Of a stretch of DNA of 64,000 nt, positions 1 through 64,000 are shown piece after piece. The translations under genes and the position numbers were made by a program. The notes beneath the pieces are model-generated. The model did no database searches, was not told the DNA's origin, and saw nothing but the letters and a program-made list of their open reading frames with translations. The stretch's first letter is position 1; each line of letters opens with the position of its first letter. The stretch is from positions 73,211 to 137,210 of the forward strand of contig JANXZX010000209.1 of the NCBI GenBank assembly GCA_025355325.1, given 5' to 3'. Source of the DNA: Geobacteraceae bacterium. Its GTDB lineage: Bacteria > Desulfobacterota > Desulfuromonadia > Geobacterales > Pseudopelobacteraceae.

Positions 1-46
1 TCAAATATAAATTTCAAAGCAGTACAAAATCAGGAGGAAACATACA

Positions 47-310
47 ATGGCTACAAAAATCAGGCTTGCACGTGCAGGCGCTAAAAAAAGACCTTTTTAT
101 CAGATAGTTGTTGCCGACGAGCGTAGTCGTCGTGATGGCAGCTTCATCGAGAATGTTGGCACATACGATCCAACCAAGAATCCGGCCGTAGTCAAGCTGA
201 ACACTGAAAAAGCTGCTGCGTGGCTCAGCAAAGGCGCACAGCCGACTGATACGGTTCGTCAGCTGTTGAAGAATGCAGGGCTTCTTGACAAGGCACCTGC
301 AGCAGCATAA
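47..310 (+). CDS. rpsP: 30S ribosomal protein S16 (bS16)
   Basis: The 87-aa ORF starts [18 protein letters not shown], the canonical bS16 N-terminus. An AGGAGG RBS lies just upstream. It is the first gene of the conserved rpsP-KH-rimM-trmD-rplS cluster. Confidence 0.95.
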
Positions 311-367
311 CGTATTCTGTTTTTCCGGTTCGCCGGGTACTCTATATGAGCAACAGAGGACACCTCC

Positions 368-598
368 ATGAAGACTCTTGTTGAAAGCATTGCAAAGGCA
401 CTGGTTGATGACCCGACTCACGTGAATGCAACCGAGGAAACAGAAGAGGGTACTCTTATCATAAGTTTATCCGTCGCCAAGGATGACATGGGGCGAATCA
501 TCGGTAAGGAAGGACGAACGGCAAAAGCTATTCGTACTATTCTTAATGCTGTATCAACAAAAGACAACAAGAAGGCAATCCTTAAAATTGTGGAATAA
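368..598 (+). CDS. KH-domain RNA-binding protein (YlqC/UPF0109 family)
   Basis: The 76-aa ORF contains MGRIIGKEGRTAKAIR, a KH GxxG loop. It sits in the conserved position between rpsP and rimM. Confidence 0.85.
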   Translation: MKTLVESIAKALVDDPTHVNATEETEEGTLIISLSVAKDDMGRIIGKEGRTAKAIRTILNAVSTKDNKKAILKIVE

Positions 599-1120
599 AT
601 GACAGATCAGGATGAATTGGTTCCGGTTGGCAAAGTTATCGGAACTCACGGAATAAAGGGCCTTCTGAAGGTCTACTCATATTCAGGCAATATAGAAAGT
701 TTGCAGTCGTCTAAAATCGTTTTGCTGAAAGCGCCGGACGGTGCGCTCCGTGAATATTCCTTGAAGAGTGTTTCTGCTCATGCCGGCGGCTTTATTGTCG
801 GCTTGAATGACTTCTCTGACATCAATCAGGTGCTTTCCTTAAACGGATCGGAGCTTTGTTTGAAGCGAAGTCAGCTTCCGGTTCCGGGTGAAGATGAATA
901 CTACTGGCGTGATCTTCTGGGACTGGCAGTCCTTACCGATCAGGGTATCGAACTGGGAACAGTGGTTGACATCTTTGAAACCGGCAGCAGCGATATTTAT
1001 GTTGTACGCGGCGCCTCAAAAGAGTACTTGATCCCGGCTATTGCCGATGTGATAGCTCATATCGACATAGTGGGTAAAAAGATGATCATAACTCCGCTCG
1101 ACGGCTTATTGGATCTATGA
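599..1120 (+). CDS. rimM: 16S rRNA processing protein RimM
   Basis: The 173-aa ORF has the RimM N-terminal motif [16 protein letters not shown] and a PRC-barrel-like C-terminal half. Its ATG directly abuts the KH gene stop (TAAATG). Confidence 0.9.
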
Positions 1121-1863
1121 GATTCGACATTTTGACCCTGTTTCCCGGAATGTTTTTCGGTCCTTTTGATGAAAGTATTATCAAACGGGCAAAAGACAAA
1201 CAGCTCATTGACATTTCGCTCCACAACATCCGCGATTGGGCCACTGACCGACATCAAACGGCAGATGATGCCCCCTACGGCGGTGGTGCCGGGATGGTCA
1301 TGAAAGCTGCACCACTCGCAGCGAGTATTGACTCCATAAAATCTCTGCACCCGTCTTCAACCGTAATACTCACTTCTCCACATGGCAGACTCCTTACCCA
1401 TGCGGTTGCCTGTGAACTTGCGGAGAAACCCGGACTCATTATTGTGTGCGGTCGCTATGAGGGGATTGATGAAAGAATCCGCTCGATCTACGCTGAAGAC
1501 GACATTTCACTCGGTGATTTTGTACTCTCGGGCGGAGAAATTGCTGCAATGGCGATTGTTGACTCCGTATCGCGGCTGATACCCGGAGTTCTTGGCAGTA
1601 ATGAGTCGGCAGAATATGATTCCTTTGGTGACGGCCTGCTGGAGTATCCGCACTATACACGCCCTCCTGAATTTAATGGCCTGACCGTTCCGGACGCTTT
1701 GCTTTCAGGGCATCATGAACAGATCAGAAAATGGCGTCGTAAAGAGTCGTTGCGCAAGACGCGTGCACTGCGGCCGGATTTACTTTCAAAAGTAACGCTG
1801 ACGCGGGAAGATCGGAAAATGTTGACGGAAATTGAGCAGGAGGAAGCCTGTGTTACTAAGTAA
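1117..1863 (+). CDS. trmD: tRNA (guanine37-N1)-methyltransferase
   Basis: The 248-aa ORF has the TrmD signatures [24 protein letters not shown] and [12 protein letters not shown]. It overlaps rimM by 4 nt. Confidence 0.95.
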
Positions 1864-2413
1864 TCTGGCTGTGGCCCTTGTTCATTATCCGGTTTATAAC
1901 AAACACCACGAGGTTGTTACATCCGCCCTGACAAACCTTGACCAGCATGATATAGCCCGTTCAGCAAAGACATTCGGGCTTGAGCGATATTATATTGTGA
2001 CACCTTCCGAAGAGCAGCGAAAGCTTGCAGAACGAATCAGTGGTCATTGGCAGCAAGGCTGGGGAGCAGACTATAACCCTGACCGCAGACAGGCACTTGA
2101 CATTGTTCGGGTAACACCGACAATAGCATCTGCAGTAGCTGATTTTCAGAGTGAGTTCAGTAAATCGGTCAAAATTGCAGTTACCGGAGCAGCCCGCCGC
2201 TCGGGGTCAATAGCATTGACTGCATTCAAAGAGCTCCTTCAGGAAGATGATCAACCGTATTTGCTGCTGCTCGGTACCGGCTGGGGGTTGACTGAAGAAT
2301 GCTTTTCTGCCGCTGATATTGTGCTTGAGCCAATCGCAGGAAATGGAACATATAACCATCTTTCAGTTCGGTCAGCAGCTGCAATTATGTTTGACCGACT
2401 CAAAGGGATTTAA
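1850..2413 (+). CDS. Predicted SPOUT-type SAM-dependent RNA methyltransferase-like protein (Methyltrn_RNA_4-like, family name from memory)
   Basis: The ORF track starts at a TTG at 1832, but the GTG at 1850 has an AGGAGG RBS 6-7 nt upstream. The sequence [36 protein letters not shown] matches my memory of the small SPOUT-like family found between trmD and rplS in some bacteria. The function call is tentative. Confidence 0.5.
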
Positions 2414-2467
2414 CGCGAAGTTACATACATTACACAAACCGAGCATCATACAGGAGGAAGGTAAACA

Positions 2468-2827
2468 ATGAATACCATCGATTTTTTAGAGTTTGACCAA
2501 ATGAAGAAAAATGTTATCCCATTCAAAGTCGGGGATACGGTAAAAGTACATGTAAAGATCGTTGAGGGTGATAAACAACGTATCCAGGCTTATCAGGGCG
2601 TTTGTATCGCTCGCCAGAACGGTGGCGTGCGCGAGACATTTACCGTACGTAAAATTTCCAATGGCATCGGTGTTGAAAGAACGTTCCCTCTGCATTCACC
2701 AAACATTGAGAACATTGAAGTTATGGTTCGTGGTCATGTTCGTCGTGCAAAACTCTACTATCTGCGTAAACTGCGCGGAAAAGCAGCCAGGATCCGCGAG
2801 AAGAAATATGTACCGGTAGCCAAATAG
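2468..2827 (+). CDS. rplS: 50S ribosomal protein L19 (bL19)
   Basis: The 119-aa ORF contains [35 protein letters not shown], typical of bL19. A GGAGGAAGG RBS lies upstream. Confidence 0.95.
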
Positions 2828-2834
2828 CTCTCAG

Positions 2835-2858
2835 AAAACCCCGCTCTTGCGGGGTTTT
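2835..2858 (+). terminator. Rho-independent terminator or attenuator after rplS
   Basis: A CCCCGC-TCTT-GCGGGG hairpin is followed by TTTT, 8 nt after the rplS stop. Confidence 0.7.
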
Positions 2859-2875
2859 CTGTTTCAGGACAGATT

Positions 2876-3529
2876 ATGACACAACAAGGTGAGCTTTTTT
2901 CGACAGCACCTCTTGATACACTGATATTTGAAAAGACCGCGTACAATAAAGGTTTCAGGCACGTGGCAGGAATCGATGAAGCTGGCAGAGGGCCTCTTGC
3001 AGGTCCGGTCATGGCGGCGGCGGTAATTCTGCCTGCCGGACTTACGATAAGCGGCGTTGATGATTCCAAGAAACTGACTCCCGAGAAGCGTGAGAAGCTT
3101 TTTGATGTCATCATGGCACAAGCGATTTCGGTGGGTGTGGGCATAGTCAGCCCGGCTGATATTGACCGGATCAATATTTTGCAGGCCACTCGCCAAGCCA
3201 TGCTTGCTGCAGTCCTGAATCTGGCTCCTCAGCCAGATTATCTGCTGATCGACGGCATCAGTACCATAGACAGCCTTATCCCACAGAAGACAATTAAAAA
3301 AGGCGACTCCTTGAGTCTCTCCATCGCCGCCGCCTCAATAATTGCCAAGGTAACCCGTGACCGGTTAATGATCGAAATGGATGTAACGTACCCAGGGTTC
3401 GGCTTTGCCGGACATAAAGGGTATGGCAGCGCAGCACATCTCGAAGCGATCAGGAAGCTTGGCCCCTCCCCCATTCATCGTCTGACTTTCGGCGGTGTCA
3501 AGGAGCACGTTAATTGTATCTTTTCCTGA
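2876..3529 (+). CDS. rnhB: Ribonuclease HII
   Basis: The 217-aa ORF has GIDEAGRGPLAGPV, the RNase HII catalytic DEAGRG motif, plus DDSKKL and IAAASIIAKVTRD. Confidence 0.93.
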   Translation: MTQQGELFSTAPLDTLIFEKTAYNKGFRHVAGIDEAGRGPLAGPVMAAAVILPAGLTISGVDDSKKLTPEKREKLFDVIMAQAISVGVGIVSPADIDRINILQATRQAMLAAVLNLAPQPDYLLIDGISTIDSLIPQKTIKKGDSLSLSIAAASIIAKVTRDRLMIEMDVTYPGFGFAGHKGYGSAAHLEAIRKLGPSPIHRLTFGGVKEHVNCIFS

Positions 3530-4719
3530 TAACATTCCTTTCGATCTATGGCTGCATGCATCTCTATGCGTATGTCAGACTGCGTGATGCATTTCATTCT
3601 GGACCACAACTTTCACGGCTACTGATTATTCTTATGGGTGCCATGACTTTCATGCCGCTCCTTGTACGAGTAGCGGAAAGTTATGGGTTGTCAAAAGCAG
3701 CGCTGATTATTGCCTGGCCCGGCTATCTTTGGATGGGTCTTCTGTTTATCTTTTCATCCATTCTCATTTTTATAGATGTTGTCTATTTTTCGTGCCGCCT
3801 TGCGTTTCGGCAGCAATTACATCGGCTTCCGGCGTACATATCCTTACACAATGCCCGCAAGTTTGCACCGTTCCTTGCTATTGTCGCCAGTTTATATTCC
3901 CTCCATGAAGCCGGTCTTATCCGCAGCGAACACGTTGTTATTCCATCATCCAAACTCCCCTCTTCCATCTCCAGGGTCAGAATTGTTCAGGTATCTGATG
4001 TGCATATCGGACTTCTACTGGGTAAACACAGACTCGAACAAATCCTGAAAATCATAGTTGAAGCAAAACCGGATATTTTAGTCTCAACAGGAGATCTGAT
4101 AGACGGTAAACTGAACCTTGACTACAACCTCACGGATCGTAATTCATTGTCTGGGTTTTTGGCCGCAGTTCCGGCACCTTTCGGAAAATTTGCCGTGCTC
4201 GGTAATCATGAGGTGTATGCCGGCATCCCCCAGTCCCTCGATTTTACCCGTACAGCAGGTTTTACCGTTCTCAGGAACCAATCCGTACCGCTTTCATGCG
4301 GTATTACGATATCGGGCATAGATGATCGTGCTGTTAATAAGAAATCACTTGCCGATCCCGCCATGGAATCAGCTCTTTTGAATTCAATCTCGCGAAATAC
4401 ATTCCAACTGTTACTGAAGCATCGCCCTGATATCGTACCGGAAAGTGACGGCCGCTTTGATTTACAATTATCCGGTCATGTTCATGGCGGACAAATCTTC
4501 CCATTTAATTTTCTCGTCAGACTCACACATCCTATTCCGTGCGGTACAACCACAACAAAAGCTGGATCAATAATTCATGTTTCAAGAGGTACCGGAACCT
4601 GGGGTCCTCCCATGCGTCTCTTTGCGCCTCCAGAAGTTACAATTATTGACATCGTCCCTTCACAGCCAGCTCAGTATCAGCATTCAAGAAACTATCTGAG
4701 GAAGCGTGCGACCGCTTGA
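3514..4719 (+). CDS. Membrane-anchored metallophosphoesterase (calcineurin-like, YkuE-like)
   Basis: The N-terminus has about 4 predicted TM helices. These are followed by the phosphoesterase motifs VSDVHIG, GDLIDG, GNHE and GHVHGGQ. The start is a TTG that overlaps the rnhB end. Confidence 0.8.
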   Translation: MYLFLITFLSIYGCMHLYAYVRLRDAFHSGPQLSRLLIILMGAMTFMPLLVRVAESYGLSKAALIIAWPGYLWMGLLFIFSSILIFIDVVYFSCRLAFRQQLHRLPAYISLHNARKFAPFLAIVASLYSLHEAGLIRSEHVVIPSSKLPSSISRVRIVQVSDVHIGLLLGKHRLEQILKIIVEAKPDILVSTGDLIDGKLNLDYNLTDRNSLSGFLAAVPAPFGKFAVLGNHEVYAGIPQSLDFTRTAGFTVLRNQSVPLSCGITISGIDDRAVNKKSLADPAMESALLNSISRNTFQLLLKHRPDIVPESDGRFDLQLSGHVHGGQIFPFNFLVRLTHPIPCGTTTTKAGSIIHVSRGTGTWGPPMRLFAPPEVTIIDIVPSQPAQYQHSRNYLRKRATA

Positions 4720-5696
4720 TTATGTTCTGCGAGAGTGCGTGAAAATTGGTGGGTGCCATCCTGGCGAGCGACAAAATAGAGGTAATCGGTTTTAGCCGGG
4801 TTCAGTGCCGCCTGTACGGCATCACTGCCCGGATTACCGATTGGACCAGGGGGGAGACCTTTGTTGAGGTAGGTATTATAGGGGGATGGGCGCTGAATAT
4901 CTGCTTTGGTCACCTTGCCGGAGAACGAACGAACTCCGTAGACTGCTGTCGGATCACTCTGAAGAGGCATGCCGATCCGCATGCGATTATAAAACACCGA
5001 GGCAATAAGCGGCTTCTCATCCGCTGCAACAGCCTCTTTTTCAATTATTGACGCCAACATGACAATGTCGTGGCGAGAAAACTGACGTGTCCCCTCACCT
5101 GCTTTTATGGCGTCATTCAACTTATTCCATTGCCCGATCATCTGTTCCAGCAACTGTTCCTCACTGCCGCCCCGAGATAGATTGTAGGTAGCAGGATAGA
5201 GGTACCCTTCCGCACTGGATTCATTAAGTCCAAGACGTGCCAGTAATGATTTGTCACGACATTTAGCCAGAAAGGCATCTTTCTTAAAATACCCCTTCTG
5301 ATCCAGCAATTCCGCTGCCTGATACATCGAATACCCTTCAGGAAGGGTAAATTTACGATAATCCGCCTCGCCTGAAACAATTTTCATCAGTATCTTGTCG
5401 GGAGTCATGTCATCACTAAACCGGTAGTCACCGGCTTTAAGCTGATGCGCAGCTCCACGCAGCCGCGTCAAAAGAACGAAGTGCCATGAACTGCGTATGA
5501 CCCCGCCGGCTTTCAGTTCGCTGGCAAGCTTGCGCACGCCGCTTCCGGGAGGAAATGAAGCGTCATAAACAACCGTTCCGTGACCAGGAGAAACAAAAAG
5601 GCAGGTGAGGTACCAAAGAAGTAAAATGATCAGGGCTAAGCGTACAGCATTCACGCAGATGTCTTTGGGGGTAAGGTTGGCAAAAAACATATTCAT
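4692..5696 (-). CDS. mltG: Endolytic murein transglycosylase MltG (YceG family)
   Basis: The 334-aa ORF has an N-terminal TM anchor. It shows YceG-like motifs (IPEG-like LPEGYS, ASIIEKEA, VFYNRMRIGMPLQSDPT, PYNTYLNKGLPPGPI). Confidence 0.9.
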   Translation of the reverse strand: MNMFFANLTPKDICVNAVRLALIILLLWYLTCLFVSPGHGTVVYDASFPPGSGVRKLASELKAGGVIRSSWHFVLLTRLRGAAHQLKAGDYRFSDDMTPDKILMKIVSGEADYRKFTLPEGYSMYQAAELLDQKGYFKKDAFLAKCRDKSLLARLGLNESSAEGYLYPATYNLSRGGSEEQLLEQMIGQWNKLNDAIKAGEGTRQFSRHDIVMLASIIEKEAVAADEKPLIASVFYNRMRIGMPLQSDPTAVYGVRSFSGKVTKADIQRPSPYNTYLNKGLPPGPIGNPGSDAVQAALNPAKTDYLYFVARQDGTHQFSRTLAEHNQAVARFLR

Positions 5697-5737
5697 ATTG
5701 TTGTAGTTATATCAAAGTGAGTTAAGAGATAGAAATA

Positions 5738-5781
5738 AGGATCAAGGATTTCCGATACATCTTCGAAAATCCTTGATCCTT
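5738..5781 (-). terminator. Hairpin terminator downstream of the phosphoglycerate mutase gene
   Basis: A perfect 15-bp inverted repeat, AAGGATCAAGGATTT ... AAATCCTTGATCCTT, lies in the 100-bp gap between the 5799 stop and the mltG start. Confidence 0.55.
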
Positions 5782-5798
5782 TAACATTGAACCGGATA

Positions 5799-6992
5799 TT
5801 ACACAAGTAGCGCAGGTAACAGCGTATGACCTTCCATAATTAACCCGGTTGCCTTTGCCTGGGCTTCGTCATACGAAGCTGCCCCATTACCGGTCTCTGA
5901 TCCGCCCCGGTAGATAACAAATGGAACAGGTTCCGAGGTATGCGTCATCAATTTTACCGGTGTCGGGTGATCAGGCATACAGAGAATTGCAAATTCGCCG
6001 AATTTCTTGATTCCTTCGAGAACGGTGCCGACAACCTGGCGGTCAAAATCCTCAATTGCCTGGAGTTTATGCTGCATATTGCCGGCATGTGAAGCTTCAT
6101 CCGGCGCTTCTACGTGAACATAGACAAAATCATGGTTCTCCAGAGCAGCAAGAGCGGCCTGGCCCTTGCCAAGATAATTGGTATCAATGTACCCGGTTGC
6201 CCCCTCAACGTTTATAACATCCAGACCGGCGCAGATACCAATCCCTTTGATAAGATCAACTGCAGAGATTACAGCCCCTGAAAGACCGAATTTATCACGA
6301 TACATATCGATGCGAGGAGTTTTACCATGTCCCCAGAGCCAGATCGAGTTGGCCGGCGCTTGCCCCTGCTCCTTGCGTTTTTTATTGACCGGATGATCAT
6401 GAAGTGCCATCTGGGCATGATTCATGATGTTATTCAGTACATCTGCACCATCGCCTTTGGGAAGTGAATCCAGTACAGCTTTACCGGAAATATCATGTGG
6501 AGGAGTTGATTGCATTCCGTCCTTGCCACCGCGCCAGACCATCAGATGCCGATACCCTACACCGGGATAAAATTCAAATTCTTTGCCGCCGATTTCCTGC
6601 TGAAGCGTTTCAACCAGTTCCCGTGCCTCATCTGTAGATATATGCCCGGCGGAAAAGTCCTGCATATAGATCGAACTACCCTGAGGCTTCAGTGTAACCA
6701 GATTCATACGGAAAGCAACATCGTCCGGACCAAGAACAACTCCCATGCTGATCGCCTCAAGCGGTGAACGCCCCGTATAGCAGGTTCGAGGATCATAACC
6801 GAAAACAGACAAATTCGCCACGTCACTTCCGGGAGGGAGGCCTGCGGGAACGGTATGGGCCAGCCCAACCTGACCATGCAGTGCCATAAAATCCATGTGT
6901 GGTGTATTTGCGTACTGTAGAGGTGATTTATTGTCGAGTTCACTATACGTGACGTCCGACATACCATCACCAAGCAGGATAATAACCTTCAT
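5799..6992 (-). CDS. apgM: Cofactor-independent phosphoglycerate mutase, archaeal ApgM type (also annotated as proposed homoserine kinase in some genomes)
   Basis: The 397-aa ORF has MKVIILLGDGMSD at the N-terminus. VHVEAPDEASHAG and CMPDHPTP are metalloenzyme-superfamily motifs typical of ApgM. Confidence 0.85.
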   Translation of the reverse strand: MKVIILLGDGMSDVTYSELDNKSPLQYANTPHMDFMALHGQVGLAHTVPAGLPPGSDVANLSVFGYDPRTCYTGRSPLEAISMGVVLGPDDVAFRMNLVTLKPQGSSIYMQDFSAGHISTDEARELVETLQQEIGGKEFEFYPGVGYRHLMVWRGGKDGMQSTPPHDISGKAVLDSLPKGDGADVLNNIMNHAQMALHDHPVNKKRKEQGQAPANSIWLWGHGKTPRIDMYRDKFGLSGAVISAVDLIKGIGICAGLDVINVEGATGYIDTNYLGKGQAALAALENHDFVYVHVEAPDEASHAGNMQHKLQAIEDFDRQVVGTVLEGIKKFGEFAILCMPDHPTPVKLMTHTSEPVPFVIYRGGSETGNGAASYDEAQAKATGLIMEGHTLLPALLV

Positions 6993-7081
6993 AACAACCT
7001 TTCAAATTGAAGTGAACTTCTGCGATGCATCTTAGTTTCCATGGTCACCATTTGTCAATCATTCAAGGTGATGATCCAATG

Positions 7082-7993
7082 TCAAAGCGATTCAAGCCTA
7101 TAAAAACCCAATCCGAACGATGCTCCTTTTCCGGCATTAAAATAGCTTCCGAGGCGCAACAACGAAAACATCGGTTCAACCAGACCTGCACATTCGATCG
7201 TACCGGTCAAACCTGCTCTGTTCCGGCTCTTTGACCAATCCGGCTGAGCATAATGCATTCCATCTTCCAGAACAGCAACTTTCTGAGCATGCTGAGAAAG
7301 ACCGCCAAAATCAAGATCCATCTCTCCATTGCCATAATAAGCGCATAAAGAGGAACATCGTCTGAGCTGTGAGCGAAAGAATTGGGCAAAATCAAATTTG
7401 TGAGCAACCGAACCATTGCTAATCAGGCGCAATGGAGATTTAAAGGTCAATCTGGCACTGTCGGAATGTACCGTGTTTTGTATAACGTAACGTCCGGAAA
7501 GCAGGATTATGCTTTCCGGCATCATTAATAAATCGCTGATTTCATGTCGTATGCCCTGGTTATCAAGACAATAGAAATGAAGAACAGATGGAGCGAATGG
7601 AAGCAGTAGCATATGCATAACAGATTTAATCATACGTAACAACGCTGCCTGAAAAAATCCAATATAATTCACAGCGCTACCAACGACAACCATGCCTACA
7701 GTATTAGATGAATTATTACTACACATCTCACCAATATATAACGACAATGGTAACGATGGTTTTTGGTGAAGTCGGACAATTTCCGGATCTGATGAAACCT
7801 GCTGGCCAAAAACAATCCGGAATGGACAGTTGATGTTCTCACAGCAGGAATGGCAGGTTTCTGCCTGATTCAGACAACAGGACGCTTTAAAATGAAACTC
7901 GAATTTCCGCAATTCTTCATAGAGTGCAGCAGTTAATATTGCAGATGGATCTGCAATAATGTCACATTCAATGCAAACGAAATCTAAATCCAC
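7082..7993 (-). CDS. Cys-rich hypothetical protein with a Cas6/RAMP-like glycine-rich C-terminus (DUF2276/CRISPR_Cas6-like, tentative)
   Basis: The 303-aa ORF has a GTG start with GGAG 10 nt upstream. The N-terminal Cys cluster reads CIEC...CC...CHSCC...C. The C-terminus LRLGSYFNAGKGASFGLGFYRLESL resembles the G-rich loop that closes Cas6/RAMP folds. The gene is visibly more AT-rich than both neighbours. Confidence 0.4.
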   Translation of the reverse strand: MDLDFVCIECDIIADPSAILTAALYEELRKFEFHFKASCCLNQAETCHSCCENINCPFRIVFGQQVSSDPEIVRLHQKPSLPLSLYIGEMCSNNSSNTVGMVVVGSAVNYIGFFQAALLRMIKSVMHMLLLPFAPSVLHFYCLDNQGIRHEISDLLMMPESIILLSGRYVIQNTVHSDSARLTFKSPLRLISNGSVAHKFDFAQFFRSQLRRCSSLCAYYGNGEMDLDFGGLSQHAQKVAVLEDGMHYAQPDWSKSRNRAGLTGTIECAGLVEPMFSLLRLGSYFNAGKGASFGLGFYRLESL

Positions 7994-8007
7994 AAGATAT
8001 CAGCTCC

Positions 8008-8039
8008 AAAAAAAGCGGGGCAGCCAAAAGGCCGCCCCG
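8008..8039 (-). terminator. Rho-independent terminator after sdhB/frdB
   Basis: On the minus strand there is a CGGGGCGGCC-TTTT-GGCTGCCCCG hairpin with one mismatch. A T7 run follows, 28 nt after the 8068 stop. Confidence 0.75.
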
Positions 8040-8067
8040 ACAGATCATTACAGAAAGTGAAATAAAA

Positions 8068-8826
8068 TCAAGCAAACTGCGCCTTGATGAATTCACGATT
8101 CATGCGGGCAATGAATTTTACATTAATACCTTTGGGGCAAGCTACCTGACATTCATAGTGGTTAGTGCAGTTACCAAATCCGCATGATGTCATTGCGTCA
8201 ACCAGATCCTTGACGCGGGTGGCAGCTTCAGCCTGGCCCTGAGGAATTACGGCAAACTGAGAAACCTTTGCGCCGGTAAACAGCATGGCTGCACCATTAG
8301 GACATCCGGCAACACAGGCTCCGCACCCGACACATTCAGCAGCATCCATAGCCTCATCAGCAGCCGGTTTCGGAATCAGGATAGCATTTCCATCAGGAAC
8401 TCCACCGGTATGGCAGGAGACATACGCACCAGCCTGAACAATAGTGTCAAGGGCAGAACGATCTACGATAAGATCTTTAATGATCGGGAAAGCACGGGCT
8501 CTCCACGGCTCAATGTAGATAGTGTCGCCATCCTTGAACTTTCTCATATGAAGTTGACAGACCGTGGTACGATCCTGTCCACCGTGAGCTGCGCCGTTGA
8601 TAACCTGTGAACACATACCACAGATACCTTCGCGACAGTCGTGATCGAACACAATCGGCTCTTTACCGGCATAAATCAGATCTTCATTTACGCAATCAAG
8701 CATTTCCAGAAAAGAGTGGTGCTCGGTTATGCCTTTTGCAGTGTAGGTTTCAAATTTCCCCGGATCTTTTGGCCCCTTCTGGCGCCACACGATCAGTGTG
8801 AGTGTCATGGTCTTGTGATCGCTCAT
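8068..8826 (-). CDS. sdhB: Succinate dehydrogenase/fumarate reductase iron-sulfur subunit
   Basis: The 252-aa ORF has the 2Fe-2S motif CREGICGMC and the 4Fe-4S/3Fe-4S motifs [12 protein letters not shown] and [15 protein letters not shown]. Its start overlaps the sdhA stop. Confidence 0.93.
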
Positions 8827-10739
8827 TATTTGTAACTCCTTACGGCGAGATGTACATTATCAAACTTCAACGGCTCTTTGTGAAGTTCCGGCTCTTTTTT
8901 ATCGCCCTTGTATTCCCAGGCGCCGACATAACAGTAATTAACATCGTCACGCTGTGCCTCGCCTTCGTCCTGATATTCAGAACGGAAGTGGCCACCACAG
9001 GATTCATTGCGGTGATAGGCATCACGACACATAAGCTCGGCAAACTCAAGAAAGTCAGCCGTTCTACCGGCATTTTCCAGTTGCTGGTTAAGATCAGCAC
9101 CTTTACCGGAAACCTTGACATTCTTCCAGAATTCTTCGCGCAGAGCCGGAATCTTCTTGAGGTTAAGCTCAAGTGATTCTTTGGTGCGGGCCATTCCGCA
9201 GTTTTCCCACATGAGGCCGCCCAGTTCACGCATGAACTCGAAAACAGTCTTATTACCGTTTATATCGAGCAGTTTGTTATTGTAAGCATCAACTTCGTCA
9301 GCCGATTTTTTGAATTCAGGATTGTCGGTTTTGACGACACCAGGCTTAACACCTGCCAGATACCCGCCAATGGTGTACGGAATAACGAAGTAGCCGTCTG
9401 CAAGACCCTGCATGAGCGCGGAAGCCCCAAGGCGGTTAGCGCCGTGGACGGAGAAATTGGCCTCGCCCAGCACGAACAGGCCGGGGATATTGCTCATCAG
9501 GTTATAATCGACCCACAAACCACCCATTGAATAGTGTGGCGCCGGATACATACGCATAGGGCGTTTGTATCCATCTTCGTCAGTAATCTTTTCATACATC
9601 TCAAAAAGGTTGCCGTAACGTTCTTTTATGGTGTCAGCACCAACACGCTTAATGGATGTTGCAAAATCAAGGTAAACACCGCGACCACCAGGACCGACAC
9701 CCCGGCCATCGTCACACTGCTCTTTGGCAGCACGGGAAGCGATGTCACGTGGTGCAAGGTTACCAAATGAAGGATACTTGCGCTCCAGATAGTAATCGCG
9801 GTCCTCTTCAGGAACCTCATTTGGATGCTTGCCGCAATCTTCTTTTCTCTTGGGAACCCAGCAACGTCCATCGTTACGGAGCGACTCGGACATCAGAGTC
9901 AGTTTTGATTGATAATCACCAGCCTGCGGGATACAGGTCGGATGGATCTGGGTGTAGCAGGGGTTGGCGAAGAAAGCACCCTTCTTGTGAGCCTTCCAGT
10001 TAGCCGTTACCGAACAGCCCATGGCATTCGTGGAAAGATAGAAAACGTTGACGTAGCCACCGGTTGCCAGGCAGACAGCGTCAGCGGCGTAGCTTTCAAG
10101 TTCGCCGGTAAGCAGGTTACGGACAGTAATACCCTTGGCAACGCCATCAACAACGACAAGATCAAGCATTTCGCGGCGGTTATACATTTTAACCGTCCCC
10201 AACTTGATCTGACGCGAAAGAGCAGAGTACGCACCCAGAAGAAGCTGTTGTCCCGTCTGACCGCGAGCATAGAATGTACGGGAAACCTGAGCGCCGCCGA
10301 AGGAGCGGTTATCAAGGTAACCGGCATAGTCACGGGCAAAAGGAACACCCTGAGCCACGCATTGGTCGATAATGTTATTCGACACCTGAGAAAGACGCCA
10401 TACGTCAGCCTCACGAGCGCGGAAGTCGCCCCCTTTTATGGTGTCGTAGAACAGACGATAGATTGAATCACCATCATTCGGATAGTTTTTGGCAGCATTG
10501 ATACCACCCTGCGCAGCGATTGAGTGAGCACGGCGCGGGCTGTCCTGATAGCAGAACGCCTGGACGTTATAGCCAAGTTCACCAAGTGATGCAGCAGCAG
10601 CGCCACCGGCCAGTCCGGTACCAACAACGATAACGTTGTATTTACGTTTATTTGCGGGATTGACCAGCTTCAGGTCGAAGCGGTGTTTATCCCAGGTTTG
10701 TTCAATAGGTCCGGTTGGACATTTTCCATCAAGTATCAC
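8826..10739 (-). CDS. sdhA: Succinate dehydrogenase/fumarate reductase flavoprotein subunit
   Basis: The 637-aa ORF has the FAD-binding motif [17 protein letters not shown]. It also has [11 protein letters not shown] (the covalent-FAD His region), HYSMGG and [10 protein letters not shown]. Confidence 0.95.
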
Positions 10740-10749
10740 AATAACCCCC

Positions 10750-11439
10750 TTAACCTTTCAGAATGCCGGCAAAAATTGTCAGCGGGATGGTAACATAACC
10801 CAGGAAAATAACGAGAGCGACGAGAGAGCCGAGTTTTACAATAATCGGCTGGCTTCTGTCACAACTCCATCCCATGGTTTGGAAAAAGCTCTGAATGCCA
10901 TGTGAAAGGTGCAGAAAAAGAACTACCATCGCACCGGCGTAAATAAATGACACCAGGAAATTACTGAAACCTGATACAACCATGCCCAACACATTAGGCA
11001 CCATTTCATTATGGAGCGGCACCAGATGCTTCAAGGCGGCGGTTTCAGGATTTATAACCTGGAACGTGAAGTGTGCCAGATGATAGAGCAGAAATATTCC
11101 AATAAGGGCTCCTGTCCAAATCATATTTTCGCTGGCAAAGGTTGCTTTCTGTGTAGACTTGACTGCGTACTGCTGAGGGCGGCCACCACGGTTCTCAATG
11201 GTCAGCTGGATACCAAACCAGATGTGAATACAAACCATAGCGAGCATAACCAGACGAAAGCCGATAATAAAAGGTAACGGCAGACTATGGAGGTGTTCGG
11301 CGTAGGCGTTGATACCACCGTTGAGCCACCCGAAGATGGAGCTGTTTCCGAGCAGATGAATAACAGCGAACAGAACCATTGACTGGCCTGTAATCGCCAT
11401 AAAGACTTTTCTGCCAATGGATGACGAGGTGAATTGCAT
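10750..11439 (-). CDS. sdhC: Succinate dehydrogenase/fumarate reductase dihaem cytochrome b membrane subunit (type B, Wolinella/Bacillus-like)
   Basis: The 229-aa ORF has five predicted TM helices with conserved His residues (HLLGN, EHLHS, YHLAHF, LHLSHG). It is the first gene of the CAB operon. Confidence 0.8.
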
Positions 11440-11828
11440 GGCATTCCTTCCTTTTTAGATAGTGTTATTCTTCACGGATAAATGTTTCTGAAACAATGGG
11501 AATTCTTGCAGATGATTCAACTTACGTCAGGGGGACCGCGCCAACAAAATCTGGAGACAACTTTCATTCGTAAACCTCCTTGAGAGTGTTATGTGGATGC
11601 GTCGATCAAAGTGGGTGGCGCACTCAGGTGTTTTCAATTGGTACAATCGCGGTGATACTAAACATCCGTTATATAAATTGCAACCTTTTTGTGTATACGG
11701 CTGATAATAAAACGGTATTGGCTGCAACATACTACGCACAAATTGCTTTTTAGAGCCCATTCTGATAGTAAGAGATATCAATAGAACAAACTCTGATCGT
11801 ATGCCTTGATCGGAGTTTTGGAGATTAC

Positions 11829-12932
11829 ATGAAATTCACGCTGTTAAAGAAAGACCCTCACTGCTCGGCTCGCCTTGGAATTGTCAGCACAGCACACGGC
11901 GATATTCAGACACCAATTTTCATGCCCGTTGCGACTCACGGGGCCATGAAACCGCTTACTCCTGCACAAATCAAAGATACCGGATCCCAGATAATTCTTT
12001 CAAATACATATCATCTGCACCTGCAACCGGGCGAAGGACTGGTAAAAAAAGCCGGAGGACTGCACAAGTTTATGGCATGGGACAAACCGATCCTGACCGA
12101 TTCGGGTGGATTTCAGGTATTTTCGCTCCCAAACAAGCGTATCACTGAGGAAGGCGTCTTCTTCAAACATGAAATCACGGGAGCTGAAATTTATCTCGAT
12201 CCGGCTACTGCAACCCGAATTCAGCAGGATCTGGGTGCCGATATTATTATGGCTTTTGACGAGTGTATTCCCTACCCGTGCGATAAATCGTATGCCGAAA
12301 AATCAACGAAGAAAACCATCCGCTGGCTGAAAGAGTGTCAAAATGCGATGACGGACAACGGCCAGGCCTTATTCGGCATTGTACAAGGAAGCGTCTACGA
12401 AGATCTGAGGGAAATGTGCGCGAAAGAGATGCGCAAACTGGACCTGCCGGGCTATGCCATTGGAGGGGTCAGCGTTGGCGAAGGGCTGGAACTCCTGAAA
12501 AAAATTGTCGGATTTACCACTCCTCACCTCCCCGAAGATAAGCCGCGCTATCTGATGGGTGTCGGCTTACCGGAGGACATTCTTGAAAGTGTCGAGCGCG
12601 GTATCGACATGTTTGATTGCGTAATTCCTACCCGCTATGCACGAAGCGCGACTCTATTTACCCGTCGGGGCCGCATCCGCCTTACCAACAAAAACTATAA
12701 ACGGGATTTCTTCCCAATTGATCCGAGCTGCACCTGTTATACCTGTCAAAATTTCACCAGGGCATACCTTCATCACCTCTTTGTCTCCAACGAAGTTCTT
12801 TCGGCTGTACTGTCGGCTATTCACAACGTCCATTTTTATCTGGCGATGATGTCTGAGATCCGTCACGCAATTGGGGAAGGACGCTACCCGGAATATAAAG
12901 CACATTTTTTATCGGAATATCAGCGAGGTTAG
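11829..12932 (+). CDS. tgt: Queuine tRNA-ribosyltransferase
   Basis: The 367-aa ORF has the Tgt motifs LTDSGGFQVFS, MAFDEC and GYAIGGVSVGE, plus the zinc site CTCYTC...H. Confidence 0.95.
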   Translation: MKFTLLKKDPHCSARLGIVSTAHGDIQTPIFMPVATHGAMKPLTPAQIKDTGSQIILSNTYHLHLQPGEGLVKKAGGLHKFMAWDKPILTDSGGFQVFSLPNKRITEEGVFFKHEITGAEIYLDPATATRIQQDLGADIIMAFDECIPYPCDKSYAEKSTKKTIRWLKECQNAMTDNGQALFGIVQGSVYEDLREMCAKEMRKLDLPGYAIGGVSVGEGLELLKKIVGFTTPHLPEDKPRYLMGVGLPEDILESVERGIDMFDCVIPTRYARSATLFTRRGRIRLTNKNYKRDFFPIDPSCTCYTCQNFTRAYLHHLFVSNEVLSAVLSAIHNVHFYLAMMSEIRHAIGEGRYPEYKAHFLSEYQRG

Positions 12933-12970
12933 TTCTTTGACCCGTATTCTCAACAACAAGGCAAAAAACC

Positions 12971-12999
12971 TTGACGTATGATTTTGTCTGAATTATAAG
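12971..12999 (+). promoter_or_regulatory. Sigma-70-type promoter for tRNA-Leu
   Basis: TTGACG, a 17-nt spacer, then TATAAG. The -10 element ends 10 nt before the mature tRNA 5' end. Confidence 0.6.
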
Positions 13000-13009
13000 T
13001 ATCAGCTCT

Positions 13010-13095
13010 GGCGGAGTGGTGAAATGGTAGACACAGCAGACTCAAAATCTGCCGAGGGCAACCTCATGCCGGTTCGAGTCCGGCCTCCGCTACCA
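13010..13095 (+). tRNA. tRNA-Leu (anticodon CAA), class II with long variable arm, CCA encoded
   Basis: I folded it by hand. The acceptor stem is GGCGGAG/CTCCGCT (G1-U72 wobble), with U8. The D stem is GTG..CAC. The anticodon stem GCAGA/TCTGC carries the loop CTCAAAA. There is a long variable arm, a T arm CCGG-TTCGAGT-CCGG, and the end is A-CCA. Confidence 0.9.
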
Positions 13096-13099
13096 TAAA
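13034..13099 (+). repeat. Direct repeat copy 1 (66 bp; anticodon stem through the 3' end of tRNA-Leu plus 4 nt); candidate attL
   Basis: It is identical over 66 bp to 14680-14745, compared base by base. Confidence 0.9.
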
Positions 13100-13105
13100 T
13101 AAATT

Positions 13106-13140
13106 AAGGCTTTGAAGGGATTACCTTTAAAGCCTTTTGC
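13106..13140 (+). terminator. Hairpin terminator after tRNA-Leu
   Basis: AAGGCTTTGAAGG-loop-CCTTTAAAGCCTT is followed by a T run. A diverged copy of the same hairpin follows the second repeat copy at 14753-14790. Confidence 0.6.
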
Positions 13141-13181
13141 TTTTGAGAAATAGTCAGTTTTCAAAATCTGGCTGCTGGTGG

Positions 13182-14381
13182 TCATATGATTGTTGCCTTG
13201 GCTTCAAATTCAGGTATGGCACGCAGCATGAATTGATCAAATAGCGGCACGGTAAAAGCCATGTCCCCGTGCGAAGGGCTGTAAATCATCCCTTTTTTGA
13301 TCAGGCTTGCCCGCACCGGACCAAGAGTTGTGATTTTTACACCAAGAAATTCCGCGATATCGGCAGTTCGATACGGGCCAGCTCCCAATTCGGCCATTGC
13401 TCGCAGATACATCTTTTCACGTGGAGTAAGGCGATTAAAGCGAACCCTGAAAAAGTTTTCATCGAGACGACTTGCAACAAGAGCGGTTGTTTCCTGAACA
13501 ATCTGGAGGGTAATTGGAGATGTGACTGCATGGTTCCATGATTGATATCCCCATTCTTGGAGGAAGTAGGGATATCCCTGCGTCAGCCGGTAAATTTCTG
13601 AAATAGCCACATCATCAAAGACTTCTCCTGCTGCTATCACCGGATCTTTGAGAGCTTTTGCCGCTTCCGGTTCCGCAAGAGGTCCGATATCGGGAAAGCT
13701 GAAAAGACGTTCGGCGTATGACTTTGAATCGCCAGCCAAACCGGGCAGAATCGGCAGCCCTGCACCAACCAAAACCAGAGGAAGCTGGCGCTGTTGCATT
13801 TTATGCATGGCCATTATCAGAGCACTCAATTCAGAGGAATTAAGGTATTGAATTTCGTCGATAAGGATAGCTACAGAGGTGTGGCGCTCTTCTGCCGCTT
13901 CGGCTACAGCGACAAAAAGGTTGGGGAGGTCTATTTCCAAATCACCGCTGTCAGCGGCTCCCTTTTCCGGATCGGTGTCCAGACCAAACTCCACTTCACC
14001 AACGCTTATCTTGATTCCGCCTATGAAACTTTTGAGCACTGCAAGACCGCGACGTGCTTTATCTCCAGCTCCGGCAATTCTATCGAGATCAAACAGGATA
14101 CGGCGAAGGTGCGGCACAAGCAGCAAAGCGAGTGGTTTATCCTCGTGAGCTTCCACAAGAATGGTCCGATAGCCGTTCGCAATCGCCATTCGCTCAATTT
14201 CATTGAGCAGTACCGTCTTGCCGACACCACGTAACCCTGTCATCAATATGCTTTTTTCAGGGCGTTTCAGGCGAACACGACCGAGCAGCACATGTGCCTG
14301 TTCCAGAATGCCGTCACGACCCGCCAGTTCAGGTGGCGGTGAGCCTGCTCCCGGAGAAAACGGGTTCTTGATTTTGTCCAT
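13182..14381 (-). CDS. AAA+ ATPase with C-terminal winged-helix-like domain (archaeal-ATPase/ORC-like family)
   Basis: The 399-aa ORF has Walker A GLRGVGKT and Walker B AILIDEIQYL. The N-terminal NPFSPGAGSPPPELAGRD is typical of this standalone ATPase family. The C-terminal ~80 aa look like a wHTH. Confidence 0.75.
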   Translation of the reverse strand: MDKIKNPFSPGAGSPPPELAGRDGILEQAHVLLGRVRLKRPEKSILMTGLRGVGKTVLLNEIERMAIANGYRTILVEAHEDKPLALLLVPHLRRILFDLDRIAGAGDKARRGLAVLKSFIGGIKISVGEVEFGLDTDPEKGAADSGDLEIDLPNLFVAVAEAAEERHTSVAILIDEIQYLNSSELSALIMAMHKMQQRQLPLVLVGAGLPILPGLAGDSKSYAERLFSFPDIGPLAEPEAAKALKDPVIAAGEVFDDVAISEIYRLTQGYPYFLQEWGYQSWNHAVTSPITLQIVQETTALVASRLDENFFRVRFNRLTPREKMYLRAMAELGAGPYRTADIAEFLGVKITTLGPVRASLIKKGMIYSPSHGDMAFTVPLFDQFMLRAIPEFEAKATII

Positions 14382-14679
14382 GCGATCACCTGTTTATATG
14401 AATTTATACTACTTTATACGGTAGTATACGAATAAAGTCGAATAATTATTTACAAATGGGTATAGATGGTCTTGCTAAGCTCTTAACGGTCATATTGGCT
14501 GTTTCTTTAATAGCTCCAGAATAGGGCCTGTCAATTAGTTTGTGTAAATGGTTTTTCAGGTCTTTTATAAAACAGGCATTCTGTCCTCAAAAAATATACT
14601 GAATTGGTTCAGTGCTGACTTCCAGTCTCTGATCGGCATAGCCCACCTAATACACGGATGGCTGGCATCCCATTTTCCG

Positions 14680-14745
14680 CAGCAGACTCAAAATCTGCCG
14701 AGGGCAACCTCATGCCGGTTCGAGTCCGGCCTCCGCTACCATAAA
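14680..14745 (+). repeat. Direct repeat copy 2 (3' fragment of tRNA-Leu, non-functional); candidate attR
   Basis: It is identical to 13034-13099. The 30 nt upstream lack the acceptor 5' strand and the D arm, so this is not a complete tRNA. Confidence 0.9.
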
Positions 14746-14822
14746 ATGAACAAAAGGCTTTGAAGGGTTTCCCCTCAAAGCCTTTTTCTTTGTCAAAAAC
14801 AAATTCAATATATCCACCAAGT

Positions 14823-16151
14823 CTATTCGTACATGTCTTCAATTTCCTTTTTTTGCTTGGCATAACATTCGGGACATACACCATGACTGAAGTCGGCATC
14901 TGAATGTTCGCTGATGTAATGCTCCAACTGATCCCAGTACCCGGAGTCATTACGTATTTTTTTACACCAGGCACAGATTGGAATGATACCGGAAAGGACA
15001 TTAACCTTTTCCAGTGCTTCTTCCAATTCAATGGTCCGTTGTTCCAGAAGGTCACGCTGCTTCACAAGAGCGTTTTCCTTATCACCAAGTTTTTCCAGAA
15101 GATCGTTAAACGACGTAGCCAGCAGACCGACCTCATCCGTACTGTCTATGGAAATTTTATAGGAATTGGGGGGGCTTTCTCTGATCAGCTCCACTTGAGC
15201 GGTAAGGTTCTTGAGATTAAAAGTTATCCGCTTCGTGAGAATCCAGACCAGGGTTATAGAAAGGATAATAATCACTGCTGACACGGTAATCAGGTATGAG
15301 CGCATGCGATATACCGGCTTGTATGCCTCATCTTTTGGAAAGACGCACCCGAGCACCCAGTCAACAGTTCTCAGACTCTTGAACGAGGCCAACTGTGGTA
15401 TTCCACGAGAATTTATAGTCTGACCGCTCCCTTCAAACCCAAGAAGTGCCTTATCCAACAGCTTGTTGCTGCCAACCGGCACATCTTGCTTCATAATCCG
15501 GTTCTTATCAGGATGAAGAATCAGTGTGCGATCCTTACTCATTATGTAGAGGTAGCCCTTCTTGCCAATTTTAAATCCCATGATTTCTTCAATGAAATAA
15601 TCATTGGTCAGGGTAATGCTGCCGACAAGAAAGCCAAGCAGTTTGTCCTTTTGGTCGCTGATCGGCACCGCCATAACAATTGCCGGAGCGCTCGAATTGG
15701 CACTTGGATAGGGATTGGAAATATCAGGAAGGCCGTTTGTTACAACAGTTTTCAGAAATGTTTCCAGCTCGGGAATTTTTTTCCCTTTTCTGCCGGAGAT
15801 GTAAGGGTTCTCGGCTATAATTGCAAAGTTGTCATCCAACAGCATAATTCCATTAGTGAACATACTGCGGATACCGCTTATCTGGTCAACGAGTTGCTGC
15901 GCTTTTACCTGATCGTGAAATGCGTCTTCTGAAACAATGCGCCCTGCATCCGCCAGTATGGAAAGCCAGGAACCGAGTTTGTCATCAACACTTCTGGCAA
16001 TGATTTCAGTCATTGCAAACTGCTGTTTCTCGATGCTTTCCCGGGTGAATGTTGAAGTAAAGGAAATGATCCCCCAACAACTGATAGAAAGGACGATAAA
16101 CAGAAAAATGCTTATGGTCAGAGCGTATTTTTTTTGAATGCCTAATTTCAT
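14823..16151 (-). CDS. Membrane sensor: TM - Cache-like periplasmic domain - TM - HAMP - coiled coil - Cys-rich C-terminal module (no kinase, GGDEF or MCP output)
   Basis: I prefer the ATG at 16151 (MKLGIQKKYALTISIFLFIV, TM1) over the upstream TTG at 16223. A second TM (LITVSAVIIILSITLVWIL) is followed by a HAMP-like segment. The C-terminus reads IPICAWCKKIRNDSGYWDQLEHYISEHSDADFSHGVCPECY. Confidence 0.7.
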   Translation of the reverse strand: MKLGIQKKYALTISIFLFIVLSISCWGIISFTSTFTRESIEKQQFAMTEIIARSVDDKLGSWLSILADAGRIVSEDAFHDQVKAQQLVDQISGIRSMFTNGIMLLDDNFAIIAENPYISGRKGKKIPELETFLKTVVTNGLPDISNPYPSANSSAPAIVMAVPISDQKDKLLGFLVGSITLTNDYFIEEIMGFKIGKKGYLYIMSKDRTLILHPDKNRIMKQDVPVGSNKLLDKALLGFEGSGQTINSRGIPQLASFKSLRTVDWVLGCVFPKDEAYKPVYRMRSYLITVSAVIIILSITLVWILTKRITFNLKNLTAQVELIRESPPNSYKISIDSTDEVGLLATSFNDLLEKLGDKENALVKQRDLLEQRTIELEEALEKVNVLSGIIPICAWCKKIRNDSGYWDQLEHYISEHSDADFSHGVCPECYAKQKKEIEDMYE

Positions 16152-16311
16152 GTCAGCACCGTAAATAATTTCATCTGACGATTGTAGCAAATAAGTACAG
16201 GAACGCAATACAGAAATAAGCAAACTCGCGCAACAAATATATTTGAATTCAAATATTTTCTGATTGATGGTATACGTGCTTCGTTCATTAACAACACAAG
16301 GAGGAATTCGA

Positions 16312-16698
16312 GTGCCAAATCAGATTATTGTCCGCTATACCGATGGAAAAGTACTTAAGGGAACCACCGCCGACCTGTTTCCAAACAAAAGAACCTTTCA
16401 TTTTAATGACAAGGATACCAACGCGATTCAAGAAATAGATGTACATTTGCTGAAGGCCATCTATTTTGTAAAAAGTTTTGAAGGAAATGCCGGCTATCAG
16501 GAGAAAGACGACATTGTGCGAATCGGGTTTGGCAAGAAGATAACCGTCCACTTTAAAGATGGCGAAACATTAGTGGGGTACACTCAAGGATACGCGCCGA
16601 ACAGGGATATATTTATTGTTTTTCCTGCCGATCCTGACAGTAACAACGAAAAAGTTTTTGTTGTTACCCACGCGACCAGCAAGGTAAGTTTTATGTAG
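16312..16698 (+). CDS. Hypothetical protein with two tandem small beta-rich repeats
   Basis: The GTG at 16312 is preceded by an AAGGAGG RBS, while the ORF track starts at 16264. Two halves are similar to each other: IIVRYTDGKVLKGTTADLFPNKRTFHF and ITVHFKDGETLVGYTQGYAPNRDIFIVF. Confidence 0.55.
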   Translation: MPNQIIVRYTDGKVLKGTTADLFPNKRTFHFNDKDTNAIQEIDVHLLKAIYFVKSFEGNAGYQEKDDIVRIGFGKKITVHFKDGETLVGYTQGYAPNRDIFIVFPADPDSNNEKVFVVTHATSKVSFM

Positions 16699-16763
16699 CT
16701 TTATCTGATATCGGGAGATGCCCTGGAAGCGCTCGTACGATACGGTTTTAATCACATAATTTC

Positions 16764-16809
16764 AAAAAGAAACGGCCCGCCGGATAATTCCGACGGGCCG
16801 TTTCTTTTT
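16764..16809. terminator. Bidirectional hairpin terminator between the convergent genes 16312-16698 and acnB
   Basis: GAAACGGCCCG-loop-CGGGCCGTTTC is flanked by an A run on the left and a T run on the right. Confidence 0.75.
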
Positions 16810-16822
16810 ATGCTACATGGGG

Positions 16823-19354
16823 CTACTTAAATTCAGGCATTTCATCAAACTGTAGATATTTATAGATTTTATCTGTGTTCGGCTCAATTTTAGCTTTGAA
16901 TATTTCAAGGAATTCAGCCGGTGTCGGCAGTTTTCCGAGGAGTGCCGCAACGGCGCCCAACTCGGCAGAGCCAAGATAAACCTTGGCGCCATTGCCGATA
17001 CGATCATCAAAGTTACGGGTCGAGGTCGAGAACATATTCACGCCATCAGGAACGCGAGCCTGGTTACCCATGCAGAGCGAACACCCTGCAATTTCAATAC
17101 GTGCACCGAAAGCGCTGTAGATCGAGAAGTATGCTTCATCCTTCAATTGCTGCTGATCCATGCGGGTCGGAGGACAGATCCAGGTGCGAACGGCGGGATT
17201 GAACTTCTGACCACGCCAGATCTCGGCAGCAGCACGGAAGTGACCGATATTGGTCATGCAGGAACCGAGGAACACGTCCTGAATCTCTGTTCCGGCGACT
17301 TCCGAGAGAAGCTTGACATCATCCGGATCATTCGGGCATGCCAGGATCGGCTCGGTAATTTCGGACAGATTGATTTCGATAACAGCAGCATATTCGGCAT
17401 TAGCATCAGCTTCAAGAAGCTTGGGAGCCTTCAGCCATTCATTGACGGCATCAATGCGGTTCTGCAGTGTCTGGGCGTCCTGGTACCCTTCCTTAATCAT
17501 CTTCTTCATCAGCGCTACGTTAGAGCGGAGATACTTTGCAACTGAAGCCTCGGACAGCTTAATGCATCCGGCAGCAGCAGAACGCTCGGCAGCGGCGTCA
17601 GTCAGTTCGAATGCCTGCTCTACGGACAGGTCAGGCAAGCCTTCCATTTCAAGAATGCGGCCATTGAAGATATTTATCTTGTTCTTTTTCGGAACGGTCA
17701 GCAGGCCCTGCTTGATAGCCCAGTACGGAATTGCGTTAACCGCGTCACGCAGGGTGATGCCGGAATTAAGCTTGCCCTTGAAACGAACCAGAACGGATTC
17801 CGGCATATCAAGCGGCATGAAGCCCATGGCGCCGGCAAAAGCTACCAGACCGGAACCGGCAGGGAAAGAAATGCCGATCGGGAAACGGGTGTGGGAGTCG
17901 CCGCCGGTACCGACGGTGTCAGGAAGCAGCAGACGGTTCAACCATGAATGGATAACGCCGTCGCCCGGTTTCAGGGGCACTCCGCCACGCTCAATGATGA
18001 ACTGCGGCAGATTTTTGTGCATCTTGACGTCGGCTGGTTTCGGATAAGCAGCGGTGTGGCAGAAAGACTGCATGAACATTGGCGACAGGAACTTAAGACA
18101 GGCAAGCTCTTTCAGTTCATCGGCAGTCATCGGACCGGTGGTGTCCTGTGAACCGACCGTAGTCATCTTCGGTTCGCAGGCGGTACCCGGAAGGATTCCG
18201 GCAACGCCGCAGGCCTGACCGACCATTTTCTGTGCCTGAGTGTAGCCCTGGCCTGCTTTTGGTACCGGATTGACCGGCAGGGTGAAGATATCAGTAGCGC
18301 CAAGACCAAGTGCAGCACGGGCGCGGTCGGTAACGGCACGACCGATAATCAGCGGAATACGGCCGCCGGCGCGGAATTCGTCAGCAACAGTGTTCGGAGC
18401 AATCTGGAATGTGGAAAGCAGTTCACCCGCTTCACTCTTGATTTCACCTTTTTTCGTATCGATGATAATCACGTCCCCGGTATTCATTTTAGTTACATCC
18501 GCCTTCAGGGGCAGAGCGCCGGAATCCTGGGCAGTGTTGAAGAAAATCGGAGCGATAACGCTGCCGATAATGACACCGGCAGTTTTCTTGTTCGGGACGC
18601 AGGGGATATCCTGACCGATGCACCAGAGAACCGAGTTGCAGGCAGATTTACGTGAGGAGCCGGTTCCGACAACATCACCGACAAAAGCTACCTGAAAGCC
18701 GTCAGCGCGGAATTTGGCAATGGTGGCCAGTCCATCCGGAAAGCGGGTTTTACCCATAGCCAGAGCATGCAGCGGGATATCCGGGCGGCTCCAGGCATCA
18801 CCGGCAGGCGAGAAGTCGTCAGTGTTGATTTCGCCTTCAACCTTGTACACTTTAACCTTGATAATTTCGGCAAGGCTTGGCTTGTTGGTGAACCAATCGG
18901 CGTTGGCCCAGGACTGAAGGACTTTTTTGGCTGCGGCATTCGTTGCGGAAAGTTCCACAACTCTGTCGTATCCGTCATATACCAGCGTCATGCCGGACAG
19001 TGCGCAGGCAGCTTCATCAGCCAGAGCAGCATTGGTCAGCGCGCCAACCAGAGGGGCCACATTGTAGCCGCCCATCATCGTGCCGAGCATTCGGATCGCT
19101 TCCACAGGAGATATCAATGGAGACTTCTTTGCTCCGGTAACGAGCTCGGCCAGAAATGCAGCCTTGACTTCCGCAGCCGGATCAACGCCGGGAGAAACGC
19201 GATCCTTGATCAGGGTAAGCAGGAAGGCTTCTTTGCCTGCCGGCGGATTAACCAGCAAATCGCACAGACCTTTGGTCTGTTCGGGGGTTAGCGGAAGTGC
19301 GGGAATGCCCTGTGATGCTCTCTCTTTTTCATGTGCAAGATACGCTTCAATCAT
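16823..19354 (-). CDS. acnB: Bifunctional aconitate hydratase 2 / 2-methylisocitrate dehydratase
   Basis: The 843-aa ORF is collinear with E. coli AcnB as I remember it. Matching segments include the N-terminal HEAT-like domain (LLVNPPAGKEAFLL, TNTDDFSPAGDAWSRPDIPLHALAM) and GDVVGTGSSRKSA. Confidence 0.95.
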   Translation of the reverse strand: MIEAYLAHEKERASQGIPALPLTPEQTKGLCDLLVNPPAGKEAFLLTLIKDRVSPGVDPAAEVKAAFLAELVTGAKKSPLISPVEAIRMLGTMMGGYNVAPLVGALTNAALADEAACALSGMTLVYDGYDRVVELSATNAAAKKVLQSWANADWFTNKPSLAEIIKVKVYKVEGEINTDDFSPAGDAWSRPDIPLHALAMGKTRFPDGLATIAKFRADGFQVAFVGDVVGTGSSRKSACNSVLWCIGQDIPCVPNKKTAGVIIGSVIAPIFFNTAQDSGALPLKADVTKMNTGDVIIIDTKKGEIKSEAGELLSTFQIAPNTVADEFRAGGRIPLIIGRAVTDRARAALGLGATDIFTLPVNPVPKAGQGYTQAQKMVGQACGVAGILPGTACEPKMTTVGSQDTTGPMTADELKELACLKFLSPMFMQSFCHTAAYPKPADVKMHKNLPQFIIERGGVPLKPGDGVIHSWLNRLLLPDTVGTGGDSHTRFPIGISFPAGSGLVAFAGAMGFMPLDMPESVLVRFKGKLNSGITLRDAVNAIPYWAIKQGLLTVPKKNKINIFNGRILEMEGLPDLSVEQAFELTDAAAERSAAAGCIKLSEASVAKYLRSNVALMKKMIKEGYQDAQTLQNRIDAVNEWLKAPKLLEADANAEYAAVIEINLSEITEPILACPNDPDDVKLLSEVAGTEIQDVFLGSCMTNIGHFRAAAEIWRGQKFNPAVRTWICPPTRMDQQQLKDEAYFSIYSAFGARIEIAGCSLCMGNQARVPDGVNMFSTSTRNFDDRIGNGAKVYLGSAELGAVAALLGKLPTPAEFLEIFKAKIEPNTDKIYKYLQFDEMPEFK

Positions 19355-19427
19355 CTTAATTTCCTCCTTCGTGGGATATATTCTACGATGGTTACCCGTT
19401 GAGAATATGCGAGTGTAAATCGCATAC

Positions 19428-19457
19428 TGTATACACGTTTCAGAATTGCCTTGTCAA
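19428..19457 (-). promoter_or_regulatory. Candidate sigma-70 promoter for acnB
   Basis: On the minus strand: TTGACA, an 18-nt spacer, then TATACA, about 75 nt upstream of the acnB ATG. Confidence 0.35.
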
Positions 19458-19677
19458 ATTATTATTGTCCTGAAACAGGGGCTTTTAGCTATACTAAAAC
19501 CGATATTCGGCCCGTTGCATGCGCGCTCCGGCACTACCGCCCTACAAGATCAAACCACCCTCCTTTTACTGGACAATCCTTCGTGCAGCATGTATGTAAT
19601 TCGAGCTAAAAATAAATAGTCTTCGTGTACCCGGAATGAACATTTCACTCTCATTATTCAGGAAGGAATAACCGTAC

Positions 19678-20694
19678 ATGCTGCGATCCTCAATTTTTTT
19701 GAGCCTGTTGTTTACTCTCATGACATGCCTGTTTCCGGACAGTTCTCCGGCGCTTGAGATCACCCCGTTCCGCACCGCCAACCGCAGCCCCGTTGTACAA
19801 TTGTACGGGATCCCATCCATAACCTCTTCAGACCTGCAACCTATCGGACATTGGGAGTTCAGTCTCAACCAGGACGTCGCCTCAAACTTCAGCGCGAGCT
19901 CAACAACAAACGAAACGATCCTGCTGGATGGGGAGCAGTACCGCTGGGCCTTGAACGGCACCTACGGTCTCACCGATCATCTGGAACTGGGATTTGAAAT
20001 ACCCTTTGAATATCAAACCGGCGGGGGATTTCTGGATGGATTTATTATCAATTGGCACAACACTTTCGGACTCCCGCAAGGGGGTCGCAACACCTACCCC
20101 AAGAACCGCCTGAACTACCGCTACACAAAAAACGGTGTCAATAAACTTGACGTGAGCAAGGAATCGGGCGGCATCGGAGATATGAGCCTGCTGGCCGGCT
20201 ACCGGATTTACACACTCCGTAGCGAACTTGACCATGATACGCTGGCGCTCCGGGCGCAGCTTAAACTGCCCACCGGTAACAGCTCAGAGTTACTGGGAAG
20301 CGGCGGCACCGATCTGTCGCTGTTTATTACCGGCTCTATGAACAGCAAAACCGAATGGGGTACGGTCGGTATTTTTGCCTCGGCCGGGGGAATGTATGGC
20401 AGCGACGGCGATATTTTAAAAGAGCAGCGCCGCAACCTGGCGGGATTTGGAACTGTCGGCATCGGCTTGGCACCGACAAACTGGATTGCCTTCAAGGTTC
20501 AATGCAATTTCAACACACCACTCTTCAAGGAGAGCTCATTACGTGAACTCGGTAAAAATTCTGCGATGTTAACAACCGGCGGCACACTGAAGTTTCCGGG
20601 TGACTACCTGCTGGACATTGGAGTGGGTGAAGACATTGCCGTCGCAACCGCACCTGACGTCACCTTTAACCTGGGAATCAGCAAAAAATTCTGA
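19678..20694 (+). CDS. Putative outer-membrane beta-barrel protein (DUF3187-like, from memory)
   Basis: The 338-aa ORF has a signal peptide, and the mature N-terminus ITPFRTANRSPVVQLYGIP resembles DUF3187. It shows alternating hydrophobic beta-strand patterning and ends in an aromatic residue (ISKKF). Confidence 0.5.
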   Translation: MLRSSIFLSLLFTLMTCLFPDSSPALEITPFRTANRSPVVQLYGIPSITSSDLQPIGHWEFSLNQDVASNFSASSTTNETILLDGEQYRWALNGTYGLTDHLELGFEIPFEYQTGGGFLDGFIINWHNTFGLPQGGRNTYPKNRLNYRYTKNGVNKLDVSKESGGIGDMSLLAGYRIYTLRSELDHDTLALRAQLKLPTGNSSELLGSGGTDLSLFITGSMNSKTEWGTVGIFASAGGMYGSDGDILKEQRRNLAGFGTVGIGLAPTNWIAFKVQCNFNTPLFKESSLRELGKNSAMLTTGGTLKFPGDYLLDIGVGEDIAVATAPDVTFNLGISKKF

Positions 20695-20748
20695 ACTGTT
20701 GATGTTTTGAAGAAGCGGCTCCCCCTCGACTGAGGAGGTGCCGACAGA

Positions 20749-21612
20749 CTATTTCACTTTCGCCTGCTTCACAAAACGTTCATGGACACTCGCCAGACTT
20801 GAATAATCAGGATACTTCTGCAGTTGAGCCCGCAGCCTGGCAATACGTTCGCCAAGTGGTGGATGAGTTGAGAACCACGACCCTTTTTTATCTTTACTCG
20901 AAGCCTCCAACCTTTGCAGTTTTTCCAGCACCCTGATCATCGCAGAAGGATCGTACCCGGTGCGGTAGGTCGTTTCCATAGCGGCCAGGTCAGCTTCGAA
21001 CTCCATCTCTTTATCAAGACCCTTGTCAAACAGAACCGTCTGCATATCGCCAATGGCTGAAGCGAATTTCTTCCCTCTTTCTCCACCGACACTTGCGGCG
21101 GTGATTGTTCCGACACCCTGAATGAGCTGGGCGCGCTGAGTACTTTTCAACGCATGCTTTGCCGACACATGGCCGACTTCGTGGGCAAGGACGGCCGCCA
21201 GCTCGGCTTCATCATTCAGAATAGCAAGCAACGCGCGACTGATGAAAATCACCCCACCGGGAACGGCAAAGGCGTTTTGAACAGAACTGTCCAACACGGC
21301 AAACTGATAGTGAATCGTCGAACGTTTGCTGTTGGCAGCAACCGCTGTTCCTACCAGATTGACATACTTCTGCAATGATTCGTTAGCTACCGGCGACCCA
21401 AACCGCTGCAGGCCTTCCAGCGCAAGGCTTTCTCCAATAGCCCGCTCAGTCTTGTAATCGATCTCCTTCGAACTTGATAAAACCTGGGTCGCTCCGGAAA
21501 AAATTTTACCCTCTTTCGATTCCGGATCAAGAATGGCTTCAAAAAATCCGGCAGAAGCGGACGTGGCTAAAATAGAAAGAAGTAACAATGCCGTACATAA
21601 GAGTGATTTCAT
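20749..21612 (-). CDS. Secreted M48-family zinc metalloprotease
   Basis: The 287-aa ORF has a signal peptide ending LATSASA and the HEVGH zinc motif (LAHEVGHVSAKH). Its ATG overlaps the stop of the upstream SH3 gene (ATGA). Confidence 0.85.
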   Translation of the reverse strand: MKSLLCTALLLLSILATSASAGFFEAILDPESKEGKIFSGATQVLSSSKEIDYKTERAIGESLALEGLQRFGSPVANESLQKYVNLVGTAVAANSKRSTIHYQFAVLDSSVQNAFAVPGGVIFISRALLAILNDEAELAAVLAHEVGHVSAKHALKSTQRAQLIQGVGTITAASVGGERGKKFASAIGDMQTVLFDKGLDKEMEFEADLAAMETTYRTGYDPSAMIRVLEKLQRLEASSKDKKGSWFSTHPPLGERIARLRAQLQKYPDYSSLASVHERFVKQAKVK

Positions 21613-22139
21613 TGTTTACCCCCTTGAACCTGGGCGTACTCGCCGATTTTTCCCTCTTTCAGAAAAGTCTTCAGTTCATTGTCACTGACTTTACGCGCCA
21701 GTATGGCATCAACAGCTTTCTTATACTTCTCCGGAGTGCCGCGACCTTTGGCATACGCATCCGCTTCGGGAGAAAGGCCGCGGATACTACGGGCACTGTC
21801 AGCTTTTGCCGTGTTGATCTGACTCTTTTGCATGGAGTCGCCAAAAAGACCACCGTCACCACCGGTAACCTCGGCAGCCGGTGCCGTATCAGAAACACGC
21901 CCTGCGTACACCCACCCTTCCTTGCCGGAAGCTATCCTGACTTTCAGCCAGCGCCCCCCTGACTCAAGAACCGTAAGCTCTGTACCAACCAGGACATCGG
22001 CAACATTGTCGGATGTGGCTGAAGCTTCTGCTTTCAGCGCTGTTCCTTCACTGGATACCCAGCGTTTTTCCTCAGCCATTACTGTAACAGCAAACAGCAA
22101 CAGGGCCAATACTGCGGCCATACTACGCGAAACTTTCAT
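21609..22139 (-). CDS. Secreted bacterial SH3-domain protein
   Basis: The 176-aa ORF has a signal peptide. The SH3b-like core is ALKAEASATSDNVADVLVGTELTVLESGGRWLKVRIASGKEGWVYAGRV. Confidence 0.7.
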   Translation of the reverse strand: MKVSRSMAAVLALLLFAVTVMAEEKRWVSSEGTALKAEASATSDNVADVLVGTELTVLESGGRWLKVRIASGKEGWVYAGRVSDTAPAAEVTGGDGGLFGDSMQKSQINTAKADSARSIRGLSPEADAYAKGRGTPEKYKKAVDAILARKVSDNELKTFLKEGKIGEYAQVQGGKQ

Positions 22140-22167
22140 CGTACCCTCCCCTTTATTTGACTGCTTA

Positions 22168-25100
22168 CTACTGATAATCTCCGGTCAAAACGAACGCCCC
22201 CCAATATCCCGGATGAGGATAGCGGTTTTTTACATGCTGCATCGCGCGGGTCAAACTCTCCGATTTACCGTACGTCATGTAATTGCGGTAGAACTGCTTC
22301 ATCATAATCGCTGTAGATACATCGCTGACCCGCCAAAGGCTCGACATCAGCGAATGAGTGCCGGCAAAGATGAATGCCCGGTTCATTCCGACCACATCGT
22401 CACCGCTCCGGATATCTCCGAGCCCGGTCTGACAGGCGCTCAACACAACCAGATCTGCCCGGATATCAAGACCGAAAACCTCTTCCGCCTGAAGCTTGCC
22501 GTCAGCCTTGTTATCCTTTGTCAAACGGATGGCGGAGAAAAGCGGATTGACCGGATCAAACTCGCCGTGGGATGCCAGATGAATCACGCCGAACTCACTG
22601 ATATGCTCCCTCACCCAACTCTCGGTGGCACGCTCGCGGGTCAGGGTCGTCACATCCGGATAATTCCAGCGAAGCGTACCCGCTTCACGTTCGGCAAACG
22701 GAAGATCAAGCGCAGAATTTCCCAGGTCAGGATTGCCGATTGCCAAAACCCGCAGATTCTTGTTCTGCTGACGGCGCGCCAGCGTATATTTCAGCACCGA
22801 TGCTGCCGGGAGATAAAACAGCTTCTGCCGGTCAACCAGATAATCGCGGCCATCGCTTAAGGTAGCAAACGCCAGATAATGGAGACTGCCGTGCGGGATG
22901 ATTCCGACCGAACGGAGCGAACCGCTGCCTGCCAGCGGAGCGGCTACCAGCAGGTCATACAGTTCGCGTGACTGTTTTTCCAGCGGCTCCAGATTTTGCA
23001 GCATCCGGCGATAGGACGAAATTTTCGCCGCCAGTTCCTTTGCCGGAATATTCTGAATGATCAGTTTTGCCTGGTCATGATCGATCTTCCAGCAGAGCAG
23101 ACGGTCCGGCAGCTGATAGTACGAAAGCAGCACAACACCCGGTTCAAGCAGTTTGCGTACATCGTCAAGCGTAGTCGGACTCACCTTCACCAGGGCGAGC
23201 AGATCGGGACGCTTACGTTCGATATCAATCAGCAGATCCTGGTACTCCGCCTGCAGCCTTTGCAGCGCGTCGCTATACCGCGCCCGTTCCTTCGGATTCA
23301 CCGCCTGAACCGACAGACTTTCCTGCTCAAGAATCTGCTCCTTCAAGCGGTTCTGATGATCATACAACTCCTGATTCACCGCCCCGGACAGCGACAACCG
23401 CTGGCGGCCAAGAATATCAATCAGGCTGCGGGAACGGGAACGTTCAGCAACGGCAAACGCTTCATCGCTTCGCTTCAGATCAACCAGCAGACTGACCAGA
23501 CCGGAATAGACATCCATCTTGTCGGCGAGGAAACCGTCCTTCAACTGATCCAGCTTGATCTCGGCACGCAGGCCTTCAACCGTTTCCAGAGCCTGCTGAT
23601 AAGAAGCAACAGCTTTGAGCGAATCGCCAGCCAGATTCTGCAACCGGGCAAGTCCAAGCAGTGCCCGCCAGCGTACTTCGCGCAGCAACAGCGCATCGGC
23701 AATTTCAAGCGCCTTCCGGTAACTTGCTTCGGCCACCGCTGCCTGTTTCAACTCCGCTTCGGCGTCGCCGCGAGCGAGATAAATCTTGGCAAGATTGACC
23801 TTATCACCAATATCCGTCGCCATTCCGGCAGCCTCGGAAAACTGTAGCAGCGCGGCTGACGCATCCCCCATCTTCAGGCGGGTCTGCCCGAGATTTCGCA
23901 GATCATAGGCCATCGCCCAGCGGGAGCCGAGCTTCCGGTCTATCTCCAACGCTTTTTCAAGGGTCGCCAGCGCTGCAGTGTACTCCCTCGACTCTCGCTG
24001 AACCAGACCGATATTGTTTAGCGTCGTCGCAACCTCATCGCGCCTGACCGCCAGTTTTTCAGCCCGAACCAGCGCACCGCGAAGTTCAAGCTGGGCCCGT
24101 TTGTTGTCGCCAAGCGTCCACCAGATCAGACCGCCGGTGTTCTTTGCCATAACCTGTTCGAGTGGCCATTTTTCCGCCAGAGCAGCTTTTTCCACCTGCT
24201 CACGCAAATCAAACGCTTCCTGATATCGTCCCTGAAACCAGGCATTATTCGCCTGTTCCAGCACAATCCGCATTTTCGTGCGTAGATCCTTTGTGCCCAC
24301 TATTGCCAGCGCATCGGTATAAAACTTGTCGGCAGCCGGAAAATTACCCAGCAGTCGCTGGCAGCGTCCCCGTTCAAGAAGGGTTTCGGCTTCCAGCGGA
24401 GCATTGCTGACTTTACGGTAGATTTCCCCCGCCTGGCCATAATATTGGGCCGCAACGGCATACTGGTTGAGGCGCAGGTCATAAATGCGGCCAAGATTCC
24501 GATACTGCTCAGCCAACGAGACGTCATCCTTCAACGTCCGGCGCAGACCGGCAGCTTCCTCGAAAAAAGTCCTGGCCGCACTGAAGTTAACCGCATTTTC
24601 CATTACAACACCGAAATCAGCCAGTGCCGCCGCCTCTTCTTTTGCCATGCCCAGCTCGGTAAAAATGCCGACTCCTTCTTTCAGAGAAACCGCCGCCTCG
24701 GCAAAGCGTTCGGCATTTCCCTGCAAAAGTCCAAGGCGAAGCAGTGCATCGGCATGGTCAGCCGAGTATGGTTTTTCTTTCGCCAGTCCCTTGACCAGCG
24801 CCTCGGCATGAACTATCGCCCGGTCGGTGAAACCGGCGGCAAAAGCACTTTCACGGGCATAGCGGTGCAGTGTGGTGCGCTGCTTTGACAGCGACGGATT
24901 CTCTTCAATAATAACAAGGGCGTTTTCAAAGTGAGAGAGCGCTTTGGCAAATAAACCGGCATTGTGAGCCTGAACCCCGGCTTTGCCGTATTCGGTGAAC
25001 CGGCTTTTGCCAAGTTTGGCGGCCTCCACCGCATCCGGTCCCCAGTCTCCGATCAGCAGCCAGCCGGGCTGAAGTTTCTTCCGGGCATCGCCAAGCGCTG

Positions 25101-28100
25101 CACTGGCATATGCTTCGGTAAATCCTTTCGAATCGCCCGGTACTCCGCCGTCCAGCAGCAGCGACGGCACACCAAGCAGCGTTGCAAAATGCCCCAGACT
25201 GTAAGCCTGTTGCAGACCGGCGCGTGGTGCGACAAGTAGCGAGAGATTATCAGCCGCAGTCAATTCGGATAACGGATGACGCAGACCTTTATCATCCTCC
25301 CACAACGGCAGCGCATACCCGCTGCCGCCTGGAAGTGACGGGACTTCCGGCAGCAGACCGGCCCGGAAGGGAAGCACCAGGGTATGGGCATCGGCAAGCC
25401 GTCCGGTCATCGGGATAGTCGGTAATTTCGAGAAAGGTGCACCACCCTGCCACCAGCCGGTCGTATCAAGTATCTGGCGGCGGAACGGCTTGCGCAGAGA
25501 AACAGACTGAACCAACTGACAGGCGCTTAATCCCCAGCTGATTACCGGAGCGGCGATGAAGCGGGAAGGATCTTCATAGGCTGCCAGAACCGGCGGAACT
25601 GCGGCGAGACGGGCATCGAGCGTCGGTTTGGTAACCGTTTCAGCAATAATCTTCCCTTTGCCGTCAACCGTAAAGAGCAGCCAGCGCACAGCATCAAGCG
25701 GCGTAAAGCGCAGCAGCGTTCTGCCCGGCAGATTTTCCACTACGTCGATGAGTTCAATCGACTGCGGGGAAATGAGGCGACAGAGCCTTCCTCCTTTTCC
25801 GGAAGCACATTCTTTGTTGAACAACTGTTGCAGAGTGCTGAAGCGCTGCTGAGCACCTTTCAAGGTCTCGGCGCGGGAAGGTGTTTCGTCACTTGACCGG
25901 GAAATAACCCCCAGATCAACCGATGCCGCAGCCAGTCGGATCCCCGTATCTCCGGCAAAGCGGTAAAAAGTGGGAATTCGTTCCAGTTTGGCGCCAAACA
26001 GATCGTCAATAATCGCCTGCTCCTGCTGAAGTCGCAGCTGCAGGTAGTCTTTATCCGCTGTTGCAGCTTTGGCAACCGCACCACGCAGACGGTCGATTTC
26101 GGCAAGATGGGGCGCCGCAGCGCGGAACTGACCGAGCGTCGCCGGATCGTTAAGGCCGAGCGCACCGCGACCGAGAACCTGTACCCGCTCCAGTTCGCTC
26201 ATCTTTTCCAGCAGGGCAAACGCCTGTTCGGGATTTTTGGCGGCGAGTTTCTCCAGATAGGGCGCAAAGCGCTCCATGATCTCACCCTTTTGCAGGTCAA
26301 ACTCCGTCAGCGGCAGCTTCTCAAGCTGTGCCAGAGCTTCATCATAGCGGCCAAGCGCCGTAATTGCCCGCCATTCAAGTGCAGACGCCGCAGCAGTTCC
26401 GGCTTCTTCACGCGCAGCGTTCAGAGCTGTTTCAGCAGCATCGGACAGACCGAGCGCCGTAAGTACTGCGCCACGATTTAGCTGAGCAACCACCCGTTGA
26501 CGGTGCTGCTGATGCAGCAGGTCCCGATCACTACTGTCCGCAGCCGTAAGCAGCGTCCGGTCCCAATGTTCCAAAGCTTTAAATAATAGTGCCTGCCGAC
26601 CACCATCATCGGCGACAGATGGAGCCAGGCGAGCCAGCAGCGTTCCGGCATCATTATGATAGCGGCCATAGACGAGCGGCGGAAGAGCCGTACGGGATGT
26701 GTCCGCCAGCCGTGAGACGCGCGCCTCGGCGGCCAGATAGTCGCCTGTGTCAGCCGGTATTTCCCCGGCAGTCAACAGTTGCCCCCAGTTAATCAGATTG
26801 AGCATGGCACTGATCGGATTGCCGGACTGCAGCGAAAGGATCGTTGAACGCTGAAAATCACGCGCTGAATTTTCCCGGTCACCCAACGCATAATCAATAT
26901 GAGCGATGCGGTGTGAAAGCAGCGTAACGCCATACAGATCTTTGACGGCAATTTTTTTGATGTCAGACGGATAGCGATTCAGCTGATTCTTGAGCAAAAC
27001 CAAAGCTGTTGACGGGTCACCCAATTCCGATTGAATGCGGGCCAGATACGTCTCGGCCAGTCGTTTTTCCTGCTCGGCAGTGAAGCCGAAAGCGGCATCG
27101 GTGGAGCCCCCCTTGTCAAGAGAAACAGTTGCCGATATTTCCACCAGACCACCGCTCCGTTTTGCCGGTGTCTTGGACTTGGGCGGATTTTTTTCAATGA
27201 GTATCAACAGATCACTAAACCCGTCCCGGCTCAAGCGGAGCAACCGCTGCTGTTCCTCACCGGATGCCGCGTGAGCTTCCTTGTACGCGGCTATACTGGC
27301 TGAACGCCGATTTGAGGCAAGATTACCGGTAAAACCGAGCCCCTGATTCAGTTTGAAAGCTTCATCAAAATGTTCGCGGGCTGCGGAATAGCGATCAGCT
27401 TCAAGATACGCCAGACCGAGTCGGTCATGAATCTCTGCAGTCGTTTCCACCAGACGCGGAACTGAGTCCAGCTCCTTTTCCACCGCAGTTGCCATAGAGT
27501 TAAGCTCAGAAAGGAATTTGACGGCATCCTTGTGCCAGGAAGGGGCAGACTTGAGAAGCGCACGTTGCCGCTCCAGCAGACTTCGCAGCGTCTTGTCAAA
27601 ACCGGTCCAGGCGGCTGATGGCGGGGCTTCGGGAGGCACAGTTCCGAGCCGGTCGAGTTCGGCGCTAATCGCCTGATGCTCGTTAAGCGCTGCTTCTGCG
27701 CTCGTACTTCGCCCCGTTCCGGAAAAGAGACGTTCTACGACACGCCGCGACAGCTTCCCGAACAGATCAAGCGGCCGGGACGGGTTCAGGCGGTCCTCTG
27801 ACAGTTTAAGCGCCCTGAGATAACCGGTGATCGGCGCTTCTTTTTCGCGCATTTGAAATGCAACTGCCGCGTAGCGCTGCTGAAAAATCAGTTCAGTTTC
27901 CGGATTGTCGAACGGAATCTTTGCGGCGAGTCTTTCGCTGTAAAACTTCCAGGCGGTTGCCTTGCTGCCAAGCAGATACGCAATATTGCCGATATTAAGA
28001 TTCAGGTTGGCACGATTTTCCGGCTGTTCCACCGGCCGGTTGAGCAGCCAGGCGCGGCGGTAGAGCGCGAGCGCCCGTTCCAACCCGCCCCTCTCGCCAT

Positions 28101-30519
28101 GTACCGTCTCGGCAACTTCGGCAAGATATCCGCGTGTCTGGGGAGGATATTCCGAAGAGGGCATCCGGTCAGCGGCGCGGGCAATCAGCCGGTCTGCTTC
28201 ATCAAAGCTCTCTTTTCCCGGCAGATACGTGAGCGTCAACCCGGTTGCATAAAGAAGCACCGGATCATCAGGGGAGGAACTCAGCAGTTTACGGTACAGG
28301 TCAAGCAACTCTTGAGTCTGCCCCATCGCGGCAACCGATTTAATGTAGCCCCGGTGTGCCTCAATACTCCGCCCGTCATAACGAATGAGGTCGAGAAAGA
28401 TCGACCGTGCAGCAGCAACTTCCCCGAGACGGTACAGATTTTCACCAGCCGCAACCGTTTTGCGAATGTAGGCGGCCCGGGCCAGTTGATACAGTGGTGT
28501 ATCTTCCGGCTGTTCACTCATCTCTGTTTCGTAGAGCGCCTTGGCCTCCCCATAGCGCTCTTCACGATACAGCACTTCTGCCAGCGCAAAACGCGCCGCC
28601 GCGGTCGGCGTTGCCACTCTCGGGAACTTTTCCAGAACCGTGCGGTAGGCATCCTTGGCCTTAGCCCATTCGTTGGCCCGATACGCCGTGTCACCCTGAC
28701 GATTCCAGGCACCCATTGCCAGACGTGGAAGAATCGTTCGGTAGCGTTCCGCCAGCGCCGAAAGCGCCATCAGATCAGAACGGTCAGGGGGCGAAACCTG
28801 ATCCAGAATGGCGGATATTGCAGCCTCAGCCCATTCCTCCTGATCATCGTACGTGGCGGCAACATCAACCAGTGCTTTGAGTGCCCCCTCCCCTTTTTCC
28901 AGTTTTGCCAGCAGAACAGCCCGCCGCAAAGCAGCTTCCGCCTTCAGAGGGCGGCTGGCATCCTGCAACCGGGCAACCTGTTCGGCCAGTCCGGCTGCGG
29001 TCAGCAAATCGGCAGCTCCGCCGCCAAAATCGGCAAGAAGCCGCGCGTTGTCGATCAAATACCGTGCCGCAGCATCGGCGCCTTTACCCGCCGCAGCAGT
29101 TTTCATCGCCTGCTCCGCCTGGCGGATCAGCTCCTGACGCCGCTGCCCCGACGCAACGTCGCCGCAGCGCTGTGCTGTCCGTACCCTGATCCGGGCAATA
29201 CCTGCCAGGGCTGCTTCACGGGGAAAACTGGAGTAGCGACGTACAATCGCTGCATACTGTTCTTCTGCCTGTGCCATTTCTCCGGACTGTTCCATTAATC
29301 CAGCCAGTGCAAGGCCTGCCAAAGCACCTTCAAGTGTCGGCGCATCCTCCCGGGCCAGAACACGGGCAGACGCAAGACGGGCATGGGCCGGATCCGGCGG
29401 TTGACGTTCCAGAAGGATTTTTGCCAGCGCCCACTGGTCGGCAACGGTCGGGCGTTCCGGTATTTCGCCGGATGCGGGGAGGGACATGACCTGTCCACCA
29501 CCGGCCAGACCGGCGACGAAGTAAAAATGATCGCCCGCCGGGAGCGGCGCCACCGCCATCAGTGCGGCAGACGTAAGCGGTGCAACAAACGGGAGGCCGT
29601 CATCGCCACTGCGTTTAAAATGCAGCCGGTGGATCTGCCCCGACTCCTGCCCGGTTGCAGCATTTCCCCCAACCGCAGACTGGCGGGTGAAAAGAAGGGT
29701 ATCAGCACTTTCCCAGGCCGGATACAGATCGCGTTCAGCACCACTGGTCAGCTTTGTAAGCTGCCCGCCCTGCTCATTCCACATCCAGAGATCACCATTC
29801 GGATCTGACTTTCGCGACACAAATACCCATTTTTTTCCGTCCGGCGAAGGGGCCGCAAATGCCGCATCAATATCAATCGGCAGTTTTTCACTCCGGTTAT
29901 CCGCGAGGTTGAACAGTACCAGCTCACGTTGAGCTGCCCCCGGCATCAGGCGTTGATACACCACAGATTCACCGTCAACAGTAAATACCGGCGCATCGTC
30001 GGCGGATTCCCGACCGGTCAGTTTTTTGGGTTGCTCATCTGACTTTACAATATTTATCAGCCAGATATCACCCTTTACATCATCCTCTGCATCAACATAT
30101 GCAACCTGAGTTCCGGTAGAATTAAGAGCGGGAGCGGCGAGTCTAACCGGACTGGTATGGAGCAGGCGCGGCAATTCCGGAACTGCGCCAAACGAGTAGA
30201 GCCACAGTTCATCCCCCTTGTCACCACGCTCGACGGTAACCATCCGTGAACCATTTGCAGAGCGGCTGACATACAGAACCTGACGGGAGCTGAAAATTGC
30301 CGGCTGCGGCACAAGCTCGGGTCGGGAGCGAGGTGCTGAACGGGGTATGGCCGGGGCCAACAGCTCATCACCCAGCGGCAGCGCCACCGCAGGGAAGGAG
30401 CAGACAAACAACATCAGTACAAGTAAAAGCGCTTTAAAGCAGCTTCCCAGAATATAATCCCCCCTCCCTTGACGGGAGGGGGTTAGGGGGTGGGTGAAGC
30501 TGCAACATGGCATCTTCAT
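22168..30519 (-). CDS. Giant secreted protein: PD40/TolB-like beta-propeller + ~2000 aa of TPR repeats + C-terminal CHAT (caspase-like) protease domain
   Basis: The open frame is uninterrupted from 30627 and the start is ambiguous: 30627, ATG 30519 or 30513, or ATG 30414. The h-region FKALLLVLMLFVCSFPAVA|LP looks like a signal peptide. PD40 motifs are present (SPDGKKWVFVSRKSDPNGDLWMWN). The CHAT hallmarks are IHLASHGEF (His codon 22567-22569) and VLSACQTG (Cys codon 22432-22434). Confidence 0.85.
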   Translation of the reverse strand: MKMPCCSFTHPLTPSRQGRGDYILGSCFKALLLVLMLFVCSFPAVALPLGDELLAPAIPRSAPRSRPELVPQPAIFSSRQVLYVSRSANGSRMVTVERGDKGDELWLYSFGAVPELPRLLHTSPVRLAAPALNSTGTQVAYVDAEDDVKGDIWLINIVKSDEQPKKLTGRESADDAPVFTVDGESVVYQRLMPGAAQRELVLFNLADNRSEKLPIDIDAAFAAPSPDGKKWVFVSRKSDPNGDLWMWNEQGGQLTKLTSGAERDLYPAWESADTLLFTRQSAVGGNAATGQESGQIHRLHFKRSGDDGLPFVAPLTSAALMAVAPLPAGDHFYFVAGLAGGGQVMSLPASGEIPERPTVADQWALAKILLERQPPDPAHARLASARVLAREDAPTLEGALAGLALAGLMEQSGEMAQAEEQYAAIVRRYSSFPREAALAGIARIRVRTAQRCGDVASGQRRQELIRQAEQAMKTAAAGKGADAAARYLIDNARLLADFGGGAADLLTAAGLAEQVARLQDASRPLKAEAALRRAVLLAKLEKGEGALKALVDVAATYDDQEEWAEAAISAILDQVSPPDRSDLMALSALAERYRTILPRLAMGAWNRQGDTAYRANEWAKAKDAYRTVLEKFPRVATPTAAARFALAEVLYREERYGEAKALYETEMSEQPEDTPLYQLARAAYIRKTVAAGENLYRLGEVAAARSIFLDLIRYDGRSIEAHRGYIKSVAAMGQTQELLDLYRKLLSSSPDDPVLLYATGLTLTYLPGKESFDEADRLIARAADRMPSSEYPPQTRGYLAEVAETVHGERGGLERALALYRRAWLLNRPVEQPENRANLNLNIGNIAYLLGSKATAWKFYSERLAAKIPFDNPETELIFQQRYAAVAFQMREKEAPITGYLRALKLSEDRLNPSRPLDLFGKLSRRVVERLFSGTGRSTSAEAALNEHQAISAELDRLGTVPPEAPPSAAWTGFDKTLRSLLERQRALLKSAPSWHKDAVKFLSELNSMATAVEKELDSVPRLVETTAEIHDRLGLAYLEADRYSAAREHFDEAFKLNQGLGFTGNLASNRRSASIAAYKEAHAASGEEQQRLLRLSRDGFSDLLILIEKNPPKSKTPAKRSGGLVEISATVSLDKGGSTDAAFGFTAEQEKRLAETYLARIQSELGDPSTALVLLKNQLNRYPSDIKKIAVKDLYGVTLLSHRIAHIDYALGDRENSARDFQRSTILSLQSGNPISAMLNLINWGQLLTAGEIPADTGDYLAAEARVSRLADTSRTALPPLVYGRYHNDAGTLLARLAPSVADDGGRQALLFKALEHWDRTLLTAADSSDRDLLHQQHRQRVVAQLNRGAVLTALGLSDAAETALNAAREEAGTAAASALEWRAITALGRYDEALAQLEKLPLTEFDLQKGEIMERFAPYLEKLAAKNPEQAFALLEKMSELERVQVLGRGALGLNDPATLGQFRAAAPHLAEIDRLRGAVAKAATADKDYLQLRLQQEQAIIDDLFGAKLERIPTFYRFAGDTGIRLAAASVDLGVISRSSDETPSRAETLKGAQQRFSTLQQLFNKECASGKGGRLCRLISPQSIELIDVVENLPGRTLLRFTPLDAVRWLLFTVDGKGKIIAETVTKPTLDARLAAVPPVLAAYEDPSRFIAAPVISWGLSACQLVQSVSLRKPFRRQILDTTGWWQGGAPFSKLPTIPMTGRLADAHTLVLPFRAGLLPEVPSLPGGSGYALPLWEDDKGLRHPLSELTAADNLSLLVAPRAGLQQAYSLGHFATLLGVPSLLLDGGVPGDSKGFTEAYASAALGDARKKLQPGWLLIGDWGPDAVEAAKLGKSRFTEYGKAGVQAHNAGLFAKALSHFENALVIIEENPSLSKQRTTLHRYARESAFAAGFTDRAIVHAEALVKGLAKEKPYSADHADALLRLGLLQGNAERFAEAAVSLKEGVGIFTELGMAKEEAAALADFGVVMENAVNFSAARTFFEEAAGLRRTLKDDVSLAEQYRNLGRIYDLRLNQYAVAAQYYGQAGEIYRKVSNAPLEAETLLERGRCQRLLGNFPAADKFYTDALAIVGTKDLRTKMRIVLEQANNAWFQGRYQEAFDLREQVEKAALAEKWPLEQVMAKNTGGLIWWTLGDNKRAQLELRGALVRAEKLAVRRDEVATTLNNIGLVQRESREYTAALATLEKALEIDRKLGSRWAMAYDLRNLGQTRLKMGDASAALLQFSEAAGMATDIGDKVNLAKIYLARGDAEAELKQAAVAEASYRKALEIADALLLREVRWRALLGLARLQNLAGDSLKAVASYQQALETVEGLRAEIKLDQLKDGFLADKMDVYSGLVSLLVDLKRSDEAFAVAERSRSRSLIDILGRQRLSLSGAVNQELYDHQNRLKEQILEQESLSVQAVNPKERARYSDALQRLQAEYQDLLIDIERKRPDLLALVKVSPTTLDDVRKLLEPGVVLLSYYQLPDRLLCWKIDHDQAKLIIQNIPAKELAAKISSYRRMLQNLEPLEKQSRELYDLLVAAPLAGSGSLRSVGIIPHGSLHYLAFATLSDGRDYLVDRQKLFYLPAASVLKYTLARRQQNKNLRVLAIGNPDLGNSALDLPFAEREAGTLRWNYPDVTTLTRERATESWVREHISEFGVIHLASHGEFDPVNPLFSAIRLTKDNKADGKLQAEEVFGLDIRADLVVLSACQTGLGDIRSGDDVVGMNRAFIFAGTHSLMSSLWRVSDVSTAIMMKQFYRNYMTYGKSESLTRAMQHVKNRYPHPGYWGAFVLTGDYQ

Positions 30520-30566
30520 TGCAATCTTCCCGCCCACCCTAACCCTCCCCCGCCAGTGGGGAGGGG
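30459..30566. repeat. Pair of inverted REP-like GC-rich elements (each about 36 bp with an internal hairpin)
   Basis: The left unit is CCCCCCTCCCTTGACGGGAGGGGGTTAGGGGGTGGGTG. The right unit is CGCCCACCCTAACCCTCCCCCGCCAGTGGGGAGGGG. The two are near reverse complements of each other and are separated by about 34 bp. This GGGAGGGG/TTAGGGTGGG type of element is a common intergenic repeat in many bacteria. Confidence 0.7.
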
Positions 30567-30611
30567 ACTTTTTTTGTTGTGAGTGTGTATTATTGAATGT
30601 CCGGTTCCGGT

Positions 30612-31214
30612 TCATAGCAGTATCCACGCGCCGCCAGCCTCCTGCACCTTGGTGCCGGGGGCACTGTTCTGACGGTTGATTTTGGCAAATACCTTGCGGA
30701 TAGCCGGGATATCCTTGCTCGTAAAGTTTTCATTAGTCTGCACAACCCGCATCATCAGCACGTCCCGCGACTGATTGACCTCCTTCACGACCTGCTGGAA
30801 CTCGGCTTCGCTGTAATTGGCGGCAAATGACTTCAGCTCCACAGACGTAACCTTGGGGGTTTCGCGGGTAAATGGAGTCAAGAGCCCTTCCTGATTTTCG
30901 CCAATCCAGCCGAAACGCTTGAAAGTTTCGATATCGTCGGCATGAAAAGCGATAGTTTCCAGAGCCCTGGTGGCATCAGCCTGCTCAGGAGTATGACGGG
31001 GAGGAGCATCGATCTTACCGGTCGGGGACACGCCCCGCACCGATGCCACCAGCAGCATATCCTCATTGAGGCTGTTATAGGTCCCGAGCACCTGATTTTC
31101 CAGTGAGGTTCGCTCGCTGACGACATTGACATCAACCTTGGCAAGGGTACAGCCGGATACAAATAAAGCCAGGCCGAGGGTCGTCAATCGGATGGCAAAT
31201 GATCTATTGTGCAT
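30612..31214 (-). CDS. Lipoprotein with DUF1318/YdbL-like C-terminal half
   Basis: The 200-aa ORF has a lipobox, LFVSGC. The C-terminal half (GWIGENQEGLL ... VNQSRDVLMMRVV ... IRKVFAKINRQNSAPGTKVQEAGGAW) follows the YdbL/DUF1318 pattern as I remember it. It overlaps the upstream giant gene by 11 nt. Confidence 0.5.
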   Translation of the reverse strand: MHNRSFAIRLTTLGLALFVSGCTLAKVDVNVVSERTSLENQVLGTYNSLNEDMLLVASVRGVSPTGKIDAPPRHTPEQADATRALETIAFHADDIETFKRFGWIGENQEGLLTPFTRETPKVTSVELKSFAANYSEAEFQQVVKEVNQSRDVLMMRVVQTNENFTSKDIPAIRKVFAKINRQNSAPGTKVQEAGGAWILL

Positions 31215-34200
31215 ATATCCTCCGTTTCAATGAAAGTTCACCTTTTGGACCAATAATCAGGGTATCGGCCCGTACCAGATCAAGAAGGCCACGTAATGCC
31301 ATGATTCCCGCTTTGTTCTTTTGCAGTTCCTGACGAAGCGGCAGCTCGGAAATACGCAGACGCTCCACCTTTGGCAGTTCTACTTCAACCCCCTTGATGT
31401 ACGCCTCACCCTCCATGCTGAAGGCGCCGTCAACCGCCCGGGCACGCAATCCTTTCAAACCGCCCAGCCGCAACATTTTCCGCTGAGCCACTACCTGCTC
31501 ATTTCGCTCATATGGATCAAGAGCAAATAGAGCCCTCTCGATCATATCAGCTCCGATTTTACGCACATTCAAAGCCAGCCGCAACTGTTCAAACAGTTCG
31601 CGCTGCTCGGTCGTCAGCGGTGCGGTAAAACTCATTTCTCCGGTAATTTCAGCGTTCTGATTCGTGCGCTGTTTTCCGGCATCTTTCGGCAGTAGATACG
31701 TAATATCAAGGTTTGAAAATGAACCGGCGGTCGTAATCGCCGGAATCTCCGGAAGCAGATCAATAATTCCGCGCGCGAGAAGCGTTCCTCCCAGCAGATC
31801 CGCCTGAAAAAAGCTGAGACCGGTTTTTTCCTGTGTGAAGAGCAAATCGCCCTCCAGCGCGGTGAGTTCCAGCGGCACTCCGGACGCTTTGGTCGTGACG
31901 CGCTGGATTGAAAATGAACGGACCCCGTGAATATCGCCGCGCAGATCTTCGTTGATTCGTCCGGCAATTTCCAGGGCACCGGGATTGGCCGTCACAGCCG
32001 CTACCGGTCGGATAAGGGCCGCAGAAAGCGGAGCCCATCCCCCGCCTTTAACCGCTGCCAGGGCATATACCCGATTAAAGGTGATATCGGATCGCACCCC
32101 TTCAACTGTGGTTCCGTTGGCAAGCCGAACATCAAAATCCCTCGTCTGTACCGCACTGCGCAGCGCAAGTTCGCGGCCGGCACTGAGATCAATCCGTGTA
32201 CTGCTGCCGACACTGCCCGCTACGGAAATGCCGGGCAAGAGCTGCCGTAATTCCCGCGAAAACGCGCCGTCAACAGTGGCAAACAGGGTGGCGTCAAGTC
32301 GTTTGATCAATGTCGCCGGGTTGAATGGTTCTTTTTCATCGAGCAGCGCATCGATTCGACTGACGCTCAACTCGGCCTCCTGCGAAATTGCCAGCGGATC
32401 GATCCGCAGCTGTTCGTTCAGGAAAAACTCATTCCCTCCGCTGAATACGCCGTCGAATGTCAGTTTACCATGCTGGGTGGGTAATTTACCGGCAGTTCCC
32501 GAAAGGCCGGTCACTCCGGAGAACCGTACTGCACCCTCTATTCCGGCCGAATCTCCGTTCTTGGTCGAATACATTCGTACATCCGGCCCGGTGCGCAGAC
32601 CCGTTACGGTTATCTCCCCTTTCGCAGACGGAACTGTTGCCGAGACATTATCAAGCTTTACACCAAATTCCAGTTTGTCAAACAATGCCATTCCGGTCCT
32701 GGCACTGCGCAACGGATTTTTATCAAATGCCGGCGCTTTTTCCGGCAGCGGTGCGGCGAGATCCCAGACCACTCCCATTTTGCCGTCTGCCTTCATACCG
32801 GATGGAACAAAGGAGGCGCCGAATTTCAGCGCGCGTTTCAGGTCAAGCTGTACAGTGCCGCTGGTAGCGGCACGCTGGGGAGATGTGCCCGAAAGAGACG
32901 CCCCGGCGGTAATACGGAGGAAATCACCCGCCGAGACTGAGGCCGATGCTTTCTGGACAGAAGGCTTCGCTCCTTTGACGGCAGGAAGGCGGAGCGAGGC
33001 TGTAGTAAGAGAAGCGGAAAGCGGAATCGGGCCAAATTTCCTCCCGGACTGTATTCCCTGCATTGAGCCGGCGGTTACGGAAAACTCGGGAAGATTGGCT
33101 TCAATGTCGCCATTCTCGGCGGCACGTGCCAGAAGGCGGAGCTGTTCGTGGACATTTTCAACCGTCAGCCGTTTTTCAAGCGAAAGTCGATCCAGATCGA
33201 ATGTTTGGGTGATTGTTGCGGAAGCGGAAACCTTGCGCGGTGAGGCGCTTTTCAGATTGAGATCCGTCACCGCAAGTACGGCTTTTCCCCGAGCGCCACG
33301 AACAGAGAGTGATTGGGTGCCGGAAATCGCTGCATCCCTGATGCTCCAGAGCAGATCCGTCGTCAGTTTTGTCGGCATGTTGCCGGATAATGGGCAGGTC
33401 AACGTTTCAATAATAACTTCACTATTGTTCGCCGTCAGTTCCCCCGCTTTAAGTGCCATTCGAACTCGCGGGAGCGTAATGCCAAAGCCGGAGAGTTTGG
33501 CATCGCCCTGATTTTTGGGACCAATCAGGTGCAGTGACAGAGTGCGAAGAAATACTTCACCGGCAAGATCTTTAACGGGCATTCCGGGGGGGATAAAAGG
33601 GGCAGCAACTGCCAGCGCCCGGGAAAGATCAATGCGCAGCGGACCGAAGGTTATGTCCAGCGTGCGTTCCGGAACTGACGGACGGTTGACGGAAGCGCTC
33701 CACGCGGCGGTAATCAAGCCGGGCATGGCAATGGAGCCGCCCGGGAAATCAACCCGCTGGGCTTTATGATCGGCGGCAATCTGCTGCTGTAGCTTCACCT
33801 CAAGCGGCCCGACCCGTTTTGCTTTCAGCGAACCGCCGCTTGCTGCCAGTCCTGTGCCGTCAACAGTCAGCGCAGCATGCAGATCATTATTCGTATCGGT
33901 TTTTGCCCGCAGCTGAACGTCAATATTACCATCAAGCTTCGGCACGGCAGGCGACAAAAACGGATGAGCAACCGCCAGCAGCCCAGGCAGGTTCAGCTTC
34001 AGGCGGGCAATAAAACCGTCAGCCTGACTGAGTCCGCCTGACAGGGTAACACTTGTTCCGGGCGCCGCCACTTCGACGGCAAAGAGTGCCGAGGCAAGAT
34101 GAATCCTCTGCACATTGGTCACAAGGTCACTAACCGTGGCATTGAGACTGACGTTACCCATCTCACGGCCATCGACCGTCACCCTCCCCTTCACCTCAGC

Positions 34201-34800
34201 CGTAATCGGCTTGGCGGCCAGCGACGGCATCGCGAAACGAAGGGAGAAATCCTGCAACTGCAGCTGCTTTCCCGGCACCCGATACACAACGTTCAGCGGT
34301 GCCGCATCAACCTTAACACGCAGATCAACCGGCAACGCATAATCAAGTTTCTGGATACGCTGGATCGACTCAGCCAGCATGGTCAATGGATCTTTGGTCG
34401 GAGGAGGCGGTTTTTTCGGACCGGGAGCAAGTTCGGCCCGGACATTTCGTATCCGCACCGTGAGGTCGATGCCGAAACGCCCGTCAACTCCGCTACCGAA
34501 AGAAGGGACAATTACTATCTGATCGATATTTGTTTTAAGAAGCGGTGCGGGACCGTCACCAAGGGTAAGTCCGGAGAGAGTCAGGCCGCCTAACCAGGTC
34601 AGGTCAAAATGTGACCAGGCCACCCGGCGTTTCAAAGAGGAAGAAAGTGCCTGTTGAATCCGGCTCTGTGCACTGTTGCTGCTGATGAATGCAGGGAGGA
34701 AGGCGACGCAAACCAGCAACAACAGCATGGTGCCGACCAGAACCAGCGAGATGATTTTGAGGGCGCATTTGATATGTATGTTACGAATAAATGTAATCAT
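31204..34800 (-). CDS. Large AsmA-family / YdbH-like envelope protein
   Basis: The 1198-aa ORF has a single N-terminal TM anchor (IISLVLVGTMLLLLVCVAFLPAF). A long beta-rich, low-complexity body typical of AsmA/TamB/YdbH-type proteins follows. It is paired with a YdbL-like lipoprotein, as in E. coli ydbH-ynbE-ydbL. Confidence 0.5.
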   Translation of the reverse strand: MITFIRNIHIKCALKIISLVLVGTMLLLLVCVAFLPAFISSNSAQSRIQQALSSSLKRRVAWSHFDLTWLGGLTLSGLTLGDGPAPLLKTNIDQIVIVPSFGSGVDGRFGIDLTVRIRNVRAELAPGPKKPPPPTKDPLTMLAESIQRIQKLDYALPVDLRVKVDAAPLNVVYRVPGKQLQLQDFSLRFAMPSLAAKPITAEVKGRVTVDGREMGNVSLNATVSDLVTNVQRIHLASALFAVEVAAPGTSVTLSGGLSQADGFIARLKLNLPGLLAVAHPFLSPAVPKLDGNIDVQLRAKTDTNNDLHAALTVDGTGLAASGGSLKAKRVGPLEVKLQQQIAADHKAQRVDFPGGSIAMPGLITAAWSASVNRPSVPERTLDITFGPLRIDLSRALAVAAPFIPPGMPVKDLAGEVFLRTLSLHLIGPKNQGDAKLSGFGITLPRVRMALKAGELTANNSEVIIETLTCPLSGNMPTKLTTDLLWSIRDAAISGTQSLSVRGARGKAVLAVTDLNLKSASPRKVSASATITQTFDLDRLSLEKRLTVENVHEQLRLLARAAENGDIEANLPEFSVTAGSMQGIQSGRKFGPIPLSASLTTASLRLPAVKGAKPSVQKASASVSAGDFLRITAGASLSGTSPQRAATSGTVQLDLKRALKFGASFVPSGMKADGKMGVVWDLAAPLPEKAPAFDKNPLRSARTGMALFDKLEFGVKLDNVSATVPSAKGEITVTGLRTGPDVRMYSTKNGDSAGIEGAVRFSGVTGLSGTAGKLPTQHGKLTFDGVFSGGNEFFLNEQLRIDPLAISQEAELSVSRIDALLDEKEPFNPATLIKRLDATLFATVDGAFSRELRQLLPGISVAGSVGSSTRIDLSAGRELALRSAVQTRDFDVRLANGTTVEGVRSDITFNRVYALAAVKGGGWAPLSAALIRPVAAVTANPGALEIAGRINEDLRGDIHGVRSFSIQRVTTKASGVPLELTALEGDLLFTQEKTGLSFFQADLLGGTLLARGIIDLLPEIPAITTAGSFSNLDITYLLPKDAGKQRTNQNAEITGEMSFTAPLTTEQRELFEQLRLALNVRKIGADMIERALFALDPYERNEQVVAQRKMLRLGGLKGLRARAVDGAFSMEGEAYIKGVEVELPKVERLRISELPLRQELQKNKAGIMALRGLLDLVRADTLIIGPKGELSLKRRIYAQ

Positions 34801-34886
34801 AAGACGCTTTGGAAAACCGGGAGATGATTACGCTATCCAGCTAAAATACTCAATATCACCCGACATCGCAACGTCTATCATTAATT

Positions 34887-35162
34887 TTATTGTTCGACTC
34901 GTTTCTTACTTACTAGAGGATAATTCTCAGGATAAAGAATGCAATTAACATCCAGATCAATATCAAGCTCAGGCCAGTAAAGGTGGTTTTTTGAAGGCAT
35001 TTCAACATGGAGGATTTTCTTTATTGATGCTTCTTGAAACCATGGAAAATGCTCAAACGCCAGAAACAACTCTTGAGTATCAATTAGCATCCAGATTCCA
35101 TTGCACGAAATATTGGTAACTTCAGCTGGGAAAATGTTGGTGCCATGCTGTGCTGATTTCAT
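34887..35162 (-). CDS. DUF2442-family protein (putative antitoxin-like partner)
   Basis: The 91-aa ORF contains FEHFPWFQEASIKKILHVEMPSKNHLYWPELDIDLDVNCIL, which matches the DUF2442 consensus (yP.L..As ... WP.lD.Dl). Confidence 0.7.
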   Translation of the reverse strand: MKSAQHGTNIFPAEVTNISCNGIWMLIDTQELFLAFEHFPWFQEASIKKILHVEMPSKNHLYWPELDIDLDVNCILYPENYPLVSKKRVEQ

Positions 35163-35361
35163 TTTGATGCTCCCTAATAAGGTTGTCTGCCTCGTTTAAT
35201 TCCCTCATTGAAAGCCCATGATTCTGGGCAATCTGTATTTCCGGTTCCAACCAGAACTTGGCTTCTCCGTTACTTGACTGCACGTGAATATGCATTCTTG
35301 GCTCTTCTCTGGAGAAGAAGTAGAAACGAAAACCGGCTTCACGAAAAACGGTTGGACTCAT
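35122..35361 (-). CDS. DUF4160-family protein (putative toxin-like partner)
   Basis: I prefer the ATG at 35361 (MSPTVFREAGFRFYFFSREEPRMHIHVQ...). The sequence matches the DUF4160 consensus (yrfyfys.E...pHvHv). It overlaps the DUF2442 gene. Confidence 0.7.
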   Translation of the reverse strand: MSPTVFREAGFRFYFFSREEPRMHIHVQSSNGEAKFWLEPEIQIAQNHGLSMRELNEADNLIREHQNEISTAWHQHFPS

Positions 35362-35747
35362 TATAGCATATCCCCTTAATTCAACAGCTTTATCATGATA
35401 TACGACCTCAGATATCAATGGTCAATTCATTTATTCAAAATACGGCTGGTGTCGAGATATATGAGAATCTCCTGTGCCCCATTCACAAATAGCCCACCCA
35501 CAGTCAAATATCAAACCCGACTACAATTGGTATACTAGTCCTATACACTGCTTGTTTTCCTGCATAAGTATCATAACTAGCTGTATTTACACACATGAAT
35601 TTCATAAGGGCATACCAGTAGTATCAAGTTTTCATACAGTAAACCGGCCAATGTATGCAAGGAACAACTCTTCAAAGATGCGAGTGATAATAAATTTACT
35701 GTGTATTATCGTATTGTTACTAATTTAATTCAAATAAATTCGAAACT

Positions 35748-35763
35748 TGGCACCAGCAGTGCA
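35748..35763 (+). promoter_or_regulatory. Candidate sigma-54 (RpoN) -24/-12 promoter
   Basis: TGGCACCAGCAGTGCA compared with the consensus TGGCACG-N4-TTGCW. The GG and GC dinucleotides have exact spacing. The site is 55 bp upstream of the first small-protein ATG (35819) and lies in an AT-rich non-coding stretch. Confidence 0.55.
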
Positions 35764-35818
35764 ATAACAAAAGACAAGAGCAATCAAATTCAACAAAGAC
35801 TTTAAATAGGAGGATGTC

Positions 35819-36037
35819 ATGAGAGCACTTATTACCACCATCGTAGGAACATTAGCTCCCGTATCAGCATTTGCAGCATCAGGTATAACTGAAGATAGTG
35901 GAATCTTTGTTTGGATCTTCCTTGGTTTCTTTGCAGTGATAGTAGTTGGACAGATACTTCCTGCAATAATGCTGATGACAGGTCTGGTAAAGGGACTCAC
36001 ATCCAAGACCGAAGTTAAAGCTGACGTAAAAAACTAA
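35819..36037 (+). CDS. Small membrane protein, paralogue 1 (72 aa)
   Basis: A GGAGGA RBS lies 5 nt upstream. A signal-peptide-like N-terminus (…PVSAFA|ASG) is followed by a TM helix, IFVWIFLGFFAVIVVGQILPAIMLMTGLV, and a charged tail. It is paralogous to the next two ORFs. Confidence 0.65.
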   Translation: MRALITTIVGTLAPVSAFAASGITEDSGIFVWIFLGFFAVIVVGQILPAIMLMTGLVKGLTSKTEVKADVKN

Positions 36038-36095
36038 GCCACTTAATTCTACGAACCACAAACTAAACTGATATTACAATAAAAAGGAGATCGCC

Positions 36096-36347
36096 ATGAA
36101 CGCCAAACAGACTTTAACAACAGTATTGAGTACAGCAGCTATCAGCCTTATTACTTGCACCGGCGCTTTCGCATCATCAGGCGTAACAAACAAAGTATTC
36201 GTAAGTGGTCCGCTAATTCTTATCTTTCTCGGCTTCTGTGCATTCGTAGTGGTTATGCAGTGTGTCCCGGCAGCTATAATGCTGTATGGCATGATCAAAG
36301 GTACAATTTCTATAAAAACTGGTGAAAAGGTTGAAGTCAAGAACTAG
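36096..36347 (+). CDS. Small membrane protein, paralogue 2 (83 aa)
   Basis: An AAGGAG RBS lies upstream. It has the same architecture (…TGAFA|SSG, TM LILIFLGFCAFVVVMQCVPAAIMLYGMI). Its tail KTGEKVEVKN parallels KTEVKADVKN in paralogue 1. Confidence 0.65.
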   Translation: MNAKQTLTTVLSTAAISLITCTGAFASSGVTNKVFVSGPLILIFLGFCAFVVVMQCVPAAIMLYGMIKGTISIKTGEKVEVKN

Positions 36348-36414
36348 GAAAGTTGCCTATATAATTAAATGAAAAGCGGTTAAATCCATCAGAAATCAGT
36401 AACAGGTGGATGTC

Positions 36415-36603
36415 ATGAGAGCACTTATTATCACCATCATAGGAGCATTAGTTCCCGCAACAGCACTTGCATCAGGAGGAAGTGCAGACGAAAGCAGAAT
36501 CTTGATGTGGCTGTTTTTAAGCTTATGCTCACTGATCCTCGTAACTCAGATAATCCCGGGAGTAGCGCTGATGTCTCGCCTGGAAAAGATTTTGCACCGG
36601 TAG
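36415..36603 (+). CDS. Small membrane protein, paralogue 3 (62 aa)
   Basis: The ATG at 36415 is preceded by AGGTGG. The first ~55 nt are about 85% identical to paralogue 1 (ATGAGAGCACTTATTA...). It reads …ATALA|SGG with the TM ILMWLFLSLCSLILVTQIIPGVALM. Confidence 0.6.
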   Translation: MRALIITIIGALVPATALASGGSADESRILMWLFLSLCSLILVTQIIPGVALMSRLEKILHR

Positions 36604-36675
36604 TTGTTAAGGTGGGAGTGAGCGGCAGTAAAAGCTAAATCAGGCGGATACGCGAAAATCGAAGAAGTGTAGAAG

Positions 36676-36700
36676 GGCCACCTTAAGGGGTGGCCTTTTT
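36676..36700 (+). terminator. Rho-independent terminator after the small-protein array
   Basis: GGCCACC-TTAAGG-GGTGGCC is followed by TTTTT. Confidence 0.75.
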
Positions 36701-36718
36701 ACTTTGATGATAAATTGA

Positions 36719-37096
36719 TTATGCTGCTAATTTTGCTGGTGTGCTCAACGATGCGTGAATTTCCACATCATCCCACGGCACAAAAACTCGTCCTTTTTCG
36801 TCCTTTGATACCAACTCCAATTCCAAAAGCCTGATTATGTCAGAATGTACGTTGCTATAATTGCGACCGGTCAATTTTGCAAGTCTGTAGACAGACAGAT
36901 TTCCTTCCTGCTTCAGGCGACATAACAGCTCCATACGTTTTGGCGTCAGCTCGGAGAACATTTGAGTTGGCGAGGCAAAATTAAGATGATAATCCGCATC
37001 AGGCAGATGCTCTCTCAAATCAAGTTTTTCCCCAAGCCCGAGCAAACCCTTACGTGTAGCTGTCCAGTCACTAATTCCGATGATTGCCTTATTCAT
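36719..37096 (-). CDS. HTH DNA-binding protein, TumA/HVO_A0114-like putative antitoxin
   Basis: The 125-aa ORF contains LTPKRMELLCRLKQEGNLSVYRLAKLTGRNYSNVHSDIIRLLELELV, a winged-HTH. It overlaps the upstream TumE-like gene by 4 nt. Confidence 0.6.
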   Translation of the reverse strand: MNKAIIGISDWTATRKGLLGLGEKLDLREHLPDADYHLNFASPTQMFSELTPKRMELLCRLKQEGNLSVYRLAKLTGRNYSNVHSDIIRLLELELVSKDEKGRVFVPWDDVEIHASLSTPAKLAA

Positions 37097-37383
37097 AATT
37101 TTACTCCCGTTAAGCGTTCAACGTCCGCCAAAAAGTCTTCTGCAAGTTTTGTAAATGTTGTGTAGCAATACGTTTCCTCGCGGGCTCCGTAATGTCGGTG
37201 ATCACCCTTTCCGGTTTCGTTGTCATATCGAACGAGACACTCACCATTTCTGCCGCAATATAGACGATATTTCAGGCTGTGTGGGCGATCCGGCGTGGCT
37301 TCTGCCAACTCCCAAACCACCGTCTCAACAATGACGCCGCCCGTAAATTCTTCTTTTGACTTCCGGAGCAATCTCGCTTTCAT
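37093..37383 (-). CDS. TumE-family (DUF6516-like) putative toxin
   Basis: The 96-aa ORF contains VIVETVVWELAE...HSLKYRLYCGRNGECLVRYDNETGKGDHRHYG, which matches the remembered TumE/DUF6516 consensus (YDN..GKG.HRH). Confidence 0.6.
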   Translation of the reverse strand: MKARLLRKSKEEFTGGVIVETVVWELAEATPDRPHSLKYRLYCGRNGECLVRYDNETGKGDHRHYGAREETYCYTTFTKLAEDFLADVERLTGVKL

Positions 37384-37545
37384 GGGAAAAGAATATCAAC
37401 TATATTGTGTTGAGGCAACATAAATATTTTGACACGCCTTTGTGGAATGGCTTGTCTTAGGCAGGCTTTATTGCGTCATTGCTGATGGTATCCTTGATAT
37501 ATGTTCCTATCTGCAATATCATCCATCTGAAATTCAGGGGGGGGA

Positions 37546-37806
37546 TTGAATATGATGAATGCAAATAATTCCATCCAGCTTGCAATAAACGCAGTGGGAG
37601 AATTAAAACGGCACTATCGCAATGGGGCATATCGAGCTATCAGGGACCCTGAAGGTAAAATATCTTTATGGGCCATCGAAGGTAATCCTCATGATCCATT
37701 TTCTATATCATTCGTGGATAAAGGGCGTGTGTATAACAATATCGGTGATGTACCTGATACCATGCTGAAATCATTTGTAGAATATGTCAGGAAAACAGTT
37801 AGATAA
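37546..37806 (+). CDS. Hypothetical protein (86 aa)
   Basis: The ORF has a G-rich RBS (GGGGGGGG) 8 nt upstream. It is divergent from the TumE/TumA-like pair. I recognise no family. Confidence 0.4.
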   Translation: MNMMNANNSIQLAINAVGELKRHYRNGAYRAIRDPEGKISLWAIEGNPHDPFSISFVDKGRVYNNIGDVPDTMLKSFVEYVRKTVR

Positions 37807-38098
37807 GTCACGGTCTTTTACGTCCAAAGGCTTCCCCTGCATGAAGAATTATAAGCCTGAACCGCGTATTTCAGAAGAGTTAGTAAATGAGAAAGGAACG
37901 TACCTCTGAGGTTTCCCTGAGGTGCCTCGGCACTCCCCCACACGAACTAATAGATAAATAGATAACAGCGTTATCACGGCACTCCCAGCTATGATACTTT
38001 GTCATTGTCTTTGAATTCAAACCGTTATATTGTTAAAGTAGTATTTAAATACAGATGTGTTTGGATTTAGTGAAGAAAATGGAAAGGAAATAAGTAAT

Positions 38099-38317
38099 AT
38101 GCGTGTTGAAGCGATAGTAAAAAAAGGCGGCTGGTTCATACCTCATCCTGGCTTTGCAGTTGGCAAACAAAAACATATTCTCCTCGATATAACCCCCGTT
38201 GCCGCAGGAGATGTATCGGATGATGCATTTGTGCAAGCAGCCGGTATGTTGAAGAAAACTACAATTGACGGAGTTACTTTTCAGAAAAAAATGCGGAAAG
38301 AATGGGATGGGCGGTAG
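38099..38317 (+). CDS. Putative VapB-type antitoxin
   Basis: I prefer the ATG at 38099 (MRVEAIVKKGGWFIP...). The C-terminal AAGMLKKTTIDGVTFQKKMRKEWDGR resembles antitoxins paired with PIN toxins. The stop overlaps the vapC start. Confidence 0.55.
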   Translation: MRVEAIVKKGGWFIPHPGFAVGKQKHILLDITPVAAGDVSDDAFVQAAGMLKKTTIDGVTFQKKMRKEWDGR

Positions 38318-38685
38318 TGTATCTGATAGACACAAACATAATCATTTACTACCTTGAAGGTGAACAAGCCGCCGTCTCGTTTTTACGTACCCATCGGGGA
38401 AAACTGGCAATATCGTCAATTACCTGGATGGAAACACTCTCGTACCCATTTAGCACTGATGAAGAACAAATAGTCCGGGCATTTCTACAGGAATTAAGGC
38501 TGATCGAAATTTCTTCCTCTGTGATGGAGTTGTCTGTAGAAATCCGTCGAACTAAAAAAATAAAACTTCCTGATGCAATAATAGCAGCGTCAGCCGTTCA
38601 TCATGACTTGATTCTTGTGACAAGAAATATCAAGGATTTCAAGGGAACCGCAGTAAAAACACTCGATCCGTTTGTAGCTTCGTAA
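38302..38685 (+). CDS. vapC: PIN-domain toxin VapC
   Basis: VYLIDTNIIIYYL carries the first PIN acidic residue. ...TWMETL..., LPDAIIAASAV and LILVTRNIKDF follow. The alternative GTG start at 38317 overlaps the antitoxin stop by 1 nt. Confidence 0.8.
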   Translation: MGWAVVYLIDTNIIIYYLEGEQAAVSFLRTHRGKLAISSITWMETLSYPFSTDEEQIVRAFLQELRLIEISSSVMELSVEIRRTKKIKLPDAIIAASAVHHDLILVTRNIKDFKGTAVKTLDPFVAS

Positions 38686-38712
38686 TTCAACATATTTTCA
38701 ACCGGTTGAAAA

Positions 38713-38767
38713 CAGAGTCGTAGCTCAACTTCCGAAAAAAGAGTTGACTCACGACTCTTGTTTTTTT
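38713..38767 (+). terminator. Long imperfect hairpin plus T7 after vapC
   Basis: AGAGTCGT ... ACGACTCT with an inner TCAACT/AGTTGA pairing, followed by TTTTTTT. Confidence 0.55.
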
Positions 38768-38787
38768 CACAGAGAAAGCAAATAAGC

Positions 38788-38964
38788 ATGGTATCAGGAG
38801 TTCCGGGGACATCCATGATAAGTAACCACGAAGCCGCCTGCCATGTCGGGGCCGAAGCGATTATTACCCGCAATCAAAAGGATTACAAAAAATCCCGGAT
38901 ACCGGTGTGCTCCTCGGAAGAGATGACAATAATACTGGCCTCAAAATCACAATCTGAAAGTTAA
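38788..38964 (+). pseudogene. C-terminal remnant of a second PIN-domain gene
   Basis: The translation HEAACHVGAEAIITRNQKDYKKSRIPVCSSEEM matches only the last ~35 aa of PIN toxins (A..a.a..IvTrN.kDF....i.v..P.E). No N-terminal PIN half is present upstream. Confidence 0.4.
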
Positions 38965-39000
38965 AAAATAAAATAATCGTCAATAACAAGAGAGTATCTC

Positions 39001-40386
39001 ATGACCTCAACAGCATTTTCCACGCTCCACGTAAAACCGCCCATGCTCAAAAACCTCGCTTCGCTCGGCTATGCCGAAATGACGCCCATCCAGGCCCACA
39101 CGTTGCCGCTGATTCTCGCCGGAAAGGATGTTATCGCCAAGGCGAAGACCGGAAGCGGCAAGACCGCTGCTTTTGGGATCGGGCTGCTGACCCGCCTGGA
39201 TGTGAACTCCTTGCGCGTACAGGCTCTGGTGCTCTGCCCTACCCGCGAACTGGCCGATCAGGTCAGCAAAGAACTGCGGCGTCTGGCCCGCTTTACCGAT
39301 AATATCAGGATATTGACGCTGTGCGGTGGTGTCCCTTTTGGGCCCCAGCTCGGCTCACTGGAACATGGCGCGCATGTGGTGGTCGGCACACCCGGCCGTC
39401 TCCTCGACCATCTTCGCCGGGGCAGGCTTGATCTCACTGCGCTGCAGACACTGGTCCTAGATGAAGCTGATCGCATGCTTGACATGGGTTTTCAGGAAGA
39501 AATCAGCGCCCTCATCGCTGCCACTCCGGACAAAAAACAGACCCTGCTCTTCTCGGCCACCTACCCTGCCGAAATCACAGAATTGAGCGCGACGCTTCAG
39601 CACGACCCGATTGAAGTGAGCGTTGATGAAATTCATGATGAAAACGTTATCGAACAGGTTTTTTACGAAGTGGATCCGGACGAGCGGACGGCGTCAGTGG
39701 CGCGTCTTCTCGGGCATTATCGCCCGGAATCGACGCTGGTGTTCTGCAACACCAAAGTGGAGTGTCAGGAGGTTGCCGCCGCTCTGACGGAGAAAGGTTA
39801 TGCAGCGTTAGCCATCCACGGCGATCTGGAACAGCGGGAGCGCGATCAGGTGCTGGTGCGTTTCGCCAACAAGAGCACTTCGGTGCTGGTGGCTACCGAT
39901 GTGGCCGCGCGCGGTCTCGACATCAAAGAACTGGCAGCGGTTATCAACTACGAACTGCCCCGCAACCCGGAGAATTATACCCACCGTATCGGTCGCACCG
40001 GACGTGCCGGAGAACAGGGGCTGGCTTTAAGTCTGGTGACTGCCCGGGAATCCCGAAGGGTACAGGCGATTGAAAGCGGCCTCGGCAGCACTATCACCCG
40101 CAGTGACCTGTCTGCATTAACTGCTGCTGCGCACCGCCCATCGGCGCCTGCCATGATTACCGTCTGCATCGACGGCGGCCGGAAAAACAAACTGAGGCCC
40201 GGTGATATTCTCGGTGCCTTGACCGGTGAAGGGGGGATTGCGGGGAGCGAGGTTGGCAAGATCGACACTTTTGATGCCCACACCTTTGTCGCGATTGCAC
40301 GTTCAAGTGCCGCTCAGGCCCTTGCCTGCCTGAGCGGTAACAAAATAAAAGGGAGATTTTTCAAGGTTCGTACTGTGGAAAGATAG
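39001..40386 (+). CDS. dbpA: ATP-dependent DEAD-box RNA helicase DbpA
   Basis: The 461-aa ORF has the Q motif, AKTGSGKT, DEAD, SAT and HRIGRTGRAG. It also has the DbpA-specific C-terminal RNA-binding domain (ITVCIDGGRKNKLRPGDILGAL). Confidence 0.9.
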   Translation: MTSTAFSTLHVKPPMLKNLASLGYAEMTPIQAHTLPLILAGKDVIAKAKTGSGKTAAFGIGLLTRLDVNSLRVQALVLCPTRELADQVSKELRRLARFTDNIRILTLCGGVPFGPQLGSLEHGAHVVVGTPGRLLDHLRRGRLDLTALQTLVLDEADRMLDMGFQEEISALIAATPDKKQTLLFSATYPAEITELSATLQHDPIEVSVDEIHDENVIEQVFYEVDPDERTASVARLLGHYRPESTLVFCNTKVECQEVAAALTEKGYAALAIHGDLEQRERDQVLVRFANKSTSVLVATDVAARGLDIKELAAVINYELPRNPENYTHRIGRTGRAGEQGLALSLVTARESRRVQAIESGLGSTITRSDLSALTAAAHRPSAPAMITVCIDGGRKNKLRPGDILGALTGEGGIAGSEVGKIDTFDAHTFVAIARSSAAQALACLSGNKIKGRFFKVRTVER

Positions 40387-40406
40387 ATGATTATTGAATG
40401 ATATTC

Positions 40407-41738
40407 CTACGGCAGAAAATCATTTGTCATGACAGCCAGTGTCCCGCCCTTTCCATCAGGCTTCAGAAGACACAGCGCCTTGTGGGGAGGAAGCGGAACC
40501 TTTGGTGAAACTGGTCGGCCGAGCTTTTTGTATGCCTGATTCAGCGATTCGATAACTTCAAGATCCGATATGAGTTCATCATTCTTCTTGTTATAAACAA
40601 ACCAGTCACCGGTTTCCTTCCGGTACAGCTTCTTCTCCGACAGTCCGTTTCTCAGCTTGCTTAATTTCACATTCACCGGCACGACCGGTACGGGGGTTAC
40701 CACACCGGCTGCCGGGGCTTCAGGCGCTTTTGGCTCCGCTGCTGCCGGATTCGCCTTGGCATGTTCCTGCTGAGCCGTATTCTCCAAAACCTTCGTGATA
40801 TTTTTGTTATATTCACCCATATTTTTATTCAGGTTACTGATTTTTTCAAGCACCGCCGGGCCGGATATATTCTGAGACTTCTCGGTTTTGACCAGAACCG
40901 TAAATGTATAAATCTGAAAAACAGCCAATAACAGAACAACTGCAGAGGAAATGGCCAGAAATGATTTAGAAAGTACGTTCCTGAACTTGACGTCGGACGT
41001 GTTGGCAGCTATTTCGGTCTTGACGTCTGCGGTGTTTGCTGCCATCTCCGCCTTAACGTCTGACATGTTTGCAGCCATCTCTGCCCTGACATCTGACATA
41101 TTCGCCGCCATCTCGACCCTGACATCTGAAATATGTGCCGCCATACCGGTTGCCTGCGATTCATACTGGAGCGACAGGGCGTTCATCATTTTTGCCAGAT
41201 CGACCGTATTTTTGGTAACCGAATCAACTTTTTCTGAAATAGCGTTAGTTTCTGCCAGCGAATGGTACAAATATTTCAGAATGTTTTTTACATCTTCCGC
41301 GACATCAGCTCCCTCCAGTAACGTCTCCAGCGATTCGAAAACCGGTGGAGGATCACTATAAATTTCAGTTTCCTCAACCTCCGGTTCCGCTACTGGTTCC
41401 GCTGTTGGTTCCGCTGTTTGTTCCGCTACTGGTTCCGCTTCCTCTTCGACTGCTGTTTCTTGCGTTTCGTTTACAGCTTCTTCAGGAACATCCGCTACCA
41501 TCTCTTTTTCCGATTCTTCTTCGCTATGAGTGTCGCTCAACATGCCTAGCAGCGCCGGGACCTCTTCCGTACGGTCTGTTTCGATCATGTCCGGGACAAT
41601 TTCTGTAGCACGATTCTCTTCGGCAACAGCCGGGGTATCAGGGGCTGATGGTTCTTTCGGGGAGACCTCTTCGCCGCCAACAGATGCCTCCGGCGATGGT
41701 TTGGCCGTTTCATTCTGATTATCAGTTACCTTTGCCAT
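40407..41738 (-). CDS. Hypothetical bitopic membrane protein with acidic low-complexity N-terminus and 11-aa tandem repeats
   Basis: The 443-aa ORF has E/A/P-rich repeats (AEPVAEQTAEPTAEPVAEPE). It also has 5 x 11-aa repeats (MAANMSDV[RK]AE) and one TM (FLAISSAVVLLLAVFQIYTFTVLV). A ~150-aa C-terminal domain is of unknown function. Confidence 0.6.
   Translation of the reverse strand: MAKVTDNQNETAKPSPEASVGGEEVSPKEPSAPDTPAVAEENRATEIVPDMIETDRTEEVPALLGMLSDTHSEEESEKEMVADVPEEAVNETQETAVEEEAEPVAEQTAEPTAEPVAEPEVEETEIYSDPPPVFESLETLLEGADVAEDVKNILKYLYHSLAETNAISEKVDSVTKNTVDLAKMMNALSLQYESQATGMAAHISDVRVEMAANMSDVRAEMAANMSDVKAEMAANTADVKTEIAANTSDVKFRNVLSKSFLAISSAVVLLLAVFQIYTFTVLVKTEKSQNISGPAVLEKISNLNKNMGEYNKNITKVLENTAQQEHAKANPAAAEPKAPEAPAAGVVTPVPVVPVNVKLSKLRNGLSEKKLYRKETGDWFVYNKKNDELISDLEVIESLNQAYKKLGRPVSPKVPLPPHKALCLLKPDGKGGTLAVMTNDFLP
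40988..41152. repeat. Five tandem 33-bp repeats (coding, in frame)
   Basis: The units are 40988-41020, 41021-41053, 41054-41086, 41087-41119 and 41120-41152. All are variants of TGACRTCTGACATRTTYGCNGCCATCTC.... Confidence 0.85.
41383..41442. repeat. Five tandem 12-bp repeats (coding, in frame)
   Basis: GGTTCCGCTACT / GGTTCCGCTGTT / GGTTCCGCTGTT / TGTTCCGCTACT / GGTTCCGCTTCC. Confidence 0.8.
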
Positions 41739-41805
41739 TCATTCGCTCCTGATGTGTTGATAAATAAAAAAATCCATCGCAATTAAATGTTCATTTTCGA
41801 AGCCG

Positions 41806-42564
41806 CTATTCTGCCATCTTTTTCCGAAAAATAGCAACAGCGGCGATAAATGCAAGTGCAGCTGAAACCGATACCTGTAGCGCCGATATCGGCTGCATTT
41901 CCCCGGCCACCAGAATCCGGCGGGCTCCTTCAAAGAGTGCGGTGGTCGGCAGCGCCCGCACCCAGGAAATGACCGACGGCGGATAGGAAGAAAGCGGAAA
42001 AAACAGGCCGGACATGAATATCAGAGGCATGACCAGCACCGCCTCAACTTTGCCAATGGTTTCCGGTTTATCCATAACCGTGCCGCTGATAATACCGGCA
42101 CAGGAGAACAGAGCTGATCCGGGAATCAAAAACAGCAGATAGTAAAAAAGATGTTCCAGCGGAAAGCGAAACGGGGTGATCGCAAAAATGACCAACCCGA
42201 CGGCACACCCCTTGATAATGCCGTGGGTAAAGCCGGTAAGAATCTTGGCTATGACAATTTCAGATACCGAGATCGGGGTCACACGGTACGATTCGATGGT
42301 AAATTGAACCCGGCGATGAAACCAGAGACTCCAGACGCTCTCGTTATAGGCGGCGCTGACTGCGGTCATGGTAATCAACCCCGGAGCGATGAACAGACTG
42401 TAGGGTGCACCATCCACCAGACCGATATAACTCTGCATGCCGATGCCGAATGCCAGGTAGATGGTCAGCGGATAAGCGACCACCGCCACCAGTTCCGAAA
42501 TAATGCTGCGGCGCAGTATCAGCATGTCGCGCTGCCAGATGGCCAGAGTCCCCTGCAGTATCAT
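41806..42564 (-). CDS. ABC-2 type transporter permease
   Basis: The 252-aa ORF has six predicted TM segments. It overlaps the upstream ABC ATPase gene by 4 nt. Confidence 0.75.
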   Translation of the reverse strand: MILQGTLAIWQRDMLILRRSIISELVAVVAYPLTIYLAFGIGMQSYIGLVDGAPYSLFIAPGLITMTAVSAAYNESVWSLWFHRRVQFTIESYRVTPISVSEIVIAKILTGFTHGIIKGCAVGLVIFAITPFRFPLEHLFYYLLFLIPGSALFSCAGIISGTVMDKPETIGKVEAVLVMPLIFMSGLFFPLSSYPPSVISWVRALPTTALFEGARRILVAGEMQPISALQVSVSAALAFIAAVAIFRKKMAE

Positions 42565-43493
42565 TCTCTCACCTTCTCGCCGGTTAAAGAAATAAAGACA
42601 TCTTCAAGCGTTCTCTCCTGAAGAGAAATACGTCGAACCGGTGCCCCGTCCAGGGCAGTGACAATTTCTGAAAGGCATTCCCAACATTCAAGCGTCACTG
42701 CAACTTTATTTCCTATCTGAGCGATATTGTTAACACATGACATCGATCCAAGCAGCGTAGCATAGCGATCGGCACCGTCCCCGGTAAATTCGATTTCGTA
42801 CACGGTGGCTCCGCTTAAGCGATCCTTCAACTCCTGGGTACTGCCTATCGCAATCATCCGGCCATGGTCCATGATGGCGATCCGGTCACAAAGTTGCTCC
42901 GCTTCTTCCAGATAATGCGTGGTCAGAAAGATCGTCATACTGCCGGCCAGTGAACGGACATATTCCCATACCGCCCTGCGTGATTGCGGATCGAGACCGG
43001 TAGTCGGTTCGTCAAGGAACAGTACCTTCGGCTGGTGCACGAGTGCGCGGGCGATCACCAGACGGCGCTGCATACCGCCGGAGAAGGTGTCAGGAAAATC
43101 TTTCTGCCGCCCCGACAGCCCCATCAGTTCAAGCAGATCGTCTATTCGCCCTTTGTACAGTTTCTTGTTCATGCCATGCAAACGGGCGTGCAGTTCCAGG
43201 TTTTCTCGGGCCGTCAGATAACGATCAAGGCTGTTTTCCTGGGAAACCACGCCGATCATACAGCGGATTTCGCGACCGGAACGGAGGGTATCCAGCCCCT
43301 CGATTGAAGCTGTACCGGAACTTTGACGCATGAGCGTCGTTAAAATGCGGATCAGGGTGGTTTTCCCGGCGCCGTTCGGACCAAGCAGACCGAAGATGGA
43401 GCCCTGATCAACCTCCAGATCAAACGAGTCAAGGGCGGTCAAAGATCCATATGATTTGGTGAGGGCGCTGGTGACAATCGAAGAAGTCGGCAT
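42561..43493 (-). CDS. ABC transporter ATP-binding protein
   Basis: I prefer the ATG at 43493 (MPTSSIVTSALTKSYG). The ORF has Walker A GPNGAGKTT, the signature FSGGMQRRL and Walker B LFLDEPTTGLD. Confidence 0.9.
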   Translation of the reverse strand: MPTSSIVTSALTKSYGSLTALDSFDLEVDQGSIFGLLGPNGAGKTTLIRILTTLMRQSSGTASIEGLDTLRSGREIRCMIGVVSQENSLDRYLTARENLELHARLHGMNKKLYKGRIDDLLELMGLSGRQKDFPDTFSGGMQRRLVIARALVHQPKVLFLDEPTTGLDPQSRRAVWEYVRSLAGSMTIFLTTHYLEEAEQLCDRIAIMDHGRMIAIGSTQELKDRLSGATVYEIEFTGDGADRYATLLGSMSCVNNIAQIGNKVAVTLECWECLSEIVTALDGAPVRRISLQERTLEDVFISLTGEKVRE

Positions 43494-43494
43494 C

Positions 43495-45336
43495 TTAGAA
43501 TATTCCGTGGAGCGGGGCTCCGGGAGCCGCCAGCGCGTCGATTTTACGTTCGACCGCCGGATCGTCCACCAGAGGCGGGGCGTGAAACGGCTTGATACGG
43601 GCATCGATTACCAGTGGGCCGCTGCATCCCCAGTGCCTGCCGCGGGTTACGGGACGGATTCCATACACATCGACCGCCGGGTTAGAGCGGGTGAAGGTCA
43701 CCCACAGGAAGTTGTTCAGCGTTGCTGCCGCAAACCGGCTGTCGTCGCAGATAACAATCAACGGGAAACCGTCAAAAACATTTCGTTCCTGATAATAACG
43801 GCAGAACTCGTCAATCTGCGGATCTCCCTCTCCCCTCGCCTGTGTCGATGGCGGCCCCTGAATTGCGAGGATTCCGGGCAGACACACATCAACGGGACCA
43901 AAGCCGGACGGCAATTCGAGACCGGCGGGAGGCTCTGTTGCCAGCGTGCGAAGTACCGGACCGGCAGCAGCGATGACGACTTTTGAGCCTTCGTTGAGCC
44001 CGGAGCCGCTGTAGTCGAGAGTGTCCACCGTCGTCGCTGTCTGAAAATGCAGATTGGTGCGCCAGTCGGCGCGCTCCAGAATATGCCCGAGAAACGCGGC
44101 AATGTCGTGGGTGTGCAATGCAGGTGCGTCTTCATGAGCTGCAATCAGCAGATATTTGGCCAGGGAAAGCTGCCCCTGTCCGAGAATGGCATTGGCAACC
44201 GTCAGCAGCTCCTGCGGTTGGCGGACGGCTGAATAAGGGACATAACGCTCGTTGGCGATTGCCAGCAAGAGAGGATGGACACCGGCAGCATCAACGGCAT
44301 GCACTTCCTTGACTCCTGCGACGACGGTCGGAATCAGCGGGCCGGTAAGTTCATGAATGAAGGCGCCGAAGCTGGTGTCTTCCTGCGGAGGCCGGCCAAC
44401 GGTCGTAAACGGCAGAATCGCATCCCGGCGGTGATAGACGGCATCAACTTCGATATAGGGGAATTCGTGGGTAAGGCTGTAGTAGCCGAGATGATCGCCA
44501 AACGGCCCTTCCGGCAGGGTTTTAGCGGGATGGACCACGCCGCTGATACAAAAATCGGCTTCGGCGGAGACCGGCAGTTGTCCCGGAATCCTGGTCATCG
44601 GTATGCGATGTCCGGCCAGCAGACCGGCAAAGGAAAGTTCCGGCATCCCTTCCGGCAGCGGCATGACCGCCGCTACAGTCATTGCGGGTGCCCCGCCCAG
44701 AAAAATGTTGACCCGGAGCACATCGCCCCGCTCAATCGCCTCGGCATGGTGAGCGCCGATTCCGCGATGAATCTGGTAATGTAGACCGGCCTGTTTGTCT
44801 GGCTGATAATTATTACCGGAAATCTGGATTCGGTACATGCCGAGGTTGGACCTGGCAAAACCGGGCTTGTCCGGACTTTCGCTATACACCTGCGGCAGCG
44901 TTAGAAACGCCCCGCCATCTCGGGGCCATGATACGAGCTGCGGCAGGGCGGAGAGAGTCGTCCTGCACTCCAGTACCGGAGCATGTGCGGTAACCGTCGG
45001 CAACAGGTGATACGCCGCAACCGGTGCCATTATGATATCGAGCGGATTTTTCAGAAGTGAAAACGGGTTTATCTTGAGATCGACAAGCCGGCGGATATCA
45101 TCCAGCGTATCCCGAAAGATAAAGCGGGTCCGCTCCAGCGTGCCGAACAGATTGCCCAGCAGCGGGAACCGGCAGCCTGTCGCATTGGTAAACAACAGAG
45201 CCGGACCACCCGCCTGGTACACTCGCCGCTGCACCGCACCGATTTCCAGGTGGGGATCAAGCGGTGCATCAATACGCAGCAGCATGCCCCGGCGCTGAAG
45301 ATCAACCACACACTCCTGCAGATTTTTATAACCCAT
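43495..45336 (-). CDS. UbiD-family (prenylated-FMN-dependent) decarboxylase, long form
   Basis: The 613-aa ORF has an N-terminus typical of UbiD (LQECVVDLQRRGMLLRIDAPLDPHLEIGAVQRRVYQAGGPALLF). The UbiD core continues through ...PEGPFGDHLGYY. The substrate is unknown. Confidence 0.8.
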   Translation of the reverse strand: MGYKNLQECVVDLQRRGMLLRIDAPLDPHLEIGAVQRRVYQAGGPALLFTNATGCRFPLLGNLFGTLERTRFIFRDTLDDIRRLVDLKINPFSLLKNPLDIIMAPVAAYHLLPTVTAHAPVLECRTTLSALPQLVSWPRDGGAFLTLPQVYSESPDKPGFARSNLGMYRIQISGNNYQPDKQAGLHYQIHRGIGAHHAEAIERGDVLRVNIFLGGAPAMTVAAVMPLPEGMPELSFAGLLAGHRIPMTRIPGQLPVSAEADFCISGVVHPAKTLPEGPFGDHLGYYSLTHEFPYIEVDAVYHRRDAILPFTTVGRPPQEDTSFGAFIHELTGPLIPTVVAGVKEVHAVDAAGVHPLLLAIANERYVPYSAVRQPQELLTVANAILGQGQLSLAKYLLIAAHEDAPALHTHDIAAFLGHILERADWRTNLHFQTATTVDTLDYSGSGLNEGSKVVIAAAGPVLRTLATEPPAGLELPSGFGPVDVCLPGILAIQGPPSTQARGEGDPQIDEFCRYYQERNVFDGFPLIVICDDSRFAAATLNNFLWVTFTRSNPAVDVYGIRPVTRGRHWGCSGPLVIDARIKPFHAPPLVDDPAVERKIDALAAPGAPLHGIF

Positions 45337-45509
45337 ATATGCAACCAGCCTTGAAGGAGTCGTAAACCCGTGCAGAGTAACATTCTACTTAATGAAAGAC
45401 AATCGCAGTGTCGAAAATTTTCATAGTTAGTACTGTCAATCCGTCATCAAAGCGGCTGTTCCTCTTTCACTGCTGAAAGTATTTCCCAAGCCGCAACGTC
45501 ACCCGGGTT

Positions 45510-46514
45510 TTAATAAACGGCGATTTTCAGATGTTCCAATGCTTCCTTAGGAATGGAGGGGTTGAGTTCAATGACTTTGAGGCATAACTCTCGAATTCGC
45601 TCTGAGTCACCACCCGTTATTTGTTCAACCGAAGCGAGTCCAAGATATGCGAGTGCAAGACTTTTATCCAGCAAGATGGCTTCTTCAAAGCATGTGCGAG
45701 CGGCTTCATATTTCTGCTGCTGCAGGTAAATATTACCGAGATTTATCTTAACCAACGGAAAGCCGGGGTCCAGTTCTGCGGCTACCAGGCATTGAGCAAG
45801 AGCTTCTTCAAGCTTGTCTGTGTTCATAAGTGCGGCGCCGTAGTTATTGAGACACTTTACATGGTACGGATCCAGCTTGACGGCTCTTTCATAATAGGTA
45901 ATTGCATCTGCGAAACGTCCAAGATCCTGAAGCAGCACGGCGTACGTATAGAGCGCTCCCCAGTGGTTCGGCGCACAATTAAGCGCTTCCAGCAGCACGG
46001 ATTCTGCGTAGTCATAGGCTCCAAGGTCATGAAGCGTATCCCCCAGCTTATGGAGTACATGAGCATTGGCCGGGACAAGCCCTGCGGCAATTTCAAAACA
46101 GACAGCATTTTCCTGAACAAATCTTTCTTTATTAAGAAGGTCTCCAAAAGACACTATAATCTCGGCAACAGCAGGAAGGGTGAGAACGGAATCATTGTCC
46201 ATCAGAGCAACCAGATTCAGTGTTATTGCTTTTGAAATAACCTCCCCCTGCAATGACATGCGCCGACTTAGCGAGCGAAGACTTTCCGCTGCTTCAGCAA
46301 CGTTCCCATTACCGGCCGTGATGGACGAGATGAAAAACGGGGCAAGATTGTCGTCCGGGTATTCTTCCGCAATTTTGAGATAGCCGCTCAGTGCCGGTTC
46401 CATTTCACCGCGCAGGTGCATCGACAGAGTCTTGACAATATCAGCTGCCAGGAGTTCAGCTGCCGTCATGACGGCTGTTTCATTCGTTCCGAATATTTTG
46501 TTGAAAAATCCCAT
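45510..46514 (-). CDS. TPR-repeat protein
   Basis: The 334-aa ORF has at least five recognisable 34-aa TPR units in the C-terminal 200 aa (e.g. AITYYERAVKLDPYHVKCLNNYGAAL). Confidence 0.75.
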   Translation of the reverse strand: MGFFNKIFGTNETAVMTAAELLAADIVKTLSMHLRGEMEPALSGYLKIAEEYPDDNLAPFFISSITAGNGNVAEAAESLRSLSRRMSLQGEVISKAITLNLVALMDNDSVLTLPAVAEIIVSFGDLLNKERFVQENAVCFEIAAGLVPANAHVLHKLGDTLHDLGAYDYAESVLLEALNCAPNHWGALYTYAVLLQDLGRFADAITYYERAVKLDPYHVKCLNNYGAALMNTDKLEEALAQCLVAAELDPGFPLVKINLGNIYLQQQKYEAARTCFEEAILLDKSLALAYLGLASVEQITGGDSERIRELCLKVIELNPSIPKEALEHLKIAVY

Positions 46515-46519
46515 CGTGA

Positions 46520-47086
46520 TTATCCTTTTTCGTTCGGTATGATTTGTGTGGATCGAAAATAGCGTACCAGCATTGGCACGATGAACATTGAGCCGAGAAC
46601 AATCAGCATGGTGGTGTTTGGGTCTCGAAAATACGAGTTCAGCTGTAACGTCGTAAGCGCGATTACGGCAAAATAAAGCATATCGCCAACGATGGCAATG
46701 GTCCAGCCGGCAAGGAAGCCGTGGCCCGCAGCCAGCGCAGTGGCGCGCCCGGTCATCGGATCCACACCAAAGGCAATCATGACGAGCGCAAGAGGGCCTG
46801 CACCGGTACCGCCGAAATGAGCCACGCTGCGGGCTGTTGCCGCTTTTAAAACCGCGCTGAAACGGGCTAAAAAAGGAACTTTCCCCATCAACAGAGCGAG
46901 AAGACGAAGGATCGGTTCAAAGGCAAGGGCCAGTATCACATCTGAAACCAGATAGAGCCCTGTGGTAATGGGCCAGGCCAGACCTTTGGCGTGAGCAAAC
47001 ATAACGCCGGCAGGGATTCCTCCACCGACCGGAATAAGGAAGAGTTTCAGTACGGAAAACATGTTGGATGCCTGAACATTTATCAA
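46520..47086 (-). CDS. Integral membrane protein (COG2426 / small multidrug-export-like, tentative)
   Basis: The 188-aa ORF has about 5 TM segments and the sequence LIPVGGGIPAGVMFAHAKG. It overlaps the upstream gene by 4 nt. Confidence 0.45.
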   Translation of the reverse strand: MINVQASNMFSVLKLFLIPVGGGIPAGVMFAHAKGLAWPITTGLYLVSDVILALAFEPILRLLALLMGKVPFLARFSAVLKAATARSVAHFGGTGAGPLALVMIAFGVDPMTGRATALAAGHGFLAGWTIAIVGDMLYFAVIALTTLQLNSYFRDPNTTMLIVLGSMFIVPMLVRYFRSTQIIPNEKG

Positions 47087-47886
47087 CTTACTATCACCGC
47101 CGCGTACCCAACCACCTGGGCAGTATCTCCGGTAACATCTCCGCTGGTACCGTATGCCACCAACTCCGCCTTACTCGCCCCCATCTGAAGAGCGGCTTCG
47201 ATCATTACCGTCGCAGGTACGACTCCGCACATCGTAATCCTGTTTCGATTGCACACGTCCAGAAGGCCTTTGCCATCCAGCGCAAGCGCCCGTTCAAGCG
47301 CCATTTCATCCTTCAGACGGGCAGCCTCGGCCGATTCGTAATGGGTCATATCGGAACTGGCGACGATCAGCACCTCCCCGCCATACTCCAGAATGGCTGC
47401 AGCAATGCTGTGGCCAATGTCACGCATCGGGGCATAATCACCGTGACCGAGACAGAGAGCCGAAATAGTCACCTCCGGATGCAGATACTGAATAAACGGG
47501 AGCTGGACTTCAAGGGAGTGCTCGTGCTGATGTGCGACGCTGTCCGGTTGGAGGTACGTGGAATGCTTGAGTAACAGGGCATTCAGACCGGAATTAATGG
47601 CTACCGTGCCGAGCGGAGTCTGCCATTCTCCATCGGGGTACAGCGCAGCGGGGGCACCTCTGCCGTGATGGTTCGGCCCGATGATCAGGACGGTGTCCGG
47701 AATGGTGATACGGGAAAACAGTTTACCGGCGATTGCTCCGGAATAGACGTATCCGGCATGGGGCGAAATGACACCTTTCACCGGCTGCGGTGATGAGTGA
47801 GCCGGAATCAGCTGAGACAGGGCGGTGCGAAGGGCATGCTCGCCGCCCGGATAGAATTGACCAGCTACGGCTGGCTGTCGCTGCAT
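47083..47886 (-). CDS. AmmeMemoRadiSam system protein B (MEMO1-like)
   Basis: The 267-aa ORF has PAVAGQFYPG and ISPHAGYVYSG at the N-terminus, plus a conserved His-rich core (HQHEHSLEVQLPF). Confidence 0.85.
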   Translation of the reverse strand: MQRQPAVAGQFYPGGEHALRTALSQLIPAHSSPQPVKGVISPHAGYVYSGAIAGKLFSRITIPDTVLIIGPNHHGRGAPAALYPDGEWQTPLGTVAINSGLNALLLKHSTYLQPDSVAHQHEHSLEVQLPFIQYLHPEVTISALCLGHGDYAPMRDIGHSIAAAILEYGGEVLIVASSDMTHYESAEAARLKDEMALERALALDGKGLLDVCNRNRITMCGVVPATVMIEAALQMGASKAELVAYGTSGDVTGDTAQVVGYAAVIVS

Positions 47887-47903
47887 GGCTGACCTCCCTG
47901 TCG

Positions 47904-48509
47904 CTATTCAAGCGGCAATTGGTTCTCGACCTGAATCACCTTGTCCGGTTCAAGCTGTAACTCCTCCTGACGTTCGTACTGCGGCACGGCATCCAACGCC
48001 TGAATTTCTTTAAGTGTCGGAAGAGATTTCAGGTCTTTAAGCCCAAAAACTTCAAGGAATTCTTTGGATGTCCCGTAAATGAGCGGCCGACCCGGAATAT
48101 CCTTTTTGCCGAGAATCCGCACCAGGTGTTTTTCCAGCAGCGTCTTGAGCACACCGCCGCAATCAACGCCGCGCAGGTGCTCTACCTCAGCACGGGTAAT
48201 CGGCTGACGGTAAGCGATGATGGCAAGAGTTTCGAGGGCGGATTGGGAAAACTTGGACATTCTGGTTTTAATATGACGGGTGATGTAACCATGGAAAACG
48301 GGACGGGTTCTGAACTGCCAGCCTCCGGCCACCTCAACCAGATCAAAGCCCCCTGCCCGCTCCTGGTAATGAGCCACCAGTTCAGCCAGGGCCAATTTGA
48401 TCTGGTCCCGTTCGAATTCACCCAGCAGCTCGCAGAGGCGATCAACCGGGAGCGCCGATTCGGCGGTAAATATAAGGCTTTCTATGATCGAAGGTAATTC
48501 GGAATTCAT
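47904..48509 (-). CDS. scpB: Segregation and condensation protein B
   Basis: The 201-aa ORF contains IESLIFTAESALPVDRL, LSQSALETLAIIAYRQPITRAEVEHLRGV and PGRPLIYGTSKEFLEVFGL. Confidence 0.9.
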   Translation of the reverse strand: MNSELPSIIESLIFTAESALPVDRLCELLGEFERDQIKLALAELVAHYQERAGGFDLVEVAGGWQFRTRPVFHGYITRHIKTRMSKFSQSALETLAIIAYRQPITRAEVEHLRGVDCGGVLKTLLEKHLVRILGKKDIPGRPLIYGTSKEFLEVFGLKDLKSLPTLKEIQALDAVPQYERQEELQLEPDKVIQVENQLPLE

Positions 48510-49315
48510 GGAAGATCAACCTCGGCAGAATCTTTGGCCACCGCCGGAACAAACCAGATCTGGCCAAATTCGCTCCCCTGGAATATGCGGATCAGCTTGA
48601 GTCGGCAGAGTTCCAGAATCGCCAGAAAGGTGACAATCACCCGCTCACGGGTCAATTCGTCCCGAACGAGTTCATCAAACTGAACCGTATCCTGTTCCTG
48701 AAGCAGAGAGAGAATTTCATTGATACAATCGGCGATGCTGAGCGAATCACCCGGCGCGACATCATGGAAGCTTTCGACCGGAATGCGCTGCAACAGCACC
48801 CGAAAAGCATCCACCAGCTCGAACAGGCTCACTTCCAGGGGGCCTTCAACGTTTTGCGCAGCTTTCAGTATCGGTTCCGATTCTGTCCGGGCAAAAACCT
48901 CCCGGCCCAGCAATGCCCTGGCCCCAATAACCATCCCGGCTTCTTTATACTGTTGATATTCAAGCAGCCGCCGGACGAGTTCGGCGCGTGGATCAGCCTC
49001 TTCTTCTTCCGGCTCTTCCTGATCGTCCCGGGGAAGCAACTGCCGTGACTTGATCTGCAGCAGCGTTGCCGCCATAACCAGAAAATCACCCGCAACTTCC
49101 AGGTTCAGTTCCTTCATCAATTTGATGAATTCAAGATATTGACGGGTAATGACCGCAATCGAGATGTCGCAGATGTCCAACTCGTTTTTCTTGATCAGAT
49201 GCAGCAACAGGTCCATCGGACCATCAAATTTGTCGAGGTGAACGCTGTACTGCTCGTGAAAACCGTCCAGCAGCGGCAGGTGTTCCTCGCGATGATGGTG
49301 TGCCTCGGCTGTCAT
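48506..49315 (-). CDS. scpA: Segregation and condensation protein A
   Basis: The 269-aa ORF contains LDKFDGPMDLLLHLIKKNELDICDISIAVITRQYLEFI and has the C-terminal winged helix. It overlaps scpB by 4 nt. Confidence 0.9.
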   Translation of the reverse strand: MTAEAHHHREEHLPLLDGFHEQYSVHLDKFDGPMDLLLHLIKKNELDICDISIAVITRQYLEFIKLMKELNLEVAGDFLVMAATLLQIKSRQLLPRDDQEEPEEEEADPRAELVRRLLEYQQYKEAGMVIGARALLGREVFARTESEPILKAAQNVEGPLEVSLFELVDAFRVLLQRIPVESFHDVAPGDSLSIADCINEILSLLQEQDTVQFDELVRDELTRERVIVTFLAILELCRLKLIRIFQGSEFGQIWFVPAVAKDSAEVDLP

Positions 49316-49316
49316 A

Positions 49317-50297
49317 TTAGAATTTCAGGGCCGTGCGAACCTCAGTCATTACGGCGTCCGAAATCAGAGACGCCCTCCGGCTCCCCTCTTGCAACAATTC
49401 GTCGACAAAACCGGGGTTAGCAGCCAACTCTTCTCGTTTGGCCCGGAACGGAGCGAGACGCTCGTTCATGCAGCCAACCAGTATTTTCTTGCAATCAACA
49501 CAGCCGATTGAAGCGTTACGGCACGCCGGGATTATCTCCTCCTGCTTCTCCTGCGGAACGTACAGACGGTGCAGGTTGAAAGCCACACAGATATCCGGAT
49601 CGCCCGGATCGTTGCGACGCACCCTGGCTGGATCGGTCATCATGCCCATAATTTTCTTGCTGGTTTCTTCAGCACTGTCGGAGAGATATATCGAGTTATT
49701 GTATGACTTGCTCATCTTGCGGCCATCAAGGCCGGGCAGTTTCGGCGTTTCCGTCAGCAGCGCTTCAGGTTCCGGAAAGACCTCTCCATAGAGATGGTTA
49801 AAGCGGCGGGCAATTTCACGGGTGATTTCCAGATGAGGCAACTGATCCTGACCGACCGGAACCCGAAGTGCCTTGTACAAAATGATGTCCGCGGCCATTA
49901 GTACCGGGTAGCCGAGAAAACCGAATGTGGAAAGATCCTTGGTCTCAAGATTGTCTTGCATTTCCTTGTAAGTTGGGCAGCGTTCCAGCCAAGATACCGG
50001 GGTCACCATCGACAGGATCAGGTTCAATTCGGAATGGTGCGGCACCAGGCTTTGACGGAAAATAACGCATTGTTGCGGATCAAGGCCGAAGGCGACCCAA
50101 TCCAGCACCATTTCGCGGATGTTCTGGGAAATAGCGGAAGTATCGGCATATTCTGTCGTCAATGAATGCCAGTCAGCAACAAAAAAGAAACAGTCAAATG
50201 AATCCTGCATTTTGACCCAGTTTTCCAATACGCCGTGATAATGCCCAATATGAAGTTTGCCGGTTGGTCTCATGCCGCTGACAACGCGTTGTTTCAT
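49317..50297 (-). CDS. trpS: Tryptophan--tRNA ligase
   Basis: I prefer the ATG at 50297, which has an AAGGAG RBS. The ORF has the HIGH motif (GKLHIGHYHG) and the KMSKS motif (RKMSKS). Confidence 0.93.
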   Translation of the reverse strand: MKQRVVSGMRPTGKLHIGHYHGVLENWVKMQDSFDCFFFVADWHSLTTEYADTSAISQNIREMVLDWVAFGLDPQQCVIFRQSLVPHHSELNLILSMVTPVSWLERCPTYKEMQDNLETKDLSTFGFLGYPVLMAADIILYKALRVPVGQDQLPHLEITREIARRFNHLYGEVFPEPEALLTETPKLPGLDGRKMSKSYNNSIYLSDSAEETSKKIMGMMTDPARVRRNDPGDPDICVAFNLHRLYVPQEKQEEIIPACRNASIGCVDCKKILVGCMNERLAPFRAKREELAANPGFVDELLQEGSRRASLISDAVMTEVRTALKF

Positions 50298-50377
50298 GTA
50301 AATCGCTCCTTGTGAATCGTAGGTCTGTTCTGCTAAAGTGAGCCGGAAAAATTCCACTCAAAGACAGGGAAATCTAC

Positions 50378-50842
50378 ATGAACCGGCCTAAAATTGAAAC
50401 CAAAATCATGAATCCGCTGATCGGTTCAACAATACCGCTGCCGTCATATGCAACTGATGGCGCTGCCGCACTGGACCTGAGAGCGTGCCTGGAAAATCCC
50501 CGAACAGTTCAACCGGGCGAAACCGTCCTGATTCCAAGCGGCATCGCCATCAGCATCCACGACCCCGGCCTGGTGGCGCTGCTGGTACCACGCTCCGGCC
50601 TCGGCATCAAGCATGGCATTGTGCTGGCCAATACCGTAGGTGTTATCGACTCTGATTATCAGGGAGAGATCGGCATCGGCATTGTTAATCGCGGTGCGGC
50701 CCCCTACACCATCGAACCGGGAGAGCGGATCTGCCAGATGATGTTCGTACCGGTGCTGCAGGCGGATTTGAGCGTTGTTGCGGAATTCAGCAAGGAAACT
50801 GACCGGGGAACCGGCGGATTCGGCTCCACCGGCAGTCATTAA
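50378..50842 (+). CDS. dut: dUTP diphosphatase
   Basis: The 154-aa ORF contains YATDGAAALDLRA, PRSGLGIKHGIVLANTVGVIDSDYQGEI and RGTGGFGSTG. Confidence 0.93.
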   Translation: MNRPKIETKIMNPLIGSTIPLPSYATDGAAALDLRACLENPRTVQPGETVLIPSGIAISIHDPGLVALLVPRSGLGIKHGIVLANTVGVIDSDYQGEIGIGIVNRGAAPYTIEPGERICQMMFVPVLQADLSVVAEFSKETDRGTGGFGSTGSH

Positions 50843-50875
50843 TACAGAAATGTAAATGCTCAGAGGCAAAAGTCA

Positions 50876-52135
50876 TCAATTTCCAGCTTTTTTCCAGAAG
50901 AGAAAGCGCCGCAACGTCCCGCCCAGCGAACTCTTCATCTCCTGAATAATGGCAGCATCCTCGGCAGACATCTTGGAGAGGTATTCCTGAATAAAAACCA
51001 GGAATATTGAACAGAAGAAGGCCGTTACAGTGGACAGCACAACAATGAGTGAACGTTTAGGCTTACTCTTCCTGCTTGGTGCAACTGCTTCATCCAGCAC
51101 CTGCAAAGATGATGAATCACGGGCCTCGTTGATCTTTGCCAGTTCAAACTGCTTGGTCAACTGCTCAAACGTTGCCTCCTGAACTTTCAAATCCCTCAGG
51201 AGACGTATATATTCCACACCGATTCCAGGGGCATTACCGACACCGGGAATTACGCTGTTACGGTCCCCCGCTCCGCTCATGGAATTTAACTGACCTCGCA
51301 GTTGGGATATGCCCGCCAGCAAAGTCCTCACTTCCGGCGCTTCATCGGTCATGGAGTTGCGCATGGCGGCCAGCTGTACTTCTTTGGTCACCAGTTCCGC
51401 CTTCACCCGGGCAATTCCTTCAATTGCGACAGCGGCCTGGGAATCTGCCTTGATAGTCTTGTATTTGACCTGAAAGTTTTTCATTGCGTCTTCGGCAGTC
51501 TTCAGATCCTGTTTCACAATAACCAGACGTTTTTCTATGAAACTCCGCTCCGTACTGGCCTTGGTAAGGTTCAGCTGCAAACTCTTCTTTTGCAGCTCTT
51601 CAATAAATGTGTTGGCCATCTCGGCGGCACGGCGAGGATCTTTGTTGTCAGCACTGATCGTGATTATGCCATCTTTGCCAGCCTGGAATTTGACCATACC
51701 TGCCAGCGTAACACGAAGCGCATCCGGATTTTTTGATTTCAGTTCTGTCGCTAGATCCAGCCGTTTAATCACTGAGTCTGCAACTGATCGGCTTTTCAGA
51801 ATTCCCATATAAAGGTCAGCAGAGCCACCCAACCCGCCAACCATGCCACCCAGTCCGCCCAATTGCCCTAACAGGGCCGCAGCGGCACCTCCACCACCAT
51901 CTTTCTGTGGCGGCAGCAAACGTGCCGTTGCTGTATAGACATTTTGCATGCAGAGAGATAGTACAACGGCCAGTACTGTAGCAACGACGGTTACTTTAAT
52001 TATCACATTGCGGCGCCGGACGATCACCTGCAATAGCTCCAGGAGGTTGATCTCTTCTTCATCCGGTTGTTGTGACAAATTATTACCTGATTTCTGCACT
52101 TCGTCCATCATCCCTCCTATTTCAAGCCGATCCAA
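50876..52135 (-). CDS. Polysaccharide chain-length determinant (Wzz/GumC-like; no tyrosine-kinase domain)
   Basis: The 419-aa ORF has the Wzz N-terminal motif INLLELLQVIVRRRNVIIKV followed by TM1. A long coiled-coil periplasmic region and a C-terminal TM follow. It overlaps the upstream export gene by 19 nt. Confidence 0.8.
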   Translation of the reverse strand: MDRLEIGGMMDEVQKSGNNLSQQPDEEEINLLELLQVIVRRRNVIIKVTVVATVLAVVLSLCMQNVYTATARLLPPQKDGGGGAAAALLGQLGGLGGMVGGLGGSADLYMGILKSRSVADSVIKRLDLATELKSKNPDALRVTLAGMVKFQAGKDGIITISADNKDPRRAAEMANTFIEELQKKSLQLNLTKASTERSFIEKRLVIVKQDLKTAEDAMKNFQVKYKTIKADSQAAVAIEGIARVKAELVTKEVQLAAMRNSMTDEAPEVRTLLAGISQLRGQLNSMSGAGDRNSVIPGVGNAPGIGVEYIRLLRDLKVQEATFEQLTKQFELAKINEARDSSSLQVLDEAVAPSRKSKPKRSLIVVLSTVTAFFCSIFLVFIQEYLSKMSAEDAAIIQEMKSSLGGTLRRFLFWKKAGN

Positions 52136-55017
52136 ATAGTACCGGCGGAAAGGGCAATATTTGCCAAAATCTGAGTTATATCTTTAATATCCCGCATCCA
52201 GGCGATGCGCTCGATCTTCTGTGGCACAACCAGGGTATCGCCCGGCATCAGCCGGGATGACATAAAGCTGCCAAAGGACCAGCTTTTGCTGTCATCGCTC
52301 CAATGGATGCCAAAGGAGGATTGTTGGCGACTGAACACCGAACCGTCAGCCCTGATGATATATATTTCGCTTGCTTCCGCTTCCCGTGTTGGTCCGCCAG
52401 CCTTGTTCAGATATCCCCCTACATCACCTTCCTGCTGCAAATAGACGAATGATGTCTGATTGTAAACCTGACCCATTACATGCACCACCCCTGGACGTTG
52501 GGGAATGTCGACTTCGTCGCCTCCCTCCATTTCCAGGTCATAATCGCTTTTTTTCAGCTCAGTGACCGGAGACAAACGTACTACAACCCGGCCTTCGGCT
52601 TTTACCTTACGCATCTGTTCAAGGCTGCGCAAAAGTCCATCAAGGGCGGACTTGGTCGCCTCAAGCTCTTCCTTGGAGGATGCCAATGAAGTAATGGAAG
52701 CCTGCTTCTGCATGATGTCCTTCTCAGTACGGGCAAGGATTTCATCCATCCGCTTTTGCTGCTGTTCCTTCACGGTACGCCGGGTAAACTTGGCCCCGAA
52801 CAGATACGCCTTGTCGGTGTAACCGCCAGCCCGTTCAATCACCGAAGACAGCTTTTCCCCCCGTGCTACGGTATAGACACCGGGAAAACGCACCTCACCT
52901 TTCAACTTTACAAATTTATCGGTTGCATCAATCCAGTCAGCAACACTCCGCACGATCAGCACATCATCGGCTTGTAACAGCAGGTTATGCTGCGGGTCGC
53001 CAGCCAGGGCCCTGGACAAATTAAGAGGAATCCGTTTCGATTCAGCCTTGTCACCGCTGATGGTTATTCGTGAAAGTTCGGCCTCTTCAAAAAAAGCATT
53101 GCGCTTGGGACTTCCTCCAGCTGTCACCAGATCACGCACCGACATGCCAACCTGATACTCGTACACACCCGGATTTACTACCGCACCGTTCACGGCTACT
53201 TTGGGTTTTTCCTCCATCTCCCAGCGGGAAAACACCTTGATCGTGTCCTGCTCCTGCAAGAGGATATTGTCAACCTCATTACCGGCCATGGCATTGCGAA
53301 GATTAACCGTCACCAGTTCACGACGATAGTCTGGCGGGGTGATGCGGGCAATTTCAACCGACTCCAGATAACTCTCCGGCAGCAACTCTTTGGTAGAAGG
53401 AATCAAGTCACGCAGCCGCATACCGGGCTTGAACTGATATTCGCCGACATGTACGGCATTACCCTTCAAACTGATCACCTGCCGGGTTGCAGCCTGAACC
53501 TGGAACACCTTGACCATATCTCTATCCTGTAGTTGTACCGAGGCCAGAGCCTCCTCCAGCTTGTCGGATGAAGCAGTGACGTCTTGTACCATACGGGTCT
53601 GGTTGGCGGTCAGACGCTCCAACTGTATCCGACCGGTGTAACCGCTTGCTGCCACTCCGCCGGCCATCTGAAGCATCCGGGCAAGCGAAGTTTTATCTTT
53701 CAGTTCATATATGGCCGGGCGCCGCACTTCACCAGCCACCGCAACTACCGGCCCGATTACCGGTACAAAAATCGTGTCACCATTCTGGAGGCGCAGATCC
53801 TTGCTCCGATCACCGGTCAGAAGGATATCATACAAATCAACCGTATCGAGCGTCTGGCTCCCCCGAGTCACTCGAATGGCACGCAGAGAGCCGTTATGGG
53901 AAGGACCACCGGCTGCTGCCAGAGCATTAATCACCGTAGACATGGAGTTAACCGGATAGCTGCCCGGCGCTTCAACTTCACCTACCACATACACTTGAAT
54001 GGTTCTGAGCCGCCCCAGAGAGAGGTTCATCTCGTAATTACGATAGAAACGACCGATGGCCTTATTGATAGACTCTTTGGCCTTGGCAAACGCAAGCCCC
54101 CATACCTTAACGCTGCCCACCTTGGGAATCATCAGTTCGCCGTTACGGTCCACTGTCAGTTCCATCTGACTGTTGACCGCCCCGCCGACTATCGACAGCT
54201 TGACAACATCGCCAGGCCCGACCAGATAGTCATCACTGGAGGGAAGGCTGTCCACAGCCTGCGACAACTGAGCGCTGTTACGGAAAAAATCATAGCCGAA
54301 CTGTTTCAATTCGCGCAGCAGAACTTCCGGTTCCGTCTTGTCCAGAAATGTCTGGGGCTTGCGGGAGAACGACTTTTCAATTCGGGAACCCAATGAATCA
54401 AAAGGAAGGGTTATTATCTTCAGCTCTTCAGACTTATACAGTGTCTGCTGTTCACGATCCATTGCAACAACCTGAAGGTAATACGGCTGATTATTCTTCA
54501 GATCGCGCAAAACATATTCCTGCGACTTGCCCACCTGAATGCTCTTTATCAGTTTTTCAGATTCAATCCCATAGCGGATAACAAAGCGAAGCGGCTGATC
54601 TTCACTGCGTGGTGGCAGGTTCAGCACTTTCCAGGAAAGTTTCACCAATCCGTCACCCGGCTCGGCAAATACTGTCACCAAAGGTTTTTTCCGGTCGTTT
54701 TTTTTCAGCAGATCCAACCCTTTCTGATCCGAAGTCAGCGGTTGACCATCGCTCCCCAAAACTCCATCTCCCTCCTGTAGAAGCTTCTGCTGGGTTTCAT
54801 CCTGCATCTTCATTAACAGGTCGTCATCACTGCCTGACAATGAAGGAGACTGAATTCGACTGTACGGCTGAGTAGAGCCAAAGGATTGAGAAGAATTATT
54901 CGGCTGGCTGGAACTCCCCTGCCAACTGCGCAGGTTACTGTCCTGATCAGATGCGGCAATGGCAAAACAGGCCGTCAATACAACGAGAAGCACTTGGGCA
55001 ACAATTTTTTGAAACAT
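52117..55017 (-). CDS. Large polysaccharide export protein (Wza-like Poly_export + multiple SLBB domains, N-terminal FN3-like domain)
   Basis: The 966-aa ORF has a signal peptide and an FN3-like segment (VKLSWKVLNLPPRSEDQPLRFVIRYG...YYLQVVAMD). YLVGPGDVVKLSI is a Poly_export motif. There are at least 4 SLBB-like repeats (..D.VLIVRS.., ..DEVDIPQRP..). Confidence 0.8.
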   Translation of the reverse strand: MFQKIVAQVLLVVLTACFAIAASDQDSNLRSWQGSSSQPNNSSQSFGSTQPYSRIQSPSLSGSDDDLLMKMQDETQQKLLQEGDGVLGSDGQPLTSDQKGLDLLKKNDRKKPLVTVFAEPGDGLVKLSWKVLNLPPRSEDQPLRFVIRYGIESEKLIKSIQVGKSQEYVLRDLKNNQPYYLQVVAMDREQQTLYKSEELKIITLPFDSLGSRIEKSFSRKPQTFLDKTEPEVLLRELKQFGYDFFRNSAQLSQAVDSLPSSDDYLVGPGDVVKLSIVGGAVNSQMELTVDRNGELMIPKVGSVKVWGLAFAKAKESINKAIGRFYRNYEMNLSLGRLRTIQVYVVGEVEAPGSYPVNSMSTVINALAAAGGPSHNGSLRAIRVTRGSQTLDTVDLYDILLTGDRSKDLRLQNGDTIFVPVIGPVVAVAGEVRRPAIYELKDKTSLARMLQMAGGVAASGYTGRIQLERLTANQTRMVQDVTASSDKLEEALASVQLQDRDMVKVFQVQAATRQVISLKGNAVHVGEYQFKPGMRLRDLIPSTKELLPESYLESVEIARITPPDYRRELVTVNLRNAMAGNEVDNILLQEQDTIKVFSRWEMEEKPKVAVNGAVVNPGVYEYQVGMSVRDLVTAGGSPKRNAFFEEAELSRITISGDKAESKRIPLNLSRALAGDPQHNLLLQADDVLIVRSVADWIDATDKFVKLKGEVRFPGVYTVARGEKLSSVIERAGGYTDKAYLFGAKFTRRTVKEQQQKRMDEILARTEKDIMQKQASITSLASSKEELEATKSALDGLLRSLEQMRKVKAEGRVVVRLSPVTELKKSDYDLEMEGGDEVDIPQRPGVVHVMGQVYNQTSFVYLQQEGDVGGYLNKAGGPTREAEASEIYIIRADGSVFSRQQSSFGIHWSDDSKSWSFGSFMSSRLMPGDTLVVPQKIERIAWMRDIKDITQILANIALSAGTIWIGLK

Positions 55018-55188
55018 GGAAAGACTCCTATTGGCACCACATAATCAGAAACTGAGGGAAATTTTAAACAAGGCAGTATATGTCAGGAAATTATGGATGG
55101 TCAATATATGAAACTAGTTTATCTCAAACACGTCGCAAAAAGGTCTCCATAAAATGCTTCATCACTACAAACATTCATAGTGAATCGT

Positions 55189-56787
55189 TCAATATCGATA
55201 ACGTAGCTCAAATCGAACCAACTGATTCGTCTGTATTTCCCCGGCAACCAGATTCATGTTATTGATCCGCTCAATACCATAGCTGGCCTGGGCATCAAAA
55301 TCACCATGAACCGGCAGTGACCAGATAATCCGGCCGGCATTCTTTCTCTCGATTGCCTGACCGGCAACACGGCTTACCATCCCCCGGTTGGTATAGATAT
55401 ATTCCAGCGCCAGATTATTACGCACGGTAAACCAATGGCACAGTCGAAAAAAGAAATCTTGCGTAGCTCCTCCCTGAGAGTGGCCAATCGGCATATCCTT
55501 ATAAATATATCCTCCCGGAAAAGTGCCGTGCGTGTAGAGAATCTGATTTCCCTGGAAAAATTCAAAACGGAAATCGTTTCTGCCGTCATCAGTAAGGCGC
55601 GGTATATATAATCCGGCCACGTAACTCTCGACTATCGGCCAGAACAGGGCTGTATCCTCACCTGAAAATTCACCATATAGTTCCGAATTACGTAACCATG
55701 GGATACGATAACGAGCTTCAATACCTGCCAAGCCGTTGGAGTTATCAGCACTTGTGCCCCCTATCATGCCACGCAGGGTATCACCCAAACTGTTATTTAC
55801 TCCAGGACCGCCCACCTGGCGCCCCAGATTAAAGCCGACTTCCAAATTTTCATGTGGTTTAGCCGACAGCTTGACTGCATAAAACCAGGGTTGCCGTTCG
55901 ACATCATCAACGACCGTTTTTTCAAAACGTGAGGCAATAAGGGCATACTTCAGGGCACCAATGTATGGCACGTTGACCGGCTCAGGGCTTGATATCTTGA
56001 CCTGAGTAAAATTTTCGGCATTATTAGTTAGTGTGATATTGCCACGACACCCCAAGCCAAGCCAATTTTCATCCTTGCCCACTTCCAGTTCAAGTGCCCC
56101 TCCACCGAGCTTCAGATATCCCCGGTTAAGGCGAAGCTGGGTATTGTCACCGGTCGCCAAGACATATGGTTCCAGTAAGGCGACGACTCGATCACCAAGA
56201 TACCACTCCGACGCCCAGCGGATTTCACCTGTGCTGCCGTTCCCATACACAACGCCGTTGTTGTTCTCAGACAGTGGCGTCCCTTCGCGACCACGCTGCA
56301 TAACCGCACTCGTAGGCGGATTTTCAGGCCGCAATCCCGAACCGATACCGAAGACACCATCGTTCCCCGGGTCGTGCACCAAACGGTGATAATCGCGGGG
56401 CACACCATCGAGCCAAACGGAACGAAGCCGCAGTGATGAAACCGGATTGAAATCGAAATACGGAGGTTTGGTTCCCGGATTTTCCCGTTGGGCAATCTCA
56501 CGGGGAATTAACGCACGAATTCGAACAAGAAGCGCTGAAGCAAATCCAGCTTGTTCAGATCTCCCGGATTTAAGGTTGTTTTCCGCCTCCAACAGCATCC
56601 GGGCCGCTTCTCCCTTACTGAACGGCTTGATTCCGGTGATATCAGTTGAAATCAAACCAAAACCTGACAATTTATCCAGATAGGAGTAAATCGGGCTGTC
56701 CAGCGGAATATTGGCGGAAGATAGAGACCACGAGGATGTAGAGAAAAGCAGAATAATGCCGGTGATAAAAATAATTATTCGCGTCAT
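55189..56787 (-). CDS. wzi: Capsule assembly Wzi-family outer-membrane protein
   Basis: The 532-aa ORF has a signal peptide. The mature N-terminus NIPLDSPIYSYLDKLSGFGLI is typical of Wzi. The body is beta-barrel-like and ends in FELRYRY. Confidence 0.75.
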   Translation of the reverse strand: MTRIIIFITGIILLFSTSSWSLSSANIPLDSPIYSYLDKLSGFGLISTDITGIKPFSKGEAARMLLEAENNLKSGRSEQAGFASALLVRIRALIPREIAQRENPGTKPPYFDFNPVSSLRLRSVWLDGVPRDYHRLVHDPGNDGVFGIGSGLRPENPPTSAVMQRGREGTPLSENNNGVVYGNGSTGEIRWASEWYLGDRVVALLEPYVLATGDNTQLRLNRGYLKLGGGALELEVGKDENWLGLGCRGNITLTNNAENFTQVKISSPEPVNVPYIGALKYALIASRFEKTVVDDVERQPWFYAVKLSAKPHENLEVGFNLGRQVGGPGVNNSLGDTLRGMIGGTSADNSNGLAGIEARYRIPWLRNSELYGEFSGEDTALFWPIVESYVAGLYIPRLTDDGRNDFRFEFFQGNQILYTHGTFPGGYIYKDMPIGHSQGGATQDFFFRLCHWFTVRNNLALEYIYTNRGMVSRVAGQAIERKNAGRIIWSLPVHGDFDAQASYGIERINNMNLVAGEIQTNQLVRFELRYRY

Positions 56788-56788
56788 G

Positions 56789-58714
56789 CTACTTCCTGAT
56801 GGGAATAACTTTTGTTGCTGTAGCCGTCACGAGTGGAAACAGATCGGGGCGCACGCGTTGAAATGTCAGCGGTGCCTCACCGACAAAGCTGTAGGTAGGT
56901 TTGAACTCAGGGACAAGGCGCTTCAGAGATTCCATCAGATCATGAACCAAGTTTGAACGGGCGGACTCAAATAATATTTCAAGCTCATCCCTGACCGGTT
57001 GCAGATCGATATGAACAGGTGCCAGCACTTTAATCTTGTTATGGGTAGTTGGAAGAATCCCTTCACCATCAATCAGCAGTTCTTCAAACAGTTTTTCGCC
57101 AGGCCGCAAACCGGTCACAACAATATCAATATCTTCATAGGGGGTCAAACCTGACAGGCGGATCAACTCTTCAGCCAGATCTATGATCCGAACCGGATCC
57201 CCCATGTCCAACACCAGAATTTCGCTTCCACTCCCCATAGACCCGGCCTGAAGCACAAGCTGTGTCGCCTCGGGGATAGTCATGAAATAGCGGATAACCC
57301 GCTTATCGGTCACCGTCACAGGCCCACCCTTAGCAATTTGATCTTTGAACAACGGAATGACACTGCCGTTGCTCCCCAGTACATTGCCAAAACGAACAGT
57401 AGTGAATTTAGTACTGCTGATTCGTGAAAGTGCCTGGATGTATATTTCCGCCGCTCTTTTTGTTGCCCCCATCACGTTGGTCGGATTGACAGCCTTATCG
57501 GTGGAAATCATAACCAGATTATGTACTTTAAACTGGTGAGCAGCATCAGCAATGTTGCGCGACCCAAAGACATTGTTCAAAACGGCCTGAGTCGGGTTAT
57601 ACTCCATCATCGGCACATGCTTGTAGGCTGCAGCATGAAACACAACTTCAGGGGCGAATTCCTCAAAGACCAACATGATCTTGTCACGGTCCCGCACATC
57701 AGCCACCAGTGCCAACATTCGTACGTCAGGAAAACGGGAAATCAGTTCTTTTTCTATCTCATAGAGGGGAGTTTCGGCCTGATCCAGCAGAATCAGCTTA
57801 TCGGGACGGAACAGGGCTACCTGACGACATATCTCGCTACCGATGCTCCCGCCAGCTCCTGTAACCAGTACACGCCTGCCGGTTAGATAGCCGCCAATCA
57901 GTTCACGATCCAGGGTTACCGGTTCCCTGCCGAGCAAATCTTCTATCTCTACATTTTTGATCTGGGATATAGTCAGAGAACCATCAATCAATTCACCTAT
58001 ACCGGGAAGCGTTTTGAAGGTTACGTTGGCATTTTTACAGGAATCCATGATACCTCTGATGGTCTTTCCATCGGCCGACGGCATGGCGATAATCACATCT
58101 TCGACTTCGTTGGCTATAATCAGCGATTTAAGTTGTTTTGCTCCTCCAAGAACAGGAACGCCATGCAGCTTCATTCCCTTTTTTTCAGGGTCATCATCGA
58201 TAAAACCACACACGTTATATGAGGCATGTGGCTGTCGCCTTATCTCCTTCAGCAACAAACTGCCCGCTTCACCAGCGCCGACAATCAGCGTCCGCGGCCC
58301 TTCGCAACTTTTACCGACAAGATATGTTTCTCGCCACACGCGCCACAAAAGACGACTGGCCGCCAACAAAGCAAAGAGCAGAAACCAGTCAAGAACAAAA
58401 ATAGATCGGGGAATTGGTTTAAATTGATGCAAGAAAAAAACCGCAGATACAGCCAAAAAGGAGGATAGCGTCACACCTTTGAAAATTTCGATAGCATCCT
58501 GAACTGACGCATAACGCCAGAGACTGTTATAAAAGCCGGTCACTACAAAAACCAGCGGCTTTACAATCAAAACAACCAGCAGGCATTCCCAAAATAAATC
58601 AAGTTGTTGAGACGGAAAAGTAAAGTCGAAGCGAAGCAGGAATGCCAAGCAGAGTGCCAGGCAGATAAGCAGAGTATCACATAGAAATACTATCAGGCGT
58701 TTCTTGCTGAACAT
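56789..58714 (-). CDS. Membrane-bound nucleotide-sugar 4,6-dehydratase (CapD/PglF/WbpM family)
   Basis: The 641-aa ORF has 4 N-terminal TM helices and two Rossmann motifs (LIVGAGEAGS; VLVTGAGGSIGSEICRQV). It also has the CapD core (MISTDKAVNPTNVMGATKR). Confidence 0.88.
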   Translation of the reverse strand: MFSKKRLIVFLCDTLLICLALCLAFLLRFDFTFPSQQLDLFWECLLVVLIVKPLVFVVTGFYNSLWRYASVQDAIEIFKGVTLSSFLAVSAVFFLHQFKPIPRSIFVLDWFLLFALLAASRLLWRVWRETYLVGKSCEGPRTLIVGAGEAGSLLLKEIRRQPHASYNVCGFIDDDPEKKGMKLHGVPVLGGAKQLKSLIIANEVEDVIIAMPSADGKTIRGIMDSCKNANVTFKTLPGIGELIDGSLTISQIKNVEIEDLLGREPVTLDRELIGGYLTGRRVLVTGAGGSIGSEICRQVALFRPDKLILLDQAETPLYEIEKELISRFPDVRMLALVADVRDRDKIMLVFEEFAPEVVFHAAAYKHVPMMEYNPTQAVLNNVFGSRNIADAAHQFKVHNLVMISTDKAVNPTNVMGATKRAAEIYIQALSRISSTKFTTVRFGNVLGSNGSVIPLFKDQIAKGGPVTVTDKRVIRYFMTIPEATQLVLQAGSMGSGSEILVLDMGDPVRIIDLAEELIRLSGLTPYEDIDIVVTGLRPGEKLFEELLIDGEGILPTTHNKIKVLAPVHIDLQPVRDELEILFESARSNLVHDLMESLKRLVPEFKPTYSFVGEAPLTFQRVRPDLFPLVTATATKVIPIRK

Positions 58715-58720
58715 CAGAAT

Positions 58721-58825
58721 TCACCCCGGCGATCTTTTAGTAATTTCAATGGCGGGACATACTACAATTGAATTGCCTCTGTTGCAAATAAATAAGTCCA
58801 TAACCAAATGGAAGAAACGTTTCAA
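58721..58825 (-). pseudogene. Possible 5' remnant of a displaced sugar-transferase gene (34 codons)
   Basis: It begins with the same RBS, TTG and AAA CGT as the intact sugar transferase, because it lies inside the 33-bp direct repeat. It then reads MKRFFHLVMDLFIC before degenerating, which resembles the MKR.FD... N-termini of bacterial sugar transferases. Confidence 0.3.
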
Positions 58826-58848
58826 ATTGACTCCTCAACACTGATTGA
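58816..58848. repeat. 33-bp direct repeat, copy 1
   Basis: AACGTTTCAAATTGACTCCTCAACACTGATTGA, identical to 60712-60744. Confidence 0.9.
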
Positions 58849-58874
58849 AAAAAATATTGCAGTTGAATAATCGG

Positions 58875-60047
58875 TCACCGCCTCGTCGCCATGGCAACTT
58901 GTTCAGCCAACTCAGCAAGAGGTACAACCTCAATATCAGTTGCAATTCGGTAGCGTTCAACACCGGGATACACTATAAACTTTTTTGCTGGATTAAGATC
59001 ATCACAGGCTGCGTAAAAACCGCGCTCAATCTTCGGACTGAGACTGCGTTTAACCTCCACTGCCCACAAAGTGCCATCCGGCCATAACAATAACAAATCA
59101 ATTTCGGCACCGCCACCGGTACGGTAGAAAAAGCCCTGAACCAGCCCCATTCCGGCTGAAAGCAGGTTTTCAATCACAAAGCACTCCCAGCTTTGCCCGA
59201 CTACGGGGTGAGCAAGCAGGCTTTCCTTATCCTGAATAGCAAGCAAGGCATGAACAAGTCCACTATCACGCACATACACCTTTGGTGACTTCACCAAACG
59301 CTTTCCAACGTTGGCATGCCAGGGAGAGAGACGCCGCACCAGCATCAGGTCAACAAGGAGATCAAGGTATGCGTTGACTGTTTTCACATCAACACCAAGG
59401 CTACGAGAAAATTGGGCCGAATTCAGGATTCCGCCTTGATTGTGGGCCAGCATAACCCAAAAACGACGTAATGTTTCAGCAGCTATTCTTGGGCCAAACT
59501 GTGGGATGTCTCTTTCAAGATAGGTACGGATAAAATCCTGTCTCCAGCGCAAACTCTGTCGTGAATCAGGCGCAAGCAGGCTTTCCGGAAAACCTCCCAC
59601 TACCCAAAGATTTTCGGATGGGAACTTTACCGTTTCCAATATATTAAAAGGAGCCAGTTCAAAGTATGCAATGCGTCCCGCCAATGTTTCGCCGGACTGT
59701 TTGAGGAGGTCAAGTGACGCAGATCCTAATAACAGGTAACGTCCGGTTCGCAGGCCGGCACGGCGCCCTTTATCAATGAGGCCTCTCAGTACCGGGAATA
59801 ATCCTGGGAGGCGATGCACCTCATCGATAATAACCAGTCTATCCTGGTGATCTTCAAGATAGAATTCCGGCTGAGCCAGTTTGGCAAGATCCTGCTGAGA
59901 TTCAAGATCGAGATAGAGGGCATTGACTGTTTGGCCAATTTCAAGAGCAAGAGTGGTCTTACCAACCTGACGAGGTCCAAGCAGAGCTACCGCAGGAGAG
60001 TTGGCAAGTGCCTCTGATAGTTTTGGGTAGAGTAGACGTGATATCAT
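58875..60047 (-). CDS. AAA+ ATPase with DUF4143 domain (COG1373-type)
   Basis: The 390-aa ORF has Walker A GPRQVGKTT and Walker B LVIIDEVHRLP. The C-terminal half is typical of DUF4143 proteins. It sits inside an otherwise coherent polysaccharide operon. Confidence 0.8.
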   Translation of the reverse strand: MISRLLYPKLSEALANSPAVALLGPRQVGKTTLALEIGQTVNALYLDLESQQDLAKLAQPEFYLEDHQDRLVIIDEVHRLPGLFPVLRGLIDKGRRAGLRTGRYLLLGSASLDLLKQSGETLAGRIAYFELAPFNILETVKFPSENLWVVGGFPESLLAPDSRQSLRWRQDFIRTYLERDIPQFGPRIAAETLRRFWVMLAHNQGGILNSAQFSRSLGVDVKTVNAYLDLLVDLMLVRRLSPWHANVGKRLVKSPKVYVRDSGLVHALLAIQDKESLLAHPVVGQSWECFVIENLLSAGMGLVQGFFYRTGGGAEIDLLLLWPDGTLWAVEVKRSLSPKIERGFYAACDDLNPAKKFIVYPGVERYRIATDIEVVPLAELAEQVAMATRR

Positions 60048-60160
60048 GTATGCAATAATGGAGTATTATTACCTGATTTGCAAGGATAAATCACAATATA
60101 AAAATAGGTTGCAGAAGCTAATCGCTACAATAAGTTGATTTACCAGCATCCAGAAAACCT

Positions 60161-60721
60161 TTAATGCGTTATTCCTTCTTTTCTTGCCACTTTGATAAAA
60201 GTAAGAACAATGATTTTCAAATCAAGCCAAAAAGAACGATGAGCCAGATACCACTCATCAAACTCAACCTTTACCGGTATTGCTAGTTCGTCGCGCCCAT
60301 TAATCTGTGCCCAACCGGTAAGCCCGGGAGTCAACAAATGAACTCCCTTTGTAGTTCTTAAGTCTACCAGATCGTCTTGATTGAACAGGGCTGGGCGTGG
60401 TCCTACGATACTCATATCACCCATAAGAATACTAAATAACTGGGGGAGTTCATCAAGACTAGATTTACGGAGGAACTTACCAATTGGGGTCAACCAGCGA
60501 TCCGGATCATCAAGCAGATGTGTAGCAACTGCAGGAGTGTCTGTTCGCATAGTACGAAATTTGGGCATTTTAAATATCACGTTATTTTTGCCAACACGGT
60601 CTGACCAATAAAGTATTGGGCCAGGTGATGTGACTCTGACTGCAATTGCAGTGATTAGCATTGGAATTGCGAGATAAAAAAACGCCATAAATGAACAAAT
60701 TAAATCAAATGAACGTTTCAA
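60161..60721 (-). CDS. Undecaprenyl-phosphate sugar-phosphate transferase (small PglC/WbaP-C-terminal type)
   Basis: The 186-aa ORF has a TTG start with a GAGGAG RBS and one N-terminal re-entrant helix. It has the motifs KFRTM and DELPQLFSILMGDMSIVGPRP. Confidence 0.88.
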   Translation of the reverse strand: MKRSFDLICSFMAFFYLAIPMLITAIAVRVTSPGPILYWSDRVGKNNVIFKMPKFRTMRTDTPAVATHLLDDPDRWLTPIGKFLRKSSLDELPQLFSILMGDMSIVGPRPALFNQDDLVDLRTTKGVHLLTPGLTGWAQINGRDELAIPVKVEFDEWYLAHRSFWLDLKIIVLTFIKVARKEGITH

Positions 60722-60744
60722 ATTGACTCCTCAACACTGATTGA
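60712..60744. repeat. 33-bp direct repeat, copy 2 (covers the RBS, TTG start and first 3 codons of the sugar transferase)
   Basis: It is identical to 58816-58848. Confidence 0.9.
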
Positions 60745-60761
60745 GAAAACATAATTGAATC

Positions 60762-61715
60762 CTATCTCTTCTTGAACCACTCTGCCGTTTTTTGTAACCC
60801 CTCGTTCATTGTAAAGGGTGGAATCCACCCCAATTCTTGCCTGATTCTTGAACTGTCCACTGACAATGATCCAGTAAGTTGATTCACCGCCCCATTCTTA
60901 CCAGTAATCTTGCCAGCAGCGCGCATGAGAGAAATTGGCATCGGGAAAAGCCGCACGTTTACCCCAAGTGCTTTAGCTGTCCGATGTATCAACTCCGGAG
61001 TTGAAACATCCTCACCATCACTAACCAAATAGGTTTTTCCAGCAGCAATTGGATGAACAGCACAGAGAGCCATGGCATCGACCAGATTGCCGACATAGAT
61101 TAAACTACGACTGTTTGTTATAGAAGCAAGGGGAAGTGGGATACCCTTTGAGATAATTCGGAGAAGAGAGAGAAAGTTCCCTGGATTGCCAACTCCGTAA
61201 ACGAGAGGAGCACGAATGATTACAACCTCTAACCCCGTCTCCAGTGAAATTTTTTGAAGAGCAAGTTCAGCCTCATATTTAGAGACTGAATAAGGATTGT
61301 GAGGCTTTGGATGATCAGAAGGCATGTAGGATTTATATCCGGAATTATCACCATTCACTCCAATAGTACTCATAAAAACGAATCGCCTCACTCCTGCCTG
61401 AGCAGCCTGTCGAGCCAAGTGTACTGTGCCATAAAGGTTCACTTTGCGAAATTCAAACAACGGATCTGTGGACGTTTCTCGCATCACATGAACACGAGCT
61501 GCAAGATGAATAACCGTATCTACATTTATGAGTGCGTCATTCCAATCTGTATTCTCACTGATAGGTAGAATGGAAACAGGTTCACAATTCTTTAAAAGTG
61601 ATGAAGCAGATTCATCACTTAATATAGTACCTCTAAGCTTTGCCTCATCAGACAAACGCAAACATAAATGTTTGCCGATGAATCCATTAGCCCCTGTTAT
61701 CAAGAATATTTTCAA
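60762..61715 (-). CDS. NAD-dependent nucleotide-sugar epimerase/dehydratase (SDR family)
   Basis: The 317-aa ORF has GANGFIGKHL (GxxGxxG) and the catalytic YSVSKYEAE (YxxxK). Confidence 0.85.
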   Translation of the reverse strand: MKIFLITGANGFIGKHLCLRLSDEAKLRGTILSDESASSLLKNCEPVSILPISENTDWNDALINVDTVIHLAARVHVMRETSTDPLFEFRKVNLYGTVHLARQAAQAGVRRFVFMSTIGVNGDNSGYKSYMPSDHPKPHNPYSVSKYEAELALQKISLETGLEVVIIRAPLVYGVGNPGNFLSLLRIISKGIPLPLASITNSRSLIYVGNLVDAMALCAVHPIAAGKTYLVSDGEDVSTPELIHRTAKALGVNVRLFPMPISLMRAAGKITGKNGAVNQLTGSLSVDSSRIRQELGWIPPFTMNEGLQKTAEWFKKR

Positions 61716-61726
61716 AGTTAATGACC

Positions 61727-62995
61727 CTAATTTGAAGAATTTATTAATAGCCCACTGGAATTTTCTGTAAAAACTGCCAAATACTTAGCAATTATAGCAT
61801 CAAGTGTATATTTACTTTCAGCAGCAGATCTTGCATTTTTTCCCATTTTTACAAGGCTTGTTCTTTCTTTCCATGCTGTTAAAATTGTTTTAGCAAGCAA
61901 ATCAGGCTGATCAGGCGGAACAACCCACCCGATCCCTTCCTCATTAATAACAAGAGATAACTCTGAAGTTATGTCAGCAATAGCAATGATAGGTTTTCCG
62001 GCAGCCAATATATTATACATTCGGCTCGGCACTGATACGCCAGCCATGCCTGGTATAAATGATATTATAGCAACATCACATGCGTTTAATAAATTATTCA
62101 GCTCAGCTCGCGGTTGACTCGGCAACAAAGTAACATTTGATAACTCTTCTTTTTTGACAGCTGCCTCAAGCCATGATCGCTTCGCACCTGTACCAGATAT
62201 AATAAAATGTATATCGGTATCCAACTCATTAATTTTTTGCACAGCATTGATGAAATTTTCTAACCCGTGAGTTCGCCCCATATTGCCTGCATAAGTTATT
62301 ACCCATTTGCTAGTTAGATTCAGCATTGATAGAATGGAACTTGTAGCTCTCGGCAAAGGGTAAATATCATCAATATCGGACCAGTTAGGAATTATTACTA
62401 TTTTATCTGAATTTTGAAAGGCTATTTTTTTCTGAACTAATTGTCGCATGTCACGCCCCAGCACAATAATCCGGTAACTAGATCTGTAAAGTTTGTTGGA
62501 CAACCAGCTACCAATCTTTACCGTCACGCTGCCTGGGGAGGTTATACCAGCAGCAACTAGAACTTCAGGGTAAACATCATGAACCAAGAGGAAGTAGCGA
62601 GCTCGTTTTAATAGACATGCAAAAGCGATCAGGTATGGAAGTATGGGCGGATTGGTAACAACAAGGACACGATCTATTGATGACATTCGAAATAGCAACT
62701 GAAAGAATATAGAAAAACTGATCGTTAACATGTTTATAAGGCGGAAAAAGATTATATCCTTATTAAATGCAGTTGCAGTGCAGCGGTGTATATCAACACC
62801 TTTTAGGTGTTCATATTTTGCAGCCTTAACACCTCGTGAAGAGTATGTAGGCTGAACACACAGTACGTTCACAGAAAATTTAGCCGCGAGTCCTTCAGCA
62901 ATTTTTGTAAGAAAATATCCTGTTGATGTTTCCTCGGGATAATATAACTCAGTAACTACGAATATTTTGCCAGATCGATTACGCACAGTCACCAC
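61727..62995 (-). CDS. Glycosyltransferase family 4 (WcaI/WbuB-like)
   Basis: The 422-aa ORF starts with a GTG. The N-terminus KIFVVTELYYPEETSTGYFLTKIAEGL is typical of WcaI-like GT4 enzymes. The C-terminal GT-B half carries an E-x7-E-like region. Confidence 0.8.
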   Translation of the reverse strand: MVTVRNRSGKIFVVTELYYPEETSTGYFLTKIAEGLAAKFSVNVLCVQPTYSSRGVKAAKYEHLKGVDIHRCTATAFNKDIIFFRLINMLTISFSIFFQLLFRMSSIDRVLVVTNPPILPYLIAFACLLKRARYFLLVHDVYPEVLVAAGITSPGSVTVKIGSWLSNKLYRSSYRIIVLGRDMRQLVQKKIAFQNSDKIVIIPNWSDIDDIYPLPRATSSILSMLNLTSKWVITYAGNMGRTHGLENFINAVQKINELDTDIHFIISGTGAKRSWLEAAVKKEELSNVTLLPSQPRAELNNLLNACDVAIISFIPGMAGVSVPSRMYNILAAGKPIIAIADITSELSLVINEEGIGWVVPPDQPDLLAKTILTAWKERTSLVKMGKNARSAAESKYTLDAIIAKYLAVFTENSSGLLINSSN

Positions 62996-63004
62996 TTCAA
63001 ATTC

Positions 63005-64000
63005 TCAAGATAATTTTTCTAAATAACTAAACAGTACCCTTGCCTTGTTTTTCCAACTAAAATTTTCACTTATGTAGGTTCTACCTAATTGACCCATCTG
63101 CTCCAGTTTATCAATCCCCAAGAGGTAGGCTTGCTCCATAGCGGAAAATAGTGGTTGGCGGTCCGGTTTAATGTAAAATCCGCATCCTATTTGTTCAATC
63201 TCATTCCAAGGAGTTCCAGTAGTAGTTATGACAGGCCTTTCACATGCAAGTGATTCCGCAATAATATTGCCGAAGTTTTCACTGTAGGATGGTAGGACGA
63301 CCACATCAGCCCTTCTAATGAGCTTGATCTTGTCATTTCCGTAAACTCCATTTATATAGATAATATTTTCTTTCTCATAATCTAAATTGAAACGCTTAAG
63401 ATACCCTTGATGATCCGGCCCCACAATTAAGAGTAAAAAAGCCCTTTCAGGATATTTAACACTTAGCATACGGTAAGCCTCAAAAAGAATGTCCAACCCT
63501 TTTTCCTTGTCTGTTCTTGACATAAAAAGAAATATAAATCTTTTGTCACGAAAACCATCATATGAATATTTATCAGGGAGATCATTGTACATCTCCAAGT
63601 CGATGCCGTTCGTCACATTGATGACATTGTTAAATCCCAAAGCACGGATTGCTTGTTCTTCCATATCAGAAGTTACATGAATAAACTGTGCCCGACGCAT
63701 AAGCGGTAACGTTATTAGCTTAATATAGAAGAATTTTTTCCATTTTTTGTGGGCAACGCGCCACGGTTCAAGGCCGCCTCGTGTTGCAACAATGAACGGC
63801 TTGCATAATAACACTGCATAAAGCTGGGCTATCGTTACAGGAAAAGTAAATATCCCGTTTATGAGCAATACATCCGCTTCCCGAACATCTTTGAATATTC
63901 CAAGTACCGCGTTGAAGGAAACAGCAAAACCATGAAAGAAAATTGATTTATAACATTTCCCTTTTTCACCGATAATTCGCTGCACACGTTCCGGAGATTT
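63005..64000 (-). CDS. Glycosyltransferase (GT-B fold, GT1/GT4-like), 5' end beyond the window
   Basis: The frame remains open to the window edge (…KSPERVQRIIGEK…). The C-terminal half has VLPSYSENFGNIIAESLACERPVITT, a GT4 EX7E-type motif. Confidence 0.75.
   Translation of the reverse strand, partial: KSPERVQRIIGEKGKCYKSIFFHGFAVSFNAVLGIFKDVREADVLLINGIFTFPVTIAQLYAVLLCKPFIVATRGGLEPWRVAHKKWKKFFYIKLITLPLMRRAQFIHVTSDMEEQAIRALGFNNVINVTNGIDLEMYNDLPDKYSYDGFRDKRFIFLFMSRTDKEKGLDILFEAYRMLSVKYPERAFLLLIVGPDHQGYLKRFNLDYEKENIIYINGVYGNDKIKLIRRADVVVLPSYSENFGNIIAESLACERPVITTTGTPWNEIEQIGCGFYIKPDRQPLFSAMEQAYLLGIDKLEQMGQLGRTYISENFSWKNKARVLFSYLEKLS

Follow-up and report, generated by a model that had tools for sequence, protein, structure and literature searches.

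TamB has a role in outer-membrane protein assembly, the propeller of TolB binds the outer-membrane lipoprotein Pal, and BepA and LoiP act on outer-membrane biogenesis intermediates. TPR-CHAT proteins serve as signal-activated proteases in defence settings, and the sensor proteins of conflict systems are expected to diversify. In E. coli, YdbH, YnbE and YdbL make up an intermembrane phospholipid bridge, the function of which is sensitive to the YdbL ratio (PMC11126948), while YdbL itself, residues E35, N58 and W104 of which are reported to be functionally important, is turned over by DegP (PMC13464000). For the AsmA-like GspN, movement of lipoproteins to the cell surface is reported (PMC12439988), and DdvA, an anti-sigma factor of Myxococcus, carries a periplasmic TPR-CHAT domain of solved structure (PMC11506125). 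No description of a lipid bridge combined with CHAT, SH3 and M48 proteins was found in the literature. The preliminary description of the present DNA had considered this combination to be undescribed, which stands for the set as a whole but not for its first two genes, which repeat the known ydbH-ynbE-ydbL operon theme; the novelty is confined to the way in which the modules are joined.

The window, i.e. the whole stretch of 64,000 nucleotides that was analysed, contains in its list of open reading frames five co-directional genes on the minus strand (20749-34800). They encode an AsmA-clan protein of 1198 aa (31204-34800), predicted to be inner-membrane-anchored, with a repeating beta groove, and of the bridge-like lipid-transfer type; a DUF1318 (YdbL-like) lipoprotein of 200 aa (30612-31214), of the outer-membrane type and encoded by the hub gene of the cassette; a giant protein (22168-30627), the longest reading frame of which starts at GTG 30627 (2819 aa), with ATG 30519 as the alternative start (2783 aa); a small exported SH3_3 protein of 176 aa (21609-22139); and an M48 zinc metalloprotease of 287 aa (20749-21612), predicted to be soluble and periplasmic. 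There is an 11-nt overlap between the AsmA-like and lipoprotein genes, the 28-nt gap between the giant and SH3 genes contains a AAGGGGAGGG ribosome-binding site, and an ATGA is common to the SH3 and M48 genes. These junctions and the gene coordinates, as recovered from the sequence, agree with the preliminary description, which had also assigned a transmembrane anchor, a lipobox or a signal peptide to each product; indeed, an N-terminal export or anchor signal could be read straight from the sequence of all five.

Loci with the lipoprotein were found in 80 GTDB species-level genomes of Desulfuromonadia and Desulfobacteria. Counted over the testable loci, the AsmA-like gene is found upstream of the lipoprotein gene in 74 of 76 and the giant downstream of it in 73 of 79, the SH3 gene directly follows the giant in 46 of 52, and the M48 gene is present in 44 of 49. 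Geomonas paludis (bridge protein 41% identical), a JGI MAG and an ENA genome all have the full five-gene order, and the genes upstream are unrelated in each. From Desulfuromonadia to Desulfobacteria the order is kept at 20-45% bridge identity while the flanking genes are wholly different, so that the linkage proposed from the window alone is borne out in two classes of Desulfobacterota; moreover, in most genomes three of the four junctions are marked by overlapping start and stop codons. Since 80 species-level genomes, of Geobacter-like bacteria and sulfate reducers, share this gene order, the arrangement is far beyond chance, and the view of a single, conserved envelope cassette of five co-directional genes is supported. 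The coupling of the modules is strong, but it is not obligatory, since they occur apart in some loci. Thus, the lipoprotein is accompanied by both the bridge protein and the giant in most genomes, by the bridge protein only in L063, L069 and L079 (and in L082, the contig of which ends 2.5 kb downstream), and by the giant, with no bridge gene, in L067; several Desulfobacterales genomes have the bridge protein and the lipoprotein without the giant.

The hydrophobic stretch at about residues 13-38 of the 1198-aa protein corresponds to an inner-membrane anchor helix. In the AF2 model (mean pLDDT 81), a helix at residues 6-39 precedes some 1,100 residues made up almost wholly of long beta strands, with short helices, and the best Foldseek match in the PDB is LPD-3/BLTP1 (9cap_A; E 1.5e-6, probability 1.0), with low TM-scores, as expected of long twisted rods. 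Searches of this protein against Pfam gave no significant match (AsmA N-terminus at E 0.046, with 13 bits versus a gathering score of 29.8), and neither DUF490, the TamB C-terminal domain, nor AsmA_2 was matched by it. Among 38 distant family members, recovered by the bridge-family profile at E <= 1e-55, DUF748 is matched by 25 (best 1.4e-19) and AsmA and YhdP by 20 each; in one of them, P0234, these matches lie within the first ~180 residues. As judged from the predicted fold and, indirectly, from the Pfam matches of its distant relatives, the protein is probably a member of the AsmA clan, of the repeating-beta-groove bridge type. Like TamB, YhdP, AsmA, DUF748 and BLTP1, it is predicted to consist of an N-terminal transmembrane anchor and a long repeating beta groove; unlike these AsmA-like and BLTP proteins, it belongs to a separate family, which is small and discrete (356 clusters at 50% identity in a profile search of 1.84 billion proteins) and is marked by a conserved C-terminal motif of its own, LDPYE.NEQ.... 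The 'YdbH-like' label originally given to it found no support at the level of the family, the wider AsmA clan being the better placement: no match to PF11739 (DctA-YdbH) was obtained even at E <= 10, and hhalign of a 20-sequence profile with E. coli YdbH returned a probability of 1.2%. The two proteins also differ in length (1198 aa versus 879 aa for YdbH) and have no sequence similarity. With its 1198 aa, the bridge protein is similar in length to TamB or YhdP, and it probably does not need a beta-strand extension of the YnbE type.

The lipoprotein carries a lipobox (FVSG/C, the slash marking the cleavage site here and below; Cys22 codon at ~31149-31151) and, in its C-terminal half, a DUF1318 domain (PF07027, 31.0 bits versus a gathering score of 27), which is preceded by an extra, largely invariant N-terminal segment of ~70 residues. 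Its relation to E. coli YdbL emerges both from BLASTP (E 7e-5) and from hhalign, the alignment spanning YdbL residues 26-106 (E 1e-3). Residues E106, N147, R150 and W197 of the lipoprotein, which are invariant in the family alignment, are aligned with E35, N58, R61 and W104 of YdbL. The plain YdbL form, soluble, periplasmic and of ~90 mature residues, does not account for a protein of 200 aa with a lipobox and an extra N-terminal segment; by its sequence features, this is a lipid-anchored YdbL-like DUF1318 protein of variant architecture. Its identity to the Geomonas protein (68%) is among the highest in the cassette, together with those of the SH3 protein (72%) and the CHAT region (71%), versus 41% for the AsmA-like protein. 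Beyond the lipobox the lipoprotein has no similarity to YnbE, and no ynbE-like gene is present in the cassette, where the 11-nt overlap of genes 1 and 2 leaves no space for a small ynbE-like reading frame.

The likeness to YdbH-YnbE-YdbL lies in the gene for an inner-membrane AsmA-clan beta-groove protein placed immediately upstream of, and overlapping with, that of a small exported partner, in a DUF1318 domain that keeps the equivalents of E35, N58 and W104, and in the presence of an outer-membrane lipoprotein in the set; protease control, through the action of DegP on YdbL, has also been reported for the E. coli bridge. The differences are that no YnbE-like beta-strand lipoprotein is found, that the DUF1318 domain is itself lipid-anchored, and that the cassette adds three genes, those of the giant TolB-TPR-CHAT protein, the SH3 protein and the M48 protease.

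From its N- to its C-terminus, the giant is made of a signal peptide (...ALLLVLMLFVCSFPAVA/LP), a TolB-type beta-propeller, ~2,100 residues of TPR-like helical repeats, which give many TPR matches in HMM searches, and a caspase-like protease domain, CHAT. It is a soluble protein, with a signal peptide and neither a transmembrane helix nor an anti-sigma domain. All giant homologues examined start with a classical short signal peptide of the form M..RRQRGVLIL...ATA/LPLGDELLAPA, and their precomputed Pfam annotation comprises Tricorn_N/PD40, TPR and CHAT. The propeller (29470-30282, minus strand; about residues 80-350 counted from ATG 30519) gives weak HMM matches to TolB (3.8e-8), Gmad1 and PD40. 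An AF2 model of the N-terminal 520 residues, built from a 3-sequence alignment, has a mean pLDDT of 71; its top 17 Foldseek matches in the PDB are all TolB, including 2w8b_B from the TolB-Pal complex (E 2.5e-11), and the superpositions on TolB give an rmsd of 3.3-3.4 Å over ~240 columns (3.4 Å over 244 columns for 2w8b_B). On this moderate-confidence model, the N-terminal domain is predicted to adopt the six-bladed TolB propeller fold. A TolB orthologue was considered and discarded, the giant scoring 32.7 bits with TIGR02800 versus a cut-off of 343; the TolA-binding N-terminal domain of TolB was not found in the giant, and neither the cassette in the window nor those of the loci examined have tolQRA or pal neighbours. 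YbgF is matched weakly (E 0.0017), and, as in Tol-Pal with CpoB/YbgF, a propeller is followed by TPR repeats and the gene adjoins that of an outer-membrane lipoprotein.

The CHAT domain (22177-22974, minus strand; PF12770, E 5.4e-57) has its catalytic His in ASHGEF (22558-22575, minus strand) and its catalytic Cys in LSACQTG (22423-22443, minus strand). Across 14 giants, which range from the Geobacter type to Desulfobacterales and a MAG labelled 'NC10', neither ASHG nor LSACQTGLG varies, and, by this invariant His/Cys dyad, the domain is catalytically intact. A type III-E Craspase was considered and rejected: the Csx29 model is matched at 1.5e-11, with 43.9 bits versus a cut-off of 300, and the annotated neighbours of the cassette, both in the window and in the other loci examined, include no CRISPR-associated genes. 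As in DdvA and Csx29, the TPR array precedes a CHAT domain with a His/Cys dyad; unlike these proteins, the giant is ~3 times longer, starts with a TolB-type propeller and is accompanied by neither a sigma factor nor a CRISPR or CBASS partner; the genes next to its own are of the envelope-biogenesis type. It had been assumed that CHAT proteases are otherwise cytoplasmic, but the periplasmic TPR-CHAT domain of DdvA is a precedent to the contrary (PMC11506125).

The SH3 protein, with a signal peptide ending ...LLLFAVTVMA/EE, matches PF08239 (SH3_3, E 1.5e-9) and TIGR04211 (YgiM-like, E 4e-8), and its C-terminal half is helical and conserved. The 287-aa protein has a type I signal peptide (...LLLLSILATSASA/GF), a Peptidase_M48 domain (PF01435, E 3e-35), the HEVGH motif (21169-21183, minus strand) and, in EFEAD (20989-21003, minus strand), the downstream Glu. 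Its best partial NCBIfam matches are BepA (3.6e-24) and LoiP (8.6e-19), although with 85 bits versus 570 for BepA and 68 versus 365 for LoiP, and with neither a TPR domain nor a lipobox, it is an equivalog of neither. Like both, it is exported and has the M48 fold, in which HExxH is followed downstream by a Glu; unlike in BepA, the TPR repeats of the cassette sit in a separate protein, the giant, rather than in the M48 protein. In L087 the SH3 gene stays paired with that of M48 though two unrelated genes split the pair from the giant. Taken together, the HMM searches upheld the DUF1318, SH3_3, M48, CHAT and TPR calls made at the outset, as Foldseek did for the propeller.

A pair of REP-like, G-rich hairpins, already pointed out in the preliminary description, was recovered between the stop codon of the lipoprotein gene and the signal-peptide core of the giant, inside an open reading frame. 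The hairpins (30462-30480 and 30543-30565) are part of one long inverted repeat (30451-30574), with arms at 30451-30499 and 30526-30574; the REP pattern is counted twice versus 0.02 expected by chance, and the RNA fold, which places ATG 30519 at the apical loop, has an energy of -81.5 kcal/mol (z = -4.5). A related MAG protein, P0220, also contains the pair, and in frame; L001, L003 and L004 lack it, and in them the lipoprotein gene overlaps the giant gene by 4-16 nt. Missing from most relatives, it is a lineage-specific insertion and not an ancestral operon boundary; in the window it could attenuate read-through into the giant gene.

The function that we favour for the cassette, and that we regard as evenly poised between right and wrong, is that of an intermembrane bridge of the YdbH/YdbL type coupled to a periplasmic proteolytic control module within one operon, of which the lipoprotein is the hub; here we infer physical interaction, lipid transport, the substrates and the direction of regulation. 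One module would consist of the AsmA-clan groove protein and the YdbL-type outer-membrane lipoprotein, which, by analogy with YdbH-YnbE-YdbL, would form or cap an inner-to-outer-membrane bridge moving phospholipid. The other would be a periplasmic proteolytic and scaffolding unit made of the giant, the SH3 protein and the soluble M48 protease. The giant would dock at the outer-membrane end of the bridge, its propeller binding a lipoprotein as TolB binds Pal and its helical repeats serving as a sensor or scaffold, and CHAT and M48 would cleave bridge components or nearby envelope proteins in a regulated way, or act in their quality control. Such cleavage might set the amount and the stoichiometry of active bridges, in analogy with the turnover of YdbL by DegP and with the importance of the YdbL:YnbE ratio. 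The role in surveillance or proteolytic remodelling that the preliminary description suggested for the cassette may be regarded as plausible. A bolder proposal, on balance unlikely, would make the giant a periplasmic 'caspase machine' mounted on the lipid bridge: the propeller would bind the YdbL-like lipoprotein, the repeats would sense the state of the envelope, for instance the width of the periplasm, an imbalance of lipids or a bridge that has stalled, and CHAT and M48, with the SH3 protein as adaptor, would cleave the bridge or its cap, switching the flow of phospholipid on or off. If true, an AsmA-like lipid transporter would for the first time have a proteolytic switch dedicated to it, and a bacterial CHAT protease a housekeeping role in the envelope.

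The five genes might also belong to two or three independent envelope units (bridge protein and lipoprotein; giant; SH3 and M48 proteins) that are neighbours through inherited synteny with no functional coupling, which would fit the sub-modules that are sometimes found separately, the two unrelated genes between the giant and the SH3-M48 pair in L087 and the REP hairpin pair that separates genes 2 and 3 in the window. We judge this quite improbable, since the order is kept across two classes at 20-45% bridge identity despite different flanks, overlapping start and stop codons link the genes at three of four junctions in the majority of genomes, and the lipoprotein pairs with either module. The cargo hypothesis reverses the roles, in that the AsmA-like protein and the lipoprotein would help in the export, insertion or surface display of the giant, or of other proteins, in the manner of TamB-TamA or GspN, with the SH3 and M48 proteins as maturation factors. 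Non-lipid roles are reported for AsmA-like proteins (TamB; GspN, PMC12439988), and in relatives there is tight translational coupling between the lipoprotein gene and that of the giant; but nothing in the giant, the C-terminus of which is the CHAT domain, suggests a beta-barrel, an autotransporter or a lipid anchor, the bridge protein and lipoprotein occur without a giant in several genomes, and L067 has the giant and lipoprotein without a bridge protein, all of which makes cargo a very doubtful role for the giant.

The strong conservation of the CHAT region and of the lipoprotein (50-90% identity), unlike the diversification expected of conflict sensors, bears on the further idea of a periplasmic sensing or conflict system. 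In such a system, the giant would be a caspase-like sensor, activated by a ligand, of periplasmic proteins from invaders or competitors, similar to DdvA or Craspase, and the M48 and/or AsmA-like proteins would be downstream effectors that might, for instance, damage membranes or set off an abortive response. Its appeal derives from the match of the giant to Csx29 (1.5e-11), from the periplasmic TPR-CHAT domain of DdvA, and from the islet of the toxin-antitoxin type beside the cassette in the window and CcdAB upstream of it in L004. However, the cassette as a whole is highly conserved, occurs mainly in one phylum and lies beside housekeeping genes such as aconitase B; no sigma factor, anti-sigma factor or nuclease partner accompanies it; and PADLOC returned no defence-system signature, the sole match being a generic TPR model on the giant. 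A conflict system is thus, in our estimate, very improbable.

As for the surroundings of the cassette, a DUF3187 gene (19678-20694, plus strand; E 5.6e-79) converges on it, 54 nt from the M48 stop codon. The outer-membrane barrel gene reported there in the preliminary description is confirmed as a convergent gene, but it is not part of the system, since in two close relatives it is aconitase B that takes the position next to M48, directly after it. In the window, the cassette also adjoins a low-GC islet of three toxin-antitoxin-type pairs, and a CcdAB pair is found upstream of the cassette in L004.

The five minus-strand genes at 20749-34800 form a cassette in which three genes, for a periplasmic giant of TolB-propeller-TPR-CHAT architecture, for an SH3 protein and for an M48 protease, enlarge an AsmA-like/DUF1318 bridge module. 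The open reading frame (ORF) listing agrees with the preliminary description on the five co-directional genes, and the sequence agrees with it on their junctions: gene 1 (AsmA-like, 31204-34800, 1198 residues) and gene 2 (lipoprotein, 30612-31214, 200 residues) overlap by 11 nt; gene 3, the giant, spans 22168-30627 as the longest ORF from a GTG, with an ATG at 30519 yielding 2783 residues; 28 nt that include a strong ribosome-binding site lie between it and gene 4 (SH3, 21609-22139, 176 residues), which shares an ATGA overlap with gene 5 (M48, 20749-21612, 287 residues). An export or anchoring signal had been proposed for every product, and all five N-termini can be read as such (one predicted transmembrane helix, one lipobox, FVSG/C, and three predicted type-I signal peptides). 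The string is flanked by aconitase B on one side and, on the other, by toxin-antitoxin-type pairs in a low-GC islet, with a DbpA helicase gene beyond it. The DUF3187 gene was found converging on the string where it had been placed (19678-20694, plus strand; PF11383, E 5.6e-79); its candidacy as a sixth member was dropped, as in two close relatives M48 leads directly to aconitase B. This gene lies between M48 and acnB only in the window's lineage, and looks like a single-gene insertion outside the cassette.

The cassette proteins belong to the AsmA-like clan, DUF1318, CHAT and M48. The DUF1318 call for gene 2 was borne out by a Pfam score above the gathering score for its C-terminal half, which aligns over the whole mature E. 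coli YdbL and retains equivalents of YdbL E35, N58 and W104, residues reported to be important for function (PMC13464000). The four aligned orthologues do not vary in the stretch that directly follows the lipidated Cys (CTLAK.DVNVVSERTSLENQVLGTYN), and the identity of gene 2 to its Geomonas counterpart (68%) is, with those of the SH3 protein (72%) and the CHAT region (71%), among the highest of the cassette. Against PDB sequences, the gene 2 profile and the giant gave nothing beyond chance or generic TPR matches, and a YnbE-YdbL fusion was discarded, the N-terminal part being unlike YnbE beyond the lipobox by BLASTP and hhalign.

Gene 1 returned nothing significant from Pfam and NCBIfam, AsmA appearing at E 0.046 only. 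An AlphaFold2 model built on a 20-sequence alignment predicts an N-terminal helix (residues 6-39) and, after it, long beta strands over about 1,100 residues (mean pLDDT 81), for which the best Foldseek match in the PDB is LPD-3/BLTP1, a bridge-like lipid-transfer protein (E 1.5e-6, probability 1.0), with ApoB100 and LptD next. Since the family comprises only 356 clusters among 1.84 billion representatives in a full HMMER profile search, and its distant members match DUF748 (25/38), AsmA (20/38) and YhdP (20/38), gene 1 represents a small, separate family within the AsmA-like repeating-beta-groove clan. The initial ‘YdbH’ label is unsupported at the family level: a match to the YdbH model and a YnbE partner were looked for and not found, and the 20-sequence profile showed no similarity to E. 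coli YdbH by hhalign, so that a direct sequence link was abandoned. The sole long low-confidence stretch of the model (pLDDT < 50), residues 917-959 (31924-32052), holds the family-invariant W922, P924, L925, S926, L929, P932, R948 and D952, and such a conserved flexible loop is a candidate site for partner binding or for cleavage by a protease.

The giant carries a signal peptide, its homologues starting M..RRQRGVLIL...ATA/LPLGDELLAPA. Its N-terminal domain is predicted to be a beta-propeller in a model built on a three-sequence alignment, the top 17 PDB matches of which are all TolB (E about 2.5e-11). The CHAT and TPR calls proved correct: TPR-like helical repeats take up about 2,100 residues in the middle, and the protein ends in a CHAT domain (E 5.4e-57), the His (ASHG) and Cys (LSACQTGLG) of which do not vary among orthologues ranging from Geobacter-type genomes to Desulfobacterales. 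The giant belongs neither to TolB nor to Craspase, the equivalog-level matches and gene neighbourhoods of which were sought and not found. Gene 4 encodes an exported SH3_3 protein, in keeping with the original SH3 call, and the homologue search with it retrieved close relatives only among the matches listed. Gene 5 encodes an exported protease that matches M48, as first annotated, with HEVGH and EFEAD present; it is nearest to BepA and LoiP, but belongs to neither equivalog, being without the TPR domain of the former and the lipobox of the latter.

Conservation of the linkage across related genomes, set beforehand as a test, held. The identical five-gene order is found at three bridge-protein homologues, each with unrelated upstream genes (bridge-protein identity 41% in Geomonas paludis, 45% in a JGI MAG and 71% in an ENA genome). 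When the lipoprotein alignment was run against GTDB species genomes, 162 relatives emerged, the best 80 loci of which were fetched; these come mainly from Desulfobacteria and from Desulfuromonadia (Geobacter, Geomonas, Citrifermentans and Desulfuromonadaceae), with a single NC10-labelled MAG besides. Gene presence among these best 80 of 162 was scored by tblastn with the window proteins and distant orthologues: at testable loci, the AsmA-like gene lies upstream of the lipoprotein in 74 of 76, the giant downstream of it in 73 of 79, SH3 after the giant in 46 of 52, and M48 is present in 44 of 49. Partial loci also occur. Bridge and lipoprotein only are found at L063, L069 and L079 (L082 resembles them, on a contig that stops 2.5 kb downstream), the lipoprotein without bridge or giant at L064, and lipoprotein and giant only at L067; L068 has the lipoprotein without the giant and no bridge was seen, the upstream contig being too short to exclude a bridge gene. 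In view of these partial loci, the cassette is modular, with the DUF1318 lipoprotein as its common element. A few genomes are without SH3-M48 directly after the giant. At L087, two genes separate the giant from a still paired SH3-M48, encoding a phosphonate-binding-type protein and a dCache-PAS-GGDEF diguanylate cyclase (4072-6861), an insertion that hints at a possible c-di-GMP-linked regulatory input.

In E. coli, YdbH (AsmA-like), the outer-membrane lipoprotein YnbE and YdbL (DUF1318) build and tune an intermembrane phospholipid bridge, the function of which hinges on the YdbL ratio, free YdbL being degraded by DegP (PMC11126948; PMC13464000). The cassette pairs a longer bridge protein with a lipid-anchored YdbL-like protein, and this pair is translationally coupled to the exported propeller-TPR-CHAT giant, then SH3 and M48. 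The best-supported reading joins this E. coli precedent with that of DdvA, the TPR-CHAT domain of which works in the periplasm (PMC11506125). Genes 1 and 2 would provide the bridge together with a cap or dock at the outer membrane, and genes 3-5 a dedicated scaffold/protease unit that would have the bridge, or envelope proteins near it, as its target; we give this reading roughly an even chance. The analysis establishes only the architecture and its conservation, the export signals and the intactness of the catalytic motifs; interaction, lipid transport and substrates are what we infer.

Three other readings were judged in the light of the modular occurrences, of PADLOC and of the pattern of conservation. 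The cassette might be a periplasmic sensor or defence system, which we hold to be unlikely; PADLOC gives no support for defence, and the defence-island reading was dropped on that result. Set against the modular occurrences and the conservation pattern, it seems similarly improbable that the giant is the cargo of a TamB-like helper, and there is a comparably small chance that the genes are independent units whose adjacency is merely inherited.

To our knowledge, the sole hints as to how bulk phospholipid flow via AsmA-like bridges to the Gram-negative outer membrane is regulated are the YdbL chaperone and its DegP turnover in E. coli. In the cassette, which is conserved across a phylum, two exported proteases and a TPR scaffold of very large size are hard-wired to an AsmA-clan bridge and to a YdbL-like protein with a lipid anchor; it is thus a natural system for asking whether proteolysis controls bridges, and, since cultured Geomonas and Citrifermentans carry it, it should be experimentally accessible. 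Both its AsmA-clan family and its DUF1318 architecture are new, and it widens the range of CHAT caspase-like proteases to an envelope setting that is conserved and apparently housekeeping. The comparative-genomic result is solid and belongs to an active field; the function is a proposed one. The preliminary description had taken CHAT proteases to be otherwise cytoplasmic, which does not stand in view of DdvA, a TPR-CHAT domain of which works in the periplasm (PMC11506125); its impression that the combination is undescribed does, full-text literature searches returning no paper on it.

Between the lipoprotein gene and the giant's signal peptide lies a REP pair (element 30451-30574), whose G-rich hairpins, at 30462-30480 and 30543-30565, together make up one long inverted repeat (RNA fold -81.5 kcal/mol, z = -4.5). 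Since most relatives are without REP and have lipoprotein and giant genes overlapping by 4-16 nt, the pair is a lineage-specific insertion and no old operon boundary. The frame is open from the GTG at 30627 (MDTAMN; MGNPMN in Geomonas) across both arms into the signal peptide, and in P0220, a related MAG protein (81% identity), the N-terminus as called includes the same peptide encoded by the REP. Of the two hairpins, just the second, with a weak U-tail, resembles a terminator on the minus strand, and the pair is a candidate transcription attenuator. REPs between cistrons can make mRNA stability differ along an operon, and may therefore tune the lipoprotein : giant ratio.

REP-like G-rich hairpins (CCCTCCC-N3-9-GGGAGGG), usually paired, recur at the junctions either side of the lipoprotein gene in several related genomes (window 30451-30574; L013 255-357 and 1020-1122; L018 10620-10723; L037 7945-8041; L041 9819-9837; L044 10623-10725; L047 9546-9567 and 10666-10687). 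In Geomonas, a pair lies within the intact giant ORF (L045, Geomonas oryzae, 14536-14631; near 14500-14600 in L046, L051 and L053), where it lengthens a variable loop among the helical repeats by about 35-40 residues, in frame; at the giant's N-terminus, the pair is in frame in the window (30440-30627) and in P0220. Such in-frame REPs resemble the palindromic element insertions known from Rickettsia.

Some MAG labels conflict with similarity. L014, labelled Dongiaceae (lipoprotein 86% identical), and P0076, labelled Steroidobacteraceae (AsmA-like protein 67% identical), lie near Geobacter-type genomes, and their alpha- and gammaproteobacterial labels are probably binning errors; the NC10-labelled L076 may reflect a binning error or horizontal transfer.

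The low-GC islet directly upstream of the cassette (34887-38685; 39-44% GC versus about 55%) contains three pairs of toxin-antitoxin type (DUF4160/DUF2442, TumE/HVO_A0114-like, and a PIN toxin preceded by a small ORF), and the relative L004 has a CcdAB pair at the equivalent position. Three tandem plus-strand ORFs of 65-83 residues (35819-36037, 36096-36347 and 36406-36603) had no significant Pfam match (one Tetraspanin match, E 0.008, fell below its cut-off); their hydrophobic products resemble one another, all having one transmembrane segment in addition to a signal-like N-terminus, and may constitute a small paralogous membrane-peptide family.

Follow-up and report, generated by a model that had tools for sequence, protein, structure and literature searches.

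A tandem array of three small membrane-protein genes in a Geobacteraceae bacterium, a probable satellite of a BccR-type low-redox-potential regulon

Three tandem genes and their protein family

The array lies within a 64 kb window, the whole stretch of DNA that was analysed, and consists of three consecutive genes on the plus strand: ORF1 (35819-36037, 72 aa, subtype A), ORF2 (36096-36347, 83 aa, subtype B, containing …NKVFVSGPLILIFLGFCAFVVVMQCVPA…) and ORF3 (36415-36603, 62 aa, a short-tailed subtype with an alternative GTG start at 36406). An earlier note, made from the sequence alone, had described these ORFs and their common design, an A-x-A site, a single long hydrophobic helix with Q-x-x-P and a charged tail, and our analysis recovers both the ORFs and the design. 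The pairwise identity of the three products is 43-46%. The DNA likeness of ORF1 and ORF3, put at ~85% in the note, is 87% over the first 55 nt, and it begins 8-14 nt upstream, inside a common GGATGTCATG. Across 26 homologues the plus frame has no stops in 1900 codons. Codons that differ by a single base do so synonymously in 69% of cases, and the divergence at the three codon positions is 0.27/0.20/0.54. The best antisense frame of the same homologues has 9 stops and a lower synonymy. The possibility that the antisense ORFs are the conserved ones, which the note had named as grounds for abandoning its reading, runs against these codon-position statistics. The plus frame of the array is coding and under purifying selection, and the antisense ORFs are its shadows.

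ORF3 ends in LEKILHR and has neither the K-G boundary nor the charged tail. A homologue of equal length (P0228) is 61% identical to it and has an identical C-terminus, and we therefore regard ORF3 as a conserved subtype and not a decayed copy. The pairing of subtype A with subtype B, as in ORF1 and ORF2, is kept at four other loci (L002, L005, L006 and L007). As the note had reported, the array is flanked by toxin-antitoxin-like genes (DUF2442/DUF4160, TumE/HVO_A0114 wHTH and PIN) and sits in an AT-rich islet, where the GC content drops to 0.39-0.44 over 35-39 kb from 0.51-0.59 in the flanks. This setting could reflect a recent acquisition, with an uncertain integration into the regulation of the host. 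No attC-like or MITE-like structures were found in the islet, just short chance repeats.

A search with ORF1 gave 317 matches and a search with the family profile matched 1251 proteins, and an exhaustive search yielded 580 clusters at 50% identity. All members are 60-110 aa long and come from Geobacterales/Desulfuromonadales only, and in some genomes the family has expanded to seven loci or more. The three ORFs match no family in Pfam, NCBIfam, PHROGs or PADLOC, and the sub-threshold matches in curated libraries (DUF6163, Tetraspanin and a pilin-like ICE protein, E = 0.01-0.05) are noise. The description of the array in the note as being of no recognisable family thus holds for curated families, but the ORFs do belong to a large uncharacterised family of ~1250 proteins. 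A profile search of the PDB returned just matches to hydrophobic helices, at E = 0.1 or higher, and a Foldseek comparison of the AlphaFold model with the PDB gave nothing under E = 2.6, the two-helix model being too simple to inform. There was no match by tblastn in 50,697 phage and 72,556 plasmid records, and because of this the ideas of a filamentous-phage coat protein and a plasmid pilin were removed. Neither idea finds morphogenesis, secretion or transfer genes among the neighbours, and the tails are of K and E and not net-basic; the sole pilin hint is a non-significant NCBIfam match to a pilin-like conjugal protein (E = 0.047). Over 95 family loci the gene neighbours vary, the recurrent ones are respiratory or regulatory only, and phage genes are absent. 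The HSP20 and rpoH genes that neighbour two of the loci (L001 and L002) were considered as a lead and dropped, as they do not recur at other loci.

In a profile of 140 divergent representatives the proteins begin with M-K/R and a variable hydrophobic stretch, followed by A(77%)-x-A(94%) and S-G, and F36, Q47 and P50 are conserved at 99% each. Together with C40, I43 and G57, these three residues share one a/d face of the helix. The family signature can be written as M-[KR], hydrophobic stretch, A-x-A, S-G, F-L-G-F-x-A-L-I-V-V-x-Q-x-x-P-A…G-x-x-K-G. ORF1 and ORF2 carry every element of it; ORF3 has the F, Q and P and is without the G…K-G and the tail. Where family members have C-terminal tails, K and E alternate in them. 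In the AlphaFold model there are two helices, at residues 2-20 and 28-70, with a pLDDT of 85-87 in the transmembrane part. Each product has the look of a single-pass (N-out) membrane protein that is cleaved by signal peptidase, and K-G behind the stop-transfer helix speaks for its remaining in the inner membrane of the cell that makes it. The modelled N-terminal helix, together with the good conservation of this segment among close relatives, would also suit an uncleaved N-terminus and a two-helix hairpin with both ends in the cytoplasm. We consider this topology unlikely: over the 140 divergent representatives the stretch varies in sequence and length, it is short (~13 residues) and includes T, G, P and S, and M-K/R followed by A at -3 and -1 is the pattern of signal peptidase I. 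Prepilin-type cleavage after S-G was also considered and set aside, since the leader is hydrophobic and not basic, there is no Glu at +5, and A-x-A is the better conserved site.

Promoter, upstream sites and terminator

A sigma-54 (-24/-12) promoter, TGGCACCAGCAGTGCA, lies at 35748..35763 on the plus strand, 55 nt before the ATG of ORF1, and no sigma-54 motif precedes ORF2 or ORF3. A lone match of the TGGCACCAGCAGTGCA type in 64 kb is by itself not significant. The candidate sigma-54 promoter of the earlier note is borne out by its recurrence, as the motif is found 47-64 nt before the first ATG at ~80 independent homologous loci. Two upstream activator-like sites on the same strand accompany the promoter. 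The proximal one, GTATCAAGTTTTCATAC, at 35621..35637, lies 127 nt upstream of the -24 element and is the sole exact match in the 64 kb window; we take it as the putative target of a BccR-type enhancer-binding protein. The distal one, GTATACTAGTCCTATAC (GTAT-N8-YATAC), at 35530..35546, is 218 nt upstream. Among the sigma-54-preceded family genes 78 of 79 have a GTAT-N8-YATAC motif upstream, with a modal offset of 122-127 nt, and the second site of the homologous loci clusters 211-217 nt upstream of -24. The offsets in the window (127 and 218 nt) are thus at the edges of the main clusters.

Between the upstream sites and the promoter there is an AT-rich tract (…TATTATCGTATTGTTAC…) at 35700..35722, plus strand. 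In an anchored alignment of 78 promoters a conserved 'ATATCAGCATGTTAC' is seen ~35 nt upstream of -24. We presume that it corresponds to the IHF consensus WATCARNNNNTTR, which it resembles; the copy in the window is degenerate. An IHF-like role of the tract may be proposed on this basis. The 5' UTR (35775..35818, plus strand) holds a conserved 'ACAAGAGCAATCAAATTCAA' element and a Shine-Dalgarno block, AGGAGGATGTC, the columns of which are conserved in the anchored alignment, and GGATGT stands immediately before the ATG in 74 of 116 family genes. At the other end, an intrinsic terminator, GGGCCACC-UUAAGG-GGUGGCC followed by UUUUU, was located from its folding energy at 36669..36706 on the plus strand. 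Its hairpin (~36669-36702) has a folding energy of -26.5 kcal/mol (z = -5.52; none of 200 shuffles folds equally well), in agreement with the terminator proposed in the note. It was not listed in a simple pattern scan for terminators, and the single Rfam match in the array region, which is sub-threshold, coincides with it. The three ORFs are one operon, running from the sigma-54 promoter to a strong terminator.

Relation to the cbcBA operon and its regulator

CbcBA is a menaquinol:cytochrome c oxidoreductase and serves Geobacter as its inner-membrane route when respiration is at the thermodynamic edge. The cbcBA operon ranks with the best conserved cytochrome loci of the Geobacter group. To our knowledge the two small ORFs that head it have so far simply been passed on as 'hypothetical', without study of their own. 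In G. sulfurreducens the operon consists of GSU0597–GSU0596–GSU3489–cbcA–cbcB, and its induction at low potential needs bccR (bioRxiv 10.1101/2021.04.15.440034). GSU0597 and GSU3489 are named just as 'hypothetical proteins' of the cbcBA operon (Joshi, Chan & Bond 2021, bioRxiv 10.1101/2021.04.15.440034), and no function is assigned to them in the literature on these two genes.

We surveyed 83 loci, 80 of them anchored on CbcB and 3 from look-ups of family members (L110-L112). Family members were found at 51 of the 83, where ORFs inside the operon match the family HMM at 1e-17 to 1e-35. In cultured strains, for example G. hydrogenophilus DSM 13691 (L164), G. argillaceus, Pelotalea chapellei and Oryzomonas japonica, a histidine kinase and a sigma-54 enhancer-binding protein are encoded divergently from a sigma-54 promoter that is followed by a first small gene, a REC gene, a second small gene, multihaem cbcA and the cytochrome b gene cbcB. 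This layout matches the five-gene operon of G. sulfurreducens gene for gene, and from the identical layout in the congener G. hydrogenophilus we infer that GSU0597 and GSU3489 are slots of the family, which in the four species named are filled by family members. ORF1 has its closest counterpart in the second small protein of cbcBA operons, with 57% identity to that of G. hydrogenophilus (L164:3595-3825, E = 7e-21), and ORF2 aligns to the first small protein of the same operon (E = 3e-9). The window array shares the sigma-54 promoter and the GTAT-N8-YATAC sites with operons of this type. Unlike GSU0597 and GSU3489, its copies are free-standing, without REC, cbcA or cbcB, and the likeness to the G. 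sulfurreducens genes is drawn through the proteins of a congener.

In the canonical cbcBA promoters GTAT-N8-NATAC lies 100-115 nt upstream of -24, ahead of the sigma-54 element, and the window, the canonical operons and the satellites have a common geometry, with sites ~100-127 and ~205-218 nt before the sigma-54 promoter. About 80% of the surveyed family loci are satellites, as is the array in the window. The cbcBA operon of the window's clade is without in-operon small genes and apparently without the shared promoter, and cbcA itself seems to have neither a GTAT-N8-YATAC site nor a canonical sigma-54 motif there; the small proteins may therefore not be strictly co-regulated with CbcBA in this clade. 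In the same clade a core locus, [small][82 aa][113 aa][HK][EBP], adjoins cbcA-cbcB on the same contigs. Its enhancer-binding protein is 67-69% identical to that of G. hydrogenophilus, with a near-identical HTH. The activator is a two-component REC-AAA+-HTH protein and is paired with a haem-motif kinase, in which the CxxCH and CxxxxCH motifs are kept in 9 of the 9 cases examined. The predicted BccR-type regulon also appears to take in the operon of the 82-aa and 113-aa membrane proteins and, in one genome, apparently an Asr-like periplasmic protein. No homologues of the kinase, the enhancer-binding protein, cbcBA or the 82-aa and 113-aa proteins were found in the 64 kb window, so the regulation of the array must act from a locus outside it.

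Possible roles of the small proteins

Because its promoter architecture matches that of the cbcBA operons, the array is best read as a satellite of the BccR low-redox-potential regulon. We think it probable that it is a tricistronic, sigma-54-dependent operon of cbcBA-type small inner-membrane paralogues, belonging to a BccR-type regulon. The in-operon copies share the sigma-54/enhancer promoter of cbcBA, and the array is therefore probably on near the energetic limit of the cell's respiration. A drop in redox potential would be sensed by a histidine kinase that has two haem-c motifs in its periplasmic part, and the kinase would activate a BccR-like response regulator. The latter would bind the two GTAT-N8-YATAC sites, which are present upstream, and switch on the promoter at 35748, where both the motif and its conservation are observed. 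For the cbcBA promoter itself, dependence on BccR comes from genetics in G. sulfurreducens (bioRxiv 10.1101/2021.04.15.440034). A single mRNA would end at the terminator near 36700. Each product would be inserted by Sec and, judging from the conservation of the site, cut after A-x-A (AFA, AFA and ALA in ORF1, ORF2 and ORF3), leaving a predicted mature protein of ~40-55 residues, in which one long transmembrane helix joins a short acidic stub in the periplasm to a short tail in the cytoplasm. As the invariant residues lie on one face of the helix, action through helix-helix association is most likely. In the last and least certain step, the proteins may associate with each other or with low-potential respiratory partners such as CbcBA or the co-regulated small membrane proteins. 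In its general plan this arrangement resembles the Psp regulon (PspF; PspB, PspC and PspG), in which enhancer sites, an IHF-like tract and a sigma-54 promoter place several loci under one activator and the products include small inner-membrane proteins. Unlike in that regulon, the activator is not PspF/PspA, and the family has no Pfam or NCBIfam match to Psp proteins.

The proteins might instead be stoichiometric small subunits or assembly factors of CbcBA, with the satellites encoding isoforms. In most canonical operons cbcA-cbcB are immediately preceded, in the same transcript, by two family members, the conservation on one helix face suggests a fixed partner, and the weak structural neighbours of the model are small subunits of respiratory supercomplexes, although these matches are not significant (E > 2). 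CydX/AppX of cytochrome bd, CcoQ of the cbb3 oxidase and PetG/L/M/N of b6f are likewise small and single-pass, have a conserved helix face and have their genes alongside those of a quinol-oxidising complex. They have, however, no sequence similarity to the family, are without cleaved signal peptides and are single-copy, whereas the family is amplified and dispersed. Up to at least seven dispersed loci per genome stand against one or two cbcB loci, and the clade of the window has lost from its cbcBA operon the in-operon copies and, it seems, the shared promoter. We regard a role of this kind as possible, if doubtful. A count of at least seven loci per genome exceeds the need for a 1:1 subunit of a single complex, and it counts against the preferred satellite reading as well. 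The same promoter at so many dispersed loci would fit bulk, dosage-amplified single-helix proteins, made at low redox potential, that reshape or expand the inner membrane and are not subunits of one enzyme. Such a structural role also fits the very high cbcBA transcript level of G. sulfurreducens, which is above that of 99% of genes (bioRxiv 10.1101/2021.04.15.440034), and the single conserved helix face, as expected for self-association. Intracytoplasmic membranes arise in G. sulfurreducens under thermodynamically limiting conditions 'by an unknown mechanism' (PMC10082016), and the proteins could, for example, seed these. Alternatively, they could adjust ion leakage across the membrane or energy coupling as respiration nears its limit. 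A bulk role of this sort is, in our estimate, improbable.

Quite unlikely, too, is feedback modulation of the haem-containing sensor kinase through binding to its transmembrane region, as MgrB does with PhoQ. A family gene stands beside the kinase and enhancer-binding protein genes at 13-19 of 95 loci, two further small membrane proteins at those loci share the promoter type, and between the small genes of canonical operons there is one for a REC-only protein that might act as a phosphate sink. As with MgrB-type regulators, the core loci would have a small membrane protein induced by an adjoining two-component system. There is no homology to those regulators, however, and the family is multicopy: most copies are distant from a kinase, and a feedback regulator needs neither many dispersed copies nor several divergent subtypes. 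The least probable of the roles considered, and in our opinion a very improbable one, is that of membrane-active effectors of the surrounding toxin-antitoxin islet, whether type I toxins, holins or Sec-dependent bacteriocin-like peptides. The size, the single hydrophobic helix and the charged tail are compatible with it, the array stands between toxin-antitoxin pairs in an AT-rich stretch, and tandem paralogues are typical of bacteriocin loci. The stop-transfer helix and K-G are, however, suited to retention in the producer's inner membrane, the databases hold no PHROGs, PADLOC, phage or plasmid match, and no cognate antisense RNA, immunity gene or export gene recurs. The founding copies are in a conserved respiratory operon, strong purifying selection acts over hundreds of chromosomal copies, and among the variable neighbours of the 95 loci only respiratory and regulatory genes come back. 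The holin, toxin and secreted-peptide roles offered in the earlier note are thus unsupported, the homologues being in or beside the cbcBA operon and next to a sigma-54 regulator. No functional tie was found between the array and the toxin-antitoxin genes around it.

The small ORFs of cbcBA thus define a large family (~580 clusters at 50% identity), which in many lineages has moved out of the operon and increased in copy number, with a complete enhancer-plus-sigma-54 promoter retained at each copy. The shared GTAT-N8-YATAC site offers a sequence-based way to predict the whole BccR-type regulon. Genetic tests are feasible, since several cultured strains, among them Pelotalea chapellei DSM 13688 and G. 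hydrogenophilus DSM 13691, carry satellites. If confirmed, the reading of the array as a satellite would provide a regulon for low-redox-potential adaptation that can be put to the test, and candidate membrane components for conserving energy and proliferating membranes close to the limit of respiration.

The array and its protein family

The array consists of three plus-strand genes, ORF1 (35819-36037, 72 aa), ORF2 (36096-36347, 83 aa) and ORF3 (36415-36603, 62 aa), with the coordinates and design that the earlier note gave. In full-length alignment the proteins are 43-46% identical to one another, and all three share M1, the A-x-A motif, F34, Q45 and P48 (ORF1 numbering). The DNA likeness of ORF1 and ORF3 over the first 55 nt, previously put at about 85%, was 87% and starts within a common GGATGTCATG. 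The candidate sigma-54 promoter is present as TGGCACCAGCAGTGCA at 35748-35763, 55 nt upstream of ORF1, while no such element was found upstream of ORF2 or ORF3, and folding energy confirmed the array's own terminator, a strong hairpin followed by a U-run at approximately 36669-36706 (-26.5 kcal/mol, z = -5.5). This indicates that the array is one three-gene operon of approximately 930 nt. Neighbouring families and a drop in GC (0.39-0.44, compared to 0.51-0.59 in the flanks; 41-47% in the ORFs themselves) agree with its described setting in an AT-rich islet, among toxin-antitoxin-like pairs of the DUF2442/DUF4160 type upstream (34887-35418, minus strand), TumE with an HVO_A0114-type wHTH downstream (36719-37383, minus strand) and a PIN protein with an 86-aa ORF ahead of it (38057-38685, plus strand). 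An 86-aa ORF without a family lies at 37546-37806. At 22168-34800 on the minus strand, two very large ORFs, one of 2819 aa and one of 1198 aa that matches nothing in Pfam, lie on either side of a DUF1318 protein (30612-31214), and may form an envelope or lipid-transport-type cluster.

The three proteins had been described as belonging to no recognisable family. This holds for curated libraries, as searches of Pfam, NCBIfam, PHROGs, PADLOC, PDB and phage and plasmid collections gave nothing significant, but the ORFs do belong to a widespread uncharacterised family. ORF1 alone matched 317 proteins, a profile built from diverse members matched 1251, and when 1.8 billion cluster representatives were searched exhaustively by HMM, 580 clusters (50% identity) scored E <= 0.001, 127 of them E <= 1e-10. 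Nearly all members are 60-110 aa long and annotated as 'hypothetical'; none has a Pfam domain, and their sources are genomes and metagenomes of Geobacterales/Desulfuromonadales.

A profile of 140 representatives (pairwise <= 50% identical) recovered the A-x-A site, the single hydrophobic helix with Q-x-x-P and the charged tail. The N-terminus, M-[KR], is followed by a variable hydrophobic stretch of approximately 13 residues, then A (77%), an aromatic residue, A (94%) and A or S, and then by approximately eight polar, often acidic residues up to S-G. In the long hydrophobic helix F36, Q47 and P50 are each 99% conserved and G38, A41, L42 and I43 79-84% conserved; it ends at a G57…K60-G61 boundary, and the charged tail behind it varies. 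Conserved small residues at -3/-1 next to a hydrophobic core that varies are typical of a signal-peptidase I site, and the proteins are predicted to be cleaved and single-pass, with an N-out/C-in topology. Positions 36, 40, 43, 47, 50, 54 and 57 are spaced 4-3-4-3, which places the invariant residues on one helix face and suggests helix-helix packing. An AlphaFold model has helices at 2-20 and 28-70, with pLDDT of 85-87 across the transmembrane part; comparing it with PDB structures by Foldseek gave nothing better than E = 2.6. ORF3 has neither the K-G boundary nor the tail. A homologue of the same length, 61% identical and with the same C-terminal LEK[IV]LHR, indicates that ORF3 is a conserved subtype and not a decayed copy.

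In a codon alignment of 26 homologous genes, each from an independent locus, 1900 codons of the plus frame contain no stop, the three codon positions diverge by 0.27/0.20/0.54, and where codons differ by a single base, 69% of the differences are synonymous, showing that this frame is under purifying selection. In antisense, the frame with the same wobble position is 55% synonymous, yet has 9 stops; the other frames are 10-13% synonymous. The minus-strand ORFs at 35725-36006 and 36074-36340, which the earlier note had raised as possibly the conserved ones, are therefore shadows of the plus-strand genes.

Genomic arrangement and control regions

The 121 family genes found in 95 non-redundant loci comprise 90 singletons, 14 pairs and one triple, the window's array. 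An ORF1-type gene followed by an ORF2-type gene is a recurrent pair (L002, L005, L006, L007). Many loci can occur in one genome: at least seven contigs of the MAG CAJAFV01 have a family locus, as do four of JAQTXD01, and G. hydrogenophilus DSM 13691 has three. Neighbourhoods are mostly unrelated between the 95 loci (glyQS, SSB/HU, HSP20 and others), with one recurrent set, the 'core' locus, in 12-19 of them: an 82-aa two-helix protein, a 113-aa two-helix protein with CxxC…CxxC, a 519-aa HAMP-HisKA-HATPase kinase and a 469-aa REC-sigma54-HTH activator. None of these proteins is found in the 64 kb window. In a distant Desulfuromonadales lineage (L025:77-1275) the layout is family – REC – family – family; the 219-aa protein P0336, which resembles a read-through of REC and a family member, is probably an annotation artefact.

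Alignment of 78 upstream regions, anchored on the -24 element, revealed a conserved core promoter, TTGGCA[CT]-N5-[AGT]TGC[AT], an AT-rich tract with ATATCAGCATGTTAC approximately 35 nt upstream, a dyad GTAT-N8-[CT]ATAC approximately 125 nt upstream, a 5' UTR element ACAAAAGCAATCAAATTCAA and the block AGGAGGATGTCATG. The ATATCAGCATGTTAC motif resembles the IHF consensus, WATCARNNNNTTR. The sigma-54 motif occurs in first-gene geometry in 79 of the 111 family genes with enough upstream sequence, and in 78 of these 79 the dyad lies 90-240 nt upstream, clustered at 122-127 nt, often with a second copy at 211-217 nt. By locus, the dyad pattern is at the fixed position in 63 of 109, against a chance expectation of approximately 0.24 per 64 kb. 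In the window the proximal and distal sites (35621-35637 and 35530-35546) are 127 and 218 nt upstream of -24. Two putative enhancer sites, a putative bend site and a -24/-12 element would be the usual parts of a sigma-54 promoter under the control of an enhancer-binding protein. The Shine-Dalgarno block AGGAGGATGTCATG (window 35808-35821) is unusually conserved, including its spacer, in 74 of 116 family genes, and its GGAUGU resembles the CsrA binding consensus, RUACARGGAUGU. Since gsu0597 is reported to be reduced in a csrA mutant (PMC11934962), CsrA may act on family mRNAs. Between promoter and ribosome-binding site, the element ACAA[AG]AGCAAT[CT]AAATTCAA (window 35775-35800, and homologous 5' UTRs) had no match in Rfam.

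The link to cbcBA

Next to a divergent kinase and sigma-54 activator, the distant family member P0347 is the leading gene of a run that continues with a multihaem cytochrome c and a cytochrome b561-type protein. This layout matches the G. sulfurreducens operon for the menaquinol:cytochrome c oxidoreductase CbcBA as Joshi, Chan & Bond describe it: cbcBA is divergent from the activator gene bccR (GSU0598), its strong induction, once Fe(III) reduction lowers the redox potential, requires bccR, and CbcBA is needed below about -0.21 V (bioRxiv 10.1101/2021.04.15.440034). Family members are present in 51 of 83 loci (80 species-representative loci anchored on CbcB, plus L110-L112 from family-member look-ups). 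In G. hydrogenophilus DSM 13691 (L164) the kinase and REC-sigma54-HTH activator are on the opposite strand to small#1 (79 aa), a REC protein (130 aa), small#2 (76 aa), the multihaem cytochrome (370 aa) and the cytochrome b561-type protein (224 aa), an order also found in G. argillaceus, Pelotalea chapellei, Oryzomonas japonica, Geomobilimonas luticola and Geobacter sp. AOG1. Alignment of ORF1 with small#2 (57% identity, E = 7e-21) and of ORF2 with small#1 (E = 3e-9) shows the array proteins to be homologous to the in-operon small proteins. Canonical cbcBA promoters have the same GTAT-N8-NATAC 100-115 nt upstream of -24, often with a second approximately 205 nt upstream. The promoter and enhancer motifs are of conserved geometry and the founding copies syntenic with cbcBA and bccR; BccR would be the protein that binds the dyad, a putative site. 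We infer that GSU0597 and GSU3489 of the G. sulfurreducens operon, which appear in the literature only as hypothetical inner-membrane proteins from transcriptome lists, are themselves family members.

The array in the window is a paralogous, free-standing copy of the small-protein genes found in the cbcBA operon. With the enhancer and sigma-54 control region of that operon kept in full, it most likely belongs to a BccR-type low-potential regulon, and would be induced at low potential. Satellite copies outside the cbcBA operon also occur in cultured strains, namely Pelotalea chapellei DSM 13688 (L103, L105), G. hydrogenophilus DSM 13691 (L197, L202), Oryzomonas japonica Red96 (L210), Geomesophilobacter sediminis Red875 (L252) and G. 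argillaceus (L106). The sigma-54 motif precedes most of them and the upstream site several, making the regulon hypothesis testable in isolates.

The proposed regulon in the window's clade and possible functions

In the window's clade, core-locus contigs also hold cbcA-cbcB, immediately past the activator (for example L017/L127, L014/L132, L073/L150, L043/L151, L012/L160). These activators are 67-69% identical to that of G. hydrogenophilus, with a near-identical HTH. All nine kinases examined have CxxCH (near residue 114) and CxxxxCH (near residue 157) in the periplasmic domain (L002:7741-9300 and homologues in L009, L012, L014, L017, L065, L073, L078 and L111). From these haem-c motifs and the bccR-like activator beside it, the kinase is a candidate periplasmic redox sensor of the regulon. 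The operon for the 82-aa and 113-aa proteins, neither of which has a family (L009:6290-6912 and L017:6280-6881, both minus strand; L043, L061, L064, L095, L107), is preceded by a sigma-54 motif of its own, with the same GTAT-N8-YATAC 114-126 nt upstream, and so probably belongs to the same regulon. The same site and motif precede a 74-aa signal-peptide protein (L050:5259-5483, minus strand), with a weak, below-cutoff likeness in NCBIfam (E = 3.9e-6) to Asr, a periplasmic acid-shock protein. The bccR–cbcA intergenic region of the clade (L017:10097-10290, L014:2440-2690) has no GTAT-N8-YATAC or canonical sigma-54 motif, and a conserved AACTGCCAnCnCGTTGCA lies approximately 35 nt upstream of the cbcA start; control of cbcBA may differ in this clade.

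The simplest idea is that the family proteins are accessory helices of CbcBA, but at least seven dispersed copies per genome fit this awkwardly, as does cbcA of the window's clade, which has apparently lost the shared promoter. The proteins may also give feedback on the kinase or have a bulk membrane role, for example in the intracytoplasmic membranes of G. sulfurreducens, which form at low potential (PMC10082016). A role as toxin or holin, which the earlier note had suggested, or as bacteriocin has nothing for it beyond small size and location in the islet. The array makes better sense as a satellite operon whose small-protein family, widespread but uncharacterised, is tied to low-potential respiration among relatives of Geobacter. 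The small genes of the cbcBA operon had been noticed before and never studied; together with the array they yield a sequence-defined regulon and concrete, genetically tractable tests.
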